This document shows positions 1 through 64,000 of a DNA stretch of 64,000 nt, piece by piece. The stretch lies in contig CAYVNS010000003.1 of assembly GCA_964453225.1 (NCBI GenBank), forward strand, positions 29,218 through 93,217. The letters run 5' to 3'. The notes below the pieces were generated by a model. It searched no databases, was not told the origin of the DNA, and was given only the letters and a program-made list of their open reading frames with translations. Position numbers and translations under genes: made by a program. The stretch is from an uncultured Rhodospirillaceae bacterium. GTDB lineage: Bacteria; Pseudomonadota; Alphaproteobacteria; UBA9219. Position 1 is the stretch's first letter. The number at the start of each line of letters is the position of its first letter.

Positions 1-919
1 CAGGAAAGGCGCCTTTGAAAACCTGTTCGATTTCGCCGAACGGGTCGATCCGCATATCATCAATCGCAAGCAGCTGGAGAATCTTGCGTCCGCCGGGGCT
101 TTTGACAGCTTGAACAAGCATCGCGCGCAGGTCGTGGCCGCCATCGATGTCATGCTTCGCTACGGGCAGGAAAAGCAGGCCGAGAGGATCAGCGGCCAGG
201 GCAGCATGTTTGCCGCCGAGACGGCGGAGGCGCGGCCCGCGTTGCCGAAGGTCAAGAGCTGGGATGATTTAACGCGCTTGCAGCACGAGTTTTCGGCGCT
301 GGGCTTTTACCTGTCCGCGCATCCTTTGGACAATTATCGCGGCGTCCTTGAAAAAATGGGCGTGGAAGCCGTTCATAAGATCGGCGCGAAAATGCGCGGC
401 GCGGCAACGGCGCGTTTCAAGATCGCCGGGGTCGTCGTTTCGAAGCAGGAGCGCACGTCAAAACAGGGCAACAAGTTCGCTTTTGTTTCGATGTCGGACG
501 GCAGCGGCGCCTTCGAGGTGACCGTATTTTCGGAATTGCTGGCGGCAAGGCGCGATCTTCTTGAAGCCGGGCAAGCGGTTTTGCTGGACGTCGAGGCGCA
601 AGCCAATGCGCAAAATCGGACCAATGACGGGGTCGCCTCCGATTTGCGCTTTATCGCGCGCAGCATCGAACCCTTGGCGGAAGCCGCCGCCAAGGCCGCG
701 CGGGGCATTCGGATAAGGCTTTACGAGCCTTCGCCTGTGGCGGAGATTCAGAAACTTTTAGCCGCAGCGCCTAAGGGCCGCGCGCAAGTTGTTCTGGCGC
801 TCTCGCTGGACGACGGCGAAGAAGCGGAAGTCGAGTTGCCGGGCCACTGGGCGCTGTCCGAGGGGACGAAATCGGCCTTGCGCCAGATCGGCGTCGGGCT
901 GGAGGTGGAGGAGTATTAG
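1..919 (+). CDS. dnaE: DNA polymerase III alpha subunit, C-terminal part (5' end lies outside the window)
   Basis: The frame is open from position 2 and reads ...FDFAERVDPHIINRKQLENLASAGAFDSL..., the typical DnaE C-terminal OB-fold/tau-binding region. The ORF track lists only the internal M at 110. Confidence 0.8.
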   Translation, partial: RKGAFENLFDFAERVDPHIINRKQLENLASAGAFDSLNKHRAQVVAAIDVMLRYGQEKQAERISGQGSMFAAETAEARPALPKVKSWDDLTRLQHEFSALGFYLSAHPLDNYRGVLEKMGVEAVHKIGAKMRGAATARFKIAGVVVSKQERTSKQGNKFAFVSMSDGSGAFEVTVFSELLAARRDLLEAGQAVLLDVEAQANAQNRTNDGVASDLRFIARSIEPLAEAAAKAARGIRIRLYEPSPVAEIQKLLAAAPKGRAQVVLALSLDDGEEAEVELPGHWALSEGTKSALRQIGVGLEVEEY

Positions 920-1026
920 GGGGGGATTTTTTGACATTGAATCATGGATTATGAAATATCCCGCTCTAGCCATTTATAAAGACAGCGATTCACGTTTCGC
1001 GGTCAAAAATGGCATTAAACAATGAA

Positions 1027-1740
1027 CTACCTGCACAGTGACCGGACACGCTTCTCGCCTTGTTCTATCGATGCTGGAATATCACTCTTTGTTACCGCTT
1101 CTAAAGCTCCCAAGGCTGAAGCTAAACTCCAACCAGATTCAGTAGGACGCATACTTTTGGCCAGCGCAAGCTCTTCATAAGTATAAAGATGATTTTCCCA
1201 CTTTGCTCCACAGCATGGGAGAGGGTTTCCGCTTAGAATCGTGTTTAGCATTTCGTTCAAAAGGCCAAGAGAATGAATGGCGGCCCTATGCCTAAGGCTT
1301 TCTACAGTTTCTTCAGGCCAGATGGGAAAAGTTTTAGTGGTAATGATTGGGCCGTCGTCGATGCGTTCATTCATGTGGTGACACGTCACCCCGAAAACGT
1401 CGTCGCCGTTATGAAGGGCCCACCAATAACCGCCGACGCCCCGATATTTAGTCGGACTGGGATGAAAATTGATGGCACCATTTTTCGCACGTCTCAGCAG
1501 GGCGCGCGAAAGAATGAGATCGGATTTGAATGAGATGATCCAATCGCCATGCCAATCACTGAGATCCGGTTTGGGCATGCCTGGGGACCAGTATATAGGT
1601 AGAACAGAAGAAAAAGCGGTCGCGACCGTTTCATAACCGAGCTTTCCCCAAGGCGAGTATTCACTGACATAGAGAACCTTGGAAGCAACGGCTTTGCACT
1701 TAGTGCTCAATGGGGGGGCTGGGTCGAGAGCATAGCTCAT
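1027..1740 (-). CDS. Formyltransferase-family protein (Fmt/PurN-like N-terminal catalytic domain), ~237 aa
   Basis: Formyl_trans_N signature NFHPSPTKYRGVGGYWWALHNGDDVFGVTCHHMNERIDDGPII carries the catalytic His-x-Ser and Asp. The MSYAL start at 1740 overlaps the stop of the upstream XRE gene as ATGA. An alternative start lies at 1785. Confidence 0.6.
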   Translation of the reverse strand: MSYALDPAPPLSTKCKAVASKVLYVSEYSPWGKLGYETVATAFSSVLPIYWSPGMPKPDLSDWHGDWIISFKSDLILSRALLRRAKNGAINFHPSPTKYRGVGGYWWALHNGDDVFGVTCHHMNERIDDGPIITTKTFPIWPEETVESLRHRAAIHSLGLLNEMLNTILSGNPLPCCGAKWENHLYTYEELALAKSMRPTESGWSLASALGALEAVTKSDIPASIEQGEKRVRSLCR

Positions 1741-2417
1741 GCTTTGCCCCCTTTTTTTGATGACGGGGCATAAGCCATTTTCCAAAAGGTCTGGAATTGC
1801 TTGCGATAGGCATTCGTTACTGCGCGAGACCTGAACAACATAATTGTGGGTCCGGGCGTGGTGTCGAAATCCATGATCGCGAGAGTGTCGCCATAAATGT
1901 AGAACGGAACAGCCTGGAATACATCCTTCGATATCCAGCGGTACTCGTTATAGGCGGATGCGCAGAAATTCGTATCGCCTTCGCAGATAATGGCAAGAAC
2001 TTCGAGATCGCCGCGCGCATGAAAAACATCGGTCATGCGTTTGAGATAATACTGCGAAAATTCGTTACCAATAGTCGCTATGAAGGTAGTCTCATCGATT
2101 CCGAACATCATAATCGTGCCGCCATTTTTGCTGGCATATTCATGAACACCGTTAAAGAACTGCTGCAAGCCTTCGCGGCCAGTAAGAATATCGACAGTCG
2201 CCGGCCTGAGGCGGACGCCCTGACTATCGGTAAATTCGATTCCGCGTGTTTCCAAAATATTGCGGATCTTCCGCATTGTTTCATCGCGGTACACCGCCGT
2301 CTGATTAATAATCTTGTTCAGCGTATTGCGCCCGATCCCGGCTTCTGTTGCTAAGCTTTCTTGGGTTAGGCCCGAGAGAGCTATAGCTGCGGCGATTTGT
2401 GGGCCAGTGAGTCTCAT
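1737..2417 (-). CDS. XRE-family helix-turn-helix transcriptional regulator with an uncharacterised ~170-aa C-terminal domain
   Basis: N-terminal LTQESLATEAGIGRNTLNKIINQ is a classic XRE HTH. The MRLTGPQ start at 2417 is preferred over the track's 2453. Its stop is coupled to the downstream formyltransferase start. Confidence 0.6.
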   Translation of the reverse strand: MRLTGPQIAAAIALSGLTQESLATEAGIGRNTLNKIINQTAVYRDETMRKIRNILETRGIEFTDSQGVRLRPATVDILTGREGLQQFFNGVHEYASKNGGTIMMFGIDETTFIATIGNEFSQYYLKRMTDVFHARGDLEVLAIICEGDTNFCASAYNEYRWISKDVFQAVPFYIYGDTLAIMDFDTTPGPTIMLFRSRAVTNAYRKQFQTFWKMAYAPSSKKGGKA

Positions 2418-2656
2418 GGTAAAAGATTCCTTACTGAAATGCCGTTGTACCATACAATACTTTATGCACCGTTAAAAGGTACAAAATGATCAATTATGTT
2501 ATTCAGGCTTTTCAATAGGTTGTATCCGAAGTGTGCAGGATGCACCGCCAGAAGGTGCATATTGTATTGCTTTCATGGCAAAAATACGTACACTATCAAT
2601 ATAGGCGATGAAGAATATTTGGTTTTGTTGATATTACAAAGAGTTAGGGGATTTCG

Positions 2657-2833
2657 ATGCCGACATTCAATTTTGAGCAATTAGTTTCACGATATGGCGA
2701 TGTTTTGGCCTGGGAGTATTTGGCTGAAATTGAAAGGGCCGCATCGCTTCCTCCGCAGCAGCACATCGATGATCCTGAAATCCGCCTTGCTTATGCTCTT
2801 CAAGTTCAAGACCAATTTGCCCAAGCAGCTTAG
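2657..2833 (+). CDS. Small hypothetical protein (58 aa), paralogous to the N-terminus of the next ORF
   Basis: Read by hand (MPTFNFEQLVSRYGDVLAWEYLAEIERAAS...). AGGGG lies 7 nt upstream of the ATG. It is below the 60-aa cut-off of the ORF track. The region is AT-rich. Confidence 0.35.
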   Translation: MPTFNFEQLVSRYGDVLAWEYLAEIERAASLPPQQHIDDPEIRLAYALQVQDQFAQAA

Positions 2834-2842
2834 GGGCGCGCG

Positions 2843-3265
2843 ATGCAAAGGAATATCACCTACAGGGAACTGGTCGAGCGTTATGGGGATAAAATGGCCT
2901 ACGGCCTTCTGTTGACGCTGGAAAAGTCGGCCCAAATCCGGAACAATGTTGTTTATTTCGATGAAGAAATTCGCCTTGCCCGCATACTGGATGAAATGAA
3001 CAAGCCTTTGACACGGCACATGCGCGCGGCAAAGAACATGAACACGATGAGAAGAGACCTTCCCCCTGACGAATTAGACAGCTCCGACTTGATTTCCGTA
3101 CGCGCGCTTATTTCTTATGTGGCGCACACCAAAGGGCTTGACGAGGATGACGTTCGTTCGCTTGTTGAAAACTATTTTGGAACAAACGACATTAAGAACA
3201 TTCATCAGGCGGAATACAACAAAGCCGTTGCCTATCTTGTGGATATCGAAACGCGCGAAGCGTAA
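2843..3265 (+). CDS. Hypothetical protein (140 aa)
   Basis: Its N-terminus ([25 protein letters not shown]) parallels the preceding small ORF. AGGGG lies upstream of the ATG. No family was recognised. Confidence 0.45.
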
Positions 3266-3598
3266 ATATCCCCTTCCGTAATACCGCAACTTCAGACCCA
3301 GCCATTTGCATTCGCATTGTTTCAGTATGACGTTGATGTGAAAAAGTAGACGTCATTTATTACAGCCAAGAAAAACAAATCGGATTCCGGATAAAAGCCT
3401 CGCTACGCTTGGATTTTTCCGGAATGACGTACTTTCTAATTGAGTCTGCTCCCTATACCTCTCCCGCGAGCGCCTGGCCGCGCTGGATATGAGAAAAATT
3501 TTTAGTCCCTATTCTAAAAGGCTTTGGGTGGACAAGCGGCGCGAATGTCGTAGGATAGCAAGCTGTCGCTTTCCCGCATTCCTTTCTGTTGGCTGTTC

Positions 3599-4717
3599 AT
3601 GCTTGCTTATTTCATCCGGCGCCTTTTGCTGATCATCCCGACCTTGGTGGGCATCATGGCGCTGAATTTTTTGATCGTGCAGGCCGCGCCGGGCGGGCCG
3701 ATCGAACAGATTGTCGCGAAGTTGCACGGCACCGATGTGGCCGCGACCGCGCGCATCGGCGGATCGACCGGGGGGGATGTTTCGATGCCGCTTTCGCAAG
3801 CGACGAAAGGCAACGAGGCGTCGGACGTGACGGCGCGTTATCCCGGCGCGCAGGGGATCGACCCCGAACTGATTAAGGAGCTGGAAAAGCAATTCGGCTT
3901 CGACCAGCCTTTGCACAAGCGCTTTTTGACGATGATGGGGCGCTACCTGCAATTCGACTTCGGCAAATCCTATTTCCGGGATGAAAGCGTCGTTCAGCTG
4001 GTGCTGAACAAGATGCCAGTCTCGGTCTCGCTGGGGCTTTGGACGACGCTGATCGTTTACCTGATTTCCATTCCTCTTGGCATTCGCAAAGCCGTGAAAG
4101 ACGGCACCGCTTTCGATATGTGGAGCAGCGCCGCCATCATTGCGGGCTATGCCATTCCGAGCTTTTTGTTTGCCGTCTTGCTGATTGTCGTCTTTGCGGG
4201 CGGGCGTTATCTGGATTGGTTTCCCTTGCGCGGCCTGACCTCCGATAACTGGGGCGATATGGACTGGCCGCATCGCGTTCTTGATTACTTCTGGCATATC
4301 GCGCTGCCGGTGACGGCGCTTGTGATCGGCGGCTTTGCAAGCCTGACCATGCTGACCAAAAATTCTTTTTTAGACGAGATCAACAAGCAATATGTCTTAA
4401 CGGCGCGCGCGAAGGGATTGACCGAAAACCGCGTTCTTTACGGCCATGTTTTTCGCAACGCGATGCTGATCGTCATTGCCGGGTTTCCGACCGCGTTTCT
4501 TTCCGTTTTGTTTACCGGGTCTTTGTTGATCGAGGTGATTTTTTCGCTGGACGGGATGGGCCTTTTGGGGTTCGAGTCCGCCATTAACCGCGATTATCCT
4601 GTCATGTTCGGGACACTGTATTTCTTTACCCTATTGGGACTGATAATGAATGTTCTGGGCGATATGGCGTACGTGCTGACCGATCCCAGGATCGATTTCG
4701 AAACGCGCGAGGGCTAA
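3599..4717 (+). CDS. yejB: ABC transporter permease, YejB/OppB-like (peptide/microcin C-type importer inner membrane subunit)
   Basis: Near-full-length match in character to YejB ([34 protein letters not shown]...[10 protein letters not shown]...). It has the binding-protein-dependent transport signature. No yejA/E/F lie adjacent. Confidence 0.8.
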
Positions 4718-4960
4718 AAGGATTGTAATTTAATATTACTTTTTCCATATGAGCGGGTCGAAAAATAAACCATGTTTCTTTGCCCCATCGCCAAATCCGG
4801 CTCTTTTCAGAGCTTAAATCCATGCTTAACTTTCTGAAATTGTTATATTTAATACAGTTATCCCGCCTGGTGTGCTTTTTGTTAATAAATCCTACCATTT
4901 GTTAAAATTTGTGCTAAAGTATGCTTAACGAAGTACCCTTAAACACATGGGGCACCGATT

Positions 4961-5677
4961 ATGCGCGTTCTGCTTGTCGAAGACGATACCTCCGTTGCAA
5001 AAAGCATCGAATTGATGCTGCAGGCCGATGGTTTCATCGTTGATACGACCGATTTGGGCGAAGATGGCCTCGAGATCGGTAAGATTTATGATTATGATAT
5101 CATCATTCTGGATTTGATGTTGCCCGATATTGACGGCTACGAAGTCTTGCGCCGACTGCGCGCCGCGCGCGTGACGACGCCTATTCTGATCCTTTCGGGC
5201 CTTTCCGAGCTTGATAACAAAATCAAGGGCCTTGGGTTTGGCGCGGACGATTATTTAACCAAGCCTTTCGATCGCCGCGAACTTGTGGCGCGCATCCACG
5301 CGATCATTCGCCGCAGCAAAGGCCATTCGGACAGCGTCATTCGCACCGGCAAGCTGGTTGTCAATCTTGACACGCGCACCGTCGAAGTGGATGGATCGCC
5401 CTTGCATCTGACGGGCAAGGAATACGGCATTCTGGAACTCTTGTCGTTGCGCAAAGGCACGACCTTGACGAAGGAAATGTTCCTGAACCATCTGTATGGC
5501 GGCATGGATGAGCCGGAGCTGAAGATTATCGACGTCTTCGTTTGTAAGCTCCGCAAGAAGCTTGCGACGGCAGCCGGCGGCGAAAATTACATCGAAACCG
5601 TGTGGGGCCGCGGGTATGTTTTGCGCGATCCGCCGGGAACCGAAGCCGCACGCGCATCGGCGGCGAAGATGGCCTGA
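4961..5677 (+). CDS. ctrA: Cell-cycle response regulator CtrA (OmpR-family)
   Basis: MRVLLVEDD...[25 protein letters not shown]...[32 protein letters not shown] is almost invariant CtrA sequence. Confidence 0.92.
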
Positions 5678-5694
5678 AGGGCGCGTTATCTTTT

Positions 5695-5728
5695 AAAAAA
5701 GCCGATGCAAACGCATCGGCTTTTTTTG
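5695..5728 (+). terminator. Rho-independent terminator downstream of ctrA
   Basis: Perfect 8-bp stem gccgatgc/gcatcggc with a 4-nt loop, followed by T7. Confidence 0.7.
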
Positions 5729-5873
5729 TTGTCCAAAGTATCTTTAATCGTAACTGATTTTTATTTTGGCGCGGCCATCTGGATTCCGGGCTCTCAGCAG
5801 TGCGTCGCATTGCTTTCGCCCCGGAATGACATGCTTCCCTGAATGCTGAATCCCGAATCCTGAATGCTTATTT

Positions 5874-6488
5874 TCAGGCGACTTCTTGGATTTCTTCTTG
5901 CGTCGCCGCCAAATTCTGGGCGACGTCCTTCATGGACGGCTGGGGTTGCGCCATCGTCGGCATGGCGGGTTGGCCCTGCGGCGCATCGGTGCGTGCACGC
6001 GCGATGTGCGGCATGATGTCCTGCAATTCGATGAAATTGTCGGCCTGGCGGCGGAGTTCGTCCGCAACCATCGGCGGCGACGAGCGCATCGTGCTGACAA
6101 CGCTGACGCGTACGCCCTTGCGCTGCACGGCTTCGACCAAGCGGCGGAAATCGCCGTCGCCCGAGAAGATGATGATATGCTCGACATGATCGCACATTTC
6201 CATGACGTCGATCGCGAGCTCGATATCCATATTGCCCTTGATTTTGCGGCGGCCAAAGGCGTCCGTGAATTCCTTGGTCGGCTTGGTCACCATCGAATAG
6301 CCGTTGTAGTCGAGCCAGTCGACAAGCGGGCGAATCGGCGAATATTCTTCGTTTTCAATCAGCGCGGTATAATAAAAAGCGCGCACAAGACGCCCGCGGC
6401 CCGCAAACACTTCCAGCAGCTTCTTGTAATCGATATCAAACCCAAGTCCGCGAGCGGCGGCATAAAGATTGGCTCCATCGATAAACAT
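5874..6488 (-). CDS. NYN-domain (LabA/DUF88-like) protein
   Basis: MFIDGANLY...FYYTALIENEEYSPIRPLVDWLDYNGYS...IIIFSGDGDF is the NYN ribonuclease-like fold. The start at MFIDG (6488) is preferred. It is commonly found next to rpoZ in alphaproteobacteria. Confidence 0.7.
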   Translation of the reverse strand: MFIDGANLYAAARGLGFDIDYKKLLEVFAGRGRLVRAFYYTALIENEEYSPIRPLVDWLDYNGYSMVTKPTKEFTDAFGRRKIKGNMDIELAIDVMEMCDHVEHIIIFSGDGDFRRLVEAVQRKGVRVSVVSTMRSSPPMVADELRRQADNFIELQDIMPHIARARTDAPQGQPAMPTMAQPQPSMKDVAQNLAATQEEIQEVA

Positions 6489-6834
6489 TGCCGAACGCTC
6501 TTCTTTGTAAAAAATCATTCTTTCCTCTTATGCTGAACTTGTCATAAATGCGCCCGCCCTAAGGCTGGTTCTATAACATTACCCAAAAAAGGCAATGGCT
6601 TAGAATATTTTTCCGAGACCTTAAGGCATGCTTGTTCGGGAATCAATCGGCTTTAATATATCTTAATTTGATAGAGTTAACAAGCATGACATTCATTTGT
6701 ATGATCTCATCATAAACATGATGCTTTACAAAGGATTGCAGAAAATTGTAGGTTCCCGCTCTGGCGTATGTTTTGTGATCCTTTCGGTTTCGTAAGGTTT
6801 CATTGATTTTGTTCGCGTTAAAATTGAGGTTTTC

Positions 6835-7263
6835 ATGGCCCGTATTACCGTTGAAGATTGTGTTCTTGCCGTTCCTAACCGTTTCGAGCTTGTGATGCTC
6901 GCGGCGCATCGCGCCCGCAGCCTGAGCTCCGGCGCGGAACTGAAGGTGAGCCGCGATCGCGATAAAAACCCCGTTGTCGCCTTGCGCGAGATTGCCGAGG
7001 CGAAAGTCGATCTTTCGGGCCTTGAAGGCGCGCTGATCAAGAGCCTTCAAAAGCGCATCGAGCCGGATCAGCCCGAAGAAGAAGTGGCCGAGCTTTTGGC
7101 GAGCGAACAGCAACCCTGGATCAACGACATCGGCGCGGCCGAGGGCGACGATGCCGACGAGGCGCTGGACGAAGAAAGCGACGATTTAGCGGAAGAAGGC
7201 GCCAATGAGGCGGAACTCGGCGGCTCGTTTGAGGACGCCGGCGCCGACGAAATTAAGGACTAG
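6835..7263 (+). CDS. rpoZ: DNA-directed RNA polymerase omega subunit
   Basis: [30 protein letters not shown] is the canonical RpoZ N-terminus, followed by an acidic tail. Confidence 0.88.
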
Positions 7264-7428
7264 TTAGAACTTTTTTACAAAGGGCGTTCTTTCGCCGAAA
7301 GGCGCCGCTTTTACGTGAGTTTTAGGCGACGCGCACACGACCTGCGCGTCGCTCAATCTTCGGTTAAAGCGCCTTTGTCGGGCAAATAACTGCCTTTTGT
7401 AAACAAGTTCTTAGGAGGAAGCTGCTAT

Positions 7429-9678
7429 GTGTTTCCTTCGAAGGAACGCCGAATGCAGACCCCCGATCTTCCCGTCAAAGAGCCAGACGCCACAGCCGCG
7501 CCCGAAAAAAAAGCGCGCGGGCAACTGATGCGGCAATATGACCTTGTGGAGCGCGTGCGCGCTTACGATCCCAATTTAAACGAAGACTTGCTGAATCGCG
7601 CCTATGTCTTTTCCATGCAGGCGCACGGCAAACAGGTCCGCGCTTCCGGCGATCCTTATTTTTCGCATCCCCTTGAGGTTGCGGGCATCCTGACGAACAT
7701 GAAGATGGACTGCACGACGATCGCAGCCGCTTTGCTGCACGACGCGGTCGAGGATACGCTGGCGTCTTTGGACGATATTCAAAAACAGTTCGGGCCGAAC
7801 GTGGCGCGCCTTGTGGACGGAGTCACCAAGCTGTCGCGCATCGAGCTGCAAACCGACCAAGCCAAGCAGGCCGAAAATTTCCGCAAGCTGGTCGTCGCCA
7901 TGTCGGAAGACATCCGCGTGCTTCTGATAAAGCTGGCCGACCGTCTGCATAACATGCGAACCCTGCATTACCTGAAAGATGCCAACAAGCGCCGCCGCAT
8001 TGCGCGCGAGACGATCGAGATTTACGCGCCTCTGGCGCAGCGCATCGGCATCGAGAAGATGGAAGACGAGCTGGAGGACCTGGCGTTCGGCGAACTGAAC
8101 GCCGACGCGCGAGGCAGCGTTATCGCCCGCCTCAACTTCCTGCGCCGCGAGGGCGGAACCATTGCCCAGCGCGTGTTAAAGGAATTGCGGACGGTCTTGA
8201 CCGAGGGCGGGATCAAGGGCGCCACCGTGGAAGGCCGCGAAAAGACGCCCTATTCCATCTGGCGCAAGATGAAGCGCAAAAATGTGGGCTTCGAACAGCT
8301 TTCCGACATCATGGCCTTTCGCATCCGTGTCGATTCCGTAGACCATTGCTATCAGGCACTGGGCATCATTCACAGCCATTACCATGTCATTCCCGGGCGG
8401 TTTAAGGATTACATCTCGACGCCGAAGCCGAACCAGTATCAAAGCCTGCACACCGGCATTTTGGGGCCGGAGCAACAGCGCATCGAAATTCAGATACGCA
8501 CAAACGATATGCATGAAGTGGCCGAGCTGGGCGTTGCCGCGCACTGGGCCTACAAAGAAGGCGGCGCCGCCCCGCGCACGGACGGGTTGCAATACCGGTG
8601 GCTGCGCGAGCTTTTGGATATTGTGGAGCATGCGCAAAAGCCCGAAGAGTTCCTGGAAAACACGAAGCTGGAATTGTTTCAGGAGCAGGTTTTTTGTTTC
8701 ACGCCCAAAGGCGATTTGATCGCTTTGCCCCGCGGCTCTTCGCCCGTTGATTTCGCCTATGCCATTCATAGCCGCGTCGGCGACGCCTGCGTCGGCGCGA
8801 AAGTCAACGGACGCATGGTGCCTTTGAGAACGGCGTTGCATAACGGCGACCAGGTCGAAGTCGTGACGCAAAAAGGCAGCACGCCCTCGCCCGCGTGGGA
8901 ACGCTTTGTCGTTAGCGGCAAGGCGAAATCGTGCATCCGGCGTTTCGTGCGCTTGCAACAGCGGGCGGAATACATTCTTCTGGGCAAATCGATTCTGGAG
9001 AAACTTTGCAAGCAGGAGACGGTGGCGTACTCGGAAAAGGCTTTCGAGGCGGTCGCCAAAAACTTCCAGAGCGCGACGATTGACGATCTTTTGGCTAACG
9101 TGGGCGCGTCGTTGCAGCCCGCACGCGAAGTTTTTAACGCCGCCTATCCTTCCCATCGGCTGAAAACGCCCGACAAGGGCGAAAAACCGGCTGCGCCGAG
9201 AAAAATCGCCAAAGGAACGGTTCCTCTGACCTTGAAGGGCTTGATCCCCGGCATGGCGGTGCATTACGCGCGCTGTTGCCATCCGTTGCCCGGCGATTCC
9301 ATCGTGGGGATCGTGACGACCGGCAAGGGCGTGACCATTCATACGACCGATTGCGAAACGCTGGAAAGCTTTACGCGCGCGCCGGAGCGGTGGATCGACG
9401 TGGGATGGAGCGGCGAGAAGGAAAGAGCCGCCGATCCTATGGTGGGTCGCTTGAGTTTGGTTTTGACCAATCAGCCGAACAGCTTTGCCGCCGTGACGAC
9501 CGCCATCGGCAAAAACAGCGGCAATATTTTCAACATGAAGATCACGAACCGCACGCCGGACTTTTTCGATATTCTGATCGACGTGGAAGTCAAGGACGTC
9601 AACCATCTGACGACGATCATCGCCGCCCTGCGGGCCATCTCGGCCGTGAATTCCGTGGAGCGCACCAAGGGCAGATAA
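7429..9678 (+). CDS. spoT: Bifunctional (p)ppGpp synthetase/hydrolase Rsh (RelA/SpoT homologue)
   Basis: HD domain (FSHPLEVAGIL...LLHDAVEDT), synthetase domain (RIKTPYSIWRKM), TGS and ACT regions. GTG start at 7429, 10 nt after AGGAGG. An ATG alternative lies at 7453. Confidence 0.9.
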   Translation: MFPSKERRMQTPDLPVKEPDATAAPEKKARGQLMRQYDLVERVRAYDPNLNEDLLNRAYVFSMQAHGKQVRASGDPYFSHPLEVAGILTNMKMDCTTIAAALLHDAVEDTLASLDDIQKQFGPNVARLVDGVTKLSRIELQTDQAKQAENFRKLVVAMSEDIRVLLIKLADRLHNMRTLHYLKDANKRRRIARETIEIYAPLAQRIGIEKMEDELEDLAFGELNADARGSVIARLNFLRREGGTIAQRVLKELRTVLTEGGIKGATVEGREKTPYSIWRKMKRKNVGFEQLSDIMAFRIRVDSVDHCYQALGIIHSHYHVIPGRFKDYISTPKPNQYQSLHTGILGPEQQRIEIQIRTNDMHEVAELGVAAHWAYKEGGAAPRTDGLQYRWLRELLDIVEHAQKPEEFLENTKLELFQEQVFCFTPKGDLIALPRGSSPVDFAYAIHSRVGDACVGAKVNGRMVPLRTALHNGDQVEVVTQKGSTPSPAWERFVVSGKAKSCIRRFVRLQQRAEYILLGKSILEKLCKQETVAYSEKAFEAVAKNFQSATIDDLLANVGASLQPAREVFNAAYPSHRLKTPDKGEKPAAPRKIAKGTVPLTLKGLIPGMAVHYARCCHPLPGDSIVGIVTTGKGVTIHTTDCETLESFTRAPERWIDVGWSGEKERAADPMVGRLSLVLTNQPNSFAAVTTAIGKNSGNIFNMKITNRTPDFFDILIDVEVKDVNHLTTIIAALRAISAVNSVERTKGR

Positions 9679-9726
9679 CTTTGTAGGCCTAAATATTTTT
9701 TTAATATGGCGGTCGGCGCGGTGGTA

Positions 9727-9921
9727 TTACCCTATTTTGCGCGCCTCTTCGACGAGCATGATGGGGATGCCTTCGCGGATCGGGTACGCAAGGCCCGCTT
9801 TGTCGCTGATGAGCTCTTGGGCCGCCGCATCGTAGCGCAGCGGCGCTTTGGTGAGCGGGCACACGAGAATTTCAAGCAGTTTCGGATCGGCTTTGCGCGG
9901 GGAAGGGAGCGAGTCAGTCAT
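9727..9921 (-). CDS. Trm112/UPF0434 family small protein
   Basis: [17 protein letters not shown]...[10 protein letters not shown] matches the Trm112-like zinc-ribbon family. Confidence 0.6.
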
Positions 9922-10070
9922 AAAACCCATCCATGATAAAGGTGAAGAAAACTCAATGGGATGCCCGCCTTCCGCCTACGCCATGGCTACGGCGGACTTG
10001 GTTACTAGACCACCGAAGCTTTAGCGTAGGTGGTCGCGGGCATGACGATTTTACGAAACCGAATCCATAT

Positions 10071-11378
10071 CTACGCTGCCGTGCAGCATTTTTGGGGGGT
10101 CGCGTCGATGCCGGGCACGGGAAAGCGTTGGCAGAGATGGCGGACCTCGACATGCAATTTGTCCAAAAGCGCCTCGTCACCCGGAGCGCGCAAGACCTGA
10201 AGCATGACATTGGCCAGTTGTTCCATCTCATGCTCCTTCATGCCGCGCGACGTCGCGGCCGGCGTGCCGAAGCGGATGCCGCTGGGCTTCATCGGCGGAT
10301 TGGGATCGTCGGGAATGACGTTCTTGTTCAGCGTAATGCCCACGCGATCAAGCGCGCGTTCGGCGATATCGCCCGTGATCCCGAAGCCAGTAGCCGTGTT
10401 AATGACGATCAGGTGGTTTTCGGTGCCCCCCGTGACAAGATGCGCGCCGCCCTTCAAAAGGGCTCCGGCGAACGCTTGCGCATTGGCAAGGATTTGCCTG
10501 GCATACGCTTTGTAAGCGTCGGTCTGGACAAGCTTAAGCGTGGAGGCAAGAGCCGCGATCTGGTGCATGTGCGGGCCGCCTTGCATGCCCGGAAACACGG
10601 CTTTATCAACCGCGGCCGCGTATTGTTTTTTACACAGGATCATGCCGCCCCGCGGGCCGCGCAGGGATTTGTGCGTCGTCGTCGTCACGACATCGAAGCC
10701 GTAATCAAGCGGATTCTTGAGCGCGCCGCCCGCGATGATGCCGCCCAAGTGGCTGACGTCCGCCATGAGAAGGCATCCCGCTTCGTCCGCAATCTTTCTG
10801 AAGCCTTCGTAATCGTATTCGCGCGGATAGGAGGAATGGCCGCAAATGATGAGCTTGGGCTTTTCCTCCAGCGCGAGCTGGCGCACTTTTGCAAGATCGA
10901 TGACACCGTTTTCGGGTTCGGTCTGATAGCGGACGAATTTGAAAATCTTGGCCATGTTCGTTACGGGATGGCCATGCGAGAGATGGCCGCCATGCGTCAG
11001 CGCCATGCCCATGATTTTATCGCCGGGCTGAAGCAGCGCGAAATACACCGCTTCGTTCATCGGGCAGCCCGATAGCGGCTGGACGTTCGCGTGCTCGGCG
11101 CGAAAAACCGCTTTGGCGCGTTCGCGCGCCAGTGTTTCGATTTTATCGGTATTTTCTTGCCCGCCGTAATAGCGGCGGCCAGGATAGCCTTCGGAATATT
11201 TATTGTTAAAGACTGAGCCGAGCAGCATGTAGACTTCGGGGAAGCAGTAATTTTCGGAAGGAATCAGTTCGATGCCGTCGCTTTGGCGCACCTCTTCCTG
11301 CATCAGGGCGTTATAAACCTCGTTGTCGGATTTTTGCAGGCGATCAAGGGCCGCCGCCGAATAGGTAAAATTGGTCAT
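10071..11378 (-). CDS. glyA: Serine hydroxymethyltransferase
   Basis: LIPSENY..., PLP-lysine region [21 protein letters not shown]. Start at MTNFTYS (11378). Confidence 0.92.
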
Positions 11379-11537
11379 GCTTTCCCCTATATATTCCATA
11401 AAGTTATTGCTGCATTGCGGGATTGTAACGCGCTTTTCGGCTTTCAATCAAGGGTCGCCAAAAGGCGCGAATCTCGCGGATTGATCGCCACGATATGTTT
11501 GTCTATAGTGAGTCGAACTTATCCACAGGATTTCACC

Positions 11538-11999
11538 ATGCGCTGCCCCTTTTGCGGAGCCGACGATACGCAAGTCAAAGACAGCCGCCCCACAGAGGAC
11601 AACGCGGCGATCCGGCGTCGCCGTTTTTGCGTGAAATGCGATGCGCGCTTTACCACGTTCGAGCGCGTTCAGTTGCGCGAGATGATGGTGCTTAAACGCA
11701 ACGGCGAAAAAGAACTTTTCGACCGCGACAAGCTTTTGCGTTCGCTGAAGATCGCCTTGCGCAAGCGCCCCGTTGACGACGAACGCATCGAGCAGGCGAC
11801 AAACAGCGTCGTGCGGCAACTGGAATCTTTGGGCGAAGGCGAGGTTAGCGCCGCCCGGATCGGCGAAGCCATCATGGAGGCTTTACGAAAGCTGGATCAT
11901 GTGGCTTATGTGCGCTACGCCTCGGTGTACAAGGACTTCCGCTCGCCGGGCGATTTCGAGGAATTTGTGGATACGCTGAAAAAAGAAACCATCTTCTGA
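11538..11999 (+). CDS. nrdR: Transcriptional repressor NrdR
   Basis: MRCPFCG...zinc ribbon plus ATP-cone (VIKRDG-like [16 protein letters not shown]). The ATG lies at 11538 inside the longer track ORF. Confidence 0.9.
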
Positions 12000-12059
12000 T
12001 TCCCGCCTGCACGCCGCGTGCGTTGCAAAGCCGGAAGAGACGACAAGAAAAGGACGTTG

Positions 12060-12653
12060 ATGTTTACGGGCATTGTTCAGGACATGGGAACCATCGTCGA
12101 TATCGCCAAGGACGGCGATTGGCTGATTAAGATCAAGACGGAAAAGCTTTCCCTTCTTCGCACGCCCATCGGCGCGTCAATCGCCTGCGCGGGCATTTGC
12201 CTGACGGTGATTTCCAAGACCTATAATACTTTCCAGGTACAGGTTTCGCCCGAAACCATGAGCAAAACCACCGTCATGAAGTGGACGCCCGGCACGCGCG
12301 TTAATCTGGAGCCGGCTTTGCGCGTCGGCGACGAGCTTGGCGGGCATTTTGTGACGGGGCATGTGGACGGCATTGCCTTTGTGACGGCAAAGACGCGCGA
12401 GAATAATTGCCTGCGCCTGCAAATCGGCGCTCCCGCGGAACTGGCCCGCTTTCTGGCGCCCAAGGGATCGGCCACGATTGACGGCGTGGCGCTGACGGTG
12501 AACGAGATCGATCATGCGTTTTTTAACGTGACGCTGATTCCCCATACGCAGGATGTCACGACGCTGGGAGGCCTTGCCGTCGACGATGCCGTGAATTTCG
12601 AGGCGGACATGATTGCGCGGTATGCGGAGCGGCTGCTTCATCCGCAGCAATGA
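12060..12653 (+). CDS. ribE: Riboflavin synthase (alpha chain)
   Basis: MFTGIVQDMGTIV...two lumazine-binding repeats (GASIACAGICLTV / GSATIDGVALTV). The gene symbol is ambiguous between ribC and ribE nomenclature. Confidence 0.85.
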   Translation: MFTGIVQDMGTIVDIAKDGDWLIKIKTEKLSLLRTPIGASIACAGICLTVISKTYNTFQVQVSPETMSKTTVMKWTPGTRVNLEPALRVGDELGGHFVTGHVDGIAFVTAKTRENNCLRLQIGAPAELARFLAPKGSATIDGVALTVNEIDHAFFNVTLIPHTQDVTTLGGLAVDDAVNFEADMIARYAERLLHPQQ

Positions 12654-13792
12654 TTTCCCTCTATATCCACTGGCCTTTTTGCGTTTCGAAATGCCCGTAC
12701 TGCGACTTTAATTCGTATAGAGCGGGAACCCTCGATCAGGAATTATGGCGGCAGGCTTACCGGCGCGAGATGGAGCGCTATGCCGCGCTTTTGCCGCAGC
12801 GGCGCGTGCGCTCGATTTACTTCGGCGGCGGCACGCCGTCCTTAATGGAGGCGCGCACAGTCGAGTCCGTTCTAACGGACATTTCGAGGCTTTGGGCGAT
12901 TGAAGAAAACGTCGAAATCACCCTTGAGGCCAATCCGTCGTCGGCGGAGGCCGGAAAATTCGCCGCTTTTAGGGACGCGGGGGTCAATCGGCTTTCGCTG
13001 GGGGTGCAATCGCTGCGCGACGAGGTACTGAAATTCCTTGGGCGGGCGCATGACGCAAAAGAAGCGCGGAAAGCTTTGGCTTTGGCGGCACGCTATTTCC
13101 CGCGGTATTCCTTCGATCTTATTTATGCCTACCGAGGGCATACCTTGGAACAGTGGCGGCAAGAATTGGATGAGGCTTTAGCTTTAGCGGCGGGACATCT
13201 TTCGCTTTATCAGCTGACCGTGGAGCCCAAGACCGCGTTTGGCGCGAAGGCGCGGCGCGGCGAAGCATTAGCGGCTACCGATGATGAAGCGGCGGGTTTG
13301 TTCGAAGCGACGCAAGAGAGAACCGCCGCCGCGGGATTGCCGGCGTACGAAATTTCAAATCATGCGCGCAAGGGCCAGGAGAGCCGGCATAATCTGGCCT
13401 ATTGGCATTACGATGATTATATCGGCATCGGCCCCGGCGCGCATGGGCGCTACCGAGCGGGGAGCGCGCGGCATGCCGTTGAAAATACCGCAAAGCCCGA
13501 TGCGTGGCTTTCCCGCGTAAAAGAAAAAGGAACCGGCGTTCAGGGCGACCTTGTCCTTTGCCAGGAAGAGGCCATGCGCGAGGCGTTGTTGATGGGGCTG
13601 CGGCTGGCGCAAGGAATCGACTTTGACGCCTGGCGCGAAAAATTCGCTGTTCCCTTAATACCGTTCATCCCTGCCCTGCGGATCGAAAAGCTGGAGAAAG
13701 AAGGCTTGATGGCACGCGACGGGAAAAGCCTGCGTGCCACGAAAGCGGGATTGCAGAGATTGAACGCGGTTCTAAATTTTTTGCTTCTTTAA
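12650..13792 (+). CDS. hemW: Radical-SAM heme chaperone HemW (HemN-like)
   Basis: The CxxxCxxC motif CVSKCPYCDF lies near the N-terminus. A 4-nt ATGA overlap joins it to ribE. Confidence 0.8.
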   Translation: MISLYIHWPFCVSKCPYCDFNSYRAGTLDQELWRQAYRREMERYAALLPQRRVRSIYFGGGTPSLMEARTVESVLTDISRLWAIEENVEITLEANPSSAEAGKFAAFRDAGVNRLSLGVQSLRDEVLKFLGRAHDAKEARKALALAARYFPRYSFDLIYAYRGHTLEQWRQELDEALALAAGHLSLYQLTVEPKTAFGAKARRGEALAATDDEAAGLFEATQERTAAAGLPAYEISNHARKGQESRHNLAYWHYDDYIGIGPGAHGRYRAGSARHAVENTAKPDAWLSRVKEKGTGVQGDLVLCQEEAMREALLMGLRLAQGIDFDAWREKFAVPLIPFIPALRIEKLEKEGLMARDGKSLRATKAGLQRLNAVLNFLLL

Positions 13793-14487
13793 TAGGCTTT
13801 GGGTTTCGGGCGGAACAGGCCGACGACCGGCTCGAATAGCGCGCCTTCCCATCTCATATACGCCTTCGCCAATCCCGACATGCCCGCCATTTTTTGAACC
13901 GGGCCCGCGGGAGTCATTTGCGAGCCTGTTTGAATGGCTTTATCGGCCATTTTTTTGAGCACCGGCTGCGGGAGATTCTGGGAATTCAGATTCACGGCGC
14001 GTGTTTGGTCTTTTCGCTCGGCTATTTTTTTGAAGCTTTCACGAACCTTTTTCAGTTGCCGGATGTGCCCTTGAAGAGGGCCTTTTGTCATCGTGAAGGA
14101 ATCGCCAGAGGGAAAGGGAGCGGCCGTGGACGCCATTTCCATGCGGTAAGGGCGGTGCAAACCGGACGACTTGCGGGCAAACTTATCAAACGAACAAGCG
14201 TAGCGGTCATCGACATCGCTGTGCTTGCTGTTGGACGAAGCGATAATCCCTTCGGGGCGCGCGCTTGCGGACGAGGCGGGCTTGGAGGGCAGCCCGAGGC
14301 GCTTTTCCGTTCGTTTCAGGTCTTCCTCATTGAGCTTGTAGGAAACCGAGGCCGTTCCTTCGCCGTTGACGCTTGCGTTGCCGTCGGCGACATAGCTAAT
14401 CCCATGGCCTGCCAAGTTTCCGTCGACAGAAAGAGTTTGTTTGTCGCCGAGAATTTGTCTGAGATCGTCGGACGATAAATCGGACAT
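13789..14487 (-). CDS. Hypothetical protein (232 aa, low complexity)
   Basis: Long ORF with no recognisable domain. Coding potential is plausible but no family was assigned. Confidence 0.4.
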   Translation of the reverse strand: MSDLSSDDLRQILGDKQTLSVDGNLAGHGISYVADGNASVNGEGTASVSYKLNEEDLKRTEKRLGLPSKPASSASARPEGIIASSNSKHSDVDDRYACSFDKFARKSSGLHRPYRMEMASTAAPFPSGDSFTMTKGPLQGHIRQLKKVRESFKKIAERKDQTRAVNLNSQNLPQPVLKKMADKAIQTGSQMTPAGPVQKMAGMSGLAKAYMRWEGALFEPVVGLFRPKPKAY

Positions 14488-14724
14488 TTCAATATTCCTG
14501 CACGAAATACACCTATTCTAACCCATACAGCGTTAATGCCGGATAAATTTCAGAACACGGGCGCGAAATATTAACAAAACCAGTTGGTTATACCAACGGC
14601 CTTAAATTCTGACACCTAGAGTCCGTTGGTATCCGAGGCGACTGCCGAGGCGGCGGCTTATGCCGCCGAAGGCCCTAAATTTTCTTCAAAAACGATTATG
14701 TGTCAAAATTTAGGGCCACTGGTA

Positions 14725-15942
14725 TTATTGATAAGCATTTATAAAGCTGGTCGGCGAGGGATCTACGGCTATTGTGCCCGCCGCCGTTATTTCAAGAACC
14801 GCCATGGCGCGTTCGACAGCGCCCGACGCGCGCAAGCGGAAAATGCCGTCGAGGCCCGCAAAGCCGTTTGGATTCGTGAGCGCCGCCTCGTCGTAACGAA
14901 GCCCGCGCTTGGCGAGAATGGCCGCAAGCGCTGTCGCGTCATAAGCAAGCGTGGCAAGGCGAGGCGGTTCCGCGCCGTAGGCCGCCTGATAGCCCGCGAT
15001 GAAAGTGCGTCGCTGGGCCGGATCGGGGGCTGCGTACCAGCCGCCGATGAGAAACGGGACTTGGCGGCCAAGGGCGGGCGTGTCCCATAAACCTGTGCCG
15101 AGCAAGCGCGTGCGGGACGAATTGAAGCCTGCGGCGGCAAGCTGATCGGCAACCTTTTTAAGATCGTTGCCGCTTGCCGGCAAAAAGAGAGCGTCGATCA
15201 TGTTCTGCTGCAAGGCGAGGGCTTGGACTTTTTCGGCTAGGTCGGCGCCTTTCGGATCGTAGGTTTGCACGTCGATCAGCGTTTGGCCTTGCTCGCCCAG
15301 CGTGCGGCGGAAGACATCGTCCACCAGCGTTCCGTAAGGCGTTGCGGGAATAAGGGCTGCGAAACGATGCGCCCCGCGCGATGCCGCATAGGCAACGACG
15401 CGCTGGACCTGCGCGGCCGGCGCGAGGCCCATCACGAAAACGCCGCGTTCGGCAAGCGACGTGTCGGTGGATAGGGGAAGCACCAGAAGGCCGTTGGCTT
15501 GCGCCGTGCGCTTGACGGGGGGGACATCGGCGGCGAATAGAGGGCCGATGATAAGGCTGGCGCCGTCGCCGATGGCTTTGCGCGCCGCCGTTTCCGCGCC
15601 TTCCGGCCCGGCCGTGTCGCGCGGTTGCAGCTCGAAATTATTGCCCGCCGAGTCAAAAACCGCTTGTTGCGCGGCGTTCAGCATCGCCTGCCCAAGGGCC
15701 GCGTTAGGCCCCGAGAGGGGCAGAAGGATAGCGGCCTTTTGCTTGAGGAGGGCTGCGGCCGGGGCCGGGGCAAGCGGCTTTGACGCGATGGCCGGCTGGG
15801 GCATAGCTTTCTCGGCAGGGGAACGATAAGCCGGATGGTCTGTTGCGGTTTTCTGGGGTAGGATGCCGGACTCGCGCAGCGTGCTTGTGCACCCGCTTAT
15901 CATTAAGAAGAAGGCGCATGCCAGGAAAAGATAAGTCTTCAT
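14725..15942 (-). CDS. lpoA: LpoA/LppC-like lipoprotein (putative penicillin-binding protein activator; periplasmic-binding-protein fold)
   Basis: Lipobox LMISGCT, a Pro/Ala-rich linker and then a type-I PBP-like domain. It is divergent from rsmI-yraN, as in the E. coli lpoA/rsmI locus. Confidence 0.6.
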   Translation of the reverse strand: MKTYLFLACAFFLMISGCTSTLRESGILPQKTATDHPAYRSPAEKAMPQPAIASKPLAPAPAAALLKQKAAILLPLSGPNAALGQAMLNAAQQAVFDSAGNNFELQPRDTAGPEGAETAARKAIGDGASLIIGPLFAADVPPVKRTAQANGLLVLPLSTDTSLAERGVFVMGLAPAAQVQRVVAYAASRGAHRFAALIPATPYGTLVDDVFRRTLGEQGQTLIDVQTYDPKGADLAEKVQALALQQNMIDALFLPASGNDLKKVADQLAAAGFNSSRTRLLGTGLWDTPALGRQVPFLIGGWYAAPDPAQRRTFIAGYQAAYGAEPPRLATLAYDATALAAILAKRGLRYDEAALTNPNGFAGLDGIFRLRASGAVERAMAVLEITAAGTIAVDPSPTSFINAYQ

Positions 15943-15968
15943 CGCTTGATTATCCCTCGTTGGGCCGA

Positions 15969-16838
15969 ATGCTGGTTGAGGCTAGCGGGAACGGCGCTTT
16001 ATGTAAACCTCCCGCCGGGCTTTATTTGGTCGCGACGCCCATCGGGCATTTGGGGGATATGACGTTGCGCGCGCTGGTGACTTTGGCCTCGGCGGATATC
16101 ATCGCGTGCGAGGATACGCGCAAGAGCGGGCTTATGCTGCGCGCTTTCGGCATAAAAAGTCCTACGCTGTCGTATCACGATCACAATGCGGACAACAGAA
16201 GGCCTGACATTTTAAAGCGGCTTGGCCGCGGCGAGGTTGTGGCGCTGATCTCGGACGCGGGCATGCCGGCTATCGCCGATCCGGGTTTCAAGCTGGTGCG
16301 CGCCTGCCGCGACGCCGGTTTCCTGGTAACCGTTCTTCCGGGCGCCAATGCGGCTTTGGCGGCGCTGGCTTCTTCGAGCTTGCCGACGGATCAGTTTCTC
16401 TTTGGCGGTTTTTTACCTCCCAAAAGCGCGGCGCGAAAGAAAACCGCTGCCATTTACAAAGCGCTTGCCGCGACCTTGGTTTTTTATGAATCCCCCGCGC
16501 GCCTTGCGGAAAGCCTTGGCGATTTGGCCGATGTTTTCGGGGCGATGAGACCGGCGGCCGTGGCGCGTGAACTTACAAAAATTTATGAAGAAGTGCGCAA
16601 GGGTACTTTGGGCGAATTGGCTGCCTATTATAGTGAGCATGAGGCTAGAGGAGAGATTGTGATTCTCGTCGGCAAGGACGCGCGCGAGGGATCCGACGTC
16701 CTGGATATCGACTCGCTGTTGGCGGAGCGGCTAAAAATTCTGAGCGTGCGCGATGCGACGGCGGAAGTGGCCGAAATGACAGGCCTGCCGAAGAAAGATG
16801 TTTATCTGCGCGCGCTTTCGCTAAAGGCGGCCAAATGA
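15969..16838 (+). CDS. rsmI: 16S rRNA (cytidine1402-2'-O)-methyltransferase
   Basis: LYLVATPIGHLGDMTLRAL...IIACEDTRKSG is the tetrapyrrole-methylase fold. Start at the MLVEAS ATG, 15969. Confidence 0.85.
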   Translation: MLVEASGNGALCKPPAGLYLVATPIGHLGDMTLRALVTLASADIIACEDTRKSGLMLRAFGIKSPTLSYHDHNADNRRPDILKRLGRGEVVALISDAGMPAIADPGFKLVRACRDAGFLVTVLPGANAALAALASSSLPTDQFLFGGFLPPKSAARKKTAAIYKALAATLVFYESPARLAESLGDLADVFGAMRPAAVARELTKIYEEVRKGTLGELAAYYSEHEARGEIVILVGKDAREGSDVLDIDSLLAERLKILSVRDATAEVAEMTGLPKKDVYLRALSLKAAK

Positions 16839-17185
16839 CGCGCACGTCGTATCAAACGGGGATTCTGGCCGAAAAATTGTGCTGTTTGGCCTTGCGCTTG
16901 AAATTATACCGTATCTTAGCGGTGCGTTACAAAACCGCTTTCGGGGAGATTGACGTTATCGCCGCGCGCGGCCAAACCGTTGCCGCGGTGGAAGTGAAGG
17001 CGCGCGCGACAAAGGAAGCCGCGCTTGAAGCCATTTCCTTGAAACAGCGGACACGCATTGCCCGCGCTTTGCAAAATTTCGTACTGCGCGAGCCGCGGTA
17101 TGCCGGCGCCGATCTGCGTTTCGATGTGATGCTGGCCGTCCCGCGAAAATGGCCGGTGCATATAAAGAACGCGTGGCGCATCTAG
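16835..17185 (+). CDS. yraN: YraN/UPF0102 family endonuclease-like protein
   Basis: GEIDVIAARGQTVAAVEVKAR is the conserved YraN core. A 4-nt overlap joins it to rsmI. Confidence 0.75.
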   Translation: MTRTSYQTGILAEKLCCLALRLKLYRILAVRYKTAFGEIDVIAARGQTVAAVEVKARATKEAALEAISLKQRTRIARALQNFVLREPRYAGADLRFDVMLAVPRKWPVHIKNAWRI

Positions 17186-17315
17186 ACCGCGATCCGTCCA
17201 GATGGAAAGCATCTCTTGCTTCCATCTGGACGGTGAATCGCCGGTCTTATATAATATATAGGTAGAGCCTTTTCCGCCCTTCAGAAACAATTCCATGAAT
17301 TCGGAAAAGGCTCTA
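17183..17315. repeat. Two-hairpin intergenic repeat element, copy A (RIME/REP-like)
   Basis: SL1 at 17194-17233 is a 14-bp stem (ccgtccagatggaa/ttccatctggacgg). SL2 at 17263-17315 is a 14-bp stem (tagagccttttccg/cggaaaaggctcta). A near-identical copy lies at 26905-27031. Confidence 0.65.
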
Positions 17316-17376
17316 AAAAACGGCGGCAGGGGCGCGTTTGCCCTTGCCGCCGCCGTTCGATATCAATGCCTTAGGC

Positions 17377-17955
17377 TTAGCCCTTGGCGCCAAGCGGCAG
17401 AACCGCTTTGCCATACGTCTCGTTCAGGACTTGAGCAACCGCCGTGTAAATCGCCGACAAGCCGCAGACGATGCCTTCGACGCCCGCGAGGTGCGTGATC
17501 CTTTCGGATTGCGTCCAGTCACCGATCGCAAGCAGAAAGAACAGTACCGCGAGCGAGCCGAAGACGAATTGCAGCGCCTTGCTTGCGCGCAAGGTGCCGA
17601 TGAACATGAAAAGCGTAAAGACGCCCCACAAGGCAAGGAAAGTGCCCATCGTCGCTTTTTCCGGCCCGACGACGCCAAGCGACGTTTTCGGAAGGATGAT
17701 CAGCCCGACCAGCGTGAGCCAGAAGATGCCGTAGCTTGTGAAAGCTGTGGTGCCGAAGGTGTTGCCTTTTTTCCATTCCATGATGCCGGCGATGATCTGC
17801 GCCAAACCGCCGTAAAAAAAGCCCATCGCCAGGATCATCGAGTCCATCGGGTAGTAGCCTGCGTTATGGAAATTAAGCAAGACGGTCGTCATGCCAAACC
17901 CCAGTAGCCCAAGCGGCGCTGGATTTGCCGTCATATCATTTGTGTGTGCGGTCAT
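17377..17955 (-). CDS. satP: GPR1/FUN34/YaaH family succinate-acetate/proton symporter
   Basis: [23 protein letters not shown] and six TM segments are diagnostic. Confidence 0.8.
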
Positions 17956-18194
17956 CGATCACTCCTGTTCAAAGTTAATCAGTTCATGCGACCGTTCCGG
18001 TAATAAACTTCCGAAACTTTCCTAAGGAGAAGATCAAAATATGATTAATAATTATGAACAAATAGTTATGGGAGTGTGTGGCATACATAAATATGTGGAA
18101 AATGCCTATTAAAGCGAAAATCATCGCCCTCCCTGCCTTTTTCCGTCAAAAGGAAAAGCAGGAAGGGGAATGGAAGCGGATCTAACGCTTTGGT

Positions 18195-21100
18195 TTAGCT
18201 TATTTTCTTGGCGCCGGCGGTTGCCTGTGCTTCGAGCGTGCGGCTGACGGCGTCCGTTAAGCCATCCCCTGTCGCTTCGAGCTGCATCAGGATTTGGCCC
18301 AAGCTTCGCATCAGGTCTTCGCCTTGCGTTTTTAAGGCCGTTCTCATGCGGTCCGTGCGCTGCTGCATTTCATCGATGCTTTTGTTCATGCCGACGACCT
18401 GGTTGTGCGCGTCGCTGACGCCCTTGTTCAACGCGGTCGTTTGATCGTTGTAGATCTGGCCGATGCCGCGCATGATGCCCGCCGCCGTGTTGGCGCCGGC
18501 CGCCATGTTGCTCATTTGCGACTGAACGGCGGTGACGACTTCATCCAGCTTTTCGATGGCATGGACGCTGAGGTCGCCCGACAGGGCGCGCGTGTTTTCA
18601 ACCTTTTCGGCGATGGTGGACAGATGCGACAGGAGCTGTTGCAGATGTTCGAGCGCGCTGCCTTCTTGCGATTTGATGTCGGCGCCGGCCTGAGCCATGT
18701 GGTCGATCATTTGGTCGAACTTGCCGCTGAACGACGCCAGCAAGCGGCTGACCTCTTCCATCGACTGGCGCATTCTGTTCGTGCCCGCATCGACTTGCGC
18801 GACCGCCGTTGCGCCCGTTTCCTCAAACCGCTTGCTAACGCGTTCGACATCGGAGACCGCGCCGACCGTCGTGGAGCGCAGGCTTGTGCTTGTGCGTTCC
18901 AGTTGCGCCGTGATTTTCATCAGGCCGTTGCTGATTTCGTCGATCTGGCCTTGCAGCGCGCCACGGATGCTTTCCATGTGGTCGCGCAACGTATCGCCCG
19001 TCGTGACGATGCGGTTTTCGGCCCGCGTCGTCGCTTCGGAAATCGCCTCGATCTGCTTGACGATGCCTTCGCCGGCCTGCGCCAGGCGTCCGCCTGTCGT
19101 CGCCGCGCGCTGGTCGAGCTGGTCGAAATCGCGGACGAGGCGTTCCGCCGTCACCGTGGCTTCGTTTCTTAGGGTCAACAGGCGCTGGCCCGCTTCGGCA
19201 AGCGAATCGACGCCGACGCTGGCCTTTTCGATCAGATCGCGCTGTTCGCCCGAAAGCTTGGCCGTGCTTTGCTGCATGGCGGCCACTTGCTCGGCCAACA
19301 GCTGGTTGAAGCCGTTGAGGATGCGCCCGGCGTCTTCCGCAACGCCGCCGACGCGTTTCATCTCTTCGACCATATTGCTTCGCGTCGACGCGGTGACGGA
19401 GATGAAGCGATCCGCCGTGTCGATCATCGCCTTGTTGGCGTCCATCGACTGGGCTTTCAGCGCTCGCGCGGCCGTTTCAATATCGATGAGGCCTTCCTTC
19501 AACGTGGCGGGCAACTGCTTCGCCTCGTTCTTCAGGCTTTCCGAAACCTTCGCAAAGGCTTGTTCGGACTTGGCCAGGTTCGTGCGCAAGGTATCGTTCT
19601 GCATCGCCAGCGCCTTGGACGCGCCCAGCACATGCTCGGCCGCCTTATGCGACAGATCGGAGAGATGTTGCAGCTGGCCTTGCATCGCGCCTTTGACTTC
19701 TTCGATGCGCGACGCGGCCCGTTCGACGACTTCGTGGCCCGCTTTTTCCGTGGCGGTGATCGTATCGCGCAAGACAGCCAGGCGCGTTGTGGCGTATTCC
19801 GCCGCGTTGGCCAAGGCTTCCGTCTGCGTTTCGGCCTTGTCGCCCATCTCCCCCACCACGCGCAGGTGGGCGTGCATTTTTTCGCCGATGCTTGTCAGGC
19901 GGCCTTCGGATTGATCCAGCGTTTGCGACAAGGCTTCGGTTTGGCTGCGAATAAGCTCGGCGCCGTCTTTCGTGACTTCGGTGAAGCGCTTGGTCGTTTG
20001 ATCGAGCGACTGCACGGAATCGCGCAAATGGACGGCTTGTTCCCCGATGCCGGAAGCAGCGGAGACAATGCCGCGCAATTGTTGCTCGGCCTTCTGGCCT
20101 TCGTGATTCAGGGCCACCGCCTGCTGGGCGAAACCGCCGACCGACGCGGCGACATTGGCGAGCGTTTCCTGCGCCTTCGTTCCGATGGCGTCCATGCTGT
20201 GGGTGATGCTCGTCGCGCTTTCTTGCAGGCGCTCGGCCGTACGTTCCGCCGTGGCCGCCGTTTCGTTTTGCACGCCCATAAAGCGCGTGATGAGCCCGCC
20301 GATGGTATCGCGCTGCGAGTCCAACGCGATGGCAAGCGTTTTCTGCCGGTCGTCGATTTGCTGCAAGGCCTTGGCCAAAAGCCCCGCCTTTTCGCCGATG
20401 GATTGCTGAACCGAGGACAGCGTTTTTTCGGCCGAATATCCCGCTTCGTGCATATCATGCGCGCCGGCGGAGAGGCGGCCCAAAAGCGCGTCCAGGGTTT
20501 CGTTGGTTCGCTCGCCGTCGGCTTGCATGGACAGGCGCAGATCGTAGATCTGGCCGTGCAGGCTTGTCGTCGTCGAGAAGATGGTCTGCGCCTGTTCTTC
20601 GATGCGCTTGGCTTCGATATCGATGGCTTCGGCTTCCTTGGCGAAGGATTCCGTGGCCGTGCGGACGCTGCTAAGCGCGCTTTGCGCCCGCGTGTCGATA
20701 ACGTCGGCGCTGATGGCGATTTTCTGCGCGTCTTGCGTCAGGCGCGTGGTGAGGCGATCCGACGATTGGATCGTTTCCGCCTGCGCGTCGGCAAGCCGTT
20801 CGAACAGGGACTTGATGATCTCGCGCTGGGAATCGAGCGAGGTGCCGAGCTGTTGCTGGCGATCGTTGATCTGCTGAACCAGGGCGGCGAGCGCGGCGCA
20901 TTGCTGCGTCGCGTTGTTGCCGAGAGTCATCAGGGACATTTCCGTCGAGGAGCTGATGTCCCGCAGTTCAGCCGAACCCGCCGTAATCTTGCTGAGCAGC
21001 GAGCCGTAGACCGAGTTCGTGAGATCGCCCTCTTCGCGCAGCGTGGCGCACAACGCGCCCAGCTTTTCGTTGGCGCCGGAGGCGGACGTGACAATGACGC

Positions 21101-24100
21101 GCGCATCCTCTTCCGTTTGGCGCGCTTTCTTTTCGATGGATTCGGCCTCATAGGCGAACCCGGCCGTGGCTTTTTGCAGGCTGTTGAGGGCGTCGTGCGC
21201 GCGCCTGTCGATGGTGCCGACGCTGGTCGTGATTTGCGTCACGCTTTCGGTTAGACGATTGGCGGCGCGTTCGGCTACCGACGCCGTTTCCTCCTGAACG
21301 CCGGTAAGGCGCGACATCAAGCCGTCGATCACGTCGCGCTGGGCGTTAAGCGCCGTCGTCAGCGTGCGCTGGCGGTCGCCGATCTGATTCATGGAGACGT
21401 TCAATTCGCCCGCCTGCTGTTCGAGCGCGTGATGCAGCGTGGTGAGCGCGGCGTTTGTGCTGGCGCCGATGTCGCGCACGTCGCCGCCGCCTTTTGTCAG
21501 GCGTTCGAGCAGCATTTGCAGGCTTTCGCCCGCGCGTTCGCTTTCGTTTTGCAGGCTGAGGCGCAACTGGTGCGCCTGTTCCTGCAAGGCCGAGGTCGCC
21601 GTAAGGACGGTGCGCGCCTGCTGTTCCGCCGCCTGCGCGTTTTGAAGAAGGAGCGAGGCCTGATCGGTAAAGCCCATGCTGGCGATCTTGACGTTGCCGA
21701 TGGCGGCCTGGGATTTGTCGCCGACGTCGCCGACCTGGCGCTCGATATCCTTCAGCGCGCTGGACAGATAGGCGATGGTGCGCTCGGCAATGCCGGACGC
21801 TTCCGCGTGCGCGGCGCTGAGTTTGTCGAACAATTCGAACATCTGGACGCGTTGTTTCTCGGTGGATTCCGCCAAGACGCGTTGCTGCTCGCCGATTTGA
21901 TCGCCCACGACGGCCAACGTCGCCGCCTGCTGCGTAACGTGCGCGCCGAGCGTGGAGAGCGTTTTTTCCGCCCGTTCGGCCATGGCGTGCAGTTCCTGCG
22001 TGGATTTGTCGATCGTCTTCGTGCTGCCGGAGGCCATATCGTTAAAGCGCTGCGTCGCCTGATCGGCCCCGCGCGTCGCCGTGTCGGCCACCTGGCGCAG
22101 CTTGCCTTCCGCCCCCGTAAGACGCGCGACGGAATCTTCCAGGTGCGACAAAAGCAGGCTGTTTTCCTGTTCCATATTGACGCGGATGGACGAGGCTTGA
22201 TCGGTAAGCGTGCCCGTGGCTTTCGACAGCTGGTCGAGCAGACCCGCGATCTCTTGCCCGCCGTCGACGAGCTTGACCGTATGCTCGCCGAAGGTGCCGG
22301 CCGCGCCGACAATCGCGTCCGCCGCGGTTTGCGCCGCGTGGGTCATCGTGTTCGTGCGATCCTGGAACGCCGTGATGGTGTCGTCGAGCTTGGAGAGAGC
22401 CTTCTGGCTGTACATGAGCGAGGTTTCATGCGCCGCCGCCATTTTGGCGTTGAGCGTTGAGAGCGTTTCCGCCGCACGGTCGCTGCTGACGGAAATTTTG
22501 CCCGCGTGCATTTCGATTTTGGCCGCATCGGTGGCGATTTGATCGGCCTCGCGCTGCAGGGCGCTGTGCAGCGTGTCGACCTTAATCTGCGCCGCGTTGA
22601 CCGTTTGATCCATCTTATCGGTAACCTCGCTGTAACGCGTCGCGGCGCGATCCAAAAGGACATGCGCGGCGGAGGCGCGTTCGCGCACAATCTCGCCGAG
22701 CATCGTGAATTTTTGTTCAGCGCCGGTAAGATCGCTCGAAATGGCTTCGGTCTGCTGGCGCAGGAGCGTTTCGATACGCGACGCTTCCGCCGTAAGGGAA
22801 GAGGCGACATCCTTGACATGCGTTGCGGACGTCTTGGCCTTTTCCAGCATCTGGTAAGACTCTTCGCCCACGCTGCGCGCGGCCTGCTGTAAGCATTCGA
22901 GCGCATGCGCGGCCTGCCCGTCGAGACCTTGGGTTTCGCGTTTCAGGCTGTCGGACAAATCCGTGAACTGCGCCAGGGTCTGGCGCGCGGCGTCTTCCTG
23001 CGTCGCGCGGGCGGCGCCAAATCTTTCCTCGAGCGTTTCCAGCGCGAGCACGGTATCGGCGGTCGCGCGGCTCATTTGATGGCTCATGCCCTGAACGCGG
23101 GAATGGAAATCCTGCAGGCGGCCAACCTGGGTTGACAGGCCTTCGCCGTAAACGCCCAGCGATTGCAGCCCCTGCTCGGCGCTGGCACCAATGGCGTCCA
23201 CCGCCTTTTGCACCGGCGTAACGGCCTGCGCGGCGAAGCTTTGCATCTTTTGATCCGTCGTCGCCAACTGATTCTGCGTTTCGGACAAAAGGGTCAACAG
23301 GCCCGCTGAATGATCGCGCAAATTCTTGCTGGCGACTTCCGCCTGCGCTTGCAGTTTCTGCACCGCTTCGAGCAGAATCGCTTCGCTGGCGCGGGTTTTG
23401 CCCGAGAGATCGCTTTGCTGGCGGCCAAAATTCTCGGTGGCGGCGGAAATGGCGCGCGTGCTGAGCTGGACGGTCTCGCCAAGGCGCTGAACCATCTTTT
23501 CGTTCTGGGCCATGGCGTCGTTGATATCCTTGGCCAGCTTCTCGCCGACGCTTTGGGTCGCATCGCGCACGGAGAGGACGCGTTCGAGCACTTGCTGAAG
23601 GTTTTGCAAAGCGACGCTGGCGCGGGTTTCGACTTCCTTGCCGGCCTTGTTGGACGCGACGTTCAGTTCTTCGAACTGCGCCACATGGCGCGCTATTTCA
23701 TCGGCCATATTCTTCATATGGTCGTTGCTGTCGCTGGACAGGGTGCGCAAGCGCGTGAGCGCTCCTTCGTACTTGCCCGTCGTTTCATCCAGATGGGCGG
23801 CGATGGCTTCGGCATTCGCGCGCGCATCGTCATTAACGGCGGAGAAGCGCGCCATGGTGCCGTCGGTGCGCATATTAAGATCCGAGACCGATTTCTCGAA
23901 GGAATTGATGAACTCCGAGGTCGTGGAACCGACGCGGTCGATCAGATGGTTCAAATCGCTTTGGCGGCGGTCGAGGCTGGCGTCCACGTCCACAAGACGG
24001 CCCATAAAGCGCTCCATAAGCGTTTGGAGCCCATCTGCCTGATGCGCGAGATGGTCGCTGAGCTTATTGGCTTGCTCGTGCGCAAGCTGTTCGCTGGCGT

Positions 24101-25208
24101 AAAGGCGGTCGGCCACGCCGCGAAGGATGGATTCGGCTTCGCCGACACGCACGGGAAGCGTCGTGCTGAGATCTTCCAGCGTGCGGGTTTGAGCGTCGAG
24201 CGCGTGGGTCATGCGTTCGGACTCTTCGCGGGCGGCCGAGGCACGCTCTAAAAAGCGCGCGACGCTAAGATCGATTTTGCTCGAGAGGCCGCTGAGCGTT
24301 TCGCTGGCGGCTTCGGCGGCCGTCGAAAGGCTGGATTCTTGTAAACGGGACGTATCGGCAAGCCTTTGGGTATCGAGTTGGGCGCGTTCCAGCGATTGCG
24401 AGATTTGAACCGTTGCCTGCTCGACTTCCTCCAGCATTTTGGAGACCTGCTCCCCGATGCCTTCGACTTGACGCGCAACGCCGTCGCCGTTTTTCTGCAA
24501 TTTCCCGTCGAGAACGCGCAGCATCGTGAATTTATCGTCCATCATCTGTTCGATCTGGAACATGCTGCGGCGCACGACGTCCTGGATTTCCTTGACTTGC
24601 TGCGCGCTGACGTTTTCGAAGCGCTCCAGATCCGCCCGGTGCTGCTGCACGCGGTCCATGATGGCTTCCAGATCTTCCTGGCTGACGGATTGCGCGCTGC
24701 GCAAAAGGTCGATCTGCTCACGGATCGCCTGATTAAAACGGCGGATGCGCGCATCGGCCGCGCCGGACTCGCCCGTAATAAGCGTGAGCTGGCGGCGCAA
24801 GGGGTCGGCGACGGATTCAACGTCGGACGCGCGCTGCAAGTAAGCCGTGATCATCCAGATCATGGCGACGGGAGAAACGGATGCGGAAATGCCAATGGCC
24901 CAGTCGACCAGAGAAACGCCGCCCAGGGTACGCTCGGGGCCGGACGTGCCGATGATCGCGATAACGCCGGACACCCACGCAAGAGAAATGCCCAAGCCAA
25001 TCCAGAAAGGCAAAGACGATGCCTTGGATATTTTCGGAATCGATATCTTTTTTCCGGTCGGCGGCTTGATTGCTAGTGGTGCGGGCGTATGAGCAGGAGA
25101 AGAAGTTAGGGGAGTCTTCTGCAGGGCCATTTTGATCCTCGACATTCCGGTATTAATCCCGCAAAAAGCACATACGTTTCCCCGCTCGTTTCGAGAAGGG
25201 AACGACAT
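18195..25208 (-). CDS. Giant membrane-anchored coiled-coil protein (2,337 aa), two N-terminal TM helices, internal tandem repeats
   Basis: Uninterrupted 7,014-nt ORF. ATG at 25208; an alternative start MALQK at 25130 is preceded by GAGG. TM1 is FWIGLGISLAWVSGVIAIIG and TM2 is WAIGISASVSPVAMIWMITAYL. The remainder is Ala/Gln/Glu/Leu/Thr-rich helical sequence. A candidate hairpin terminator lies at ~18130-18170. Confidence 0.75.
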   Translation of the reverse strand: MSFPSRNERGNVCAFCGINTGMSRIKMALQKTPLTSSPAHTPAPLAIKPPTGKKISIPKISKASSLPFWIGLGISLAWVSGVIAIIGTSGPERTLGGVSLVDWAIGISASVSPVAMIWMITAYLQRASDVESVADPLRRQLTLITGESGAADARIRRFNQAIREQIDLLRSAQSVSQEDLEAIMDRVQQHRADLERFENVSAQQVKEIQDVVRRSMFQIEQMMDDKFTMLRVLDGKLQKNGDGVARQVEGIGEQVSKMLEEVEQATVQISQSLERAQLDTQRLADTSRLQESSLSTAAEAASETLSGLSSKIDLSVARFLERASAAREESERMTHALDAQTRTLEDLSTTLPVRVGEAESILRGVADRLYASEQLAHEQANKLSDHLAHQADGLQTLMERFMGRLVDVDASLDRRQSDLNHLIDRVGSTTSEFINSFEKSVSDLNMRTDGTMARFSAVNDDARANAEAIAAHLDETTGKYEGALTRLRTLSSDSNDHMKNMADEIARHVAQFEELNVASNKAGKEVETRASVALQNLQQVLERVLSVRDATQSVGEKLAKDINDAMAQNEKMVQRLGETVQLSTRAISAATENFGRQQSDLSGKTRASEAILLEAVQKLQAQAEVASKNLRDHSAGLLTLLSETQNQLATTDQKMQSFAAQAVTPVQKAVDAIGASAEQGLQSLGVYGEGLSTQVGRLQDFHSRVQGMSHQMSRATADTVLALETLEERFGAARATQEDAARQTLAQFTDLSDSLKRETQGLDGQAAHALECLQQAARSVGEESYQMLEKAKTSATHVKDVASSLTAEASRIETLLRQQTEAISSDLTGAEQKFTMLGEIVRERASAAHVLLDRAATRYSEVTDKMDQTVNAAQIKVDTLHSALQREADQIATDAAKIEMHAGKISVSSDRAAETLSTLNAKMAAAHETSLMYSQKALSKLDDTITAFQDRTNTMTHAAQTAADAIVGAAGTFGEHTVKLVDGGQEIAGLLDQLSKATGTLTDQASSIRVNMEQENSLLLSHLEDSVARLTGAEGKLRQVADTATRGADQATQRFNDMASGSTKTIDKSTQELHAMAERAEKTLSTLGAHVTQQAATLAVVGDQIGEQQRVLAESTEKQRVQMFELFDKLSAAHAEASGIAERTIAYLSSALKDIERQVGDVGDKSQAAIGNVKIASMGFTDQASLLLQNAQAAEQQARTVLTATSALQEQAHQLRLSLQNESERAGESLQMLLERLTKGGGDVRDIGASTNAALTTLHHALEQQAGELNVSMNQIGDRQRTLTTALNAQRDVIDGLMSRLTGVQEETASVAERAANRLTESVTQITTSVGTIDRRAHDALNSLQKATAGFAYEAESIEKKARQTEEDARVIVTSASGANEKLGALCATLREEGDLTNSVYGSLLSKITAGSAELRDISSSTEMSLMTLGNNATQQCAALAALVQQINDRQQQLGTSLDSQREIIKSLFERLADAQAETIQSSDRLTTRLTQDAQKIAISADVIDTRAQSALSSVRTATESFAKEAEAIDIEAKRIEEQAQTIFSTTTSLHGQIYDLRLSMQADGERTNETLDALLGRLSAGAHDMHEAGYSAEKTLSSVQQSIGEKAGLLAKALQQIDDRQKTLAIALDSQRDTIGGLITRFMGVQNETAATAERTAERLQESATSITHSMDAIGTKAQETLANVAASVGGFAQQAVALNHEGQKAEQQLRGIVSAASGIGEQAVHLRDSVQSLDQTTKRFTEVTKDGAELIRSQTEALSQTLDQSEGRLTSIGEKMHAHLRVVGEMGDKAETQTEALANAAEYATTRLAVLRDTITATEKAGHEVVERAASRIEEVKGAMQGQLQHLSDLSHKAAEHVLGASKALAMQNDTLRTNLAKSEQAFAKVSESLKNEAKQLPATLKEGLIDIETAARALKAQSMDANKAMIDTADRFISVTASTRSNMVEEMKRVGGVAEDAGRILNGFNQLLAEQVAAMQQSTAKLSGEQRDLIEKASVGVDSLAEAGQRLLTLRNEATVTAERLVRDFDQLDQRAATTGGRLAQAGEGIVKQIEAISEATTRAENRIVTTGDTLRDHMESIRGALQGQIDEISNGLMKITAQLERTSTSLRSTTVGAVSDVERVSKRFEETGATAVAQVDAGTNRMRQSMEEVSRLLASFSGKFDQMIDHMAQAGADIKSQEGSALEHLQQLLSHLSTIAEKVENTRALSGDLSVHAIEKLDEVVTAVQSQMSNMAAGANTAAGIMRGIGQIYNDQTTALNKGVSDAHNQVVGMNKSIDEMQQRTDRMRTALKTQGEDLMRSLGQILMQLEATGDGLTDAVSRTLEAQATAGAKKIS

Positions 25209-25560
25209 TGCCTTTTAGGGGCTAGATACTAAGGTTTATAACATAACAGTTTTTTGGGTCAGAATGGAAGCGTTAACAGAGATTAAGTGAAAAAATCTGT
25301 TAGCAACTTCAAAGGCGATACCCCTCGCAGCATTGATACGAATCCGGAATAATTGTGCACTCTCACCAATTTTTTGTGCGCAGCAAAGGTGCAGCATTTT
25401 TTAAGCAGGGCACTAAGACTGGCTGTTGGGGGTGGGACGCGGCTGACAGACTAGGGATAGGGCTTGGCCTTTGTTTTCGACGACAGTTGCGCCGGCCATT
25501 CAGGCGGGTTAACATTTGCCCGTGGACACCTTGCCTCCCCCTTCACGCCGGTTGCCGCTC

Positions 25561-26871
25561 ATGCTGCGGTTCAAGCGTCTTTTGCCGCGCAGCCTGTTTG
25601 GCCGCATGCTTTTGATTTTCGTTTTGCCGACCTTTATCATGTTGGCGGCCGCGACCTATGTCTTTTTCGAAAGGCACTGGTACACCGTTACCAAGCGGAT
25701 GACCTATGCGCTGGCCGGCGATGTCGCCTTTATCGTCGAGCTTCTGGAAAACAGCAAAAACATGGATACTTTCGAAGGCGTGAAGACCCTTGCCTACGAA
25801 AAGATGAATCTGACGGTCACCTTCATGCCGGGACAGACCTTGCCGCCGCGCACGTCACGGTATTTGGGACCTATCGGCGTCATTCTGAAACATGCCTTAA
25901 ACGACAATCTGTCATACAGCTATGTCCTTGATATGTCTTATGCGCCGGAGACCATCAGCGTGAAAGTGGGGGTTCCCGAAGGCGTTTATTCGATCCTTTC
26001 GCCGGAGCGGCGCGTTTACACGCCAACCACGAAGGTATTCATTATCTGGTTGACGGGGAGCTCTTTGCTTCTTACGACCATCGCCTTGATCTTTATGCGA
26101 AATCAGATCCGCCCTGTACGAAGGCTGGCCGAGGCGGCCGAGGCCATCGGCAAGGGGCGCGAGGTGCCCTGGTTTAAGCTGGAGGGGTCTTCCGAAGTAA
26201 GACAGGCTGGCTCGGCCCTGATGGTTATGCGGGATCGGCTTAAACGGCAGATTACCCAGCGGACGGCCATGCTGGCGGGCGTTTCGCACGATTTGCGCAC
26301 CCCCCTGACGCGCATGCGCCTTCAGATCGAACTTATGGGCGCAACCCCCGATACGGGCGAGCTTTTGTCTGACGTGGCCGAGATGGAGGATATGCTGAAC
26401 GCCTATCTGGCTTTTGCGCGAAGCGAAGAAGCCGAAGTGGCCCAGCCCGTTGATTTGCAGGAATTTTTATCCGAAATGGTCGCAACCGCACGCCGGCAGA
26501 ATCCGCATATCTCTTTGGCGGCCCCGGAAGGCATTAAGGTGATCATGCGCCGCAATGCCATGAAGCGGTGTTTAGGGAATTTGATCAATAACGCGCTTCG
26601 TTACGGGGCGCATGCGGAAGTTAAGGCCTCTGTGGCGGATCAGATCGCCACGATTACGCTGGACGACGACGGGCCCGGCATCGAAGCCGCGCGGCGCGAG
26701 GAAATGTTCCGGCCCTTTACGCGCATCGAGGAATCGCGCAATCCGGCAACGGGTGGCGTTGGGCTTGGCCTGACGATCGCCCGCGACATTGCCCGCTTTC
26801 ACGGCGGGGATGTTATTTTAGAAGATAGTCCTTTGGGCGGACTAAGGGCCCGGGTTTGGATTCCCGTGTAG
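25561..26871 (+). CDS. EnvZ/CenK-like sensor histidine kinase (2 TM, periplasmic loop, HAMP, HisKA, HATPase)
   Basis: MLRFKRLLPRSLFGRMLLIFVL aligns with the EnvZ N-terminus. H-box GVSHDLRTPLTRMRL; G-boxes DDDGPGI and GGVGLGL. No adjacent response regulator. Confidence 0.8.
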   Translation: MLRFKRLLPRSLFGRMLLIFVLPTFIMLAAATYVFFERHWYTVTKRMTYALAGDVAFIVELLENSKNMDTFEGVKTLAYEKMNLTVTFMPGQTLPPRTSRYLGPIGVILKHALNDNLSYSYVLDMSYAPETISVKVGVPEGVYSILSPERRVYTPTTKVFIIWLTGSSLLLTTIALIFMRNQIRPVRRLAEAAEAIGKGREVPWFKLEGSSEVRQAGSALMVMRDRLKRQITQRTAMLAGVSHDLRTPLTRMRLQIELMGATPDTGELLSDVAEMEDMLNAYLAFARSEEAEVAQPVDLQEFLSEMVATARRQNPHISLAAPEGIKVIMRRNAMKRCLGNLINNALRYGAHAEVKASVADQIATITLDDDGPGIEAARREEMFRPFTRIEESRNPATGGVGLGLTIARDIARFHGGDVILEDSPLGGLRARVWIPV

Positions 26872-26904
26872 GAAAATTCATTAGGACATTAGTTTTGGGT
26901 CTAT

Positions 26905-27031
26905 TAGACCGCGATCCCTCCAGATGGAGGCATCTCTTGCTTCCATCTGGAGGGTGAATCGCTGGTCTTTTATATAGGTAGAGCATTTTCCGCCCTTCAG
27001 AACCGATTCCATGAATTCGGAAAATGCTCTA
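26905..27031. repeat. Two-hairpin intergenic repeat element, copy B
   Basis: Same architecture as copy A. SL1 is ccctccagatggag/ttccatctggaggg; SL2 is tagagcattttccg/cggaaaatgctcta. Both stems carry compensatory substitutions relative to copy A. Confidence 0.65.
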
Positions 27032-27102
27032 ATTCCGGTGGCAACGCAAAAAGCGCGCTACAAAGCGCAAATGCGTGGTTAATTGTTATTAGACAAAGCC
27101 TA

Positions 27103-29709
27103 TTAAAGCTGGCGCGCGATTTCCTCGATCTCGAAGCATTCGATCACGTCGCCGGGCTGAATGTTATCGTAATTCTCGAACGCCATGCCGCACTCGAAGC
27201 CTTCGCGGACTTCCTTAACTTCATCTTTCAGGCGCTTAAGCGTTTTGAGCGCGCCTTCGTGGATCACGACGTTATCGCGGAGCAGGCGCACCTTGGCGCC
27301 GCGGCGAACAACGCCTTCGGTGATTTTGCAGCCCGCCACCTTACCGACCTTCGTGATGTTGAAGACCTGAAGGATCTGGGCGTTGCCCAAAAAGTTTTCG
27401 CGCAAGGTCGGCGAGAGAAGGCCGGAAAGCGCTTGCTTCACGTCGTCGATCACATTGTAGATAATCGAGTAATAGCGCAGTTCGACCGCGTCGCGCTTGG
27501 CCATTTCGCGGGCTTGCGCGTTCGCGCGAACATTGAAGCCGATGATCATGGCTCCCGAGGCTTTCGCCAGCGTCACGTCGGATTCCGTGATCGGCCCGAC
27601 CGCCGAATCCAGCACGCGGACTTTGACTTCCGTGTTTTCGTCGGTCAGTTTCACGAGCGCGTTCTTGATCGCTTCGACGGAGCCGTGCACGTCGCCCTTG
27701 ATAAGGACGGCAAGTTCCTTGGCCGCGCCCGTTTTGATGTTTTGCATCATTTGCTCGAACGTGCCGCGCGGCGTTGAGGCCGCCGCCGCGATGGCGCGCT
27801 TGCGGCGCGCGCGGTATTCGGCAATTTCGCGCGCCTTGGCTTCGTCCGCCACGACAAGCAGCTCGTCCCCCGCCATCGGCGTGCTGTTAAGCCCCAGGAC
27901 TTCGACGGGCATCGCCGGAGTCGCTTCGGTGACGGTTTTGCCGCGGTCGTTGATAATCGCGCGCACTTTGCCCCATTCGCTGCCCGCAACAAATATGTCG
28001 CCGACGCGCAAGGTGCCGCGCCGTATGAGAATGGTCGCCACCGAGCCTCGGCCCTTTTCCATTTTAGCTTCGACAATTGCGCCTTCGGCGGCGCGGCTGG
28101 GGTTGGCCTTGAGATCGAGAATTTCGGCTTGCAGCAAAAGGGAATCCAGAAGCTTGTCGAGGCCCTTTTTGGTCTTGGCGGAAATTTCAACCGACAGGAC
28201 TTCGCCGCCCATATCTTCGACCTGAATGTCGTGCTGCAATAATTCCTGCTTCACCCGCGCGGGGTTGGCCGCCGGCAGATCGCACTTGTTAATGGCAACG
28301 ACGAGCGGCACCCCTGCCGCCTTCGCGTGGCGAATGGCCTCGATCGTTTGCGGCATGATGCCGTCATCCGCCGCGACGACCAGTACGACGATGTCGGTGA
28401 TTTGCGCGCCGCGCGAACGCATTTCCGTAAAGGCCGCGTGGCCCGGCGTGTCGATGAACGTGACGCGGTCGAACCCGTGCGTTCTCTGGGGCAGGACCAC
28501 TTGATAGGCGCCGATGTGCTGCGTGATGCCGCCCGCTTCGCCCGACACGACGTTTTCGTGGCGCAGGGCATCCAGAAGCGAGGTTTTGCCGTGGTCGACA
28601 TGGCCCATCACCGTGACAACCGGCGGGCGGGGCAACAGGTTTTCGGGGGCGTCTTCGCCGCCGCCGAGATCAGATTCGATATCGGCCTCGGTCACGCGCT
28701 TGATACGGTGGCCGAATTCCGTTGCGATCAATTCCGCCGTATCGGCATCGATGGTTTGCGTAATCGTCGCCATGACGCCCAGCTTCATTAGCGCCTTGAT
28801 GACGTCCACGCTGCGCTCGGCCATGCGGTTGGCGAGCTCCTGCACCGTGATGGCTTCGGGAAGCGTGACATCGCGCGTCACCTTGACTTGTTCCTGCGGC
28901 TGCACCATCGCTTCGCGGCGGTGGCGTTCCGCGCGACGGCGAATGGAGGCGATCGACCGGCGGCGGCCGCCGCTTTCTTCGTCGGAGAGAACCTGAACGA
29001 CGTTGACTTTGTGACCGGTGCGGCGTTCGTCGCCGATGCGGCGCGTGCCGGGGGTCGCGCGGCCCGGACGGCGGCGGCTGGTGTCTTCTTCTTCCTCTTT
29101 CCCGGTTGTGCGACGGGACATCGGGGGACGCCCCGAGAGGCTTTCGCCGGGACGCGCCAGCATGCTGCGCCCGCGGTCGTCAGCCGTGCCGGAGGCGCGG
29201 CGGGAGGCTTGCAGGTCGCGTTGGCGCACCTCGTCTTCCTGTTTCTTGCGCGCGCTCTCGGTTTTTTCCTGTTCCTGAATACGGCGCATTTCCTCCAGCT
29301 CGCGCTGCCTCAAGGCATCGCGGGTCAAGGGCGCGGCGGGGACTTCGGGTTCCGGCGGGCGAACGACTTCCGCCCTGAAATATTCCGGCTCCGTCCTGTC
29401 GGATTCCGTGGCGGCGCCGCGCAACGCGCGGGCGCGGGCTTCGCGCTCATCCGCCGTAAGGCTATGCAAAACGGCGCTGGTGGAGCGGCCGCTTTTGCTG
29501 ACCGTTGTTTTGCCGTCAGCCGCGCGCGCGCCCTTAACTTCGCTTTCGCCGCGCTTCGGCTTCTTGGCTTCGACGACAACGGCTTTCGAACGCCCATGTG
29601 AAAAACTTTGCCGCACGGTTTCGGCTCCGCCGGACGCCGGGGCTTTTTTCAGCTCCAGTTTCGGTCGCCCTCCAAGGCTTAGGACTTTCTTTTGCTTATC
29701 TTCCGTCAT
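27103..29709 (-). CDS. infB: Translation initiation factor IF-2
   Basis: G-domain [21 protein letters not shown]; C-terminal beta-barrels; Arg/Glu-rich N-terminal region. Confidence 0.95.
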
Positions 29710-29710
29710 C

Positions 29711-30361
29711 TTATCCTTCGTTCTTTCCGCTTATCATAGACTGAAGACGTCGAATCTCCATCTGCATTTTTTGCGTTAATCCATGGGGGAGCAAACCCGC
29801 ATGGACAATTTCATTCATGCCGAAAGCCGCGCCCAGCTCGTCGCGCGTAAAAAGTCCGCATCGGGGCGTTTCCGGCCTGTTTTCGAGAACATGCGCGGCG
29901 TCGCGCGCGTGCACGTAGAGCGCGAGTTTTCCGGCGTTCAGCGCTTCCCTTGTTTGCGTTTCGCCCAAAACGGCGATGCCCGCGCCTTTCGATAGGCCGA
30001 AAAGGTCGAGGCACCGTTTACGCAAGAGCTGCGTCACGTCGTCGGCCAAGGCGGCGGCCGGGTGCGCCGAAGACTTTGCCGCTTTGGCAAAAAGATTTTT
30101 GGCCGATGCCGCCCGGACGGACGGCTCGGTAGCCGTCACCCATAAGCCGCGGCCCGGCAGGTTTTCTTTCAAATCGGGAACGACGGCTTGTTCGGGCCCT
30201 ATGACAAAACGAATGAGATCCGCGCGCTTTTTAAGCTCGCCCGTTACCAAGCAGCGGCGCAAAGCATCGCTTGCTTTGCCAAGCTTGCGCGCAGCGCCAG
30301 ACGCAGGCCCCTGGCCTGTGCTTTCCGGTTTCGTGCGCGTTTTTTTGGTAACGGCTGTCAT
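29711..30361 (-). CDS. YlxR (DUF448)-like RNA-binding protein fused to an L7Ae-like domain
   Basis: RRCLVTGE...DLIRFV (YlxR motif), plus its position between nusA and infB. Confidence 0.7.
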
Positions 30362-30381
30362 GTTCCCTTTCGGCTCTCATT

Positions 30382-31872
30382 TTACGCTTGCGGATCGTCT
30401 TGGAACCAATGCGCGCGCGCGGCCATAACGATCTCGTTCGCTTTTGATTCCGTCAGTTCGTCGACGCCCACAATCTCACGCAGCTCGTCGCCCGCAAGAT
30501 CGGCCACGTCGTCGAGCGTTTTGACGCCCTTTTCGCCAAGCTTCACCGCCATATCGATGCTGAGGCCCGGCAGTTCGACCACGGCGTCTTCCACGCCGAA
30601 TTCCTTGCGCTTGGCCTGCATCTTGGCCTCGTTTTCGGCAAGCCAGTTTTTCGCGCGCTCCTGAAGTTCGGACGCGACTTCGAGATCGAAGCCTTCGATG
30701 TCGGCCAGCTCGTCGACCGGCGTGTCGGCGATCTGCTCGACCTTCACGAACCCTTCCGTAACGAGCAGATGGGCGATGACATCGTCAACGGCCAACGCTT
30801 CGGTAAAGAGCGCCGTGCGGCTTGTGACCTCGTGCTGGCGTCGTTCGGCTTCTTCCTTTTCGGTGAGAATATCGATGTCCCAGCCGGTCAGCATCGACGC
30901 GAGGCGCACATTCTGGCCGCGGCGCCCGATGGCGAGCGACAGCTGTTCGTCGGGCACCACGACGTCCATGCGATGGTTTTCCTCGTCCAAAACGACCTTG
31001 GCGATTTCGGCAGGCGCAAGCGCATTGACGACGAAGGTCGCGGGGTCGGGCGACCAGGGAATAATATCGATTTTTTCGCCCTGCAATTCGCCGACGACCG
31101 CCTGAACGCGGCTGCCGCGCATGCCGACGCACGCACCGACCGGATCGATGCCGCTGTCGTTCGAGACGACGGCGATTTTGGCGCGGCTTCCCGGATCGCG
31201 CGCGACGGACTTGATTTCGATCACGCCGTCATAAATTTCGGGAACTTCCTGTGTAAACAGCTTGGCCATGAAAAGGGGATGCGTGCGCGACAGGAAAATC
31301 TGGGGGCCGCGCTGTTCTTCGCGCACATCGTAGATGTAGGCGCGGACGCGGTCGCCGTTTTTGAAATGTTCGCGCGGCAAGCTTTCGTCGCGGCGAAGCA
31401 TCGCTTCGGTACGGCCGAGGTCGATCGTCACGTTGCCGTACTCCACGCGCTTGACGATGCCGCTGATCACATCGCCCACGCGATCCTTGTATTCCTCGAA
31501 CTGACGATGGCGTTCGGCCTCGCGGACTTTCTGGACAATGACCTGCTTGGCCGTTTGCGCCGCGATGCGGCCCATTTCGATGGGCGGCAGATCGTCGACG
31601 ATAAAATCGCCGACTTGCGCGTCGGCTTTGCTTTTCTTCGCGGCCTTGACGTTGATTTGCGTAAATTCGTTTTCAATGGGGTCGGCCACCTGAAGCCAGC
31701 GTTGCAGGCGGACTTCGCCCGTTTTACGGTCGATCTGGGCGCGAATGTCGTGCTCGTGGCCGTATTTCGCGCGGCCCGCTTTCTGGATGGCCTGCTCCAT
31801 CGCGATCAAAACTTCTTCACGTTCGATTCCCTTCTCGCGGGAGACCACTTCGGCTACCTGTAACAACTCCAT
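30382..31872 (-). CDS. nusA: Transcription termination/antitermination factor NusA
   Basis: Full match in character to NusA (N-terminal domain, S1, KH1/KH2 GxxG, acidic C-terminal repeats). Confidence 0.95.
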
Positions 31873-31873
31873 T

Positions 31874-32365
31874 TTACTTCTCCTGCTCCTTCTTTAACAA
31901 ATCATCCGTCAGCACCAGCTTGGCGCGGTCGATCGTCTCAAACGGCAGGCGAACCAGCCCCTTTTCCGTTTGAAGCGCGACAATGCCGTCCGCCATGCCC
32001 ATAAGCTTGCCCTGAAAGCGCTTTTGCCCGTCAACGGGGGCGCTCACCTCGATTTTTGCGTCGCGCCCCTGATAGCGATCGAAGTCCTTCGGCTTTACCA
32101 GCGGGCGGTCGATGCCCGGCGAACTCACTTCAAGCGCAAAGCGCGCGGCCAGATCTTGTTCGGCTTCAATCTTGCCGGAGACGATGCGGCTAAGCTTCGC
32201 ACAATCGCCCACCGCCATGCCGCCGCCCGTTTTAGGCTCCGCCATGACTTGAAGCGTTGAATATTTGCCGCCGCCCATGATTTGAACGCGCACAAGCTCG
32301 TAGCCGGCATCGTTAACGGCGCCTTCGACAAGCTGGGCAATTCTGTTTTCCACGGACTTCGACAT
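31874..32365 (-). CDS. rimP: Ribosome maturation factor RimP
   Basis: MSKSVENRIAQLVEGAVNDAGYELVRVQ is the RimP N-terminus. The track ORF extends to 32443 but the MSKS start is more plausible. It is immediately upstream of nusA. Confidence 0.8.
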   Translation of the reverse strand: MSKSVENRIAQLVEGAVNDAGYELVRVQIMGGGKYSTLQVMAEPKTGGGMAVGDCAKLSRIVSGKIEAEQDLAARFALEVSSPGIDRPLVKPKDFDRYQGRDAKIEVSAPVDGQKRFQGKLMGMADGIVALQTEKGLVRLPFETIDRAKLVLTDDLLKKEQEK

Positions 32366-32677
32366 CGTTCCGATAGCAAAATAGTGTGCGACAAAAGGTA
32401 ACAAAAAAGGCGGGCTTTCGGCCCACCTCCCTAATCCACCCATATGATGGTCTGGAAAAATAGCTATTTACGTTAAAAATGCAAGGGAAATCGTCGTCTG
32501 AGGAAAGCCTCTAAATGAAGCGACGGGCCTATTATTCCGCGGATTCGCAAGAGCTGCATCAAAAAAATTTCTTTAACTTCGTGCTTTTGGAGCCTTTTGA
32601 CTTTCCTGCATGCAAAAAAAGTGCCAAATTAACTATACGGTAGTGATTCGTTAAGATTTTCAGCTTATCCTCTTGTT

Positions 32678-34135
32678 ATGACCCTTTCCCAGCGCATTGA
32701 GCAAAGACAAGTCCAAACCCTTGTTATGACACCGCAATTGCAGCAGGCGATCCGTCTGTTGCAGATGTCTAACCTGGAGCTTGGGGATTATGTCGAACAG
32801 GAAATCGAGAAGAACCCCCTTCTGGAGCGCCTTGACGGAAATGCGGCCGACACTCGCCTCACGACCTCGAAAGGGGAAGATTTTGCCTCCTTTTCGGACA
32901 GCTCGTTTGAAAAGGTGGCGTCGCCTTCGGAAAACCTCGCCGGAAAAACAGAAGACCCGTGGATCAGCGATGGGTTCACGGCGCAGGACCGCTTTACCGG
33001 AACCGGCGGTTCTTTTGACGAAGACGATTACGCCGGCGCCCAAAATATCGCCGAAAAGCCAAGCTTGAGGAAGCATCTTCTTGAGCAAATCCATGTGGAT
33101 TTCGCCCAGCCGGGGGATCGGATCATTGCCGCCGCGCTTGTCGAGATGCTGGACGAGGCCGGGTATTTGCCCGCCGATCTGGACCTGATGCGCGCGCAGC
33201 TTGGCGTGGCGCCGGATCACTTCGAGGCCATTATCGCGCGCTTGCAACGCTTTGACCCATGCGGCATTTTTGCCCGCTCGCTGCATGAATGCCTTGCCCT
33301 GCAGCTGCATGAAAGGGATCGGCTTGACCCGGCCATGGGACTTTTACTGCAACATCTGGATTTGCTGGCCAAGCGCGAGCATGCCGCCTTGATGCGGATT
33401 TGCAACGTGGATGCGGAAGATCTGGCGGATATGATCGCCGAAATCCGGCAGCTGAATCCCAAACCATCGACGGCCTTCACGTCGGACGTCGCGCCGCCCA
33501 TCGTGCCCGACGTTATTTTGCGGCCCCAGCCCGGCGGCGGGTGGCATATCGAGCTGAACACGGACACCCTGCCCCGCGTTTTGGCGAACGAGCGCTATTA
33601 CACGCAGATAAAAATTTCCACCTCGCGAAAAGAGGACAAGGACTACATCGCGGATCATTGGCAGCAGGCGAATTGGCTGGTTAAGGCCCTGCACCAGCGC
33701 GCGACGACGATTTTAAAAGTGGCCTCGGAAATTGTGCGGCAGCAGGACGCCTTTTTCATAAACGGCGTGCATCACTTAAAGCCGCTGATTCTGAAGGATA
33801 TCGCGCTGGCCGTTGAGATGCACGAGTCCACCGTTAGCCGCGTTACGCAACACAAATACATCGCCACCCCGCGCGGCATGTTCGAGCTGAAATACTTCTT
33901 TACCACGGCTTTGGCCCGCAGCGACGGCGGCAACGACATGTCATCGGAAGCCGTTAGGGTGCGCATCCGCGCGCTGATCGACAAGGAGAAGCCGACCGCC
34001 ATTTTATCGGACGACCATCTCTCGATGATCTTGCGCGGCGAGGGTATCGATATTGCGCGGCGCACCGTTGCCAAGTATCGCGAAGCGCTGCGCATCCCCA
34101 CATCGGCGCAAAGACGCCGCGAGAAGCGAATTTAA
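32678..34135 (+). CDS. rpoN: RNA polymerase sigma-54 factor
   Basis: MTLSQRIEQRQVQTLVMTPQLQQAIRLLQMSNLEL is the sigma-54 activator-interacting domain. RpoN box ARRTVAKYRE near the C-terminus. Confidence 0.92.
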   Translation: MTLSQRIEQRQVQTLVMTPQLQQAIRLLQMSNLELGDYVEQEIEKNPLLERLDGNAADTRLTTSKGEDFASFSDSSFEKVASPSENLAGKTEDPWISDGFTAQDRFTGTGGSFDEDDYAGAQNIAEKPSLRKHLLEQIHVDFAQPGDRIIAAALVEMLDEAGYLPADLDLMRAQLGVAPDHFEAIIARLQRFDPCGIFARSLHECLALQLHERDRLDPAMGLLLQHLDLLAKREHAALMRICNVDAEDLADMIAEIRQLNPKPSTAFTSDVAPPIVPDVILRPQPGGGWHIELNTDTLPRVLANERYYTQIKISTSRKEDKDYIADHWQQANWLVKALHQRATTILKVASEIVRQQDAFFINGVHHLKPLILKDIALAVEMHESTVSRVTQHKYIATPRGMFELKYFFTTALARSDGGNDMSSEAVRVRIRALIDKEKPTAILSDDHLSMILRGEGIDIARRTVAKYREALRIPTSAQRRREKRI

Positions 34136-35379
34136 GAACGGCCATGCGCGATCGGTCGCTTGGCGCGCAGAAAACTTAAGATCATCAGAGCGGTTACCAC
34201 AAAGGGCGTTAACGGCGCGCCTTGCTCGCCTAGGCTTCGCGCAAACATGGGCAGGATCCAGAGCGCCCCATAAATGATTTTTTCACGCGTTTGAAAGCCT
34301 GCTTTGGAGGCCTCCCGCACCCAGAAGGCGATGGGAACCATGAGAATCGCCAAATCATAGTCATTAACATAAGGCGTCGTGAGCAAAAGAGCGGCGCCGA
34401 GCGCAGCAACGCGCACATCGAAAGCCGCTTTCTTTCGCCAAATCCATGTCGCGCAAACAAAAGCGGCAAGGCCGGCGACGGCTTGAAGGGCGTAGCCCTG
34501 TTCTTTGCTGCCGCCCCAAAGATGAACCATCGCGTTGACGCTTTGAATTTTATGCCACCCCGACCAGCCCTGATCGAGAACGACGAGCCGGGTTTTTTCG
34601 AAGCTGTCAAAAAAAGCGAGCCAGGTATCCGCCCCGAAAACGGCCAAGGATAACGCCGCGCTTGCGGCGGCAACCGCAAGGGAAATGAGCGCGACCTTTT
34701 TATGGCCGCCCAAAAAAAGGATAAAGGGAACGATCACGAAATACTGAGGCTTATAGGCCGTGAGGCCAAGCATCAGGCCTGCCCTCCAAGGCCGGCTTTC
34801 GAGAAAAAGCATGCCGGCGCCCAAAAGAGATGCCGTTAGAAAGCCGTTTTGTCCGTTGAGAATATTGATAAAAACACCCGGGAAAGCGACAAGCAGCCAA
34901 AAGCTTTCTTTTGTTCGCGGCAAAATGCAGCGCGTCACGATCCAATATAAAGAAAAGCCCACTGCCAGATAAAGCCCAAGAGCCCATTCATAAGGCGCAC
35001 GCGCAAAAAGCGAGGCAACAGCCAGAAACATGGGCGGATAATGCCAGGCAAAATAAGCGGTTCCGGCCCCCATGACGGCTTCTTCGGCCTGCCGGTGGAG
35101 TATGTAATCATAAACGGCCGCGGGAATGCCGTTGTTTGTAAGCACGCCCGCCGCATAGACGTTGAGAAAATCGGCCCCCAAGGGAATGCCTTCGTTCCGC
35201 AGAAACGCGCCGAAAGGAATGGATACCAGGCTGATGACGATAAACTCGGCCAAAAGCACTTGCGCAAGGACGATGAAAAGCGGCACTTCGATCTTTTTGA
35301 GGCTGTCGATAAAATTCCTGGCCTCTTTTGGGATCCTGTTTTGCAAGCTCATGGCGCCTCTTTTTTCTGGTTTCGCCAT
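34132..35379 (-). CDS. Polytopic integral membrane protein, DUF2029/GT87-like (putative lipid-linked glycosyltransferase)
   Basis: About 10 predicted TM helices. The overall pattern resembles DUF2029 mannosyltransferase-like proteins. The family call is tentative. Confidence 0.45.
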   Translation of the reverse strand: MAKPEKRGAMSLQNRIPKEARNFIDSLKKIEVPLFIVLAQVLLAEFIVISLVSIPFGAFLRNEGIPLGADFLNVYAAGVLTNNGIPAAVYDYILHRQAEEAVMGAGTAYFAWHYPPMFLAVASLFARAPYEWALGLYLAVGFSLYWIVTRCILPRTKESFWLLVAFPGVFINILNGQNGFLTASLLGAGMLFLESRPWRAGLMLGLTAYKPQYFVIVPFILFLGGHKKVALISLAVAAASAALSLAVFGADTWLAFFDSFEKTRLVVLDQGWSGWHKIQSVNAMVHLWGGSKEQGYALQAVAGLAAFVCATWIWRKKAAFDVRVAALGAALLLTTPYVNDYDLAILMVPIAFWVREASKAGFQTREKIIYGALWILPMFARSLGEQGAPLTPFVVTALMILSFLRAKRPIAHGRS

Positions 35380-35576
35380 TAGAAAAAGAGAGTCCTGAAG
35401 AAAGCCTTAAGACTTAACCCCAAACGACCAAGGGCCGTGCGGAGCAGCTAATCCCCTGTTATGCCTTACAAAACCCTTATTTCGGAGAAGATATATTCCG
35501 CGATTGACTTGCGCTTGCCGCTTGCCCTTTACTGCGGGCTTCGAATAGACGCGCCTCTCGCATTCAAAGGCATGAA

Positions 35577-36347
35577 ATGGATAAGAAAGACAAAACCACG
35601 AATTCTTCCGCCCAATCTTCCGCCGTTCAAAGCGGTCTTGAGACTTTTCGCACGATCTTTTACGCGCTTCTCATCGCGCTGGTCATTCGTACCTTTGCGT
35701 TTGAGCCCTTTAACATTCCGTCCAGCTCCATGGTGCCGAATTTGCTCGTGGGTGATTTTTTATTCGTTTCCAAATTCTCGTACGGCTACGGATCGCGTGG
35801 GACTTTTCTCGGCCTTCTCCCCTTTTCGGGACGCCTTTTCGGGGCTGAGCCGAAACGCGGCGATGTGATCGTTTTTAAACTGCCGACCGATCCTTCCGTG
35901 GATTACATCAAACGCCTGATCGGCCTGCCGGGCGATACGGTGCAGATGCGCCATGGGCAGCTTTACCTTAACGGCGTGCCGGTGGAGCGCGACCGCATGC
36001 CCGACATGGCCAACCGCGAGGCGACCAAACCGCCGTCGACGGCCACGGATTACATGGAGCACTTGCCGGGCGCGCCGTCCCATATCATCCGCAAGTACGG
36101 CGACGAGATGCCGCTGGATAACACGGATGTTTATACGGTGCCGCCGCAACATTATTTCTTCATGGGCGACAACCGCGACAATTCACAGGATAGCCGGACC
36201 AGGCTGGTTGGCTTCGTTCCCGAAGAAAACCTTGTTGGAAAAGCGCAAGTTTTGTTCTTTTCAATCGATGAGGACACGCATTTCTGGGAAATCTGGACAT
36301 GGCCGTGGACCGTTCGCTGGTCGCGGCTTTTCGAGAAGATCGTATAA
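35577..36347 (+). CDS. lepB: Signal peptidase I
   Basis: IPSSSMVPNLLVGDFLFVSKFSYGY (Ser box) and GDNRDNSQDSR (box E). Confidence 0.9.
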   Translation: MDKKDKTTNSSAQSSAVQSGLETFRTIFYALLIALVIRTFAFEPFNIPSSSMVPNLLVGDFLFVSKFSYGYGSRGTFLGLLPFSGRLFGAEPKRGDVIVFKLPTDPSVDYIKRLIGLPGDTVQMRHGQLYLNGVPVERDRMPDMANREATKPPSTATDYMEHLPGAPSHIIRKYGDEMPLDNTDVYTVPPQHYFFMGDNRDNSQDSRTRLVGFVPEENLVGKAQVLFFSIDEDTHFWEIWTWPWTVRWSRLFEKIV

Positions 36348-36350
36348 GCA

Positions 36351-37052
36351 ATGACGCATGCTCCCGCTTCAAAACCCGATTCCGCGGCGTTGGCCGAGAA
36401 ACTGGGCCACACGTTTAAACAGCCGAAGCTACTTGAAGGAGCTTTGACGCATCCGTCTTTATCCGGCGCAAAGCGCAAGAAAGAGTCGGCTTACGAACGT
36501 CTGGAATTTCTTGGCGACCGGGTTTTAGGGTTGGCCATCGCTGAGTGGCTTTATGAAACTTTTCCGAACGCCGATGAAGGCGAGATGGCCAAGCGGCACG
36601 CCGCGCTTGTCAACCGCCATGCCTTGCGCGCCATTGCCCAGACCATCGGCCTTGGCAAATTTGTTCGACTGGCGCACGGCGAAAACGCCGAAGCGGGAAG
36701 AAAAAATCTGGCGACGCTGCCCGATGCGATGGAGGCCGTGATCGGGGCTTTGTATCTGGACGGGGGCTTTGAGGCGTCGCGCCAATTTATTCGCCAGTAC
36801 TGGCAGCGCGACATTGCCGTTACCGAAGCGCCCGCCGACCCCAAGACGACCTTGCAGGAATGGGCGCAAGGGCAAGGCTTGCCCCTGCCCGTTTACCGCG
36901 TCGTGGAAAACTCGGGGCCCGCGCATGCGCCCAAATTCGTCGTCGAAGCAAGCGTCAAAGGCTTTGGCCCCGCGACCGCCGAGGGCAATTCCAAACGCGA
37001 CGCGCAAAAAGCTGCGGCCTCAAAGCTGCTTGAAGTGGTTGGAAAGAAATGA
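36351..37052 (+). CDS. rnc: Ribonuclease III
   Basis: ERLEFLGDRVLGLAIAEWLY is the RNase III signature. A dsRBD lies at the C-terminus. Confidence 0.92.
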   Translation: MTHAPASKPDSAALAEKLGHTFKQPKLLEGALTHPSLSGAKRKKESAYERLEFLGDRVLGLAIAEWLYETFPNADEGEMAKRHAALVNRHALRAIAQTIGLGKFVRLAHGENAEAGRKNLATLPDAMEAVIGALYLDGGFEASRQFIRQYWQRDIAVTEAPADPKTTLQEWAQGQGLPLPVYRVVENSGPAHAPKFVVEASVKGFGPATAEGNSKRDAQKAAASKLLEVVGKK

Positions 37053-37966
37053 CCGCAAACGCAAAAACGGGCCTGCATTCCGGATATGTCGCTCTCATCG
37101 GCGCGCCGAACGCCGGAAAATCCACGCTCATGAACCGGATGATCGGGCAAAAGGTCTCGATCGTCAGCCCCAAGGCGCAGACAACGCGCATACGCATGCT
37201 GGGCATTTTGACGGAAGGCGACACTCAAATTTGTTTTATCGACACGCCGGGCATTTTTGCGCCGAAAAGACGCCTTGACCGCGCCATGGTGGCCGCCGCG
37301 TGGGCCAGCGTTGGGGACGCCGACGCGGTCGTTGTGCTGGTCGACGCCGCCGATCGCAAAGAGAATGAGAAGATCGGCTTTATCATCGAGGCGCTAAAAC
37401 AGCGGTCGAAATCCGCGATCCTTGTTTTGAATAAGGTGGATGCCGTAACGCCCCTGAAGCTGTTGCCCTTAACCGAGACCTTGAACGCCGCGGGCGTTTT
37501 TTCGGATGTCTTTATGGTCTCGGCCTTAAAGGGCGACGGCGTCGACGATCTGAAAGCGGCTTTGAAAAAGAGGATGCCTGAAGGCCCGTGGTTTTTCGGA
37601 GAGGATCAGATTAGCGATCTGCCGACGCAAATTTTAGCCGCCGAAATGACGCGCGAGCAAATCTACCGCCAGTTGCAGCAGGAACTGCCCTATGCCGCCG
37701 CCGTCTTGCCCGAAAGCCTTGACGAGAAACGCGACGGCTCGGTGGTCATTCGGCAGATTATCGTCGTGGCCCGCGCCAATCATCGCGCGATCGTTCTGGG
37801 TAAGGGCGGCGCGCGCATCAAGTCCATCGGCGAAGCCGCCCGCAAAGACATGGCGCGTCTTTTGGATCGCGAGGTGCATCTTTTCCTGGACGTCAAGACG
37901 GATGAAAAGTGGCAGGATCGACCGGAATTTTACCGCACGTTCGGTTTGGATTTCGCCGCGAAGTAG
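37049..37966 (+). CDS. era: GTPase Era
   Basis: [19 protein letters not shown]-terminal KH domain. A 4-nt overlap joins it to rnc. Confidence 0.92.
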   Translation: MTANAKTGLHSGYVALIGAPNAGKSTLMNRMIGQKVSIVSPKAQTTRIRMLGILTEGDTQICFIDTPGIFAPKRRLDRAMVAAAWASVGDADAVVVLVDAADRKENEKIGFIIEALKQRSKSAILVLNKVDAVTPLKLLPLTETLNAAGVFSDVFMVSALKGDGVDDLKAALKKRMPEGPWFFGEDQISDLPTQILAAEMTREQIYRQLQQELPYAAAVLPESLDEKRDGSVVIRQIIVVARANHRAIVLGKGGARIKSIGEAARKDMARLLDREVHLFLDVKTDEKWQDRPEFYRTFGLDFAAK

Positions 37967-38032
37967 AGGACATTGCCTATCGTTCCGAATAAGGACAAAC
38001 TATTAAGCCGTTTCGCATTGCTTCTTGGGATT

Positions 38033-38560
38033 ATGACAAAAAACACTTTTTTCTTTTTTCTCTTTCTGTTGGCTTCCGGCGTTGCGTCAGCCTCTGAATT
38101 CTCCTCCCGACTTCAGTACTGGGCTTCGCCGCGCGACGTCGCCCCTTTGGTTTTTGAAGACGGCGACGGCGTTCAACACGCTTTGTCGGAATTCAGGGGA
38201 AGGTTCGTTCTTCTGAATGTCTGGGCGACATGGTGCCCGCCGTGCGTTTATGAAATGCCGTCGTTCGAAAAACTTCAGCAGCGGTTCGACCCTTCCGTGC
38301 TTTTCGTTTTACCCCTTTCCGAAGATTATGAGCCGGAGAAAGCCGAGGCTTTTTACAGATCGCACCGCCTGTCGCATTTACCTCTAGCCAGCGACAGCAC
38401 GGGGCGCGCCCTTTCCGTCTTTTCCTTAAAGGGCCTGCCGACGACGCTTCTCATTGACCCGCAGGGACGGGAGGTTGCGCGCCTGCACGGCATTTTTGAC
38501 TGGAACAGCGAGGAAGCCGTGTCGTTTTTGAGGAGCCACATCGACAGGTACAAACGGTAA
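38033..38560 (+). CDS. TlpA-like periplasmic thiol:disulfide oxidoreductase (thioredoxin fold)
   Basis: Signal peptide MTKNTFFFFLFLLASGVASA. Active site WATWCPPC. The track ORF starts at a TTG at 37973; the ATG at 38033 is preferred. Confidence 0.7.
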   Translation: MTKNTFFFFLFLLASGVASASEFSSRLQYWASPRDVAPLVFEDGDGVQHALSEFRGRFVLLNVWATWCPPCVYEMPSFEKLQQRFDPSVLFVLPLSEDYEPEKAEAFYRSHRLSHLPLASDSTGRALSVFSLKGLPTTLLIDPQGREVARLHGIFDWNSEEAVSFLRSHIDRYKR

Positions 38561-38669
38561 GCTTATCTTTCGGTTTTGAGCCGTATTTGCGGTAATTAAG
38601 CAAACCTTTAACCATTCGTCCTAGAATCGAGCCTGTATATAAGGGATTTGTATTTTAAGGCGCTGAAAT

Positions 38670-39194
38670 ATGGGCGTTTTTTTTCATAACGACTTTTTTG
38701 GTCTTTTACATTTTGCCCGCCAATCCTTTCACGTGGAAGAAAGGGATAGCCTTCCTGCGCGAAAGAGCCGCTTTGTTCTTGGCCCGGAAGCTGCGCCGAA
38801 AACGATTCTCCGCAACCGCGATTATCCGCCGGATTTTCATCTTTATACGTTCGCCGGCCCGATGATCGAGCAGGTGCGTTTCATGAACAATGATGCCCAA
38901 GAAGTGCGCTGTCCCGCGCTGGTAGCGCGCATGGTTCGGAAAAAGACATTCACGCAAGGCCTTATGATCGGCGCGGCGAGCATGGAAGAGATGACCTGCT
39001 CCTTAAGGGATTTGCGCACGTATAAAAACGACGACAAAGGAATCACCGGACATCCCCAGACGGAAAGCATCGCCCGTGAGTTAGAAGCGTACTATGAGAC
39101 CAAGGTCGCTTCCAGAAAGCGGGAAAGCAAAATTGCGGAAATCGACTTCATGCATTTGGCCGCCCCGCCGACGGGCGAGCACAAGCGGCATTAA
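38670..39194 (+). CDS. Hypothetical protein (174 aa)
   Basis: Reasonable RBS (AAGG, 9 nt upstream). No recognisable family. It is preceded by an AT-rich intergenic region. Confidence 0.4.
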   Translation: MGVFFHNDFFGLLHFARQSFHVEERDSLPARKSRFVLGPEAAPKTILRNRDYPPDFHLYTFAGPMIEQVRFMNNDAQEVRCPALVARMVRKKTFTQGLMIGAASMEEMTCSLRDLRTYKNDDKGITGHPQTESIARELEAYYETKVASRKRESKIAEIDFMHLAAPPTGEHKRH

Positions 39195-39219
39195 AGGCTT
39201 TGTTGCGCGCGCAGAGCCT

Positions 39220-40632
39220 TTATTTGCCCTTTTTGGCCTCATAGAGATGGACGCCGCGGATGAGATCCAGAGCGCGGGCGAGCTGGTAATCAAACGGCGG
39301 TTCGTCGGCCTTTGATTCCTTGGCCCCCTTGTTTTTGCCTTTTGATTTTTCGCTCTCCATGGGCGGCAAGGGCTCTTCCTCTTCGGCGGGCGCTGTGCTT
39401 TTCCCGTTCTTGTCCTTGGATTCGTTTTGCAAAGCGCCCTTCAGATCGGCTTCGTGCACGCCGGGGCCGGAGGCGACCTTTTCAAGCTTCGCTTGCTGCA
39501 CGATGATATCGGGCTCGATGCCCAAGGCCTGGATCGAGCGGCCCGACGGCGTATAGTAACGGGCCGTCGTCAAGCGCATCGCGCCGCCGCCCGCCACCGG
39601 GATGATGGTTTGAACCGAGCCTTTGCCGAAACTCTTTGTACCGACAAGAATGGCGCGCTTGTGATCTTGCAAGGCGCCGGCCACGATTTCGGACGCCGAC
39701 GCCGAACCGCCGTTGACCAGAACGGCGATGGGCTTGCCATGCGCTCTCTCGCCGCCTTTGGCGAACATTTTTTGCTCGTCCTCTTTGTGGCGACCGCGCG
39801 TGGCCACGACTTCCTTGCCCGATTCGAGGAACGTGCTGGAAACCGAGACCGCTTCGTCCAACAGCCCGCCGGGATTGTTTCGCAGATCGAGGACATAGCC
39901 GATAAGCTTGTCGCCGATCTTGTCGTCGATTTCCTTCAGGGCTTTATCGAGGCCCGTTTGCGTCTGCTCGTTAAACGCGCTGATGCGGATGTAAGCGATC
40001 TCGTCCTTCGGCTCCCATTTGACAGAGCGCACATGAATCACGGCGCGCGTGAGGGTGAGGTCAAAGGGCGTGCCCGACAAGCCGCCGCGGCGCAAGGTGA
40101 GAACGATCTTCGTTCCCGGAGTGCCGCGCATGTGATCGACCGCCTCGTTCAGGGTGTAATCCGTGACGGGCTTGGAATCGATATGCGTGATCAAATCGTT
40201 CGGCTGGATGCCCGCTTTGGCGGCGGGCGTATCGTCGATTGGGGATACGACTTTGACAATGCCGTTGTCCATCGTGACTTCGATGCCAAGGCCGCCGAAT
40301 TCGCCCTTGGTTTGCGTTTGCATATCGGAGAAGTTTTTCTTGTTCATATAACCCGAATGCGGGTCGAGCGCGGAGAGCATGCCGTTAAGGGCGTTTTCAA
40401 TCAGCTTGTCATCCGTCACCGGGTCGACATAATCGGCGCGCACACGCTCCAGCACATCGGAAAAAAGGGTGAGTTGCTTGAAAGTATCGGCGGCGCTGTC
40501 GGTCGGCTTGGGTTCGGCCGCGGGCGCAGGCGGCGTCGCCGGCGCGGGGGCGGTTTTCGCCCAAAGCGGCGCGGACACGAACCCAGCCAGAAGGAGAGAG
40601 AGAAGAAGAGACCGAAGCGGATTTTTAAGCAT
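39220..40632 (-). CDS. ctpA: Carboxy-terminal processing protease (S41 family, PDZ-containing)
   Basis: PDZ region [29 protein letters not shown]. Catalytic region [34 protein letters not shown]. Confidence 0.85.
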   Translation of the reverse strand: [470 protein letters not shown]

Positions 40633-40784
40633 AAGGGATCCTGAGAAAAGCGGGGGCCAAACAGGGCGCCAGTTTAGGGGGTGCCTTTCTGAATCACAAG
40701 AGGAAGATAGGACTTCAGCGTGGAATAGAAGTCAAACAGGCCTAAAGCGAAAAGAGCAATTTTCGACCCGCCCGTCCGCCTGAT

Positions 40785-41513
40785 TCAGCTTGCGGCGGCA
40801 ATGACGGACAGAAATTGCCCCAACCTGTCTGTTTGCGGGCTTTTCAGGATAGCGGCTTGCCCGCTTTCGACAATCTCGCCCTTTTCCATAAAATAGACAT
40901 GATCGGCCGCATGGCGCGCAAAGCCCAAAAGATGCGTGATAATGAAAATGCCGATGTCCTTGCCGCGCAAATTCTTCAGATAGGCGAGGATTTTGGCTAT
41001 CTGCTCGACATCGAGCGCCGACGTGATTTCGTCCAAAAGAAGATAGCGGGGCTCCAGCATCAAGGCACGCGCCAAAGCAACCCGTTGGCGCTGGCCCAGC
41101 GAGGCTTCGTTTGGATACTGCGTGATAAAACCGCCCATGTCGAAGGCCTCGATCAGCGCCTCCAACTCGGCTTGGTTCTTCGCTCTGTTACGGCGGCGAA
41201 CGGGGAGAAGGATATTTTCTTTTAAAGTCAGGTGCGGCCACAAAAACAGTTGCTGGAAAACAGCCGTTACGAACGGCCAGGGCGGACGAAAGGCTTTTTC
41301 CTGCGGCCATGGATATGTATAAATTTGATCGTCGATGCGTATTTCGCCGCTTTGCGGCGGCTCCAGCAGGGCAAGGCACCGCAGAAGGGTTGTTTTTCCG
41401 GCGCCGCTTGGCCCGATGAGAACCGTGATGCCGCCCATGTCGACCGTCAGGTTGACGTTTTTCAGGATCGGCCCGTTGGCGTAACCGAAGTTGAGATTGC
41501 GCGCCTCTAACAT
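40785..41513 (-). CDS. ABC transporter ATP-binding protein (polar amino acid-type)
   Basis: Walker A GPSGAGKTTL, signature region, Walker B LLLDE. Confidence 0.85.
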   Translation of the reverse strand: MLEARNLNFGYANGPILKNVNLTVDMGGITVLIGPSGAGKTTLLRCLALLEPPQSGEIRIDDQIYTYPWPQEKAFRPPWPFVTAVFQQLFLWPHLTLKENILLPVRRRNRAKNQAELEALIEAFDMGGFITQYPNEASLGQRQRVALARALMLEPRYLLLDEITSALDVEQIAKILAYLKNLRGKDIGIFIITHLLGFARHAADHVYFMEKGEIVESGQAAILKSPQTDRLGQFLSVIAAAS

Positions 41514-41514
41514 T

Positions 41515-42180
41515 TCACCGCTCCGACAGATCGCGCGTGTAGCGCTTTTTCAAGTAGGACGCCGCGACGTTCACCGGCAAGCAAATAACCAAAAAGAAAA
41601 AAGCCAGCGCCGTGTAGATTTCAACGGGCCGGTAGATCATGCTGTTGATGCGCTGGGAAACGCGGAAGATTTCCTCGACCGAAATAAGGCTGGCGAAAAG
41701 CGTCAGGTGCAGCATGATGACTTGCTGCGTCATTAGGCCCGGCAACAGCTGGCGGAAAAGGATCGGCAATTCGACGTAAAGCACCCTGTCGCGCCTTGAG
41801 AGCCCGCAAACCCGGCTGGCGGTGACATATTGCGCCGGAAAATTAGATACGGTTTCGCGCACCATTTCGCCAACGCCGAAGATATTCATAAGGGAAAGCG
41901 TCAGCGCGGCCGTGTAAAACGGATCGATCACGATATCGAACAAAGCCTGCGCCGGGTAATGCAGCCAGAACAAAACGACAAGCGAGGGAATGGCTGAAAA
42001 AGCGAACGCCATCGTGCGCGTGAACCAGCCCCAGCTTTCGGGGTAATGCGCGCCAACGACACCCAGCACAAGCCCAAGCACAACACCCGACGTCCATATG
42101 AGGAGGCAAAGCTGCATGGTCACGTAAAGGCCCTGAAGAAAGGCATCGTGATAAGTGATAAGGATTTCGAACGCGTTCAT
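41515..42180 (-). CDS. ABC transporter permease (HisM/GlnP-type)
   Basis: EAA-like loop. About 5 TM segments. MNAFEIL start at 42180. No binding-protein gene lies adjacent. Confidence 0.75.
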   Translation of the reverse strand: MNAFEILITYHDAFLQGLYVTMQLCLLIWTSGVVLGLVLGVVGAHYPESWGWFTRTMAFAFSAIPSLVVLFWLHYPAQALFDIVIDPFYTAALTLSLMNIFGVGEMVRETVSNFPAQYVTASRVCGLSRRDRVLYVELPILFRQLLPGLMTQQVIMLHLTLFASLISVEEIFRVSQRINSMIYRPVEIYTALAFFFLVICLPVNVAASYLKKRYTRDLSER

Positions 42181-42448
42181 TGGGTGGCGGGCATAGGGAG
42201 TCTCTCCATTCCGAGACGGCAATTTTTGCATAGAATGAAATGACGGTACAGGAAGAATATTTCCTGAAAAACGGGCGGGCGGGAGTGGGGTTTTAACCCT
42301 GAGGACTTTTGCTGAAAGAAACCAAATCGGACGCATAAATTCGCTAAAGCGAATTTTGCGGAATGACGGAATCTTATTGTGTTATGACTTACCCTTAATT
42401 GAGTTTGCGCCCGATGATTGAGGTTTAGGCATTTCTTTAGAAGACGGG

Positions 42449-43180
42449 CTACATATCAAAGGTATGATACACTCTTGGAGCGGCTGTGCTCGTGGCTTTA
42501 TTGGTTGTGGCCACGTTTGGTGTAGCCGAGTCGGGGCTCGCCGTGTTTGTATCCGCGCCCCCATCGCTTTCGGGAAGTGGGTCGATCGGATCGGCGGCGG
42601 GGGCTGTTGTAAGCGGCGTTGCGAGATCAGGCTCATCCTGTAGGAGGTCGTCTTCTGGCTTAGAATCCTTTTTCTCTGGCGTATCCTTTTCAGGCGTTTC
42701 ATTTTCCGTGCTCTCGGAGTCAGCGGCATCTGGTTTCGTCGCGCGGCGATCCTCATGATCATCCCCGTGATGAAGCTCTGTGTCGTGACTATCGCCATAA
42801 CGGCTGTCAATCGCTGGGGTTGGAGTATATTCAGAAAATTCAGCCCCCATGATTTTAAGCGCATTCCGGTCTGGAGAATGTGCGTCCGGAGGTAGGTCAA
42901 CGCCACTTATAATATTATTATACTCCTGATTGCTTAGACCTTTTAAATTTCCGCCCGCCCTTGTTTCCGCCCTCAACTCTAAACAGTTTGATATTAAATC
43001 AGGGCGATCTGTTCGACTAGTTATAGCATCTATTACAGACATATTCTCCGTGGAGAAACCATGGGCTATCCCTTCTGCTGTAGTTACGCTTTCCGTTAAG
43101 GTGGGTTCGCGTCCCGGTTCATAAATTTGCTGAGCCGATTTTGGATAAGCTTCTTGATGATCATCTAATACGCTCATCAT
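42449..43180 (-). CDS. Hypothetical acidic, low-complexity protein (243 aa) in an AT-rich islet
   Basis: Longest of three overlapping ORFs here. Asp/Glu/Thr/Pro-rich. No TM segments and no signal peptide. Confidence 0.35.
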   Translation of the reverse strand: MMSVLDDHQEAYPKSAQQIYEPGREPTLTESVTTAEGIAHGFSTENMSVIDAITSRTDRPDLISNCLELRAETRAGGNLKGLSNQEYNNIISGVDLPPDAHSPDRNALKIMGAEFSEYTPTPAIDSRYGDSHDTELHHGDDHEDRRATKPDAADSESTENETPEKDTPEKKDSKPEDDLLQDEPDLATPLTTAPAADPIDPLPESDGGADTNTASPDSATPNVATTNKATSTAAPRVYHTFDM

Positions 43181-43394
43181 TTCCTCAAAAGGGTAAATTC
43201 CTTTAAAAAACGCATTATTTTAACATGAGAAAGCCTAATGTTTTGATAATTCTACAAGTCTTTGTTTTCGCGCTTTCTTCCTTATCTTCATGCTCCTCTT
43301 AATTATTAATATTCCGTGAAAAACGTATCTGGCGTCGACTCGGATTGCCGTGTAAATCATTGGCGTCCCGCCACTTCAAACTTACGGCCTTTCC

Positions 43395-44978
43395 ATGACG
43401 CAGACTCACAAAATCGCCCGCGCTTTGATCTCGGTTTCCGACAAGACCGGCCTTGTCGACTTCGCCCGCAAGCTTGCGGATCACAACATAGAAATTCTTT
43501 CCACCGGCGGTTCGGCCTCCGCGTTGCGGGAGGCAGGGATCAACGTCGTCGAGGTGGGCGATTACACCGGCTTTCCCGAAATGCTGGGCGGGCGTGTTAA
43601 GACCCTGCATCCGCGCATTCACGGCGGCATTCTGCAACGCCGCGACTTGACCGCGCATCAGGAAGAAGCGACCAAGCACAACATTCCGCCGATCGACCTG
43701 GTCGTCGTCAATTTGTATCCCTTCCGCCAGACCGTCGCCAAGGGCGCGGATTTCGAAACGTGCATCGAGAATATCGATATCGGCGGGCCGGCCATGGTGC
43801 GCTCGGCCGCGAAGAACCATGCGTTCGTCGCCGTCGTAACGGACCCTGCGCAATACGAGGACATTGTTCTGGAATTGACGGAGCATGGCGGCGGCACGTC
43901 GCTTGATTTCCGCAAGAAGCTGGCCGCGGCGGCTTACGCGCATACGGCAAGCTATGACAGCGCCATCAGCGCGTGGTTCGCCGAGCAGCTTGGCGACGAG
44001 TATCCCGACACGTGGTCGATCGCGGCGCGCAAGCAACAGGCGTTGCGCTATGGCGAAAACCCTCATCAGACGGCTGGTTTCTATGTGTACGATTCCGACA
44101 GGCCCGGCGTTTCGAACGCTATTCAGGTGCAGGGTAAGGAGCTGAGCTATAACAACATAAACGATACCGATGCCGCGTTCGAACTGGTGAGCGAATTTAC
44201 CGAGACTCCCGCCATCGCCATCATCAAGCACGCCAATCCCTGCGGCGTGGCGACCGGCCCCGATTTGCTTTCGGCCTACAAACGCGCGTTTGCCTGCGAT
44301 ACCGTGAGCGCTTTCGGCGGGATTATCGCGTGCAACCGCTTGCTGGACGGGCCGACCGCCAAGGCGATTACGGAAATCTTCTCGGAAGTGATCATTGCGC
44401 CGGATATGGACAACGAGGCTAAGGAGACTATCGCGAAGAAAAAGAACCTGCGCGTGCTGTTGACCAAGACGATGGCCGATCCTCATGCCGCCGGCAAAAT
44501 ATTCAAGTCCGTTTCCGGCGGCGTTTTAGTCCAGACGCGCGACGCTATCGTGCTGGACAAGGCCAATTTGAAATGTGTCACGAAGCGCCAGCCGACCGAG
44601 CAGGAAATGAAAGATATGGTTTTCGCTTTCACGGTCGCCAAGCACGTGAAGTCGAATACGATCATTTACGCCAAGTACGGCGCCACCGTCGGCATCGGCG
44701 CGGGGCAAATGAGCCGCGTGGACAGCGCGCGCATTGCCGCCCGCAAGGCCGAAGATGCCGCGAAGGTCGAGGGCGTCAAAGACAGCCTGACGAAGGGCAG
44801 CGTTGCCGCGTCCGACGCTTTCTTCCCGTTTGCCGACGGGCTGTTGGCGCTCGTCGAGGCAGGCGTAACGGCGGTCATTCAGCCGGGCGGCTCGTTGCGA
44901 GACGAGGAAGTTATCGAAGCAGCCGACAAAGCGGGGCTGGCCATGGTGTTTACCGGCATCCGGCATTTCAGGCATTAG
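43395..44978 (+). CDS. purH: Bifunctional AICAR formyltransferase / IMP cyclohydrolase
   Basis: MGS-like N-terminal domain ([10 protein letters not shown]...ILSTGGSA) and the AICARFT domain. Full length, 527 aa. Confidence 0.95.
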
Positions 44979-45057
44979 TTAATTTAAACGGTCTTGGGCT
45001 GCAAAACGCTGTTTTCCAAAATTTTGATGCTCACGTACGCAGCTTGTTTAAATCAAT

Positions 45058-45546
45058 CTAAAGATCAACATGCGGCGTTTCCGAGCGGATGGCTTCAGTC
45101 CAGCGGCGTTCGAACTGGCGCAAGGTTTGGTGGGTGATTTCGATTTCCGAGCCTTCGTTTTTGATAAAGCTTTCGGCCATCTGGAGATTCAAGGCCGCCA
45201 GCATGTCGAGAATGGCCTTGCCCTTCGTCGTGGGCTTTAGTTTCGCGGAGCGCCGGTCGCGTTCGGATATCTGCCGTTCGACGTAGCCGCCATCCACCAT
45301 GTTTTTGAGATTATAGGAGGCGTTTGATCCGAGGTAATAGCCGCGTTCGATCAGGTCGCGCACCGTTATCTCGCCGCCGCCGCTGCCGATCGTTCCCAGC
45401 ATCACGGCCTGAACGGGGCTGATGTCGTAATAGCCGTGTTTCGCGAGCTCAAGGCGAACGACATCCAGATAACGCCTGTGCATGCGTTCGATCAGGCGCG
45501 GCAGTTCCTGCGCAAGCTGGCCCTTGGAGTCGTTTTTCCCTTCCAT
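45058..45546 (-). CDS. Winged-helix transcriptional regulator (MarR-like)
   Basis: ITVRDLIERGYYLGSNASYNLKNMVDGGYVERQISERDRRSAKLKPTTKG resembles a MarR-type HTH plus wing. Confidence 0.55.
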   Translation of the reverse strand: MEGKNDSKGQLAQELPRLIERMHRRYLDVVRLELAKHGYYDISPVQAVMLGTIGSGGGEITVRDLIERGYYLGSNASYNLKNMVDGGYVERQISERDRRSAKLKPTTKGKAILDMLAALNLQMAESFIKNEGSEIEITHQTLRQFERRWTEAIRSETPHVDL

Positions 45547-45650
45547 GCTTTAAGGATTCCCATAATAAAAATAATAATTGGTAAATGCCGCGTTTTGGCT
45601 CAGAATATGAGGCACCATTCTTCTTTTCCCGCTTTCCCTGAGGCCTTCCC

Positions 45651-46388
45651 ATGATCCGGCATTCCTTGACCCTTCTTTCCTTCCTTGCTCTTACCGCCTG
45701 CGCCTCCGCGCCTTCCTCCGAAGACGCGCAGATGGCCGATTCTTTGGCGACGCAGGGCAAGGCGCTTTTGGCCAAAGGCAAAATTGCCGAAGCCCGCGAT
45801 ATTTATCTGAGCGCCGCGTCGAGAAACGATCAGAGCCCCCGCGTGTGGAACGGGTTGGGCGTGGCCTATGAAATGCTGGGCAAGCGCGCACTTGCAAAGG
45901 ACGCCTACGAGAAGGCCCTGGAGCTGGCGCCGGAAGACAAAGCGGCATCGAACAATATGGCGCACCTTCTGCTAACGGAGGGCGAGGCCGATGAGGCCAT
46001 GCATATGCTAAAAACCCATAAGGACGACCATGCGGCGCCAAAAGCGTTGAAGCAAAATTTTGCCAAAGCCGTTAAGGAAGCAAAAACCGGCGAAGCGCCG
46101 GAAACCAAGGCGGTACAGCCGGCAAAGGCGACGGAGGCTTTGGAGGCCGAGGTGTATGCCGACCTTGGCGCCGCGCCTACGGAAAGCATGGCGAAAAACC
46201 GCATCAAGCAGATTAAATCGGCTTTGGGCCCTGGTTCAGCCCCCCTTTCTTTTCACATAGTGCCGGAAGTCAAAGTCTTTGGCGGAACGCCGGTCTTTAA
46301 TATCCGGGCCACGGGGGTTAATCCCGAATCCTTGTGCGAGGAATTAAACAGCCTGGCTTTTCCGTGCTTTGCGCACGAAGATAAATAG
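45651..46388 (+). CDS. TPR-repeat lipoprotein with a possible SPOR-like C-terminal domain
   Basis: Lipobox LALTACAS. TPR-like WNGLGVAYEMLGKRALAKDAYEKALELAP. C-terminal FHIVPEVKVFGGTPVFNIRATG. Confidence 0.55.
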   Translation: MIRHSLTLLSFLALTACASAPSSEDAQMADSLATQGKALLAKGKIAEARDIYLSAASRNDQSPRVWNGLGVAYEMLGKRALAKDAYEKALELAPEDKAASNNMAHLLLTEGEADEAMHMLKTHKDDHAAPKALKQNFAKAVKEAKTGEAPETKAVQPAKATEALEAEVYADLGAAPTESMAKNRIKQIKSALGPGSAPLSFHIVPEVKVFGGTPVFNIRATGVNPESLCEELNSLAFPCFAHEDK

Positions 46389-46399
46389 GACATAACGCG

Positions 46400-47317
46400 A
46401 TGCCGACTCCTTCCTTGCCGACCGGGCCGCAGGCCGTTGATTCCGTCGTCGATGTGACCTTGTCGTCGTTTAAAACCGACGTCGTTGAAGCGTCAAAAAA
46501 GGCTTTGGTTCTGATCTCGTTCTGGGCTTCCTGGGAAGCTTCGGGAAAGCAGATAAACGCAACGCTTGAGAAAATGGCGCGCACCACGGGCGCGTTCAAG
46601 CTTGCCAAGATCGACGTCGATAAAAATCGGCCTGTCGTTCAACAAATGGGCGTGCAGGAGATTCCTGCCGTCTATGCCATTCACAAGGGCCGGCCCATCG
46701 ACGCGTTTTCGGGCGCGCTGCCTGAGGCCCAAATAAAGGCGTGGATTGACCGCCTTTTAAAAGCGACCGGCACGGAAAGCGAAGAGAAAACGGCGCAAGA
46801 AAACGCGCTTAAAAAGGCGCAGGACTTGCTGGCCGCGGGAGAAAGCGCATCGGCTGCGGCGCTTTATTCGACCATTCTAGAAAACCTACCGGACAACGCG
46901 GCGGCGTGGGCGGGGCTTGCCGCTTGCGCTATGAAGGAAGGCCACATTGAAAAAGCACGGCAGGTGCTGGAGTCCGTGCCGCCCGAAATTGTGAAAGACA
47001 CGGTTTTTGATTCCGTTCGTACAAGCCTAGAACTGGCCGATCAGGCGAAAGACGCGCCGCAGACGGAAGAGCTTGAACAAAGACTGGCTAAAAATCCTTT
47101 GGATCATGCGGCGCGTTTTGATTTGGCGCTTGCCACCTATGCCCAAGGGCGCCGCGAGGAAGCGGTCGATCATTTGCTGGAGATCGTCCGGCGCGACCGC
47201 AAATGGAACGACGATGGCGCACGAAAGCAGCTCGTGAAATTTCTTGAAGCCTTTGGAGCCGATGATCCTTTGACCCTTTCGACCCGGCGCCGCCTCTCCT
47301 CTCTTTTGTTTTCATAA
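46400..47317 (+). CDS. Thioredoxin-fold / TPR co-chaperone (YbbN/CnoX-like)
   Basis: N-terminal thioredoxin-like domain without CxxC (FWASWEASGKQ), followed by TPR repeats. Confidence 0.65.
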   Translation: MPTPSLPTGPQAVDSVVDVTLSSFKTDVVEASKKALVLISFWASWEASGKQINATLEKMARTTGAFKLAKIDVDKNRPVVQQMGVQEIPAVYAIHKGRPIDAFSGALPEAQIKAWIDRLLKATGTESEEKTAQENALKKAQDLLAAGESASAAALYSTILENLPDNAAAWAGLAACAMKEGHIEKARQVLESVPPEIVKDTVFDSVRTSLELADQAKDAPQTEELEQRLAKNPLDHAARFDLALATYAQGRREEAVDHLLEIVRRDRKWNDDGARKQLVKFLEAFGADDPLTLSTRRRLSSLLFS

Positions 47318-47659
47318 AAGACAAACAACCAATGAACGCATCGACGGCGGGTGACATGCTGTCGCGTCTCGCCCGTCATTTCATACGCCGGTTGGTCTTA
47401 CCCCCTTAAAGAACGAAGCGGTCGTTTCTTTGCCGGAACAAACCAGAGGTTTTTCTGCAACTCTGGCGGGTAAATTTCCCGGCCTGCGTTGACCGCAATA
47501 TTATTGCGTGATATGCAACCCCCGGTAGTTTACCGGTAGGTATAATTGACAACAACGCCGCTTTGGGTGGTGGCTTTACCCGCCCTTATTGCCTGCTTCG
47601 TTCTTTAATACCTAAAGGCGCCAACTTTACAGCCAATACGTGCGGAACCACTTGGGATT

Positions 47660-48271
47660 ATGTTGATTCAACCGTTTACCAAAAAGAATTTGAGCAACAG
47701 GCTGGACAACATCAATGTCATGGTTGTCGACGGTCGATCTAAGACAGGAAACCTGATCAAGTGCATTTTAAATCGGCTTGGATTTAGAAATGTGTTTATC
47801 GCAAACGATGCCTCTTCGGGCGTGCAGATCATCCGCGACAAAAAAATCGGCTTAGTGTTTGCCAACTGGGATTTGTACGTCTTGTCCAAGCCGCCGGTCA
47901 ACGACGCCGGAACCAAGCGCGAACCCGAAGTGCTTCCGTTAAACGGCGCCAAGTTCGTCGAGCGTTTGCGCGCCGCCCCTTCGTCCCCCAATCCTTTTTT
48001 GCCGGTGGTTATGCTTTTGCCTTTGGACGGCAGTTCCGAGGAAGTGGGTTTGGCGCGCGACTCCGGCGTCAACGAGGTCCTTCTGAAGCCTTTCTCGGCC
48101 GAGGACCTTTGCAAGAAGATTGTAACGATTATCGACGAGCCCCGGATTTTCATCAACTCGGGCCCCTATAAAGGCCCATGCCGCCGCATCGCCAACATTC
48201 CGATCCCCAGCAAAATGGAGCGGCGCGTGCGCGAAATTCGCTTTCTGCAACCCCTTCCACCCAAACGCTGA
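47660..48271 (+). CDS. Atypical single-domain receiver protein (REC-like, divergent acidic pocket, loop insertion, C-terminal extension)
   Basis: VMVVDG (DG rather than DD). Putative phospho-Asp in VFANWDL. A ~25-aa insertion precedes alpha3. Conserved Lys in VLLKPF. Confidence 0.5.
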   Translation: MLIQPFTKKNLSNRLDNINVMVVDGRSKTGNLIKCILNRLGFRNVFIANDASSGVQIIRDKKIGLVFANWDLYVLSKPPVNDAGTKREPEVLPLNGAKFVERLRAAPSSPNPFLPVVMLLPLDGSSEEVGLARDSGVNEVLLKPFSAEDLCKKIVTIIDEPRIFINSGPYKGPCRRIANIPIPSKMERRVREIRFLQPLPPKR

Positions 48272-48348
48272 CGGAGGGCCTATTGGACACGAAACCCCCG
48301 CCCGACCCAGGCTATCAAACGGAAATCTCCAAGGAAACAAGCTACGTC

Positions 48349-48864
48349 ATGGCCTACAAGCCGGATTATTCACTGAAAAGAACCATCGGCGTCGAGGTTG
48401 CGCTGAACGATATTTTCACGCGCGAAAAAATTGACGCGAGCAACAAGATTTTGGAAATCGGCCGAAACTGCTTCTTTATGGACGCCGAGGAAGAAGTCAA
48501 TACCATCGCGGAATTGATCGCGAAGCCGGACGAATCGGGCAAGAGCCTGCAAACCGCCGCTTCGCTTGCCGCCGCGCTGAAAGGCGAAGCGGAGATGTAT
48601 GGTTTTTCGCACATTTATAAAGTGTGCGCTTTTCTGATGGACGCCTGCGAGAGCCGCGAAAAGCCCGACATCAGAACGCCGCTTATTCTCGATCTGGTGA
48701 ACGCCCTCACATCGTCCATAAAGAAGAAAATTTCCGACGACGGCGGCAAGGAAGAAAAAGCCATTATGGCCAATCTTGCCTGCCTTGAAGCGCTCGCGAA
48801 GCCCAAAAGCAAAGAACCATCCCCACCGAAAAGCGAAAGAACCGCCGTATGTACGAAAACGTAG
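48349..48864 (+). CDS. Hpt-like small protein lacking the conserved phospho-acceptor His (candidate pseudo-Hpt)
   Basis: LAAALKGEAEMYGF resembles the Hpt HxLKGsaxxxG motif but has Ala in the His position. The start at MAYKP is chosen over the 48178 ATG. A 16-nt overlap joins it to the downstream receiver. Confidence 0.4.
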   Translation: MAYKPDYSLKRTIGVEVALNDIFTREKIDASNKILEIGRNCFFMDAEEEVNTIAELIAKPDESGKSLQTAASLAAALKGEAEMYGFSHIYKVCAFLMDACESREKPDIRTPLILDLVNALTSSIKKKISDDGGKEEKAIMANLACLEALAKPKSKEPSPPKSERTAVCTKT

Positions 48865-49328
48865 CTCGCTTTTCCCACGCCTGCATACTGGTCGTTGACG
48901 ACAGCGTTTTCGAGCGCCGGCTTATTTCGACGGCCTTGAAGAAAGCGGGGTTCAACAAAATCGAGGGTGCAAACGACGGGGTGGAGGCCTTGAAGAAAAC
49001 GTACGAGCTTCGCCCGGATCTTGTTCTGCTTGACCTGTGCATGCCGAATCTGGACGGGTTCGGCTATTGCGAAAAAGTGCGCGCCGACCGGCAACTGCTT
49101 CAGATGCCGATCATTGTGCAAACCGCCCTTGAGGACAGGAATTCCCGCTTGCGCGCGCTTTCAAGCGGGGCGAACGATTTCCTTCTCAAGCCGCTCGATA
49201 TGGATGAAGTGTCTTTGCGAATCTGCGTTCATATCGAAAACTATTTTATGCTTCATCAGCTAAAGGCCTTGCGGGACTATCTTGATTTTATTCCACGCAA
49301 GGAATGCGATTTGTCGGGCCGAGGCTAA
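48849..49328 (+). CDS. CheY-like single-domain response regulator (canonical)
   Basis: ILVVDDS, phospho-Asp in LVLLDLCMP, and the T and K residues are all present. Confidence 0.75.
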   Translation: MYENVARFSHACILVVDDSVFERRLISTALKKAGFNKIEGANDGVEALKKTYELRPDLVLLDLCMPNLDGFGYCEKVRADRQLLQMPIIVQTALEDRNSRLRALSSGANDFLLKPLDMDEVSLRICVHIENYFMLHQLKALRDYLDFIPRKECDLSGRG

Positions 49329-49405
49329 GAGCCAATCCCACTGGCCGGCAAAAAAGCCCAAGGGTCACCCCTTGGGCTTTACTTTTTGCCGGAATGAAGC
49401 CGGTT

Positions 49406-50272
49406 TTACTGTTTTTGGGCCGGCGCCTTCGAGGGAGGCGGCAGAGGCGATCCGTCGATGTTAAACTTTTCGACCTTAGCCTTCGCTTCCAGGGCCTTGA
49501 CCTCATCGTTCGTCATTTCCTGGCCGAGCTGATTGGCGATTTGATCCTTCACTTCGGCCATCGGCGGCGGTGCGGATTTACGCTTGTCTTCAACCTTGAT
49601 GACATGAAAGCCGAATTCCGTCTTGACCGGCTTGTCGCTGACCTGGCCGGTCTTCATGGCGAAGGCGGCTTCGGAGAAAGGCTTGACCATGGCGTCACGA
49701 ACAAAATAGCCCAAATCGCCGCCCTGCTTGGCGGAACCCGTGTCCTTGGACTTTTCTTCGGCCAGCTTGGCAAAATCGGCGCCGCCCTTAAGCTGCTTGA
49801 TGACGTCATTGGCTTCCGCCTCGGTCTTGAGAAGGATATGACGCGCGCGCACTTCGTCCTGCGGCTTGAACTTGGACGAAAGCTGGTCATAGCGTTCCTT
49901 GATCTTGGCGTCGGTGATCTTCGGCTCCACCTGCTTGTGGACGTAGGCCTCGGCAATAACCTGCGCTTCGAGAGCCTTCATGCGCTTTTGGATTTCGGGG
50001 TCATTTTGCATGCCGGCGGCATAGGCCTTTTGCGCGACGACCTTGGTTGCGATCATTTTATGAAGAATCTGGGGATAAAGGGCTTGCGGCGGCAACTGCT
50101 GGAGCTGCGGGCCGGCCATTTGCAGTTCGCGCAGGACATCGGAGCGGCGAAGCTCTTCGCCATTGACACGCGCAACGACGGGGTCGGACTTGGCTGCATC
50201 GTCGGCGGCCCAGACTGGCATTGCCAAAGCCCCCAAAAGGGCAACTGTGGCGAGGAGGACTTTTTTGGACAT
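49406..50272 (-). CDS. Parvulin-type peptidyl-prolyl cis-trans isomerase (SurA/PpiC-like), periplasmic
   Basis: Signal peptide plus parvulin domain HILLKTEAEANDVIKQLKGGADFAKLAEEKS...GGDLGYF. Confidence 0.75.
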   Translation of the reverse strand: MSKKVLLATVALLGALAMPVWAADDAAKSDPVVARVNGEELRRSDVLRELQMAGPQLQQLPPQALYPQILHKMIATKVVAQKAYAAGMQNDPEIQKRMKALEAQVIAEAYVHKQVEPKITDAKIKERYDQLSSKFKPQDEVRARHILLKTEAEANDVIKQLKGGADFAKLAEEKSKDTGSAKQGGDLGYFVRDAMVKPFSEAAFAMKTGQVSDKPVKTEFGFHVIKVEDKRKSAPPPMAEVKDQIANQLGQEMTNDEVKALEAKAKVEKFNIDGSPLPPPSKAPAQKQ

Positions 50273-50529
50273 TTTGCGAATCCTTTTGGTTTTCAAAGAT
50301 CGTATAGTTAAGAGCTAACGCCTCTTACGTCAAAGATCAAGCCCTACAAATGGGGCGGGATTAGGGCGAGTCGTCGATCGTTCGCGGCCGTAGACAGCGT
50401 TCGGTTCGCGGGCTGTTTCAAGAGCGGCGACTCCCTGTCGGAAATGCCGCTCTCCTGATTCGTTAAAGCGATTTTAACCTATGCGTGCAAACTGTTCGTT
50501 GAGTCTCTTTTTCCTCGCGGATCCTCTTT

Positions 50530-51399
50530 ATGAATCTGATTATCGGCTTTTTTACCGTCGTCCTTTGTACGCTGGTCACGTATGCGCTCGAAGGCGGCAA
50601 CATGAAGGTGTTGGTGGAAGCCGCGCCCGCCGAAGTCGTGATCATGGGCGGCACCGCCCTTGGCGGCTTTATCATCTCGAACCCGGTTATCGTTATCCGG
50701 CGCGTGGGGCGCGCTTTCGGCATGATCCTGCGAAAGCCCAAATTCAACAAGGAATCCTATATCGAGCTTTTGTGCCTGCTTTACCAGGTGTTTAAGCTCG
50801 CCAAGACCAAGGGGCTGTTGGTGCTTGAGCAACACATCGAAAATCCGCAAGACAGCTCGCTCTTTCAAAAATTCCCCGGTTTTTTGCGCGAGCACCACGC
50901 CGTTAGCTTTCTTTGCGACTACCTTCGGCTTGTTACCTTAGGGTCGGACAAACCTTACGAGCTGGAAGCCCTCATGGAAGAGGAGCTGGACGTGCATCAC
51001 AACGAAGCGGGTGGCGCCGTTAAGGCCGTTACGAATATCGCCGACAGCATGCCGGCCATCGGCATCGTTGCTGCCGTGCTCGGCGTTATCAAAACCATGG
51101 GCGCCATTTCCGAACCGCCGGAAGTATTGGGCGCCATGATCGGCGGCGCCCTTGTCGGAACTTTCTTGGGCGTGTGGACCGCCTACGGCATGTTTGGGCC
51201 TTTTGCCAATTCAATGGAAACCTTTTTCGCCGCCGAGGCAAAATACCTTCAGTGCATCAAAGTCGGGCTTTTGGCCCACTTGCAGGGTTTTGCGCCGTCC
51301 ATCTCCGTTGAATATGCCCGCAAGACGCTTCTGAGCGAGATCCGGCCCACATTTATCGAACTTGAGGAAGCGACGTCGGCCTTGCCGCCGCCGGCTTAG
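50530..51399 (+). CDS. motA: Flagellar motor stator protein MotA
   Basis: Four TM segments, a cytoplasmic loop and the conserved C-terminal plug region. 289 aa. Confidence 0.85.
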   Translation: MNLIIGFFTVVLCTLVTYALEGGNMKVLVEAAPAEVVIMGGTALGGFIISNPVIVIRRVGRAFGMILRKPKFNKESYIELLCLLYQVFKLAKTKGLLVLEQHIENPQDSSLFQKFPGFLREHHAVSFLCDYLRLVTLGSDKPYELEALMEEELDVHHNEAGGAVKAVTNIADSMPAIGIVAAVLGVIKTMGAISEPPEVLGAMIGGALVGTFLGVWTAYGMFGPFANSMETFFAAEAKYLQCIKVGLLAHLQGFAPSISVEYARKTLLSEIRPTFIELEEATSALPPPA

Positions 51400-51413
51400 A
51401 GGGGGACGCGCCT

Positions 51414-52361
51414 ATGGCGGACCAGCCCGTCATCATCATCCGGAAAAAGAAGAAGGGGGGGCATCCTCCGCACCACGGCGGCGCTTGGAAAGTCGCCTAT
51501 GCCGACTTCGTAACGGCCATGATGTCGTTCTTCTTGCTTCTTTGGCTTTTGAACGTAACGACCAGCGAGCAGCGCAAAGGCATCGCCGATTATTTCTCGC
51601 CTGCCGGCATTTCGAAATCCGAATCCGGCGCGGGCGGCGTATTTGGAGGCCTTTCGATCACGACGACCCGCGGGGGCGAAATGGCGGACCGCTCGCCGCC
51701 GTCGGCACAGGAAGCGACTATTCCGACCGTCGGGCAAGGCGAGGAAGGCGATGAGGATATCAGCGGCACCGGCGACGGCAGGCCGGGCAAGCTGGAGGAA
51801 GTCCCGAAGGACGTCGCGACCGTGGCCGCCGCCATGAAGCAGGAGGAAGACGCTTTCAAGGCCATGGAAGTCAGCCTGAAGCAGGCCATCATGGAAAACC
51901 CCGAATTCGCCGCTTTTGCCAATCAGATTGTCGTGGACCGGACATCGGAAGGCTTGCGCATTCAAATTCTGGATCGTGACAAATTTTCGATGTTTCCTTC
52001 GGCCAGCTCTATTCCCTTTCTGCGCGCGCGTGACTTGCTTTTGATGATCGGACGCGTCATCGCTCAGCTGCCGAACAAGATTTCGATCACGGGGCACACG
52101 GACGGCTTGCCGTTCATGCCCGGATCCGGCCGCGACAACTGGACGCTTTCGACGGATCGGGCCAACACGACACGCGAGTATCTTGTGAGAGCCGGCGTCG
52201 GCGAAAAGAATATTGAGCGCGTTTCGGGCCGCGCGGATCGCGAGCCTTTTACCGACGATCCCAAAGATCCCCGCAACCGGCGCATCAGCATCGTTTTGCT
52301 GCGGCGCGCCCTGCCGCCGGCGGAGATGCAGACGCCCGGACAGGCGGAATCTCCAAAATAA
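51414..52361 (+). CDS. motB: Flagellar motor protein MotB (OmpA-like peptidoglycan-binding)
   Basis: WKVAYADFVTAMMSFFLLLWLL (TM with the conserved Asp). OmpA domain ISITGHTDGLPF...NRRISIVL. Confidence 0.85.
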   Translation: MADQPVIIIRKKKKGGHPPHHGGAWKVAYADFVTAMMSFFLLLWLLNVTTSEQRKGIADYFSPAGISKSESGAGGVFGGLSITTTRGGEMADRSPPSAQEATIPTVGQGEEGDEDISGTGDGRPGKLEEVPKDVATVAAAMKQEEDAFKAMEVSLKQAIMENPEFAAFANQIVVDRTSEGLRIQILDRDKFSMFPSASSIPFLRARDLLLMIGRVIAQLPNKISITGHTDGLPFMPGSGRDNWTLSTDRANTTREYLVRAGVGEKNIERVSGRADREPFTDDPKDPRNRRISIVLLRRALPPAEMQTPGQAESPK

Positions 52362-52363
52362 GG

Positions 52364-53191
52364 TTATAACCCAGGCTTGATTTGCCGTGTCGGGGGCTCG
52401 CTTGGCGTCCGAGAGGGCTTGATGTTCTTATGCAAAGCCTTTGAATAAAATCGACAGGCCATGGCTGTAAAAAGAACAATACTGACAGCGACGGCTTGCT
52501 CTTTTGGCAGCACCTGATAGAGGCCGTAACAGGAAGCGACCAAGCCCGGCGCACCAATGCTTTCGGCAAGCGCGTTGGGGTTGTTTTTCAAATACTCCTT
52601 GCGATAGTTGGCGTCCGCTTTGATGCGCGCCAGAAAAGGGGCGTCTTTATCGAGCACGGGTTTCTCGACCTCTTCGCCTTGTTTTATGGTGCCGCGGATA
52701 CATGCGGACGTAAAATATAAAGCCGAGGCAATGGCAAGAGGTATATTGTGAAGAGCAAGCCCGGCAATCAAATAGCTGATGGAGGCCACCGCATCTATGG
52801 CCGTGCCGCTTTTTATGATCGTATCCCTTTGGCGAATTTGTTTTTCTTCTTTTTCAGTATAGGCTTCTTTTGCGGGAACGGCATCGATCGGTATCGTATA
52901 GATAATTGAGGAAAGGAAAAACAGGGTTAGGGCCACCCCCATCGCCACTTCCCCCATCGTGGCCGTTCCGCTGGTAACGTGGTTTAACGTTTGCAGGATT
53001 GTCGATGCGGCAGCGCCCGAATTTCCAATAATCTTGAGAGCGCCGGACAGATAAAGACCTTTGCGGCCCAGCATGTCCTTTGCCTTCGACCGTCGTTGTG
53101 CAATTTCAAATTGAGCTAGCTTAAAAAGGCCTGAGACGAACGGTTCTTCAGAAAACCGGCTTTCGTCCAATGTTACTTCATTCGAAGGCAC
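52364..53191 (-). CDS. Hypothetical membrane protein (275 aa) in an AT-rich islet
   Basis: Several hydrophobic helices. No recognisable family. Markedly lower GC than the flanking genes. Confidence 0.4.
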   Translation of the reverse strand: MPSNEVTLDESRFSEEPFVSGLFKLAQFEIAQRRSKAKDMLGRKGLYLSGALKIIGNSGAAASTILQTLNHVTSGTATMGEVAMGVALTLFFLSSIIYTIPIDAVPAKEAYTEKEEKQIRQRDTIIKSGTAIDAVASISYLIAGLALHNIPLAIASALYFTSACIRGTIKQGEEVEKPVLDKDAPFLARIKADANYRKEYLKNNPNALAESIGAPGLVASCYGLYQVLPKEQAVAVSIVLFTAMACRFYSKALHKNIKPSRTPSEPPTRQIKPGL

Positions 53192-53472
53192 AGTAACTAT
53201 CCTAATATACTATAAACTGGCGGTTAATGAGACATCCTACCAAATGAGCTTTTAAATTGCGAAGTCATTTCAAGAGATTCTCCCCGTAATTGCTAATCTA
53301 TAGGCTTTCAAATGACCCAGCCGCCGATTGTATGCCAAATTACTCCTACCCCCCTTTATCCCCAAAAACTTCGGCTTAGTCCTTGCGCTGGTTAGATTCC
53401 TTTCCTATATAACCCAAAGACATGGCGCGTTCTTAAGAATGTAGCCCTTTGATTCGAAAGGAATATTATCCA

Positions 53473-55386
53473 ATGGCAAAAGTTATCGGCATCGACCTTG
53501 GCACCACGAACTCCTGCGTTGCGGTCATGGAAGGCTCGGGCACGACTGTTATTCATAATGCCGAAGGCGCGAATACGACCCCTTCCATCGTCGCCGTCAC
53601 AAACACGGGCGAACGCCTTGTCGGGCAAGCCGCCAAGCGCCAGGCTGTGACCAATCCTGCCAACACGCTTTACGCCATCAAACGCCTCATCGGACGCCGG
53701 TTCGACGATCCCATGGTGCAAAAAGACATCAATTTGATGCCCTACAAGATCGTGCGCAATTCAAACGGCGACGCTTGGGTCGAAGCGGCGGGCAAAGCCT
53801 ATAGCCCTTCCGAAATTTCGGCCTTTATTTTGGGCAAAATGAAGGAAACAGCCGAAGCTTACTTAGGCGAAAAAGTTACGCAGGCGGTCATCACCGTTCC
53901 CGCCTATTTCAACGACAGCCAGCGCCAAGCCACCAAAGACGCGGGGAAAATCGCTGGCCTTGAAGTCTTGCGCATCATCAATGAGCCGACGGCCGCCGCT
54001 CTGGCCTATGGCATGGAGAAGAAGAAATCCGGCACCGTGGTCGTTTATGATCTTGGCGGCGGCACGTTCGACGTTTCGGTTCTTGAGATCGGCGACGGCG
54101 TTTTCGAGGTGAAATCCACCAACGGCGACACGTTCCTTGGCGGCGAAGATTTCGACACGCGCATTATGGACTACCTGTGCGACGAATTCAAAAAAGAACA
54201 GGGTATCGACCTGCGCAACGACAAGCTGGCCTTGCAGCGCCTGAAAGAGGCGGCCGAAAAGGCCAAGATTGAGCTGTCGTCTTCGATACAGACGGAAGTG
54301 AACCTGCCGTTCATCACAGCCGATCAGACCGGCCCGAAGCATCTGTCGATCAAACTGACTCGTTCCAAGCTGGAATCCCTGGTCGACGATTTGCTTCAAA
54401 GAACCATCGAGCCTTGCCGCCTGGCATTGAAAGACGCCGGCATCAAGCCTGCCGATATCAACGAAGTCATTCTGGTCGGCGGCATGACGCGCATGCCGAA
54501 GGTCATCGACTTGGTGAAAGACTTTTTCGGGCGGGAACCGCATCGCGGGGTCAATCCTGACGAGGTGGTTGCCGTGGGCGCGGCTATTCAGGGCGGCGTC
54601 TTGAAGGGCGATGTGAAGGACGTTCTTTTGCTGGACGTAACGCCGTTGTCGCTGGGCATCGAGACGCTTGGCGGCGTTTTCACGCGCTTGATCGACCGCA
54701 ACACGACCATTCCAACCAAGAAGAGCCAGGTCTTTTCGACCGCCGAGGACAATCAAAACGCCGTGACAATCCGCGTGTTTCAGGGCGAACGCGAAATGGC
54801 GGCGGACAACAAGCTGCTTGGCCAGTTCGATCTGGTGGGCATTCCTCCCGCCCCGCGCGGCGTGCCGCAGATCGAGGTGACGTTCGACATCGACGCCAAC
54901 GGCATCGTCAGCGTCACGGCGAAAGACAAGGCGACGAACAAGGAACAGCAAATCCGCATTCAGGCTTCGGGCGGATTGTCCGAAGCGGATATCCAGCGTA
55001 TGGTTAAGGAAGCGGAATCCAATGCCGCGGACGACAAAAAGCGCCGCGAGGCCGTGGATGCCCGCAATCAGGCGGATGCGCTAATCCATCAAACCGAAAA
55101 GACCGTGGCCGAGCTAGGCGACAAGATCAGCCAAACGGACAAGACCGCGGTCGACAGCGCGGTTGCGGACCTAAAAGCCGTTCTGGATTCCGGCGACGCC
55201 GCCGCGATCAAGGCCAAGGCCGACGCCTTGACCCAAGTGGCGATGCGGATCGGCGAGCAGCTTTATAAGGCCAAGCAGGAAGGCGCAGCGCCAGGCGCGG
55301 CGCCCGAAGGCGCGCAAGCGCAGCCCGACGCCGGCGTGGTCGACGCCGAATTTAGCGAGGTCAAGGACGACAAGAAGAGCGCATAA
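53473..55386 (+). CDS. dnaK: Chaperone DnaK (Hsp70)
   Basis: [18 protein letters not shown]..., [25 protein letters not shown], and the C-terminal [10 protein letters not shown] lid tail. Confidence 0.95.
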
Positions 55387-55405
55387 AATCTTTAAGCGAA
55401 AATGA

Positions 55406-55440
55406 AAAAGGGGCTTTCCGACAAGGAAGGCCCTTTTTCT
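55406..55440 (+). terminator. Probable rho-independent terminator after dnaK
   Basis: aaggggctttcc..ggaaggccc hairpin followed by a TTTTT run. Confidence 0.5.
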
Positions 55441-55494
55441 TGTGCCCAAGCCAAGCTATAACGGAAGCGTTTCCCGTTAATTTTAGGGCCTTTC

Positions 55495-56712
55495 ATGCAG
55501 CGCATCGTCATTACCGGCCTAGGGGTCGTTTCGCCCATCGGCAAATCCGTACCCGAGTTCCGCTCGAACCTGTTCGAAGGTCGCGGAAGCATCGGCGCGC
55601 TTAAGCTTCTTTTCAGGAATCAGGAGATTTATTATCCGGCCGCAGACATCAAGGCTTTTAAGGCCGAGGATTATATCGATCCGAAGAAAGTTCCGATGCT
55701 GGATCGTTTTGCCCAGCTGGCCGTCGCGGCGGCGGTCGAGGCGTTTCGCGATTCCGGGCTTTCGCTGAACGATGAGATGGCGGAAAACATGGCCGTCATT
55801 ACGGGAACAGGCGCCGGGGGCCAAAATACGCTCGACGAATCCTATCACAAGCTTTTGTTCAACGGCGGGTCGGGACGTGTGCATCCGTTTACCGTTCCGC
55901 GCCTGATGGTGAACGCAGGATCGAGCCAGATCAGCATGGCCCTTGGCATCAAGGGGCCGGGATTCTCCGTCGCCAGCGCGTGCGCGTCGGCCATTCATGC
56001 AATGGGCATTACGCTTTCCATGATGCGTTCGGGATTAATCGATAGGGCTATTACCGGAGGGGCGGAATCCTGCCTTACGATTGGGACGCTCAAAGGCTGG
56101 GAGGCTCTGCGGGTCATGTCGCCGGATCTTTGCCGCCCGTTCTCCGCCGGGCGCCTTGGCATGGTTTTGGGCGAAGGCGCCGCCATGCTTGTTCTTGAAA
56201 CCGAGGAAAAAGCGAAACAGCGCGGCGCGAAGATATACGCGGAATTCGCGGGCTTCGGCATGAGCTCGGACGCCAAGGAACTGACCACGCCTGACGCGAG
56301 CGGCGCTTCGCGCGCCATCGTCAACTGCCTGCGCGACGCGCGCCTCGCGCCGCAGGATGTCGATTACATTAACGCGCACGGCACGGGCACGCGCGTTAAC
56401 GATACGACGGAGACCATCGCCACGAAAATCGCTTTAGGCGACCATGCGCGAAACATTTGCCTGTCTTCGAGCAAATCCCTTTTCGGTCATGCGCTGGGCG
56501 CGGCAGGGGCTTTGGAAATGATCGCCACGGTTCTGGCGTTGCGCGAAAACGTGGCCCCGCCCACGATCAATTATCAGGAGCCCGATCCCGAATGCGATTT
56601 GGATTACGTGCCGAATACCGCGCGGCCGACAAACATCGACGTGGCGCTTAACAACTCGTTCGCCTTCGGAGGGCTGAACGCCTCGGTCGCTGTGAAGAAA
56701 TACGCCGGTTAA
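55495..56712 (+). CDS. Beta-ketoacyl-ACP synthase (KAS II / FabF-like)
   Basis: Active-site Cys in SVASACAS. HGTGT, and His in GHALGAAG. Confidence 0.85.
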   Translation: MQRIVITGLGVVSPIGKSVPEFRSNLFEGRGSIGALKLLFRNQEIYYPAADIKAFKAEDYIDPKKVPMLDRFAQLAVAAAVEAFRDSGLSLNDEMAENMAVITGTGAGGQNTLDESYHKLLFNGGSGRVHPFTVPRLMVNAGSSQISMALGIKGPGFSVASACASAIHAMGITLSMMRSGLIDRAITGGAESCLTIGTLKGWEALRVMSPDLCRPFSAGRLGMVLGEGAAMLVLETEEKAKQRGAKIYAEFAGFGMSSDAKELTTPDASGASRAIVNCLRDARLAPQDVDYINAHGTGTRVNDTTETIATKIALGDHARNICLSSSKSLFGHALGAAGALEMIATVLALRENVAPPTINYQEPDPECDLDYVPNTARPTNIDVALNNSFAFGGLNASVAVKKYAG

Positions 56713-58100
56713 GCGCGAGCGCACGCCAAGATGTGGGCTTTGACGCTGTTAAAGCTGGCCGGAAGTTTCGTGGTGCGCTGGGGCTTTTTCATAAGGGCCG
56801 TAACGCTTGGAGGCACGTCAATATTCTCGACTTCCGCCAGAGCCATGGCCTCGGGAAACTTGGCATAATGCGCGGTAGCAAGGCATACCACGGGAGCCTG
56901 CAAATTGAGCGCCGGATCGCGCGCGACGTGGAAACCTACCGCTGTGTGGGGATCGATCGCATAGCCGTATTGCTTGTATACGCCGCTTATGGTGGACAGG
57001 GTTTCCGCATCGGTGGCGCGGCCCGCTGCGAAAAGCTTTTGCGCGCGCGCGAGTTCCGGCGCCGTGACTTTAAAACTGCCTTTTTCCCTTAAAGCCCCCA
57101 TAAGTTCACGTACGCGCGGCGAATCGCATTCGCAAATATGGTAAAGCAAGCGTTCAAAATTGCTGCTGATCTGGATGTCCATGCTGGGACTGAGAGTCGA
57201 GCGCACGCTGTCCGTTTTCATCTCGCCGGTAGCGAAAAAGCGAGGAAGAATGTCGTTGCTGTTGCTGGCGACAACAAGTTTACGCACCGGAAGCCCGCAC
57301 ATTGTCGCGGCATAGCCCGCAAAAACATCGCCAAAGTTCCCCGTCGGCACAACGAACGTCGGCACGCCTTCAAGCTTGCGCGCGGCGTCAAAGTAGTAGA
57401 CGATTTGCGCCATGATGCGGAGCCAGTTGATGGAATTCACGGTATTGAGGTTCTGGCTCTTACGAAACGGCTCGTCGGCAAAAAGCCCTTTGACGATGGC
57501 CTGGCAATCGTCGAAGCTGCCGTCAATCTCCAGCGCATGCACGTTATTATCGGGCACGCATGTCATCTGCCGGCGCTGGATCTCCGTCGGGCCTTTCGCC
57601 GGGTAAAGAATAAACACCTCGATATTTTTGCGTCCCGCCAACGCCGCGATGGCCGCCGAGCCCGTATCGCCGGAAGTGGCGCCGACGATGGTCATTCGCC
57701 CGCCGGAATCTTGCATAAAGGTTTCGAACGTGTGGCCAAAAGCCTGCAGGGCGACGTCCTTGAAAGCCAAGGTGGGGCCGTGGAAAAGTTCCAGGGAATA
57801 AAGGCCTTTTTTAACTTGTATAAGCGGAGTCACTTCCGGCGAATCGAAAACGCTATAGGCTTTTCCGATGATCCTTTGCAGTTGCTGATCCGACAGCGCA
57901 TCTGCCGTAAAGGGCCGCATGACGCTAAACGCGATGTCCTGATAGGACATATCGCGCATGGATGCGATATCTTCCGATGAGAACTGCGGCCAGCTTTCGG
58001 GCAGATAAAGGCCGCCATCGGGCGCGAGCCCCGTCAGCGCTGCGGTGCGAATATCGACTTGCGGCGACTGGCCGCGCGTGCTGCGAAAAGACAGAGCCAT
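56709..58100 (-). CDS. thrC: Threonine synthase
   Basis: PLP-lysine FHGPTLAFKD; GNFGDV. The start at MALSF overlaps the pepP stop as TAATG. Confidence 0.85.
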   Translation of the reverse strand: MALSFRSTRGQSPQVDIRTAALTGLAPDGGLYLPESWPQFSSEDIASMRDMSYQDIAFSVMRPFTADALSDQQLQRIIGKAYSVFDSPEVTPLIQVKKGLYSLELFHGPTLAFKDVALQAFGHTFETFMQDSGGRMTIVGATSGDTGSAAIAALAGRKNIEVFILYPAKGPTEIQRRQMTCVPDNNVHALEIDGSFDDCQAIVKGLFADEPFRKSQNLNTVNSINWLRIMAQIVYYFDAARKLEGVPTFVVPTGNFGDVFAGYAATMCGLPVRKLVVASNSNDILPRFFATGEMKTDSVRSTLSPSMDIQISSNFERLLYHICECDSPRVRELMGALREKGSFKVTAPELARAQKLFAAGRATDAETLSTISGVYKQYGYAIDPHTAVGFHVARDPALNLQAPVVCLATAHYAKFPEAMALAEVENIDVPPSVTALMKKPQRTTKLPASFNSVKAHILACARA

Positions 58101-59893
58101 TAATCGATCATCCTTGTGGCGTTTTCCAGCCATTGCGCTGTTTCACTATCTATATAGGGAGCGAGCTCATGCCTCACGCGTTTATGATAGGCGTTGAGCC
58201 AGGCTAATTCGCCGGCGACCATAAGGGATGTATCGACCAGATGCAAATCTATTGGGGCTAAGGTTAAGGTCTCGAAGCCGAGGAGCTTGCGCTTGCCTAT
58301 GACCATGCCCGGAACTTCGATGATCAACTGCAGGTTTTCAATGCGGATGCCGTAGGCGCCTTCTTCGTAATACCCCGGTTCGTTCGAGAGAACCATGCCT
58401 TCTTGCAGCGGCGTTTGGCTGCGCTTCGTGATGGACTGCGGGCCTTCGTGAACGCACAGATAAGTGCCGACGCCGTGGCCCGTGCCGTGATTGTAATCAC
58501 GCCCTACGGCCCACAAGTATTGGCGCGCCAGCGCATCGATCTCGCACCCCATGGTTCCTTGCGGAAAGCGGATGGATGCAAGCGCGATGTGCCCCTTAAG
58601 AACCCGGGTGAAGTTTTCGCGCATGGCGACCGAAGGTTCGCCAAGGGCAACGGTGCGCGTGACATCGGTTGTACCCTCATAATACTGCCCGCCGCTGTCG
58701 AGAAGGTAAAGCTGACCGCGCCTAAGGCGGGCGTTGCAGGCTGGCGAAGACGTATAGTGGATAAGGGCGCTGTTCTCCCCCGCCGCAGAAATGGTTTCGA
58801 AACTGGGGCCCCGATAATTTGGATTCGTTTTGCGGAAGCTTTCAAGCTTTTCCTGCGCATCTCGTTCGGATAAATTCTCTTTTTCCCAATGCGTATCGAG
58901 CCATGCCAGAAAAGCCGTTAGCGCGGCGCCGTCAAAGATATGCGCCTTGCGCATGCCCGCCTGCTCGGTCTTGTTTTTGACAGCGCGCGGCAGGGCACTG
59001 GGATCCTGCCCTTTTTCCAGCTTTGCCCCCGCCATTTCGAGGATATCCACGATTCGTCCGGGCGTATGAATCGGATCCACGAGAATTCTTTTCTCTTCAT
59101 ACGCAAGTTTTTCCAAAAATTTCGGAAAAGCGTCGGGCGGATGAAAAGAAATTTCCGGCCCGAGGCGCGCACGTAGATCGTCGTTTTCAAGGATCGGGTC
59201 GATAAACCAGTCGACCGACGCGTCGTCATGCAGAATCGCACGGCTGAAAACCACGGGGGCATAAGGCGCGTTGGCGCCGCGCACATTCATGAGCCAGGCG
59301 ATTGAGAATACGTCGGCAATAACGGCGGCATTGCACTTTTGTAGCTTCAACGAGGCTGCTATTTCATTTCTTTTCTCGGCGGAGCTTTTGCCTGCATATT
59401 TCATCTCGTAAACGCAGGCATGCGTTCGGGGCGTCGGCGGTCGATCCGGCCATACGGCATCCACAAGGTTTTGGTCGATGGGAACGGCAAAAGCGCTTTT
59501 TTCCGAAAGCGCTTTATGCAAATTTTCGGTTGCCGATGCCGTATGGAGCCACGGATCGTAAGCGAGGCGCAGGCCCGGCGACGTGTTTTCTTCCAGCCAG
59601 GCCAGAGCCGATTTGTCGGCAATATCAAAAAGGGCAAACACGTCTTTTGGCACTTGCCGCGCCGCCTGCAAGGTATAACGGCCATCAACAAAAAACAGGG
59701 CTTTGTCTTTCAACACGATAAGCGTCCCCGCCGAGCCGGTAAAACCCGTGAGGAATTCGATACGGCGCGACGAGGGCGCAACATAGTCGCTTTGATATTC
59801 GTCCCCGCTTGGCACGATATAGCCATCGCATCCGAAACGGGCGATTTCGGCGCGTAACCGGGCAAGGCGCTGTGAATACTCGGGTTTCGTCAT
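58100..59893 (-). CDS. pepP: Xaa-Pro aminopeptidase (M24B, PepP-like)
   Basis: N-terminal creatinase-like domains. Metal ligands in YNHGTGHGVG, EPGYY and GIRIEN. Confidence 0.8.
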   Translation of the reverse strand: MTKPEYSQRLARLRAEIARFGCDGYIVPSGDEYQSDYVAPSSRRIEFLTGFTGSAGTLIVLKDKALFFVDGRYTLQAARQVPKDVFALFDIADKSALAWLEENTSPGLRLAYDPWLHTASATENLHKALSEKSAFAVPIDQNLVDAVWPDRPPTPRTHACVYEMKYAGKSSAEKRNEIAASLKLQKCNAAVIADVFSIAWLMNVRGANAPYAPVVFSRAILHDDASVDWFIDPILENDDLRARLGPEISFHPPDAFPKFLEKLAYEEKRILVDPIHTPGRIVDILEMAGAKLEKGQDPSALPRAVKNKTEQAGMRKAHIFDGAALTAFLAWLDTHWEKENLSERDAQEKLESFRKTNPNYRGPSFETISAAGENSALIHYTSSPACNARLRRGQLYLLDSGGQYYEGTTDVTRTVALGEPSVAMRENFTRVLKGHIALASIRFPQGTMGCEIDALARQYLWAVGRDYNHGTGHGVGTYLCVHEGPQSITKRSQTPLQEGMVLSNEPGYYEEGAYGIRIENLQLIIEVPGMVIGKRKLLGFETLTLAPIDLHLVDTSLMVAGELAWLNAYHKRVRHELAPYIDSETAQWLENATRMID

Positions 59894-59921
59894 GAAGATG
59901 CCATAAGACTATTTTTACCTA

Positions 59922-60815
59922 TCATGCCCTCTTCGGGCGACGGAAGGCAAGCACCGTCCACTCGCCGATCTTCATGCGTTCGAAGAGAATCAGGCGCTGC
60001 TTTTTATGCGCGGCGATAACATCGGCCGCCTGCGTATTCAGCAAACCCGACAAAATGGCTATCCCGCCGGGCCGTAAATTTTTCTTTAAATCCTTCGCCA
60101 TCTCGCACAACGGCTTGGCGAAGATGTTGGACATGATGAGGTCAAAAGGGGCGTGCCCGGCAATAAGACGCGCCGCATAGCCGTTTCCATGCGCAAACCG
60201 AACCTTGGATGCGAGATCGTTAGCGCATGCGTTTTTCTTGGCAATGTGCGCGGACGCCTTGTCGAGATCGACGCCAAACGCCTTACATCCCGTTTTTTGC
60301 GCGCAGGCCATCGCAAGGATGCCCGATCCGCAGCCTATGTCGGCCATCGTTTCGGGAAGAAAACCGTTTTTTAAAATTCTGTGAAGCATAAGAAGGCATC
60401 CCCGCGTTGTCGGATGCTCGCCGGTTCCGAAAGCGCTTGTCGCGTCGATCTGAAGCGCGTTTTTGCGGTCGGGAACTTTTTTTCTGTGCGCGGCGCCATG
60501 AACGGTCCATGGGCCAATTTTTAGCGGCGGAAAATCTGCCGCCACCTTTTTAAGCCAATCGAGAAAAGGGGCGGGACATATTGATAACGTCGGCGGCTTC
60601 ATCCCCATCGCGGCCGAAAGAACGGCAAGTTTTGTTGCGACCAGCGCTTTATCGGGCTTGGAATCGGCAAGGATTTCGATACGCGCCTTCGCGCTTCGCG
60701 GCGGCGCAAGAACCGTAACGGCGACAGATTCTTTTTCAAAAGCAGCGCTTAAACGTTCGGCAAAGCGCGCGGAGACGGAAACTTTTATAAGCCAAAGGTT
60801 ACTGCGGCGACGCAT
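59922..60815 (-). CDS. prmA: Ribosomal protein L11 methyltransferase
   Basis: SAM-binding DIGCGSGILAMA and the TSAFGTGEHPTT motif. Confidence 0.8.
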   Translation of the reverse strand: MRRRSNLWLIKVSVSARFAERLSAAFEKESVAVTVLAPPRSAKARIEILADSKPDKALVATKLAVLSAAMGMKPPTLSICPAPFLDWLKKVAADFPPLKIGPWTVHGAAHRKKVPDRKNALQIDATSAFGTGEHPTTRGCLLMLHRILKNGFLPETMADIGCGSGILAMACAQKTGCKAFGVDLDKASAHIAKKNACANDLASKVRFAHGNGYAARLIAGHAPFDLIMSNIFAKPLCEMAKDLKKNLRPGGIAILSGLLNTQAADVIAAHKKQRLILFERMKIGEWTVLAFRRPKRA

Positions 60816-60816
60816 C

Positions 60817-62163
60817 TTATTTCTTTTTCTTCTTATCCTCGTAGGGGTTTTCGCTCTTTTTCAGTTGCCAGCGGATGGGCACGCCCTCCAGCTTGAATAG
60901 CTTTCGAAGGCCGTTGGTCAAAAAGCGCTGGTAGCTTTCCGGCAGGCGGACGTTATTGACCCACAAGGAGAACGTCGGCGGGCGGCTTTTGACCTGCGTG
61001 ATATAGCGAAGCTTTATGCGGCGTCCAGACGTGATCGGCGGCGGGTGATTGGCCTCCATATCCTCAAGCCACCGATTAAGCTTGGAGGTGGACACGCGCA
61101 TGTTCCAGATGTCGTAAAGGCGCATGGTCTCGCGCATAAGATCATCAAGCCCTTCGTTCTTCAAAGCACACATTGGCACAAGAGGAACGCCGCTGACCTG
61201 GGCGAGCGAGGCTTCCGCTTTTTCCCTTATTTGGCGCATGACGAGCTTTTTGTCTTTCACCAAATCCCACTTGTTGAGCGCAATAACCAGGGCGCGGCCT
61301 TCCTCGATGACATGATGCGCGATGACCAGATCCTGCTTGTCAAAAGGCTGCGTCGAATCCAGAACGAGGATAACCACCTGGGCCAGGCGAATAGTGCGCA
61401 AGGTTTCCGCCACGCTGAGTTTTTCAAGGCCTTCGGAAACGCGCGCGCGCCGCCTCATGCCGGCCGTGTCGACAAGACGTATGGGCTTGTCGTTATAAGT
61501 CCATGAGATGGGAATGGAATCGCGGGTCAGCCCGGGTTCGGGGCCGGTGAGCATGCGCTCCTCGCCCAGCAGGCGATTGACAAGCGTTGACTTCCCTGCG
61601 TTCGGCCTGCCGGTGACGGCGATAATGAGCTGCTTTTCCCCGTCCTCGGCCTTTTCTTTTTCCTTTACCGGCATCTGCTTTGAAAGGACCTCGTAAAGAT
61701 CCATCAAGCCTTCGCCATGCGTGGCGGAAATGGGCAAGGGATCCCCGAAGCCCAAGGAGGTTATGTCGGAAAGTTTTTCCGGCAAAAAGGTTCCTTCGCA
61801 TTTATTGGCGAGCAAAACGATGGGGCGACCGATTTTTCTTAATTCCCGCGCGATGGCGGCATCTTCGGATGTGATTCCCGCCCGCGCATCGACAACCAGC
61901 AAAATAATGTCGGTTTTTTGAAGGGCCTTTTTCGTTTGCTGGGACGCACGCGATTCGAGCCCGCCTTTGGCGCTCACAGCTTCAAGCCCCGCCGTATCCA
62001 GGATTCGAAACGTCAGATCGAAAAGATTCCCCTTGCCTTCCCGCCAGTCGCGTGTGACGCCCGGCGCATCGTGGACGATCGCCATCTGCTTGCCGACGAG
62101 GCGGTTAAAGAGCGTGGATTTGCCCACATTCGGGCGTCCGGCAATGGCGATGGTAATGGTCAT
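60817..62163 (-). CDS. der: Ribosome biogenesis GTPase Der (EngA), tandem G domains
   Basis: Two G domains ([10 protein letters not shown] / [14 protein letters not shown] x2, NKxD x2) plus a KH-like C-terminus. Confidence 0.92.
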
Positions 62164-62175
62164 ATAAATTTCCGC

Positions 62176-63498
62176 CTATCGCAACGCGACAAGACTACCC
62201 TGATCGGTGACGACATAGTAGGTCCGATCCATAACAATGGGCGCGATATACATGGGCTGCCCGACATCGACGCTGTCGTAAGGCACCCCGGTTTCGGGCG
62301 CAAAAGCCTGCATCAGGCCGAGCGAATTGACCATCCATAGTTTCCCGCCGGCGAGGATGGGGCCGGTCCAGACGATACGGGAGGATTCCTTGTCCTCGGG
62401 ATCTTCATGCTTCGCCAAAGGCTGGTCCCATAAAGCGCGCCCGTTTTCCCGCGACAAGGCAACAAGATTGCCCTCGTTGCCGTAAACGAAAACAGCTTCC
62501 CCTGCGACCACCGGCGTATTGACGCCGCCTATATCCGCCTCCCACAGCCGGTCGCCGGTTCTTTGATCGATGGCGGCCATGCGCCCGCTATTGCTGACGG
62601 CGTACACCCGGCCCCTGTCGATCACGGGCAACCCGCGAATATCGGCAATGGCCGGCATCGCCCCCATTTGAGCGACGGCCGAGAGCGAATAGCTCCATAA
62701 AACGCGGCCGTTTTGAACGCGAAGGCTATATAATTCGCCCGAATTATAAGCGGCGATAACCATATCGCCATCAACCGCCGGACTGGCGGCGCCCATCAGG
62801 GCCGCGTTTTCGGAAATGCCGGTTTGATGCCATAAAATCTCGCCCGTCGCGGCGCTGAGCGCGTGCAGTTCATTATCGATGCTGACAACATAAACACGGT
62901 CATCGGCGACGGTCGGCGCCGCGCGAAGAGGCTTGAGAAGGGCTTTTTTCCATTTAACAGCGCCGGTTTTTACATCGAGCGCATGCACTTCGCCAAAGCC
63001 TGTCGTCGCATACACCGTTGGCCCGTCGACGACGAGGCCTCCGCCAATAGACGGTTCATCGCTATCGGGCGGCGTTGTCTCGCTTTCCCAGAGCTTGTCG
63101 CCGGTCGCGGCCTCGAACGCGGCGACTTTTCCTTCGGCATCCATCGTAAAAAGAGTGCCGCGCGCGCCGACAGGACGGGCTAACAGCTTGAAATTGGAGC
63201 TTGATCCTTCGCCTATATCGCTTGTCCATATTATTTCCGGCTGCGACGACGCGTCGACATTCGGAATCGCATGCAAGGGATCGTAACCCGCATGCGGCCA
63301 AGAAAGATTGACGATTTTATCGGGCAAGGAAACGCTTGAGAATCCTTCCTTGTCGGCGCCAAGCGTTTTTCCCTGTTCCAGAATGGCGATACGCTGGCCT
63401 TTGATCGTGGAGCCGATTTCATTCCCGGATTCAGCGCACGCCGACAGCAGCGCCAAGGCTGAAAAGAGGAAAAGATACGTTGGCGCTGTTTTTTTCAT
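62176..63498 (-). CDS. bamB: Outer membrane protein assembly factor BamB (PQQ-repeat beta-propeller lipoprotein)
   Basis: Lipobox LLSACA. Repeated ...G.VYA/L...G.L.ALD..TG...W motifs. Its position between yfgM and der matches the enterobacterial hisS-yfgM-bamB-der order. Confidence 0.8.
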   Translation of the reverse strand: MKKTAPTYLFLFSALALLSACAESGNEIGSTIKGQRIAILEQGKTLGADKEGFSSVSLPDKIVNLSWPHAGYDPLHAIPNVDASSQPEIIWTSDIGEGSSSNFKLLARPVGARGTLFTMDAEGKVAAFEAATGDKLWESETTPPDSDEPSIGGGLVVDGPTVYATTGFGEVHALDVKTGAVKWKKALLKPLRAAPTVADDRVYVVSIDNELHALSAATGEILWHQTGISENAALMGAASPAVDGDMVIAAYNSGELYSLRVQNGRVLWSYSLSAVAQMGAMPAIADIRGLPVIDRGRVYAVSNSGRMAAIDQRTGDRLWEADIGGVNTPVVAGEAVFVYGNEGNLVALSRENGRALWDQPLAKHEDPEDKESSRIVWTGPILAGGKLWMVNSLGLMQAFAPETGVPYDSVDVGQPMYIAPIVMDRTYYVVTDQGSLVALR

Positions 63499-63507
63499 CG
63501 AAATTCC

Positions 63508-64000
63508 TTAGTCCAGGATGCGCAAAAGATCCGTAGCCCGGGCGGCGATGCTTTTCGGCGCGCGCTCGTCCTGCGCGAGGGCGGCGAACGTTTGCCTGGC
63601 CTTCGCTTTATCTCCCGATCGCAGGGCTAGAAGCCCGTCTTTTTCGAAAGCCGAATAACGCCAGGGGGCGCCTTCTGCGGTTAGCGGCTGCAAACGCTTG
63701 CGTAAAACGACCGCATCGCCAGTGTCGATCTGCAACTGAACGGAAAGCAGGTCGGCCAGTTGCCTGAAAACCGCGTCGGCCTTCGCGTCGGCCGCGACCG
63801 CGTCGAAGGTGGCAATGGCCTTCGCCTTGTCGCCTTTGTCGGCCGAAGAAGCCCCGGCGCGCAAAAGCGCCAAGGTTCCCAGATCGGCGCCCTTATGGGC
63901 GTCAGCGAACTTTTGCAAGGCTTCGAGGCTTTTCGAGGCCTCGGCCGACGAGGCGTCAAGAAAAGCCGCCGTTGTTTGCTGCGCGCGATCCGCGCGCCAT
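63508..64000 (-). CDS. YfgM-like TPR protein, C-terminal part (5' end outside the window)
   Basis: The frame stays open to the window edge. TPR-like helical repeats. Its position upstream of bamB is conserved. Confidence 0.5.
   Translation of the reverse strand, partial: WRADRAQQTTAAFLDASSAEASKSLEALQKFADAHKGADLGTLALLRAGASSADKGDKAKAIATFDAVAADAKADAVFRQLADLLSVQLQIDTGDAVVLRKRLQPLTAEGAPWRYSAFEKDGLLALRSGDKAKARQTFAALAQDERAPKSIAARATDLLRILD

Follow-up and report, generated by a model that had tools for sequence, protein, structure and literature searches.

Translational coupling of a regulator gene to the gene behind it, stop codon to start codon, is the usual arrangement where the second gene encodes something harmful, as in operons of controllers and nucleases or of antitoxins and toxins, and the controller protein C.Kpn2I regulates its own synthesis. 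Some GNAT toxins are known to acetylate aminoacyl-tRNA, and Met-tRNA is formylated by Fmt. In the regulator TrmB, a subdomain resembling phospholipase D (PLD) takes part in the sensing of sugars. Local repressors of the XRE-cupin type in Pseudomonas, which join an XRE helix-turn-helix (HTH) to a putatively sensory domain, act on adjacent genes of small-molecule metabolism (PMC7901475), and the product of the att locus is an autoregulatory compound, if one goes by a reference title quoted in PMC4092121.

The genes considered here lie in a 64,000-nucleotide stretch of DNA from an uncultured Rhodospirillaceae bacterium (hereafter, the window), and they make up half of a conserved and previously undescribed four-gene cassette of uncultured Alphaproteobacteria. 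A two-domain XRE protein and a catalytically intact minimal N-formyltransferase (FT) form one translationally coupled operon, whose elements are as follows:

1737 to 2417, minus strand: two-domain XRE regulator of 226 aa, with ATG at 2417 and an AAGGAA Shine-Dalgarno upstream; HTH in residues 1–58 (nt 2244–2417), predicted PLD fold in residues ~73–214 (nt 1776–2201), and a Lys/Gly-rich tail.
1737 to 1753, minus strand: translational-coupling junction, read directly from the sequence, in which the XRE stop and FT start overlap as ATGA at 1737–1740 (TCAT on the plus strand) behind an AAGGGGG Shine-Dalgarno at 1747–1753 inside the XRE 3' end.
1027 to 1740, minus strand: minimal stand-alone N-formyltransferase of 237 aa; core at about residues 22–185, a disordered N-terminus of ~20 aa and a C-terminal tail of ~40 aa.

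The codons of the Lys/Gly-rich tail double as the Shine-Dalgarno of the FT gene, whose start at ATG 1740 is preferred over that of a longer TTG ORF because homologues begin at the same Met. A preliminary description of the window had proposed coupling through the ATGA overlap and had suggested looking for the pair in other genomes, and both the sequence and its recurrence elsewhere confirm the proposal: XRE–FT pairs were found in at least 10 distinct metagenomic lineages, and the ATGA overlap is present in seven of the nine unique pair loci examined (the window, L001, L007, L008, L027, L028 and L030), the other two having a 1-nt overlap (L012) and a gap of ~23 nt (L009). Of 24 unique loci, 19 have a second gene that starts −4 to 0 nt from the stop of the XRE gene, independent of the enzyme encoded downstream. 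Coupling that is so nearly universal hints at more than ordinary co-regulation, an observation to be set against the explanation that we favor below.

The XRE protein matches HTH_3 above its cut-off over residues 10–56, and the closest solved relative of this domain is C.Kpn2I (PDB 4yba). Beyond the HTH lies the extra C-terminal domain that had been noted at the outset and assigned to an unknown family. The domain is present, at ~155 residues, and neither Pfam, NCBIfam nor PADLOC has a family that matches it; its fold, however, can be assigned, since the AF2 model of the protein (pLDDT 85.5) resembles in this part the PLD/Nuc proteins. Among its structural matches are Nuc, NucT, BfiI, SauUSI and NgoAVII, with equally good matches to FAM83 and TrmB. 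The HxK(x)4D (HKD) motif is absent: across 33 sequences, not one His is invariant or nearly so, and the best His column is 73% conserved, with Asn in the window protein. An HKD nuclease was thus ruled out for want of the conserved His. The predicted PLD-fold domain is nonetheless the more constrained part of the protein, with a mean pairwise identity of 0.68 versus 0.37 for the HTH, and it holds nearly all of the 38 invariant columns in the whole XRE alignment. Because the XRE tree follows the type of enzyme encoded downstream, the regulator may be functionally matched to its enzyme and not indifferent to it, a point against the explanation favored below. The regulator family comprises ~500 clusters at 50% identity, all metagenomic; a literature search for regulators combining XRE and PLD-like domains returned nothing relevant, and a paper on Caulobacter XRE paralogues concerns unrelated small XREs.

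The FT matches Pfam Formyl_trans_N (PF00551) with 65.8 bits (cut-off 26.1) over profile positions 81–170 of 181, and its Asn-His-Asp triad (N91/H93/D128), which aligns with the SVNLHPS and HRMDENFDTG motifs of WbkC, is invariant across 26 FT homologues, so that the loss of catalytic residues against which the early reading had warned does not apply. As that reading also held, the protein is smaller than Fmt and, by Pfam and NCBIfam profiles, has no match to the C-terminal tRNA-binding domain of Fmt (PF02911). Several identities were rejected on NCBIfam bit scores: Fmt itself, on account of the missing PF02911 and 57.9 bits for TIGR00460 (cut-off 201.5); PurN, at 58.2 (150.1); ArnA, at 59.5 (777); and the dTDP-4-amino-4,6-dideoxyglucose formyltransferase, at 22.3 (238). 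Foldseek searches with the AF2 model (pLDDT 84.8) placed the ArnA FT domain, WbkC and Rv3404c at the top, in keeping with the expected kinship to N-formyltransferases of sugars and other small molecules. In sequence, however, the closest relatives are att-type enzymes (E 8e-30, versus ~1e-11 for ArnA). These nearest relatives, in the Rhodococcus fascians att locus (37% identity), Brenneria and Actinokineospora, belong to secondary-metabolite clusters of an arginine type, where they adjoin ArgG/ArgH-like enzymes and amino-acid exporters, and in none of the three does a sugar-nucleotide cluster surround them. Similarly, no nucleotide-sugar, glycosyltransferase or polysaccharide genes stand beside the pair in the window or in other pair loci, and the LPS or O-antigen cluster in which the pair might have belonged was found at none of the loci examined. 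The family is rare, numbering only 88 proteins among 5.8 billion.

The other half of the cassette is transcribed away from the pair, across a control region with several repeats:

2418 to 2656, no strand assigned: control region that separates the XRE gene from the divergently transcribed small-protein genes.
2540 to 2560, no strand assigned: putative XRE operator, a perfect palindrome ATGCACC-N7-GGTGCAT; in L007, whose XRE protein is the closest relative, CACC-N7-GGTG occupies the corresponding position.
2464 to 2484, no strand assigned: imperfect repeat of that palindrome, ATGCACCGTTAAAAGGTACAA, at a distance of 76 nt; belongs to direct-repeat family D2 and inverted repeat I10.
2566 to 2575, minus strand: conserved 10-mer, reading TGAAAGCAAT in the XRE sense and ATTGCTTTCA on the plus strand.
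2657 to 2833, plus strand: small protein of 58 aa with domain A only, matching the C2/C6 family HMMs and ending in -AQAA.
2843 to 3265, plus strand: 140-aa protein with domains A and B, by alignment a tandem paralogue of the 58-aa gene.

At the equivalent site of the control region, the palindromes of other lineages differ (CTGCATAATGCAG and CTCTCATTATGAGA). TGCAC/GTGCA motifs are prominent in the window's copy and, because they are not conserved at other loci, are at best lineage-specific operators. The 10-mer is the more widespread signal: with at most one mismatch, it occurs in the sense orientation in 23 of 31 unique upstream regions, but antisense in only one of the 31 and in 78 of 1240 random segments, and the −35 element of the XRE promoter probably lies within it. 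A sigma-70-like match on the minus strand (TTGAAA, 18 nt, GATCAT at 2515–2486) belongs to a class whose count is no higher than in shuffles, and the promoter and terminator scan as a whole gave no more matches than shuffled sequence. The -AQAA end of the 58-aa protein resembles, by its residues, an ssrA-like ClpXP degron, and such AA or VA C-termini are carried by 14 of 16 C6 and 14 of 33 C2 proteins, as against one of 49 window ORFs and 12 of 111 flank ORFs. The 140-aa protein, for which Pfam and NCBIfam hold no family and a word-index search found only two relatives, has a weak match to the PHROG 'anti-repressor Ant' (E 0.0047).

In ~40 related metagenomic loci, the same kind of regulator is followed by different genes, each coupled to its stop codon. 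The FT is one of at least seven alternative enzymes in this slot, the others including an NPPY HemK-like methyltransferase, an EgtD-like Methyltransf_33, several GNATs, a DIT1_PvcA isonitrile synthase and an FA_desaturase; two enzymes are sometimes found in tandem, an MFS exporter sometimes comes after the coupled enzyme, and an LPG_synthase_C gene lies downstream of a more distant XRE-like paralogue. Conservation across uncultured alphaproteobacterial lineages extends to the regulator and the small proteins, to the 10-mer of the control region and to the coupling of stop and start. One genome can contain several modules that differ in their enzymes, and larger versions such as L007, L015 and L023 bear another XRE paralogue and long rows of small genes on the divergent side. 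Most of the coupled-slot enzyme families act on small-molecule amino groups. The NPPY methyltransferase has its nearest relative in HemK and not among DNA methyltransferases; the nearest solved relative of the GNATs is SSAT2, not TacT or AtaT, and the GNAT versions have no significant sequence match to GNAT-toxin chains in the PDB. Characterized relatives of the HemK-like and LPG_synthase_C-like proteins act on macromolecules (release factors, aminoacyl-tRNA) and not on free amino acids, and these two cargos count against an amino acid as the substrate.

In the window, the cassette occupies a 2.7-kb islet between dnaE, whose product ends in HHH_6 and an OB fold, and the gene of an ABC permease (BPD_transp_1). 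Only four of its ORFs have cross-locus support, and its edges are as follows:

920 to 1026, no strand assigned: left edge, the spacer from the dnaE stop to the FT stop, with an imperfect inverted repeat 928–949 / 988–1009 (I2, 73% complementary).
3266 to 3598, no strand assigned: right edge, 333 nt of AT-rich non-coding DNA ahead of the ABC permease gene.

The AT-richness first seen by eye is borne out by GC (0.473 for 920–3598 versus 0.564 for the window) and by GC3 (0.39–0.57 in the four islet genes versus 0.68 ± 0.07 in 30 long window ORFs). The absence of integrase and tRNA holds as well, there being no recombinase among the four supported ORFs and, by ARAGORN, no tRNA in the entire 64 kb. 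Neither target-site duplications or flanking direct repeats at the islet edges nor an att-like direct repeat pairing the right edge with the left was found. Among all fetched loci, the dnaE/permease neighborhood was matched solely by a short contig of the same organism, so the islet is not syntenic; and in 17 of 19 loci the GC of the module is below that of its flanks. Some copies are plasmid- or ICE-borne, some adjoin RepB, relaxase, T4SS or serine recombinase genes, and some stand beside restriction-modification (R-M), Schlafen/AAA_21 or ParDE genes, the R-M genes adjoining L011 and L030 but not as an operon. Most copies, the window's included, sit among housekeeping genes without a recombinase. 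The window copy has neither recombinase nor repeats to account for its movement, which counts against reading it as a mobile cassette. Searches with the XRE protein found no relatives in IMG/VR or in PLSDB plasmids and matches to the HTH alone in BFVD, and Rfam (E ≤ 1, positions 1–8000) gave just one sub-threshold match, to STnc230, outside the islet.

The best explanation, which we hold tentatively and at somewhat less than even chances, is that of a self-contained, horizontally acquired, autoregulated four-gene cassette controlling a small-molecule N-formyltransferase. All the mechanistic steps of this model are ones that we infer: An XRE dimer would bind the palindromes at 2540–2560 and 2464–2484 and so autoregulate the operon, with translational coupling tying FT output to that of the regulator; the PLD-fold domain would serve dimerization and the binding of a partner or ligand, not catalysis; and the degron-tagged small proteins could be protease-gated modulators akin to antirepressors. 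The FT would use 10-formyl-tetrahydrofolate to N-formylate a free amino-acid-like small molecule, and its reaction would provide an accessory trait, be it an N-capped metabolite or signal or the neutralization of a toxic amine.

Two other readings leave the regulator at the center, and we consider both unlikely without dismissing either. The enzyme and regulator could be a signal synthase and its receptor, the former making an N-capped (here N-formyl) amino acid that is sensed by the PLD-fold domain in an autoinduction loop, and the other cargos making orthogonal signals. Each module has one enzyme and one regulator, regulator clades follow enzyme type, and modules with different enzymes can coexist in a genome; the cargo extends to biosynthetic, not detoxifying, enzymes (EgtD-like and PvcA/IsnA-like) and at times to an exporter; the nearest FT relatives belong to the att locus, with its product described, in a title quoted by PMC4092121, as an autoregulatory compound; and the structural match to TrmB is to a protein that senses sugar through its PLD-like subdomain. 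However, the putative sensor is highly conserved across enzyme types, which is unexpected if ligands differ, and the divergent degron-tagged proteins are left without a role. Extended to self/non-self marking as well as one-enzyme/one-receptor signaling, with an N-formyl, N-acetyl, N-methyl or isonitrile derivative, made from a common amino acid by the coupled enzyme, read by the HKD-less PLD-fold domain and ClpXP-labile small proteins resetting the switch, this reading becomes a speculation to which we give a slim chance; were it true, communication between bacterial cells or between element and host would gain a receptor fold and a signal chemistry that are both new. Alternatively, XRE could serve a small mobile element, or the remnant of one, as its maintenance repressor, with the small proteins as its Cro or antirepressor side and the cargo as an unrelated passenger ('moron') expressed in the quiescent state. 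The divergent, switch-like layout with putative lineage-specific operators suggests as much, as do the second XRE paralogue and small-gene strings of L007, L015 and L023, the plasmid- or ICE-borne copies and the weak Ant-like match of the 140-aa protein. It would be surprising for passengers to be amino-group transferases with such uniformity and to be coupled to the repressor stop with such precision, and the lack of relatives in IMG/VR and PLSDB, the restriction of BFVD matches to the HTH, and the location of most copies among housekeeping genes without a recombinase also argue against an element.

The preliminary description had raised the possibility of a toxin–antitoxin or immunity pair, a reading that is not supported here. 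In it, the FT and its methyl- and acetyl-transferring counterparts would arrest growth (e.g., by blocking the alpha-amino group of aminoacyl-tRNA) as in abortive infection, with XRE restraining them until a change in the labile small proteins releases them. The gene order, with the regulator first and the overlap kept in 19 of 24 loci, would suit such a pair, as would the mobile, AT-rich islets, the degron-like ends of neighboring proteins, the adjacency of some copies to R-M, Schlafen/AAA_21 or ParDE genes, the precedents of GNAT toxins and Fmt, and a cargo from the aminoacyl-tRNA-using LPG_synthase_C family. Against it, one and the same C-domain, at 68% mean pairwise identity, is found with five or more unrelated enzyme folds and also with tandem enzymes, and because of this it cannot be a fold-specific neutralizer. 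PADLOC, NCBIfam and Pfam offer no toxin–antitoxin or defense family beyond generic HTH matches: NCBIfam scores for XRE are sub-threshold (HipB-like, 16.9 bits versus 71.65; HigA, 12.1 versus 47.7), and PADLOC has no match for the FT. The GNATs side with SSAT2, the FT is without any tRNA-binding domain, the EgtD-like, PvcA-like, desaturase and MFS cargos process or transport small molecules, and a literature search pairing formyltransferases with toxin–antitoxin systems returned nothing relevant. We therefore disfavor this reading and rate its chances as slight. Still less probable, and by far, is an R-M-like or anti-defense system that joins a controller-type HTH to a nuclease of the PLD family, with a partner that modifies nucleic acids or proteins: the kinship of the HTH to C.Kpn2I, the fold matches to Nuc, NucT, BfiI, SauUSI and NgoAVII and an NPPY amino-methyltransferase among the cargos point that way, but the HKD motif is missing (Asn replacing even the best-conserved His in the window protein), the equally good matches to FAM83 and TrmB are to non-catalytic proteins, the methyltransferase is nearest HemK, and the relatives of the FT indicate small-molecule chemistry. 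An ordinary sugar N-formyltransferase of LPS or O-antigen biosynthesis with a local regulator, as the solved neighbors ArnA, WbkC and other nucleotide-sugar enzymes would imply, is scarcely credible, as no sugar-nucleotide, glycosyltransferase or polysaccharide gene adjoins any pair locus, the scores fall far short of every NCBIfam equivalog cut-off, the enzyme has a shortened N-terminal subdomain (Pfam matches only profile positions 81–170), and the att-type enzymes are the nearer relatives in sequence.

The cassette is a well-delimited accessory module, and its regulator represents an unrecognized family in which an XRE HTH is joined to what sequence and modeling indicate is a non-catalytic PLD fold, one for which Pfam holds no model. 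The family marks a slot with at least seven kinds of group-transferring or modifying enzymes, most of them acting on amino groups, and could offer a guilt-by-association handle for uncharacterized small-molecule N-modifying enzymes in uncultured Alphaproteobacteria, much as Aca genes have been used to find anti-CRISPRs. It also gives a first functional lead on the minimal att-type formyltransferase family, and the cassette would represent a system of a new type, should its enzyme turn out to be a signal synthase or a controlled toxin.

Among described systems, the C proteins of R-M systems (e.g., C.Kpn2I) are alike in having the regulator gene first and an overlapping enzyme gene downstream, and the two related palindromes of the cassette are candidates for the paired palindromic sites that C proteins have upstream of their own gene. 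C proteins lack the 155-aa PLD-fold domain, however, and the cassette in the window has a formyltransferase downstream in place of a nuclease or DNA methyltransferase partner. The resemblance to the TrmB family (TrmB and TrmBL2) is structural only: the N-terminus there is a winged helix and here an XRE HTH, no Pfam TrmB or Regulator_TrmB match appears in the XRE protein even at E ≤ 1, the sugar-binding C-terminal barrel is missing, and the lineage, that of uncultured Alphaproteobacteria, differs. With the Pseudomonas XRE-cupin repressors (PMC7901475), the regulator shares an XRE HTH and a second, putatively sensory domain, which here is PLD-like and not cupin; the cassette differs further in that its enzyme gene is translationally coupled and in being mobile and equipped with degron-tagged small proteins. 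Type II toxin–antitoxin systems (HipBA, HigBA and Xre-RES) and GNAT toxins likewise have the HTH gene first, an overlap and mobile AT-rich islets, but the regulator of the cassette is large, conserves its non-HTH domain whatever the fold of its partner, and has no matches to their families. For the FT, the ArnA FT domain, WbkC, Rv3404c and WlaRD have the same fold and triad and are the best solved-structure matches (TM ~0.6), yet identity to ArnA and the sugar N-formyltransferases is 18–28%, the N-terminal subdomain of the window enzyme is shortened, and it has no polysaccharide context. The closest relatives of its core are the att-type FTs, minimal enzymes of ~190–200 aa with 37–48% identity and the same invariant residues, which have neither the terminal tails nor the XRE partner of the window FT and whose genes, controlled by a LysR regulator, are flanked by ArgG/ArgH-like genes and exporters (pFiD188, Brenneria and Actinokineospora), a placement that the window FT does not have.

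The islet of four genes between dnaE and the ABC permease gene (920-3598) carries a regulator of the XRE family and a stand-alone formyltransferase (FT), arranged together with a control region as follows:

2417 to 1737, minus strand: XRE gene, 226 aa, with an AAGGAA Shine-Dalgarno sequence 8 nt before its ATG at 2417
1740 to 1027, minus strand: FT gene, 237 aa
1747-1753: FT Shine-Dalgarno sequence AAGGGGG, within the Lys/Gly-rich tail codons of the XRE gene
2540-2560: palindrome ATGCACC-N7-GGTGCAT, in the control region
2464-2484: imperfect second copy of the palindrome, in the control region

Direct reading of both minus-strand genes confirmed the stop/start overlap described in the preliminary description: nucleotides 1737-1740, TCAT on the plus strand, give ATGA in the coding sense. 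Homologues of the XRE protein share its MRLTGxQI start in alignment. The islet is, as first noticed, more AT-rich than its surroundings (GC of 0.473 for 920-3598 vs. 0.564 for the window), and GC3 is likewise lower, at 0.39-0.57 in the four islet genes vs. 0.68 +/- 0.07 in 30 long window ORFs. Equally, the reported lack of an integrase or tRNA held, with no recombinase among the islet genes and no tRNA in the entire window; an Rfam search found no known RNA family at the islet. The C-terminus of DnaE lies on one side; on the other a BPD_transp_1 permease comes first, then CtrA-like, NYN and SpoT genes. Rfam also gave a hit below threshold at 5688-5772 (minus strand), immediately downstream of the CtrA-like gene, to STnc230, an sRNA of enterobacteria (34 bits, E 0.044; gathering score, 50); a terminator hairpin probably accounts for it. 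Further window stretches below 50% GC occur at 4500-5000 (intergenic, upstream of the CtrA-like gene) and 42250-43750, another contains a 275-aa ORF with GC3 of 0.54 (52364-53191, minus strand), and a very long ORF of 2337 aa with a GC of 0.615 occupies 18195-25208 (minus strand).

The HTH of the XRE protein spans residues 1-58, and its nearest solved relative, by profile and by structure, is the restriction-modification (R-M) controller C.Kpn2I. The extra C-terminal domain that had been remarked upon has a PLD-type fold and is conserved much more strongly than the HTH (mean pairwise identity of 0.68 vs. 0.37). Because no His is conserved in the family (the best column reaches 73%, with Asn there in the window protein), the HKD catalytic motif is absent, as it is from the non-catalytic domains of FAM83 and TrmB; the missing motif makes a controller-nuclease very unlikely. 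A HMMER scan with the C-domain over 1.84 billion representatives returned 507 clusters, almost all of proteins of ~210-240 aa in which the domain occupies residues ~70-220; all clusters that were looked up came from metagenomes. Among curated profiles, none was found to cover the C-domain or the small proteins encoded divergently from the XRE gene.

The FT matches only the C-terminal half of Pfam Formyl_trans_N and falls below all NCBIfam equivalog cut-offs (Fmt, PurN, ArnA, PurU, sugar FT). Its catalytic residues, whose integrity had been in question, are intact: N91, H93 and D128 align to WbkC and ArnA and are invariant in 26 FT homologues. In the AF2 model (pLDDT 84.8), residues 22-185 form a compact core between disordered ends; among solved structures, the ArnA FT domain and sugar N-formyltransferases come closest to it (TM ~0.6). 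The family is tiny, with 88 proteins in 5.8 billion: long versions (~230-250 aa) come from alphaproteobacterial MAGs and short versions (~190-200 aa) from Brenneria, Photorhabdus, Niastella, Actinokineospora, Amycolatopsis and Rhodococcus. Short FTs lie in the clusters LysR-LysE-ArgH-ArgG-FT and more genes on R. fascians pFiD188 (L058), which is the att locus for a secondary metabolite (PMC4092121), ArgG-FT-ArgH-B3_4-LysE in Brenneria (L004-L006) and 2OG oxygenase-EamA-FT-ArgG in Actinokineospora (L056). Since short relatives occupy such att-like clusters, the FT acceptor would appear to be an amino-acid-type small molecule, neither a sugar nucleotide nor tRNA; of the original suggestion, a sugar or other small-molecule N-formyltransferase, the small-molecule part is favoured over the sugar part. 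Gene context and the missed family cut-offs make an LPS sugar-formyltransferase very unlikely. These short FTs consistently adjoin argininosuccinate synthase/lyase-like genes and LysE or EamA exporters, and the Brenneria clusters also hold a stand-alone B3_4 domain gene (PheRS-beta editing-like).

XRE-alignment scans yielded 28 metagenome loci and, among GTDB species representatives, 19 loci, every one of them in a MAG of uncultured Alphaproteobacteria, Micavibrio or 'Bdellovibrionales'; 6 Pfam-annotated contigs were added to these; HMM searches and clustering of ORFs gave the module layout, which is conserved except for a variable enzyme gene 3' of the XRE gene. This slot holds the FT in the window, and the XRE-FT pair, whose co-occurrence elsewhere had been put forward for checking, recurs in relatives L001, L007-L010, L012, L027, L028 and L030. 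Other occupants are an NPPY, HemK-like amino-methyltransferase, two kinds of GNAT, a fatty-acid-desaturase-family protein, an EgtD-like Methyltransf_33 (once followed by a GNAT and then an MFS exporter, at L044 6172-10121) and, coupled to a distant XRE-PLD relative, a DIT1_PvcA isonitrile synthase (L064 5001-6558, on a contig plasmid-like in appearance, with ParA, an RPA replication protein and ParDE). An LPG_synthase_C-like gene lies 3' of a more distant XRE-like paralogue and near another copy. The slot can stack cargo, because some relatives carry two enzymes after the XRE gene: a methyltransferase then FT (L051 8001-10246), FT then an Eis-like 294-aa GNAT (L007 10001-12308), or a methyltransferase then the same GNAT type (L015 1759-4196). 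Irrespective of the enzyme, its start codon lies -4 to 0 nt from the XRE stop in 19/24 unique loci, and XRE clades follow enzyme type. Two or more modules that differ in their enzymes lie ~300 kb from each other on a single 916-kb JGI contig (L059, L060). There, one XRE gene is followed by two GNATs, and three XRE-family genes are arrayed around an LPG_synthase_C-like gene, 2 kb from a 5-formyl-THF cyclo-ligase gene. The C-terminus reads -R(x)VA in many of the FTs linked to an XRE gene, although -SLCR in the window FT, and -KAA, -KVA or -KRA in several of the GNAT cargos; the enzymes, too, may share a degron or docking motif there.

The divergent small proteins are assembled from two units, domain A (~55 aa) and domain B (~65 aa). 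Those of the window, of 58 aa (A only) and 140 aa (A+B), are tandem paralogues whose genes are preceded by the same TAGGGG Shine-Dalgarno sequence. A-only proteins end in -AA or -VA (14/16 in one family and 14/33 in a second) far more often than controls (1/49 window ORFs and 12/111 flank ORFs), the window 58-aa protein ending in -AQAA; such endings resemble the ssrA-type ClpXP degron. Domain B has a weak PHROG anti-repressor match (E 0.0047). In the control region, the 10-mer TGAAAGCAAT occurs in XRE-sense orientation in 23/31 unique loci, vs. 1/31 in antisense and 6% of random segments, and lineage-specific palindromes come 10-17 nt after it; in L007, the nearest relative, CACC-N7-GGTG stands at the position equivalent to the window palindrome. 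The region looks like an autoregulated promoter with putative HTH-specific operators.

Module GC lies below flank GC in 17/19 loci (mean difference, 5 points), and the dnaE/permease flanks were found at no other locus compared. A census of 111 flanking proteins at 22 loci contained RepB (3), relaxase (3), resolvase (2), ResIII (2) and DotI/IcmL (2) along with many housekeeping genes, and neighbours at single loci include a VirB4 T4SS, a serine recombinase with ParB, R-M genes, IS1595 with Schlafen/AAA_21, and ParA/RPA/ParDE. Close XRE relatives at L011 487-4865 and L030 2859-5630 sit directly beside type III/type I-like R-M genes (N6_N4_Mtase, ResIII), one of them without any cargo gene. No relatives were found in IMG/VR or, with the XRE query, in PLSDB, and BFVD returned only the HTH. 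In the window the module is reduced to its minimum, a switch with its cargo, and no repeats or recombinase accounting for its insertion were found.

The best-supported reading is an acquired, autoregulated cassette in which a two-domain XRE protein controls a translationally coupled small-molecule N-formyltransferase. The analysis establishes the module's anatomy and conservation, the fold assignments, the loss of HKD, the intact FT triad and the variable slot. The XRE protein would bind operators in the control region and so regulate itself, and its PLD-fold domain would serve for dimerisation and for binding a partner or ligand; the divergent degron-tagged proteins probably modulate it, and would themselves be removed by proteolysis. 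What the cargo enzymes share is the functionalisation of amino groups, in their characterised relatives (EgtD, PvcA/IsnA, SSAT2-like GNAT, att-type FT) mostly those of free amino acids; this convergence motivates our proposal that the FT substrate is a small molecule of the free-amino-acid type.

Near-universal stop/start coupling, regulator-first gene order, labile small proteins (putative degrons) and defence-island neighbours speak in favour of more than plain co-regulation, and are the reason that a classical toxin-antitoxin pair retains a slim probability. However, the C-domain is conserved independently of its partner, some loci have tandem enzymes, no toxin-antitoxin or defence families were matched and some cargos are clearly biosynthetic, such that the modification/immunity or toxin-antitoxin-like pair initially envisaged was not borne out. 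A synthase/receptor signalling pair accords with the observed tracking of cargo type by XRE clades and with att as a precedent, but is at odds with the high conservation of the putative sensor domain.

Literature searches found no published description of an XRE and PLD-fold regulator or of the cassette, which is well delimited and reproducible over many lineages. Its logic is familiar: there are XRE regulators that autoregulate an operon holding a coupled enzyme gene, and TrmB is likewise a two-domain HTH and PLD-like regulator. What is new is the combination of parts, the slot into which different enzymes plug, and the partners with degron-like ends.

Follow-up and report, generated by a model that had tools for sequence, protein, structure and literature searches.

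A stretch of 64 kb from an uncultured alphaproteobacterium, referred to here as the window, carries two copies of a small intergenic repeat that moved into its present positions. We read copies A and B, with a probability of about 0.62, as members of a small repeat of MITE/REP-like type that is dispersed, non-autonomous and restricted to its lineage and whose hairpins are kept for propagation. The lineage is an uncultured alphaproteobacterial one occurring in anaerobic-digester metagenomes. Insertion brought the copies into two promoter-free gaps, unrelated to each other and each bounded by convergent genes, and the divergence of A and B left both palindromes perfectly preserved. Convergent, promoter-free gaps of this sort are the least harmful sites for an insertion. 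A first-pass annotation of the same DNA had described the two copies as a structured repeat family with compensatory stem mutations and had offered bidirectional terminators, RIME/REP-like mosaics, a small RNA or a MITE as explanations. Every statement that it made about the sequence itself checked out, and the explanations fared differently, as set out below with the evidence that bears on each.

Copy A occupies positions 17183 to 17316 of the plus strand (134 nt, GC 0.45) and copy B positions 26905 to 27032 in the same orientation (128 nt), with covariance model scores of 169.8 and 155.5 bits and nhmmer E-values of 4e-48 and 9e-45, respectively. Both open with TAGACCGCGATCC, at 17183 and 26905, and both close with GCTCTAA. 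Of the 134 columns in their alignment, 119 are identical, 9 hold substitutions and 6 are gap positions, the last belonging to two indels of 1 nt and 5 nt; identity amounts to 93% when aligned bases are counted and to 88.8% by BLAST, and the longest identical run is 22 nt at most. Identity runs from TAGACC to CTCTAA and similarity ends sharply on either side, where the flanks are unrelated. The element is also set off by composition, with a GC content of 0.45 compared to approximately 0.57 in its surroundings. Coordinates, alignment and sequence therefore confirm that the copies share an architecture and a common start, as had been proposed. No tRNA-derived or tandem-repeat origin was found for the element.

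Within the window, nhmmer and an unfiltered covariance model built from A and B recovered two significant copies only. A candidate third copy on the minus strand, at 914-1026, was set aside as unproven after it returned E = 0.79 with nhmmer and 7.6 bits (E = 2.8) with the unfiltered covariance model. This look-alike has a 31-nt match of 77%, a similar layout and a location between convergent genes, and it has GTGAATCGCTG..TCTTTATA..TAGAGC in common with the element, while its second hairpin differs in sequence.

The window as a whole is an ordinary alphaproteobacterial housekeeping region, which includes the 3' end of dnaE, spoT/relA, glyA, nrdR, rsmI, yraN, infB-nusA-rimP and rpoN, and further lepB-rnc-era, purH, motAB, dnaK, fabF, thrC, der and bamB. 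Copy A is flanked by yraN/UPF0102 (16835-17185, plus strand) and a SatP/YaaH-family gene (17377-17955, minus strand), and copy B by a gene for an EnvZ-like histidine kinase (25516-26871, plus strand) and infB (27103-29709, minus strand). The strands of these flanking genes confirm a convergent junction for both copies, a type that accounts for about 11 of the roughly 53 in the window. The first three bases of copy A are the TAG stop codon of yraN. On the other side, the SatP/YaaH-family gene ends in an intrinsic terminator hairpin (17321-17352, minus strand), a host feature outside the repeat; the T-run of this hairpin (the complement of 17315-17320) adjoins the right end of copy A, and a hairpin is found at the equivalent position in L016, an assembly of the sister species considered below. 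A second host feature, 3' of infB (27054-27069, minus strand), is a terminator-like hairpin with CTTTTT directly behind it; it lies between the infB stop codon and copy B.

Because the two copies visible here are 9.7 kb apart on a metagenome-assembled contig, we considered segmental duplication, assembly artefact or chance similarity as the source of the pair, and regard the probability of any of these as negligible. A segmental duplication would carry flanking sequence with it, and here similarity stops at the element ends with unrelated genes on either side; the nhmmer E-values given above speak against chance. As for assembly, two Logan contigs from SRR8925805, a biogas-plant digestate metagenome of PRJNA533495 (PMC7842101), represent the same organism and match the window at 100% identity, one running from yraN into the element and the other from the SatP-family gene into the element. 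An independent assembly thereby reproduces both junctions of copy A exactly, and the insertion is therefore not an artefact of the metagenome-assembled genome. The two contigs end at 17236 and 17257, each 30 nt from a site that varies between A and B (17206 and 17287), and Logan graphs are built at k = 31 with pieces shorter than 150 nt dropped (PMC12424806). These ends fit another A-like copy in that metagenome sharing the 80-nt core 17207-17286, which is only suggestive: the other Logan contig ends (21642, 61478 and 63813) fall in ordinary coding sequence, and the contigs are 2-4 kb long, so that a contig break within the element is weak evidence for more copies.

The case for insertion comes from a comparison with the closest relatives available, a sister species in which the kinase is 84% identical. 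Five assemblies of this species were compared (L016, L024 [GCA_964517415.1], L025, L026 and L027), and in all five the gene order at both sites is identical to that of the window and both element sites are empty. In the sister species, the spacer that separates yraN from the SatP-family gene measures 65 nt, and the one that separates the kinase gene from infB measures 31 nt. By BLAST, L024 is colinear with the window from 15494 to 37058 (21.5 kb, approximately 78% identity), and the only two length-discordant gaps in this alignment are the element sites, with the same result for L016; the gaps are 85 nt in the sister species versus 208 nt in the window (+123) and 33 nt versus 233 nt (+200). 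Intergenic DNA of the sister species is too diverged for the precise pre-insertion sequence to be read from it. A single sister lineage without the element leaves insertion versus deletion unpolarised, and the polarity rests on divergence: third-codon-position identity between the two species is 55-65% (four genes), compared to 93% between A and B. The common ancestor of A and B is therefore much younger than the species split, and at least one copy is a recent insertion made after the lineage separated from its sister species.

The more distant relatives L018-L022 have a different synteny and no copy. Searches with nhmmer and the covariance model across approximately 125 kb of related DNA uncovered no further member, and a weak match in L018/L019 (E = 0.02) was dismissed as unrelated sequence in the ylxR-infB spacer. 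These comparisons show two traits of a MITE, namely two copies with unrelated flanks and empty orthologous sites in five sister assemblies. Together with the contrast between the divergence of the copies and that of the species, the unrelated loci and the empty sites bear out the first-pass suggestion of a REP/RIME-like mosaic or MITE.

The ends of the element point to a target dinucleotide. A TA is present at either end of both copies, and when the element plus one TA is removed from copy A, the remaining sequence reads ATC-TAA-AAAACGG and the yraN stop codon is restored. The restored stop lies at the position used by the sister species, whose protein is also 116 aa long and ends in TAA; with both TAs removed, more than 30 codons follow in yraN before any stop. 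Most likely, then, one of the terminal TAs is part of the target. Judged from the sequence, insertion was probably into TA, with or without duplication, and a TA may be carried by the element. That is, the TA at one end would belong to the target either through TA duplication or with a single TA carried by the element. For copy A, the target would have been the TA of the ancestral yraN TAA stop, overlapping the T-run of the neighboring terminator, and the empty site predicted under the TA-target reading is ATCTAAAAAACGG. Terminal inverted repeats of the element as a whole are weak (TAGACCGCGATCC versus the reverse complement of the right end, TAGAGCCTTTTCC, 8/13), the right end reading ...GGAAAAGGCTCTA, and each hairpin by itself is a foldback with long inverted arms.

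Both copies consist of two hairpins joined by a short linker. Hairpin 1 of copy A (17184-17247, plus strand) is a bulged helix of approximately 27 bp with a folding energy of -43.5 kcal/mol and z = -9.3. Its outer stem pairs AGACC/GGTCT and GCGAT/ATCGC and is interrupted by a bulged C and by TGA as a 3-nt bulge; its inner stem of 14 bp pairs CCGTCCAGATGGAA with TTCCATCTGGACGG (17194-17207 / 17220-17233); and at the tip 3 further pairs close a 5-nt loop. The 14-bp first stem described previously is thus real, and it is only the core of this longer, bulged hairpin. The corresponding hairpin of copy B (26906-26968, plus strand; -47.8 kcal/mol, z = -9.0) has C:G as its compensated pair and is without a bulged A. 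The linker, composed of A/T plus GG, is TATATAATATATAGG in copy A (17248-17262, plus strand) and TTTATATAGG in copy B (26969-26978, plus strand), where it is 5 nt shorter. The TATAAT that the first reading had noted in the spacer is present at 17250-17255 and belongs to copy A only. Hairpin 2 of copy A (17263-17315, plus strand; -24.6 kcal/mol, z = -5.9) was found with the architecture previously assigned to it, a 14-bp stem (17263-17276 / 17302-17315, arms TAGAGCCTTTTCCG/CGGAAAAGGCTCTA) and a 25-nt loop (17277-17301) that is identical between the copies at 23 of 25 nt. Its counterpart in copy B (26979-27031, plus strand) carries the A:U version of the compensated pair. The sequences of hairpins 1 and 2 are unrelated to one another.

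When the elements were folded as RNA with short flanks, copy A reached -81.6 kcal/mol and copy B -77.0 kcal/mol (z = -8.9 and -7.8), and folding as single-stranded DNA gave z = -13.0 (A) and -11.2 (B); no shuffled sequence matched the stability of the native fold of either copy. The proposed folding check thus returned two strong hairpins in each copy with extreme z-scores. Energies are similar on the two strands, at -43.5/-47.8 kcal/mol (A/B) on the plus strand versus -43.1/-43.5 kcal/mol on the minus strand for hairpin 1, and -24.6/-22.2 versus -27.0/-24.4 kcal/mol for hairpin 2. No strand preference in folding was found between plus and minus with RNA or DNA parameters.

The differences between A and B are distributed in a manner that spares base pairing. 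In the RNAalifold consensus, columns 16/51 (G:C to C:G) and 89/129 (C:G to A:U) are both paired, which confirms the compensatory changes reported for both stems and shows that the covarying positions are not unpaired in a consensus fold. There is one A:U to G:U change besides, and none of the 48 pairs is broken. All 5 stem differences keep pairing; a bulge, the hairpin 2 loop and the linker hold the others. In a simulation in which 9 random substitutions were placed on copy A, the probability of no broken pair was 3.4e-4, and that of at least two compensated pairs with none broken was 1.7e-5, or about 2 in 100,000. From these values and the absence of any broken pair it follows that the symmetry of the palindromes is actively kept. 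Selection on RNA secondary structure is not established by this, since the structure is a palindrome in the DNA, and both of its strands form the hairpins with equal ease under RNA and DNA parameters alike. In DNA, a single event of intrastrand templating (quasipalindrome correction) is also known to leave an inverted repeat with a pair of changes that look “compensatory”. Compensatory changes within a DNA palindrome are, by themselves, no demonstration of selection on RNA structure, and for researchers who work on repeats this is a caution of general use. Under the preferred reading of a dispersed, non-autonomous repeat, the simplest explanation of the preserved palindromes is that propagation would require the hairpins as DNA structure, either as foldback ends or as single-strand hairpins, for recognition by a transposase whose gene would lie in another part of the genome; repair templated by the palindrome may contribute to the symmetry of the arms.

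Wherever it inserts behind a gene, such an element would become part of that gene's transcript. The inserted copies would form the 3' untranslated ends of the upstream plus-strand genes, yraN and the kinase gene, where hairpin 1 and the U/A-rich linker could terminate or stabilize the transcript, as a tolerated or mildly useful side effect and not as the reason for the element. Such RNA-level effects at the ends of the yraN and kinase transcripts are an inference only. The 27-bp helix is also a plausible substrate for RNase III, and rnc is present in the window at 36351-37052.

A stronger version of this idea, in which the repeat is an RNA-level 3' element kept as a terminator or mRNA-stabilizing cassette for convergent genes and its spread is secondary, seems to us unlikely. 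Transcripts of the plus strand would meet hairpin 1 and then the linker, and those of the minus strand hairpin 2 and then the linker. Such a role would suit the location of both copies exactly where convergent genes end, each oriented alike with respect to its plus-strand gene, and yraN and the kinase gene have no other obvious terminator before the element. It would also suit the stems, where all changes preserve pairing, among them the one A:U to G:U change, which pairs on the plus strand only. In copy B, UUUAUAUA (5 U in 8) follows directly after hairpin 1, but the corresponding tail of copy A, UAUAUAAU, has only 4 U in 8, and the minus-strand tail after hairpin 2 begins CCUAUAUA. Neither long hairpin was flagged by a consensus terminator scan, whose rules call for 3-8 nt in the loop and 5 T in 8. 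Both minus-strand genes, moreover, end at a hairpin and T-run of their own before the element is reached, the sister species does without the element at both sites, and the two strands fold equally well, with nothing to favor RNA over DNA. The bidirectional terminator proposed in the first-pass annotation is consistent with the data only in part: the minus-strand genes have their own terminators, the U-tracts are mediocre and the scan left the hairpins unflagged.

A family of trans-acting small RNA genes, transcribed from the linker or from an upstream promoter, is a further RNA-level reading, and one that we hold to be extremely unlikely. In copy A, TGGACG (17227) and TATAAT are separated by 17 nt and agree with the promoter consensus at 10 of 12 positions, and strong structure combined with the near-constant loop of hairpin 2 would not be out of place in a small RNA. 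The TATAAT is, however, lost from copy B by the 5-nt deletion in the linker, so that the promoter-like arrangement of copy A is incidental, and a promoter was rejected as a trait of the family. On the plus strand, a good U-tract is missing behind both hairpins. Rfam gave no match at gathering score across the whole window, and at a relaxed threshold yielded generic miRNA-precursor hairpins only (at most 25 bits versus cut-offs of 78-90; E of 0.007 or weaker). With the element missing from both loci of the sister species and from the rest of the approximately 125 kb of related DNA, and with neither an Rfam match nor a conserved promoter/terminator pair, the earlier suggestion of a small RNA finds no support.

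If the hairpins are kept as DNA, the type of mobility to which they belong becomes the next question. One specific form is a single-stranded DNA hairpin element of the IS200/IS605-PATE or REP/REPIN-RAYT type, moved by a Y1 (HUH) transposase without target duplication, with the two subterminal hairpins as left-end and right-end recognition structures and a short target. The layout is suggestive of such an element, having two strong subterminal hairpins, a short linker and weak whole-element inverted repeats, and under DNA-folding parameters both palindromes stay strictly symmetrical. The sequence before hairpin 2 is GGTAG, with the GTAG tetranucleotide that is typical of REPs, but before hairpin 1 it is CTAG or TTAG, and both hairpins are much longer than those of REPs. 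The two hairpins are unrelated, whereas ends bound by a single TnpA are normally similar, and the 25-nt loop is atypical for a REP. The copies share one orientation, and GC skew is positive on that strand, but two copies are too few to speak of an orientation bias. The left flanks (CATC versus CTAT) share no conserved tetra- or pentanucleotide. No transposase, Y1 or otherwise, and no RAYT or IS was detected in the 64-kb window by a Pfam scan of 55 ORFs (the 54 listed for the window plus yraN). Taken together, these features render the single-stranded type distinctly unlikely.

We also entertained a mobile “convergent-gene insulator” of a type not described before, in which two unrelated hairpins and an AT linker would be moved as a unit by a hairpin-recognizing enzyme so far not associated with elements of this sort, and would be kept for two-way termination. 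We consider this very unlikely; if true, it would constitute a new structural class of bacterial miniature element, beyond REP and MITE.

Searches outside the window placed the dispersed repeat in no sequence family. A blastn search of copy A against 72,556 PLSDB plasmids returned no match, as did a blastn search of the element against phages and one at word size 11 against 5,426 complete E. coli genomes, in which ERIC/IRU, REP, BIME and similar repeats occur. A degenerate pattern drawn from A, B and the putative third copy matched 6 times in GTDB representatives, 8 times in JGI metagenomes and 0 times in IMG/VR, all attributable to chance, in collections that do not include the source genome; two further exact-core scans of IMG/VR returned nothing. 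Six-frame translations of the element had no match in a collection of 5.8 billion proteins, and no called protein extends across it. A literature search on its sequence motifs brought up unrelated primer matches only.

The find is a modest one: an unnamed, cleanly bounded family of miniature repeats from an uncultured alphaproteobacterium of anaerobic digesters, with a clear contrast between insertion and empty site in comparison with its sister species. One of its copies landed on the stop codon of yraN and supplies a new one. For annotators, it is a sequence that breaks short-read assemblies and that can be mistaken for sRNA genes or terminators. The element opens no new question.

Correia elements (NEMIS) of Neisseria are non-coding, dispersed and intergenic, measure roughly 100-155 bp, a range that includes the element, and can act as terminators or RNase III targets. 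The element is like them in its probable TA target, in forming hairpins when transcribed and in its incidental promoter-like hexamers. Correia elements have clear 26-bp terminal inverted repeats, fold as a whole into one hairpin and contain an IHF site. The element, in contrast, has two side-by-side hairpins and weak ends as a whole, shares no sequence similarity with Correia and resides in an alphaproteobacterial host. With REP, BIME and REPIN sequences it shares the character of short, extragenic, structured palindromes at convergent 3' ends, in mosaic units. REPs are about 35 nt long with small loops, have copy numbers in the hundreds and go together with a RAYT gene, whereas the hairpins of the element are 64 and 53 nt long, one with a 25-nt loop, and there is no RAYT in the window.

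PATEs derived from IS200/IS605 likewise have two subterminal hairpins with little between them and no real terminal inverted repeats. The left-end and right-end hairpins of PATEs resemble each other and flank conserved cleavage tetranucleotides; the element has neither similar end hairpins nor such tetranucleotides. Pneumococcal BOX, RUP and SPRITE repeats are of a modular, mosaic build and form stable RNA structures when co-transcribed, and RUP targets TA. They differ from the element in host phylum, in their unrelated sequence and in their boxA-boxB-boxC order of modules, as opposed to two hairpins and an AT linker. These three pneumococcal families are introduced in one account as small interspersed repeats (PMC3049150).

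Closer to the host, RIME1 of Sinorhizobium/Rhizobium is built from two large palindromes. Like the element, RIME1 is alphaproteobacterial, intergenic and non-coding; the comparison is by description, with the matchless plasmid search of copy A as an indirect check only, and the element has been seen in one uncultured lineage. One paper (PMC2573895) describes the RIME1 repeats (Osteras et al. 1995) as lying between genes, conserved in sequence and secondary structure and without a known function. The element was not placed in any of these families on account of the lack of sequence similarity where it was tested, the weak whole-element repeats, the unrelated hairpins, the REP-atypical sizes and the lack of a visible transposase. 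It is not a new kind of system; the most fitting label is a new family, as yet without a name, within the well-known miniature intergenic repeats. By analogy, its behavior most closely resembles that of Correia/NEMIS and the REP/BIME/RIME mosaics, and its layout recalls RIME1 and the PATEs.

At copy A of the two-hairpin repeat, yraN ends on a stop codon that the element provides with its opening three bases (17183-17185). We infer that the ancestral yraN TAA stop overlapped the opposite-strand T-run (17315-17320) of the terminator of the neighboring SatP-family gene, and therefore that the element split an overlap between stop codon and terminator. In the sister-species assembly L016 (1890-1905), and equivalently in a second such assembly, L024, the yraN stop is followed on its 3' side by a 16-nt spacer, TTCAAATAGACACGCA. 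Within this spacer, TAGACACGCA is similar to the element's left end (TAGACCGCGA), a likeness that could reflect coincidence, target preference, or a footprint.

Compared with the sister species, in which the spacer measures 31 nt, site B, between genes for an EnvZ-like kinase and infB, carries a surplus of about 72 nt over the element itself. This extra DNA lies within the flanks of copy B (26872-26904 and 27033-27102), and includes the infB terminator-like hairpin together with two TAGAC-type motifs: GGTCTAT immediately 5' of the element, which is palindromic with TAGACC, and TTAGACAAAG at 27089.

The minus strand at 914-1026 holds what may be a degenerate relative of the repeat, between another convergent pair: the 3' end of a dnaE-like gene (110-919, plus strand) and a formyltransferase-like gene (1027-1785, minus strand). 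This candidate has GACCGCGA, GTGAATCGCTG, TCTTTATA and TAGAGC in common with the repeat; inner hairpin 1 is absent from it, and the stem of its second hairpin differs in sequence. Searches with models built from copies A and B gave it no statistical significance (nhmmer E = 0.79; covariance model E = 2.8).

Several other features of the window were recorded. The GC content falls to 0.46-0.52 at ~1000-5000, compared to about 0.57. This patch contains the formyltransferase-like gene and an HTH_3 protein, along with ORFs that lack a Pfam match, and may be a small acquired island. AT-rich intergenic DNA adjoining lppC contains a perfect palindrome (14673-14717), its arms 12 bp long (GGCCCTAAATTT...AAATTTAGGGCC), and L007, a Logan contig, starts 2 bases ahead of it. 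A giant minus-strand ORF (18195-25208; 2337 aa), in which no Pfam domains were found, shows strongly negative AT skew throughout its length. ORFs of 2311-2354 aa, likewise without a Pfam match, occupy the matching position in L016, L024 and the more distant relative L022.

Follow-up and report, generated by a model that had tools for sequence, protein, structure and literature searches.

A giant, predicted alpha-helical membrane protein of an uncultured alphaproteobacterium with a GPR/RgsE-like N-terminal anchor

A gene on the minus strand of a 64-kb stretch of DNA from an uncultured Rhodospirillaceae bacterium (the window, 64,000 nucleotides in all) encodes a giant protein whose N-terminal anchor, two transmembrane (TM) helices and a juxtamembrane segment, is demonstrably homologous, at the level of sequence profiles, to the anchor of GPR/RgsE. 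GPR and RgsE are giant scaffolds located at the growing pole; Rhizobiales need them to grow normally from one pole and to keep a rod shape, and few other organisers of unipolar growth are known from Gram-negative bacteria. By its sequence, the window protein is a separate sister branch from uncultured, non-Rhizobiales Alphaproteobacteria, related to GPR distantly and at the anchor. This branch keeps the anchor and swaps both the type of helical repeat and the C-terminal domain. A first-pass annotation of the same DNA had placed the protein among functionally undescribed ones and likened it to Caulobacter TipN; with homologous anchors at hand, GPR (Atu1348) and RgsE are the relevant characterised comparators instead.

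Results

The gene and its surroundings

The region 18195-25208 (minus strand) holds one open reading frame with no internal stop, of 7,014 nt including the stop codon or 2,337 codons, and both the ORF list and the translation agree with the single unbroken frame described earlier. The accompanying protein length of 2,337 aa is right for the maximal ORF, which extends up to 25208, but probably not for the protein itself. The true start is probably Met27 (ATG at 25130), because a Shine-Dalgarno-like GAGGA can be read directly in the sequence 5 nt upstream (25136..25140, minus strand), because close homologues all begin with MALQKTP and because the NCBI product P0001, which begins likewise, has 2,311 aa. 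The probable coding sequence is thus 18195..25130 (minus strand, stop codon TAA at 18195-18197), with a product of 2,311 aa. A chance ORF is certainly excluded, since more than 100 full-length homologues were found at identities down to 20–30%.

No canonical CtrA box was found upstream of the gene, and an Rfam scan of the window gave no match. About 23 nt past the stop codon lies an intrinsic-terminator-like hairpin (18122..18172, minus strand) followed by a U-rich tract; its RNA fold has an energy of -35.3 kcal/mol (z = -3.7), and none of 200 shuffles folded as well. The structured repeat element reported at this place is therefore better described as a single strong, imperfect hairpin of terminator type, with no repeat in it.

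A histidine kinase of HAMP-HisKA-HATPase architecture (25516-26871) is divergent from the giant gene and has no response regulator adjacent, in agreement with its earlier description as an orphan. It adjoins the giant gene only in the closest relative (L001), and in L006 it flanks the opposite end; as the adjacency is not conserved, the kinase was rejected as a functional partner. No conserved operon partner emerged from the synteny comparison, which yielded housekeeping genes only: mutS as the usual upstream neighbour, and inositol monophosphatase or pfk downstream. Such neighbours offer no operon partner hinting at function, and this counts against a GPR-like role. Among the examined genes of the 64-kb window there was no Rgs homologue.

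Membrane topology and predicted fold

The amino acid composition of the ORF (A 13.7, L 9.9, S 8.7, T 8.3, Q 7.9 and E 7.8%) matches the richness in Ala, Gln, Glu, Leu, Ser and Thr noted before. The near-absence of Pro and Gly applies to Pro, with 15 residues in the whole protein and 3 beyond residue 136, but not to Gly, which makes up 6.2%.

Only two Kyte-Doolittle peaks exceed 1.6, at residues ~66-87 and 103-123. Both are modelled as helices by AlphaFold and are the very sequences that the first-pass annotation had quoted as hydrophobic helices. They are preceded by a Pro/Lys-rich N-terminal tail predicted to be cytoplasmic (residues 27-65, 25014..25130, minus strand; this and the following segments are all encoded on that strand), which is poorly conserved and modelled with a pLDDT below 50. 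TM helix 1 (residues 66-87, 24948..25013) carries the conserved family motif PFW.G..S..W, and TM helix 2 (residues 103-123, 24840..24902) the motif SPVA.IWM..AY. Between them lies a short, putatively periplasmic loop (residues 88-102, 24903..24947) that is non-helical in the model. The juxtamembrane segment that follows (residues 124-170, 24699..24839) is near-invariant in family alignments, with a block conservation of 0.80 and the pattern LQRA.D....PLRRQL..ITGESGAA.ARIRRFNQAIREQ..LLR. Counting charges gave a net +6 for the N-terminal tail and -1 for the 15-aa loop, which has one K/R. The predicted topology is N-in/C-in with two TM helices and ~2,190 cytoplasmic residues.

In the AlphaFold models, TM1 is followed by a TM2 that is continuous with the juxtamembrane helix and then by unbroken helices of 150–250 residues (helix lengths of 253, 192, 151 and 73 residues, with short breaks between them), with no globular domain. 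Confidence was moderate (mean pLDDT 71.5 and 60.6, pTM ~0.2), and these are monomer models, which cannot show oligomeric state. The body is accordingly predicted to be an almost continuous alpha-helix forming a segmented rod. Charge distribution and models together uphold the architecture first proposed for the protein: a short N-terminal tail and two TM helices, then a helical cytoplasmic body of great length, in keeping with a scaffold and not with an enzyme.

Neither a signal peptide nor an extracytoplasmic body was found, as the first hydrophobic segment comes 40 residues past Met27 and behind the +6 tail. The second TM helix brings the chain back to the cytoplasm, contrary to the layout of a secreted adhesin or S-layer protein, and the Pfam scan showed no beta-rich or adhesin domains.

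Scanned over its whole length against Pfam and NCBIfam, the protein had no match above cut-off, and it contains neither a Walker A motif (G....GK[ST]) nor LSGG, which bears out the reported absence of any enzymatic motif. Profile matches of SMC, ATG17, ZorA and MCP-like type were rejected as coiled-coil noise. Compared with the PDB by Foldseek, the N-terminal model had no significant match (best E = 1.9), and at the sequence level the PDB yielded no more than a marginal match to HAMP (E = 0.008). On relatives of the protein, the recent Pfam models PF28217, PF27121 and PF26039 were seen.

Homology of the anchor to GPR/RgsE

Residues ~62-200 (24609..25025, minus strand) form a module like the N-terminal anchor of GPR/RgsE, as found by hhalign, by a GPR-family HMM and by an exhaustive profile search. 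Aligned with hhalign, the family anchor and GPR matched over 125 collinear columns with a probability of 96.6% (E = 5.3e-10, score 67.8). The reversed template scored 25.0, and within-segment shuffles reached a mean of 20.8 (SD 3.7, maximum 29.3). The real score thus lies ~12 SD over shuffles that keep the TM layout, and the alignment includes the soluble juxtamembrane helix as well. The anchor HMM of the GPR family had its best match at the N-terminal module in all of 99 family proteins, nearly always with 13–30 bits; the window protein scored 17.3 bits over residues 62-171. All of these matches lay in the anchor, none in the body.

Run exhaustively with HMMER, the anchor profile of the window family recovered another 61 proteins 800 aa or longer, with library-wide E-values of 1e-8 to 1e-24. 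The GPR C-terminal domain ends 49 of these 61 long distant matches and none of 158 core-family proteins. The anchor superfamily comprised 382 clusters at 50% identity in this search, and the GPR/RgsE anchor therefore marks a far wider superfamily than known so far.

Simpler searches failed: between the window protein and GPR, BLASTP found no significant match (the best, with E = 0.009, was out of register), the window-family anchor HMM had no match in the TM region of one OCR-derived GPR sequence, and a word-indexed search with the anchor profile returned short fragments only. Because BLASTP and the single-sequence HMM failed, the homology is to be read as profile-level evidence over ~125 residues.

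Beyond the anchor the sequence resemblance ends. PF01442, whose gathering score is 90 bits, gave no match in the window protein even at E = 1, and sub-threshold scores of 26–58 bits on some homologues and on GPR-family fragments. The period of the GPR body is 22/11/44, compared with 25/50/75 in the window family. For the C-terminal domain, BLASTP with the last 340 aa of GPR gave no significant match (best E 0.38), and hhalign of the family C-terminus against that of GPR gave a probability of 1.7%. The absence of these two GPR hallmarks, the C-terminal domain and the 11/22 periodicity, speaks against a GPR-like role. Firm placement in a characterised family, which the first-pass annotation had said would overturn its view, has therefore come about in part: the anchor falls into the GPR/RgsE superfamily, but the C-terminal domain and the 11/22 repeats do not accompany it.

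Periodicity, internal repeats and quantised length

The dominant hydrophobic period of the protein is 25 residues (r = 0.31), with harmonics at 50 and 75 and a spectral peak at 3.57 residues per turn. Autocorrelation at lags 7 and 14 is present but weaker than at 25, so that the heptad-like periodicity described before is only approximate. Amphipathic periodicity runs throughout the body, and the 25-residue period is kept across the family.

About four tandem repeats of 171 aa occupy residues ~1043-1726 (20031..22082, minus strand). Their bounds are residues 1043-1213, 1214-1384, 1385-1555 and 1556-1726, which correspond, in this order, to 21570-22082, 21057-21569, 20544-21056 and 20031-20543. 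A segment-versus-rest BLASTP was needed to reveal them, because whole-protein self-BLAST gave the diagonal only; it showed offsets of 171, 342 and 513 with E-values down to 1e-29. Ungapped identity between the repeats is 0.23–0.41, an offset scan with controls likewise supports them, and no tandem repeat was found across them at the DNA level. The C-terminal region (residues 2241-2337, 18198..18488, minus strand) is conserved at 0.61–0.68 and ends in the tail TGDGLTDAV..TL..QA...AKKIS, with the KKIS codons at 18198-18209 (minus strand); across the C-termini of 85 complete homologues the family ends in a conserved ...LKKIS tail. With its 171-aa repeats, near-invariant anchor module and conserved tail, the protein is not featureless.

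Nor is it, on sequence evidence, an orphan. We found ~120 full-length homologues, all in metagenome-assembled genomes (MAGs) of uncultured Alphaproteobacteria, an outcome that is uninformative on GPR since the carrier scan of contigs relied on exact peptide patterns, which are too stringent to pick up Rhizobiales. The MAGs are labelled Micavibrio, 'Bdellovibrionales' or Rhodospirillaceae, many of them simply Rhodospirillaceae or Alphaproteobacteria.

In 46 of the 85 complete homologues the length of the body is exactly 1,918 + n x 171 residues (1,918, 2,089, 2,260 or 2,431 aa), and the copy number of the 171-aa repeat rises with length class. Within a class, ungapped identity is just 40–60% and there are almost no other indels; most indels in pairwise body alignments measure 11, 22 or 33 residues. 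Conservation is not confined to the two ends, as the entire body is 40–50% conserved. Exact length classes despite identities of 40–60% show that the rod is under strong structural constraint.

Discussion

A GPR-like-anchored scaffold as the preferred reading

We consider it somewhat probable that the protein is an inner-membrane scaffold with a GPR-like anchor, built as a hairpin of two helices, its N- and C-termini both cytoplasmic, and a segmented alpha-helical rod that would act as a register-locked scaffold or ruler beneath the inner membrane. The near-invariant anchor would dock with some conserved partner in that membrane; for RgsE, reported interactors include TolQ and other Rgs proteins (PMC7327166). 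The rod may self-associate through its 25-residue (7+7+11-like) hydrophobic seam, giving rise to a higher-order membrane-proximal scaffold. Its length in exact 171-residue modules would fix one dimension of this scaffold, and the rod could thus serve as a strut or ruler that places envelope-growth or polarity machinery. The conserved ...LKKIS end may be a terminal docking site standing in for the GPR C-terminal domain.

Within this scaffold reading, we offer the stricter idea of a register-locked molecular ruler tentatively, as a rather doubtful proposition drawn from the length statistics: body length in exact 171-residue modules and indels mainly in multiples of 11 might mean that, in Alphaproteobacteria outside the Rhizobiales, the number of repeats sets one physical dimension of a scaffold at the pole or envelope. 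One module of 171 residues equals ~48 helical turns and would measure some 25 nm when extended. The exact stepwise lengths lead to a concrete hypothesis, namely that length matters, and the natural variants with ~2.5 to 6 repeats give material for it.

Alternative readings

The overall layout, with a pair of TM helices at the N-terminus and an extended coiled coil in the cytoplasm of an alphaproteobacterial host, would fit a TipN-like landmark that marks the new pole or division scar and orients polarity, with no part in scaffolding envelope growth. We regard this as unlikely, given an anchor that is demonstrably related to GPR/RgsE instead, a length ~2.5 times that of TipN and an upstream region lacking a canonical CtrA box. 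A scaffold specific to the lifestyle of Micavibrio-like epibiotic predators, part of a polar organelle for prey attachment or feeding and no general organiser of growth, likewise seems improbable. Many members do come from MAGs labelled Micavibrio or 'Bdellovibrionales', and the missing GPR C-terminal domain would be compatible with an altered role; however, many other MAGs are labelled merely Rhodospirillaceae or Alphaproteobacteria, the housekeeping neighbourhood includes no predation-linked genes, and no feature of the sequence points to the cell exterior. The helices might instead lie on a membrane or lipid-droplet surface as an amphipathic coat, as in apolipoproteins, phasins or Vipp1, and form no coiled-coil rod. 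Such a coat would account for the strong amphipathic periodicity and the sub-threshold PF01442 scores of some homologues, and GPR itself has been assigned to the apolipoprotein-like proteins, with a connection to lipids proposed for it (PMC8262873). We think it quite improbable for the window protein, which has no PF01442 match and a period of 25 rather than 11/22; exact lengths with indels mostly in multiples of 11 are more in keeping with a rod locked in register than with a flexible coat, and Foldseek comparison with Vipp1/PspA was not significant (E above 4).

Two further readings would remove GPR as a guide or move the function to the chromosome. The chance is very small, in our judgement, that the likeness of the anchors is convergent or compositional and that we are dealing with an unrelated giant coiled-coil membrane protein about whose function GPR says nothing. 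The non-significant pairwise BLASTP, the one HMM search direction that failed and the tendency of TM segments to inflate profile scores favour such convergence; on the other side, the score exceeds TM-layout-preserving shuffles by ~12 SD, the soluble juxtamembrane helix is aligned too, matches are confined to the anchor with none in the body, and the profile recovers proteins that carry GPR's unrelated C-terminal domain. An SMC-like or chromosome-tethering protein, by which DNA would be anchored or organised at the membrane, is scarcely credible. It is suggested by a weak match to TIGR02169 (SMC), by automated names of the type 'chromosome segregation ATPase' on some homologues and by mutS as the usual upstream neighbour. 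Yet the TIGR02169 match, confined to coiled coil, reaches 25.9 bits where the cut-off is 729.4; Walker A, signature motif, head, hinge and SMC Pfam domains are all missing, and no DNA-binding domain was detected. The absence of the ATPase motifs largely refutes this reading.

If the ruler reading is right, the design of a GPR-type anchor on a giant rod would predate the Rhizobiales and would have diversified into at least three types of body and C-terminus. Since the anchor is kept and both repeat type and C-terminal domain are replaced, the universal part of the design (anchor and giant rod) can be separated from what is lineage-specific. More than 100 giant proteins so far called 'hypothetical' in uncultured Alphaproteobacteria (Micavibrio-like and related) can also be annotated informatively from this comparison.

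Comparison with known systems

Caulobacter TipN, a polarity landmark of an alphaproteobacterium, likewise has two TM helices at its N-terminus ahead of a long coiled coil in the cytoplasm; it is ~2.5 times shorter than the window protein, and the likeness is one of gross architecture only. Polar scaffolds of the Scy/FilP type in Streptomyces organise polar growth and are, like the window protein, long coiled coils whose hydrophobic repeats have a long period unlike the heptad. They have no TM anchor, belong to another phylum, differ in repeat length and are not known to be homologous.

In GPR, two TM helices at the N-terminus go together with ~1,700 aa of helix; the protein forms a ring at the growth pole, and its loss leads to round cells (PMC8262873). 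Hallmarks of the growth pole ring proteins of Rhizobiales are a polar ring or foci, cells that turn round or branched upon depletion or overproduction, the company of the other Rgs polar-growth proteins and the lack of the MreB rod system. Multiple apolipoprotein A1/A4/E-like (PF01442) domains cover ~75% of GPR, and truncation of the C-terminus by 221 or 332 aa blocks complementation in Agrobacterium (PMC8262873). Both GPR (2,115 aa) and the window protein (2,311 aa) are giant, with two N-terminal TM helices, a homologous anchor and the bulk of the chain in the cytoplasm as ~1,700–2,100 aa of near-continuous alpha-helix with internal tandem repeats. Outside the anchor there is no detectable similarity between the two: the GPR body combines the 11/22 apolipoprotein-type period with PF01442, whereas the window protein has its 25-residue period and no PF01442, and the Pro-rich low-complexity region and C-terminal globular domain of GPR are absent here, the ...LKKIS tail standing in their place. 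The host of GPR belongs to the Rhizobiales, and that of the window protein does not.

RgsE (SMc00190) of Sinorhizobium meliloti, the GPR orthologue of 2,089 aa, is located at the growing pole and interacts with TolQ, RgsA and RgsS (PMC7327166). It shares the 2-TM topology and the cytoplasmic body; our sequence comparison was made with GPR and GPR-family fragments. Distant RgsE homologues were described in Rhodospirillales and Emcibacterales that are without the other Rgs proteins (PMC7327166), a description that fits proteins of the kind studied here, and Krol et al. considered that non-Rhizobiales homologues may have a different role. The proteins that combine the anchor with the GPR C-terminal domain (P0283, P0284, P0298 and others) share the anchor (library-wide E 1e-8 to 1e-21) and a helical body with the window family; unlike that family they carry the GPR C-terminal domain, and at 840–1,900 aa (median 1,257) they are much shorter.

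Gene, family and conservation

The giant gene runs from 25208 to 18195 on the minus strand as a single uninterrupted ORF of 2,337 codons plus stop, as the first-pass annotation had described it, and the gene is real and conserved. Translation probably starts at Met27 rather than Met1 (residues are numbered here on the maximal ORF). The database copy P0001, 100% identical to the protein, has 2,311 aa, all close homologues begin with MALQKTP, and a GAGGA lies 5 nt 5' of the Met27 ATG. The measured composition agreed with the annotated richness in Ala, Leu, Ser, Thr, Gln and Glu; the statement that Pro and Gly are almost absent was correct for Pro (15 in total, 3 beyond residue 136) and wrong for Gly (6.2%).

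A search of 5.8 billion proteins retrieved 119 homologues, nearly all of 2,000–3,500 aa, which were unnamed or called "hypothetical protein"; their source MAGs carried labels such as Alphaproteobacteria or "Bdellovibrionales". Conservation peaked at residues 81–400 and 2241–2320 and was 40–50% throughout the body. The C-terminal tail TGDGL.D.V..L..QA...LKKIS was conserved in the family, and the ...RGLKKIS end was present even in 3,000-aa members. At one related locus (L036, 7021–15917) the giant gene was broken into three overlapping ORFs (7021–8820, 8699–12730, and 12459–15917), reflecting either frameshift pseudogenisation or assembly errors.

Pfam and NCBIfam scans of the protein gave no curated family above cut-off, a PDB sequence search found no meaningful relative, and Foldseek returned no significant match. 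The recent Pfam accessions PF26039, PF27121, PF28217, PF27984, and PF27974 occurred in precomputed annotations of the retrieved proteins P0021, P0084, P0102, and P0135 and of GPR-like hits; one of them may already cover the anchor or some other portion of the proteins.

Genomic neighbourhood and flanking elements

The window is core chromosome, carrying spoT/relA, glyA, ribE, hemN-like, lppC-like, rsmI, yraN, satP, nusA-infB, rpoN, lepB-rnc-era, ctpA-like, purH, dnaK, and fabF genes. With each GTDB species represented by one genome, a scan yielded 40 loci with related giant genes, and the closest of them (L001) had the entire neighbourhood in common with the window. At 20 of the 40, mutS lay directly upstream on the same strand; an era-rnc-lepB-acpS cluster followed past mutS, and an inositol monophosphatase or pfk gene lay downstream. 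The distant P0118 locus likewise had the order mutS ... giant gene - Inositol_P. In the window, lepB-rnc-era is about 10 kb from the giant gene, and the surroundings look like a rearranged mutS/era-type neighbourhood; orthology of the giant genes is supported because the neighbourhood appears common even though rearranged. No functional partner was offered by the conserved neighbourhood across the 40 loci.

The divergent orphan histidine kinase of the annotation (HAMP-HisKA-HATPase, 25516–26871, plus strand, no adjacent response regulator) was present in the window, but beyond it the adjacency recurred only in L001, and in the related locus L006 the kinase was on the opposite side of the gene. 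The OmpR-type regulator nearest to it lies at 4961–5677. A GT87-family (PF09594) membrane glycosyltransferase gene (34132–35379, minus strand), situated between rpoN and lepB-rnc-era, is envelope-related within the otherwise housekeeping stretch lying between the giant gene and the genes that usually adjoin it. The lppC/LpoA-like periplasmic-binding-fold gene (14725–15942, minus strand) and the divergent rsmI (15843–16838, plus strand) overlap at their 5' ends by about 100 nt as maximal ORFs, and at least one of the two start codons is probably further downstream.

Just past the stop codon an imperfect hairpin is followed by a U-rich tail (18122–18172, minus strand; –35.3 kcal/mol, z = –3.7; 0 of 200 shuffles equally stable), probably the intrinsic terminator of the giant gene. 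The "structured repeat element" annotated here was thus structured, as one strong hairpin, and contained no direct or tandem repeat. No canonical CtrA box was found upstream of the gene. In the divergent promoter region, TTAATCTCTGTTAAC (25272–25286) represents TTAA-N6-TTAA, the canonical CtrA spacing being N7; the canonical TTAA-N7-TTAA occurred once in the 64-kb window (50463–50477), the number expected by chance.

Membrane anchor and helical rod

The protein consists of a hairpin anchor with two transmembrane (TM) helices and a cytoplasmic body. Residues 66–87 and 103–123, corresponding to the two annotated hydrophobic helices, were the sole windows above a Kyte-Doolittle value of 1.6. Since the net charge is +6 in the N-tail and –1 in the 15-residue inter-helix loop, an N-in/C-in topology is expected, which would make the giant body cytoplasmic. 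This charge distribution and the AlphaFold2 helices agreed with the topology proposed earlier. Family alignments revealed a near-invariant anchor motif, PFW.G..S..W ... SPVA.IWM..AYLQRA.D....PLRRQL..ITGESGAAE.RIRRFNQAIREQ..LL, kept even in members with only 20–30% overall identity.

AlphaFold2 monomer models were computed for residues 27–430, with a family alignment, and for residues 960–1400. The first (mean pLDDT 71.5, long helix 76–88) comprised a disordered tail N-terminal to TM1, the TM1 helix (66–87) with its loop, a continuous TM2 and juxtamembrane helix (101–146), a short helix (149–170), and a single 253-residue helix (177–429). The second, covering the repeat region, was all-helical (helices of 192, 73, and 151 residues; mean pLDDT 60.6), with short breaks at Gly-rich spots. 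Neither model predicted a compact domain.

The body is a rod of nearly unbroken helix. It contains 171-residue modules, its 25-residue seam is conserved, and its length is conserved to an extraordinary degree. Four tandem 171-residue repeats were detected at residues ~1043–1726 (offsets 171, 342, and 513; E down to 1e-29, ungapped identity 23–41%), and control offsets gave nothing. As no DNA-level repeat was found, the copies are old. For 85 complete homologues we took body length as the distance between the invariant AYLQRA motif and the C-terminus; 46 had exactly 1,918 (15 members), 2,089 (25), 2,260 (4), or 2,431 (2) residues, i.e., 1,918 + n × 171. Within a class, ungapped alignment works at a median identity of only 0.37–0.61, so that its members are essentially indel-free over ~2,000 residues. 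Repeat copy number followed length class (~2.5, 3.4, 4.4, 5.4, and 6.2). The window protein's own body of 2,216 residues differed from the 2,260 class by only two deletions, one of 11 residues and the other of 33; indels in other clade members were mainly of 22 residues, with one 29-residue gap.

Hydrophobic autocorrelation peaked at lags 25, 75, and 50 (r ~0.3 vs. a shuffle maximum of 0.097), and the spectral peak was 3.57 residues per turn. The 25-residue period was also present in distant members. As 171 residues make ~48 turns and 11 residues ~3 turns, both length changes would keep the phase of the seam. At 0.15 nm per residue, ~2,190 helical residues would give a fully extended rod of ~300 nm, with ~25 nm per repeat.

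Relationship to GPR and RgsE

The Agrobacterium growth pole ring protein GPR (2,115 aa) has two N-terminal TM helices and ~1,700 aa of continuous helix, with its bulk cytoplasmic, an architecture like that of the window protein; at the growth pole it assembles as a ring, and cells that lose it become round (PMC8262873). Its Sinorhizobium meliloti homologue RgsE interacts with TolQ, RgsA, and RgsS, and "more distant homologs" were mentioned in Emcibacterales and Rhodospirillales, without other Rgs proteins (PMC7327166).

The anchors of the two families are very likely homologous, judging by profile comparison. A convergent resemblance is the rival here, and comparisons with GPR as a single sequence (OCR text of Fig. 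S3, PMC8262873; 2,099 of 2,115 residues) would fit it: BLASTP gave no significant match (lowest E = 0.009, for an out-of-register alignment), and the window-family anchor HMM did not match the TM region. A search with GPR residues 1–630 retrieved 120 Rhizobiales-type relatives, none in the window family, whose anchor is also strongly conserved. Profile-profile alignment of 107 window-family and 88 GPR-family anchors reached 96.6% probability (E = 5.3e-10, score 67.8) over 125 collinear columns, pairing TM1 with TM1, TM2 with TM2, and A..RI...NQAIREQ with A..I...GQAVRREV. Control scores were 25.0 for the reversed template, at most 28.1 for full column shuffles, and at most 29.3 for 40 within-segment shuffles preserving the TM layout (mean 20.8, SD 3.7). 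The GPR-family anchor HMM matched residues 62–171 of the window protein (17.3 bits), and its best stretch was the N-terminal module in 99 of 99 family proteins matched, never the helical body. Searching 1.84 billion representatives with the window-family anchor profile (HMMER) gave 382 clusters at E ≤ 1e-3, 91 at ≤ 1e-10, and 32 at ≤ 1e-30. Among the matches listed outside the core family, 61 had at least 800 aa; since 49 of these end in the GPR C-terminal globular domain (GPR residues ~1986–2097, 30–40% identity, E 1e-12 to 1e-21), the window-type anchor is shared with proteins carrying this independent GPR hallmark.

By analogy with GPR/RgsE, the protein may organise envelope growth or polarity. 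It would assemble with itself into a scaffold lying beneath the inner membrane and dock through its anchor onto a conserved membrane partner, and its function would depend critically on rod length, as for a ruler or strut. We consider this combination, a GPR/RgsE-type anchor and helical rod acting as a membrane scaffold of critical length for envelope growth or polarity, somewhat probable. Much less probably, it could be a TipN-like landmark, or part of a lifestyle-specific polar organelle of Micavibrio-like predators; the 40 loci, all in MAGs, bear the labels Micavibrio, Bdellovibrionales, Alphaproteobacteria, or uncultured Rhodospirillaceae, a mixture arising because NCBI taxonomy still places Micavibrio in Bdellovibrionales. 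An amphipathic lipid-coating protein is a further reading, and PF01442 had no match at all in the sequence. As for an SMC-like tether, SMC was the best NCBIfam match, yet it was rejected, as it scored 25.9 bits where the threshold is 729 and covered only coiled coil; Walker A and the ABC signature motif were absent, in line with the annotated lack of an enzymatic motif.

The finding is not categorically new, as GPR and RgsE are characterised and distant non-Rhizobiales homologues are mentioned in one sentence of the literature. To our knowledge, the window branch with its different helical period and own C-terminal tail, the exact 1,918 + n × 171 length classes, and the breadth of the anchor-defined superfamily are undescribed, and these features render a concrete hypothesis testable. 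A large group from the HMMER search (P0283–P0396; 840–1,900 aa, median 1,257) combines the 2-TM anchor with the GPR C-terminal globular domain, which makes the GPR-like superfamily much broader and more length-variable than the described ~2,100-aa Rhizobiales proteins. The intermediate-looking relatives P0118/P0119 (locus L041, 10001–16168; 2,055 aa), encoded between mutS and Inositol_P as at related loci, have a window-type anchor and the 25-residue period. As in GPR, they carry a low-complexity tail rich in Pro and Gln, which precedes their ...QKKSV end; 171-aa repeats were not detected in them. Deletion of the C-terminal region of GPR blocks complementation in Agrobacterium (PMC8262873). 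Nothing equivalent to the last 340 residues of GPR was present in the window protein (lowest E = 0.38; 1.7% probability by hhalign), and the C-terminal domain was found in 0 of 158 core-family proteins. The GPR body has an 11/22-residue period, whereas that of the window family is 25 residues. The lack of any PF01442 match in the window protein is a further difference from GPR. On sequence grounds, the window protein is a sister-branch member of a wider anchor-defined superfamily, not a GPR orthologue.

Follow-up and report, generated by a model that had tools for sequence, protein, structure and literature searches.

A variable-number array of 171-residue helical units in a giant, predicted membrane-anchored protein probably distantly related to GPR/RgsE

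The window analyzed in this study is a 64,000-nucleotide stretch of DNA from an uncultured Rhodospirillaceae bacterium; the closest genome records carry the label 'uncultured Rhodospirillaceae'. Its minus strand contains a giant ORF, whose features are collected in Table 1. The true start is probably M27 at position 25130, a residue nearly invariant in the family alignment, which gives a product of 2,311 aa, the length of an identical database protein (P0001). The composition of the protein is biased (A 14%, L 10%, and S, T, Q and E about 8% each). Hydropathy analysis revealed two peaks, at residues 66–88 and 100–124 (Kyte-Doolittle 19-residue values of 2.12 and 1.65), which correspond to TM1, LPFWIGLGISLAWVSGVIAIIGT, and TM2, LVDWAIGISASVSPVAMIWMITAYL, separated by a short loop. 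Since the tail N-terminal of this anchor contains six K/R and no D/E residues, the rod that follows would be cytoplasmic according to the positive-inside rule. Across the family alignment, the anchor region is invariant at PFW, W, G, P and WM..AY.QRA.D. The adjoining juxtamembrane part of the rod is the best conserved, with a mean identity of 73% among four-unit orthologues versus 43–60% for the rest of the rod, and it includes the invariant motif PLRRQL..ITGESGAA.ARIRRFNQAIREQ. The C-terminal region is 67% conserved and, after the last degenerate repeat copy, holds the conserved end ...SLGQILMQLE...KKIS.

Table 1. Features of the giant ORF, with residue numbers, window coordinates and the evidence for each.
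Feature	Residues	Position	Strand	Evidence
Giant ORF	2,337 aa from first ATG	18195..25208	-	ORF list and translation
Two-helix membrane anchor (predicted)	66-124	24837..25013	-	Hydropathy, invariant residues
Best-conserved rod part	125-440	23889..24836	-	Mean identity, 4-unit orthologues
Degenerate copy	535-668	23205..23606	-	Unit HMM 25.9 bits, i-E 3.8e-10
Degenerate copy	711-862	22623..23078	-	Unit HMM 30.2 bits
Degenerate copy, 'unit 0', holding SSIRVNMEQENS	898-1045	22074..22517	-	Unit HMM 60.1 bits, i-E 1e-20
Repeat unit 1, conserved first	1102-1272	21393..21905	-	Self-BLAST, HMM 191.7 bits
Repeat unit 2, middle, variable-number type	1273-1443	20880..21392	-	Self-BLAST, ungapped alignment, unit HMM
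Repeat unit 3, middle, variable-number type	1444-1614	20367..20879	-	Self-BLAST, ungapped alignment, unit HMM
Repeat unit 4, conserved last	1615-1785	19854..20366	-	Self-BLAST, ungapped alignment, unit HMM
Degenerate copy	1793-1934	19407..19832	-	Unit HMM 23.6 bits
Degenerate copy	1973-2131	18816..19292	-	Unit HMM 44.4 bits
Degenerate copy	2178-2326	18231..18677	-	Unit HMM 40.1 bits

When 120-aa pieces of the translated ORF were compared with the whole by BLAST, off-diagonal matches were found at exactly 171, 342 and 513 aa, some as strong as E = 1.8e-29 (for example, residues 1201–1319 against 1543–1661, at 44% identity), and the autocorrelation of the protein peaks at the same three distances, with no peak at 11 or 22. 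Four units of 171 aa (residues 1102–1785) stack without gaps at pairwise identities of 26–33%, the final third of unit 4 being diverged. The original prediction had proposed at least three tandem units of about 170 aa beginning near 21400, 20880 and 20370; these starts agree to about 10 nt with units 2 to 4, while unit 1, upstream of the first of them, had been missed. It had also proposed more degenerate flanking copies, and a family-wide unit HMM, which scores the four central units at 131–192 bits, indeed finds six at 24–60 bits, forming most of the remaining rod, with the stretch then quoted (SSIRVNMEQENS) inside 'unit 0'. Because 200 shuffles that kept the local composition reached at most 8.5 bits, the off-diagonal protein signal is not low-complexity coiled-coil noise. 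In all, the rod consists of some ten repeats of a single helical module of roughly 171–200 aa, the central four forming an exact 171-aa tandem array. At the DNA level, the units are 41–53% identical, with third codon positions at 36–48% versus the 32% expected from composition; blastn between units recovered short stretches of 66–73% identity alone, 513 and 1026 nt apart, and Tandem Repeats Finder found no repeat in the DNA. Given the low protein identity and third positions near saturation, the units of this genome arose by an old duplication, in agreement with the original reading.

Repeat number was compared among 119 homologues, all from uncultured bacteria, about 100 of which are complete and were used for copy number. 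Consecutive units are spaced by 171 aa in 204 of 228 pairs, and arrays of one to seven units occur in 2, 32, 51, 15, 4, 1 and 1 proteins, respectively. The seven-unit array corresponds to a perfectly identical 1,614-nt duplication and could be an assembly artefact, so the array in relatives holds one to six, perhaps seven, units between fixed ends. The order of units is u1-(u2/u3)n-u4, with the first and last units orthologous throughout and 'unit 0' lying 207 aa ahead of unit 1. The N-terminal flank (about 1,100 aa) and the C-terminal flank (about 600 aa) are constant, and protein length follows 1672 + 170.5 × n units (r = 0.93, about 100 complete homologues), which bears out the proposal that the number of units determines how long the molecule is, its physical length being deduced from the predicted helix described below. 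The highest identity between units of one protein varies from 100% to about 33%, with 80, 77, 73 and 65% in between; one locus (L012) carries a 1,054-nt tandem duplication of two units with 99.62% DNA identity (4 mismatches), and a tree of the conserved flanks records at least 28 copy-number changes. The middle units have thus undergone many in-register duplications and losses, which explains why length changes in 171-aa steps while the flanks remain constant. These middle units are also the least conserved part of the whole protein (46–50%, with unit 1 at 60%); for this reason, of the interaction or spacer modules that had been suggested, the spacer fits better than does a specific interaction module.

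In the array, the power spectrum of hydrophobicity peaks at 3.56 residues, with a power of 69 versus 9 for the top shuffle, and the seam phases of units 1 to 4 are 45, 46, 45 and 59 degrees. The entire rod (residues 130–2337) is coherent at 3.567, with a power of 115. The apolar seam spans about 120 degrees; L/I/V/M/F make up 83% of its core sector, and charged residues are almost absent from the seam. At 3.5625 aa per turn, one 171-aa unit equals 48 turns of this narrow Leu/Ile seam, and the phase is common to all four units; the gain or loss of a whole unit therefore keeps the seam in register. Only three prolines occur C-terminal of residue 136. AlphaFold2 models were computed for single chains (pTM 0.23–0.36): with a 49-row alignment, residues 1231–1426 were predicted as one unbroken helix of 194 residues in all five models (pLDDT 91.7), whereas a first model of units 1 and 2 gave two long helices with a break at KGGGD (residues 1240–1243), a site at which the helix of the second model, built on the deeper alignment, is uninterrupted. 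The scarcity of prolines, the two all-helix AlphaFold2 segments and the coherent periodicity of residues 130–2337 point to an alpha-helix that continues over about 1,700 aa.

These same data bear on the strongest competing view, in which each unit folds back as a compact antiparallel three-helix bundle of 3 × 57 residues, giving discrete domains of about 8 nm each. We consider it unlikely, although 171 is indeed 3 × 57, 57 residues make 16 seam turns, and Gly-enriched consensus positions lie near 23, 76 and 137–138 (spacings of 53, 61 and 57 residues), the third of which is where the first AlphaFold2 model breaks in unit 1. Against this, the deeper-alignment helix passes unbroken through all Gly positions in five models, the seam phase runs on across units, profile self-comparison detected no convincing 57-residue sub-repeat (best P about 2e-4, for a shift near 107), and a Foldseek search with the first model returned no bundle-like match. 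A spectrin-like three-helix-bundle unit is accordingly not what the models predict, given the single helix across more than one unit and the lack of an internal 57-aa repeat.

The anchor appears to relate this family to GPR/RgsE, the growth pole ring protein of Rhizobiales, whose sequence and architecture have been described and which has been classed as apolipoprotein-like (PMC8262873). In Agrobacterium and Sinorhizobium, GPR/RgsE localizes to the growth pole, forms a six-focus ring of 200 nm and is needed for polar growth and rod shape (PMC8262873, PMC7327166). According to Krol et al. (PMC7327166), distant RgsE homologues occur in Rhodospirillales, from which the other Rgs partners are missing; the cellular role there may therefore differ. 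The anchor profile of the window family matched that of 47 proteins whose C-terminal domain is of the GPR type (99.7% probability, E = 2.6e-26), and the anchors of these in turn matched GPR and its close relative P0247 (97% probability, E = 8.8e-11), while the direct comparison with GPR, in which about 110 anchor columns alone align, gave 80% probability and E = 1.4e-5. Through this profile-profile chain, the anchor and juxtamembrane module appears homologous to that of GPR, as a distant link. An exhaustive HMMER search matched P0247 at E = 1.1e-16. Matches of the rod to GPR, represented here by an OCR copy of 2,099 of the 2,115 residues, were weak and high in bias, and the unit HMM had no match in it. 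The GPR C-terminus retrieved more than 80 superfamily members by BLAST, none of them in the window's family, and tblastn found nothing for it in the window; no C-terminal motif common to GPR and the window protein was found, and the latter contains no proline-rich stretch.

Taken together, these observations lead us to propose, with a probability of roughly 0.6, that the gene product is an inner-membrane-anchored, cytoplasmic, almost wholly alpha-helical protein of the GPR/RgsE superfamily, whose rod of about ten modules acts as a copy-number-tunable spacer. The rod would be a single uninterrupted helix, joined to other chains in a long-pitch coiled coil some 330 nm in length, which, if truly continuous, would be very long for a bacterial protein. 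On the predicted continuous helix, each added unit would make the molecule longer in physical terms as well, by about 25 nm. By analogy with GPR, the spacer may determine how large a membrane-attached scaffold is or how far it reaches. A bolder and distinctly tentative extension is that the array could serve as a molecular ruler, with which lineages of uncultured Alphaproteobacteria would have repeatedly retuned the diameter or reach of a membrane-attached, GPR-like scaffold, each step measuring about 25 nm and the whole range about 150 nm; were this true, the size of a bacterial cytoskeletal structure could be read directly from a gene.

Two other arrangements of the helices seem improbable. 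Lipid-surface binding of the apolipoprotein or perilipin type, in which the helices would lie on the inner leaflet and the repeats would set the covered membrane area, has been proposed for GPR and would suit both the classing of the latter as apolipoprotein-like (PMC8262873) and a membrane-anchored protein with long amphipathic helices, as in apolipoproteins A1, A4 and E (PF01442), to which some orthologues have weak precomputed hits. However, the window protein has no PF01442 match at E ≤ 1, let alone above the cut-off, whereas the GPR relative P0247 reaches 105.5 bits, above the cut-off of 90. Its periodicity is 3.56–3.57 residues per turn rather than the 11/3 = 3.67 of 11/22 repeats, its apolar face is narrow with a Leu/Ile core, as is typical of a coiled-coil seam and not of a broad face for binding lipid, and its rod is net acidic (314 D+E versus 234 K+R); membership in that family was rejected. 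The second arrangement, about equally improbable, is a rod that doubles back a single time to form an intramolecular antiparallel coiled coil in the manner of an SMC/Rad50 arm, with the array at the apex and its units paired together. The array does lie near the middle of the rod, and there is a weak match to the SMC model TIGR02169, but it covers coiled-coil positions only and, at 25.9 bits, falls far short of the cut-off of 729.4, and profile searches found neither ATPase head nor hinge in the window protein. In addition, the flanks are very unequal (about 970 versus 550 residues), arrays with odd and with even numbers of units both occur often (51 versus 32 + 15 proteins), and the deeper-alignment AlphaFold2 model of residues 1231–1426 has no break within the array. 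An SMC assignment was thus discarded, and the name 'chromosome segregation ATPase' given to some homologues is unsupported; family members are also misnamed 'methyl-accepting chemotaxis protein' and 'MlaD' in databases. Finally, chance likeness of low-complexity coiled-coil segments or an assembly artefact, which the biased composition and the metagenomic origin of every related sequence might suggest, is refuted by E-values reaching 1e-29 at exact multiples of 171 aa, by the shuffle scores and by the orthology of the same units in more than 100 independent assemblies, units that, at 26–33% identity, cannot be assembler duplications.

Among known systems, Scy and FilP of Streptomyces are polarisome coiled-coil scaffolds with unusual long repeats. 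Like the preferred copy-number-tunable spacer, they are long bacterial coiled-coil scaffolds with a non-heptad, long-period repeat, tied to polar growth; they differ in being soluble rather than membrane-anchored and, for Scy, in a repeat of 51 residues. We know of no copy-number variation of a 171-aa unit described for Scy or FilP. Spectrin and EzrA-like repeats offer another parallel, as tandem helical units there set rod length and vary in number among homologues; however, spectrin repeats are three-helix bundles of about 106 aa, whereas the 171-aa unit is part of a predicted continuous helix.

The closest comparison is with GPR itself. Both proteins have an N-terminal two-helix anchor (assigned here by hydropathy, with its topology deduced from charge), a size of about 2,100–2,300 aa and about 1,700–2,200 aa of near-uninterrupted alpha-helix. 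In contrast, GPR has multiple PF01442 domains over most of its rod and 22/66-residue apolipoprotein-type repeats with a periodicity of 3.651, against 171-residue units at 3.5625–3.567 in the window protein, as well as a 110-aa proline-rich region followed by a C-terminal domain (EFR..V.RY...FE...GK.Y) that is essential for GPR function, both missing from the window protein. To our knowledge, no growth-pole organizer other than GPR/RgsE is known in Rhizobiales, and the way in which a helical rod of such size gives rise to a 200-nm ring is not understood. The present family may be a variant GPR-like scaffold with a tunable spacer: a GPR-type anchor, but a rod made of a clean, register-keeping module that occurs naturally in one to at least six copies. 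This natural series of rod lengths makes the question of whether rod length sets structure size directly testable.

Self-comparison of the giant ORF product (hereafter the window protein), the check proposed with the original prediction, revealed off-diagonal matches exactly 171, 342 and 513 aa apart when 120-aa fragments were aligned by BLAST to the full-length sequence (best E-value 1.8e-29). The uncut protein returned the identity match alone, and it was fragmenting the query that revealed the repeats. Four units of 171 aa stack without gaps at pairwise identities of 26-33%; the three or more tandem units originally proposed correspond to units 2-4, and the count is corrected to four, with unit 1 lying upstream of where the array had been thought to begin. 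A family-wide repeat profile (unit HMM), built from 248 near-full-length family units, gives the four central units scores of 131-192 bits and detects six further copies in the window protein at 24-60 bits, compared with a best score of 8.5 bits among 200 shuffles that kept composition within 171-aa blocks. Since these six copies stand above the shuffle level, the protein from about aa 535 to its C-terminus is made up of roughly ten copies descended from a single module, while the exact 171-aa period is kept by the central four only. Chance similarity between segments is refuted both by matches of such significance at exact multiples of 171 aa and by the scores of the units against those of the shuffles.

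At the DNA level, identity between units is 41-53%, third-position identity is 36-48% versus the 32% expected from composition, and blastn between units gives short matches only. These identities bear out, for the window genome, the suggestion that the duplications are old. Tandem Repeats Finder reported only trivial 7-12-nt repeats in the gene, missing the units because they are too diverged and because 513 nt exceeds its period limit.

Coordinates of the giant gene, its repeat units, antisense ORFs and the divergent neighbour
Feature	Window position	Residues (aa)	Strand	Basis or description
Giant ORF	18195-25208		minus	7,014 nt, 2,337 aa
Unit 1	21905-21393	1102-1272	minus	ungapped stacking
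Unit 2	21392-20880	1273-1443	minus	ungapped stacking
Unit 3	20879-20367	1444-1614	minus	ungapped stacking
Unit 4	20366-19854	1615-1785	minus	ungapped stacking
Degenerate copy		535-668	minus	unit HMM
Degenerate copy		711-862	minus	unit HMM
Degenerate copy		898-1045	minus	unit HMM
Degenerate copy		1793-1934	minus	unit HMM
Degenerate copy		1973-2131	minus	unit HMM
Degenerate copy		2178-2326	minus	unit HMM
Antisense ORF	19269-21254		plus	661 aa
Antisense ORF	18697-19914		plus	405 aa
Antisense ORF	21429-22460		plus	343 aa
Sensor histidine kinase gene	25516-26871		plus	HAMP, HisKA, HATPase_c; upstream, divergent from giant gene

We recovered 119 homologues at E ≤ 1e-3, every one from metagenomes or MAGs, about 1,800 to 2,900 aa long and, where labelled by source, assigned to Alphaproteobacteria, 'uncultured Rhodospirillaceae' or 'Bdellovibrionales'. 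Comparison of repeat number among these homologues, as had been advised, shows 1-7 central units in steps of 171 aa: among complete proteins, one unit occurs in 2, two in 32, three in 51, four in 15, five in 4, six in 1 and seven in 1 (P0003). Consecutive strong units are spaced by exactly 171 aa in 204 of 228 cases. The flanks are constant (N-terminal ~1,100 aa, C-terminal ~600 aa) and protein length follows 1672 + 170.5 × n units (r = 0.93), so that copy number does set the length of the molecule in residues, as anticipated.

Every homologue shares an orthologous unit 1 and an orthologous last unit, whereas the middle units, of u2/u3 type, number 0 to 5 per protein; array orders include u1-u4, u1-u2-u4, u1-u2-u2-u3-u4 and u1-u2-u2-u2-u3-u4. 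Because the top identity between units of one protein varies continuously (100, 100, 100, 80, 77, 73, 65, 61% and onward to ~33%), unit duplications of all ages exist in the family. In one homologue (P0009, locus L012 9001-16578) two units, 1,054 nt in all, are duplicated in tandem at 99.62% identity; the four mismatches between the copies speak against an artefact of assembly, and the duplication shows an array still expanding in some lineages. The 1,614-nt tandem duplication of P0003 (L013 1176-9824), 100% identical and in frame, may either have arisen very recently or be an artefact of assembly; it spans 538 aa (3.15 units), is out of unit register and yields a hybrid unit, and the seven-unit protein depends solely on it. 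A neighbour-joining tree built from the conserved flanks of 102 complete proteins calls for no fewer than 28 changes in unit count, or 34 unit steps. Identity among four-unit orthologues is lowest in the middle units (46-50%), compared with 60% in unit 1, 67% in the C-terminus and 73% in aa 131-440. Repeated unequal recombination between adjacent units would account for the gain or loss of whole units.

Hydrophobicity along the array gives a power spectrum with a single sharp peak at 3.56 residues (power 69 versus 9 in the best shuffle). At 171/48 = 3.5625 residues the phases of the four units are 45, 46, 45 and 59 degrees, and this near equality means that one unit is a whole number, 48, of seam turns. 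The signal remains coherent at 3.567 over aa 130-2337 (power 115), a stretch in which only three prolines occur past aa 136. In helical-wheel projection the apolar seam covers ~120 degrees, L/I/V/M/F make up 83% of its core 30-degree sector (20 Leu, 19 Ile), and the sector from 270 to 360 degrees is nearly free of charged residues; the seam looks like that of a coiled coil or bundle rather than a wide lipid-binding face. Pfam and NCBIfam searches of the whole protein gave no family match, only sub-threshold ATG17-like and SMC coiled-coil matches. AlphaFold2, applied to single chains, predicted one 194-residue helix running through KGGGD for aa 1231-1426 (49-row alignment; pLDDT 91.7, five models 87-92), and two long helices with a single break at KGGGD for units 1+2 (28-row alignment; pLDDT 74, pTM 0.23), a model that found no match in the PDB with Foldseek.

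We favour, at a probability of roughly 0.6, a membrane-anchored coiled-coil scaffold in which the central array would serve as a register-preserving, copy-number-tunable spacer, the scaffold function of the family being suggested by analogy with distant relatives. The rod would be one continuous helix that pairs with further chains in a long-pitch coiled coil, and at ~0.15 nm per residue it would measure ~330 nm, with each unit adding ~25 nm. Seam phase survives the gain or loss of whole units and no other change in length, which would explain the strict 171-aa period. A spectrin-like fold-back of 3 × 57 residues per unit would suit the three Gly-rich positions ~57 residues apart, but the single helix predicted by AlphaFold2 and the lack of an internal repeat make it improbable, a 57-residue sub-repeat within the unit being unsupported. 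Apolipoprotein-like helices lying on the membrane surface are less plausible still; periodicity and seam width tell against them, as does the lack of any match to the apolipoprotein A1/A4/E domain (PF01442). An SMC-like intramolecular hairpin, which is just as hard to credit, conflicts with unequal flanks and with the occurrence of both odd and even unit numbers.

The database protein identical to the window protein (P0001) begins at M27 (window 25130), 26 codons past the ATG at 25208, and M27 is nearly invariant across the family alignment, so the real product is probably 2,311 aa long and starts at 25130. Codons 1-26 of the mechanical ORF (window 25130-25208; MSFPSRNERGNVCAFCGINTGMSRIK) are probably untranslated. 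Several long plus-strand ORFs antisense to the giant gene, within window 18405-25076 (three examples in the table), are taken to be shadow ORFs of a strongly biased coding strand, where AT skew is ~-0.25. The giant gene is solitary in its setting: a gap of ~300 nt separates it from the sensor kinase gene, beyond which lie infB, ylxR and nusA, and downstream are a satP/yaaH-type gene, rsmI and an LppC-like gene. Neighbours differ among the window and two homologue loci (L010 and L012), with no conserved neighbourhood or partner gene; a functional link to the kinase is doubtful, since the pairing is absent beside the homologues in both loci. The whole window contains no tRNA and no Rfam match.

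Homologues carry source names as varied as 'chromosome segregation ATPase', 'methyl-accepting chemotaxis protein', 'DNA repair exonuclease SbcCD ATPase subunit', 'ABC-type transporter Mla subunit MlaD' and 'archaellum component FlaC', which we rejected because they lack domain-search support and look like coiled-coil false positives. Some MAGs with the alphaproteobacterial giant protein are deposited as 'Bdellovibrionales bacterium' (loci L003, L005 and L008); since NCBI taxonomy places Micavibrio in Bdellovibrionales, these may be Micavibrio-like, predatory alphaproteobacteria.

After a basic N-terminal tail come two hydrophobic helices (aa 66-88 and 100-124), and the rod is predicted to be cytoplasmic. 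This anchor-plus-rod layout matches the published architecture of the growth-pole scaffolds GPR of Agrobacterium and RgsE of Sinorhizobium, which combine a pair of transmembrane helices at the N-terminus with ~1,700 aa of uninterrupted helix (PMC8262873, PMC7327166). Krol et al. described distant homologues of RgsE in Emcibacterales and Rhodospirillales and reported that members of Rhodospirillales lack its partner proteins (PMC7327166). With the family N-terminal profile, an exhaustive HMMER search recovered 790 representatives at E ≤ 1e-3, more than 80 of them with a GPR-type C-terminal domain; P0247 is among the matches (E = 1.1e-16), and its identity to GPR (42% over the N-terminal 211 aa, 56% over the C-terminal domain) makes it a close GPR relative. 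Word-indexed searches returned 16 fragments only with the same profile and metagenome proteins only with a distant relative (P0181), and tblastn of the anchor region against plasmids gave no match. For GPR we used an OCR copy from Fig. S3 of PMC8262873 (2,099 of 2,115 residues), against which an N-terminal 381-aa HMM gave weak, high-bias helical matches only; the homology evidence comes instead from anchor-only profiles. Anchors of 47 proteins with the GPR-type C-terminal domain match the window-family anchor profile at 99.7% probability (E = 2.6e-26) and GPR + P0247 at 97% (E = 8.8e-11), and the window-family anchor compared directly with that of GPR gives 80% (E = 1.4e-5). Given this chain of intermediates and the direct comparison, the anchor module very probably shares its ancestry with the GPR anchor.

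Each of the 29 distant relatives checked (among P0145-P0276) shows very strong, coherent hydrophobic periodicity of 3.55-3.58 over its whole rod (power 36-194), and Agrobacterium GPR is set apart from them at 3.651. The GPR-type C-terminal domain is present in most of the shorter superfamily members (1,100-1,500 aa). In the Fig. S3 sequence of GPR, tandem repeats recur every 22 and 66 residues at ~aa 620-980 (autocorrelation 0.35-0.37); the word 'repeat' is absent from the main text of that paper (PMC8262873).

A GPR-like giant anchored helical scaffold is already known as a kind of protein, and what is new is the repeat system and its evolutionary behaviour: we found no published account of the 171-aa repeat or its copy-number variation in the literature, where the GPR papers treat apolipoprotein-like domains only. 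The 22/66-aa repeats of the GPR rod, with its periodicity of 3.651, are unlike the 171-aa units, and the unit HMM finds no match in the OCR copy of GPR. While P0247 exceeds the PF01442 cut-off, the window protein does not match this domain; it also lacks the proline-rich linker and C-terminal domain of GPR, and no C-terminal motif L..SL.QI..QLE common to the family and GPR was found. Because the anchor appears homologous while rod, linker and C-terminal domain differ, we file the window protein as a separate subfamily within a GPR-related superfamily rather than as a GPR orthologue.
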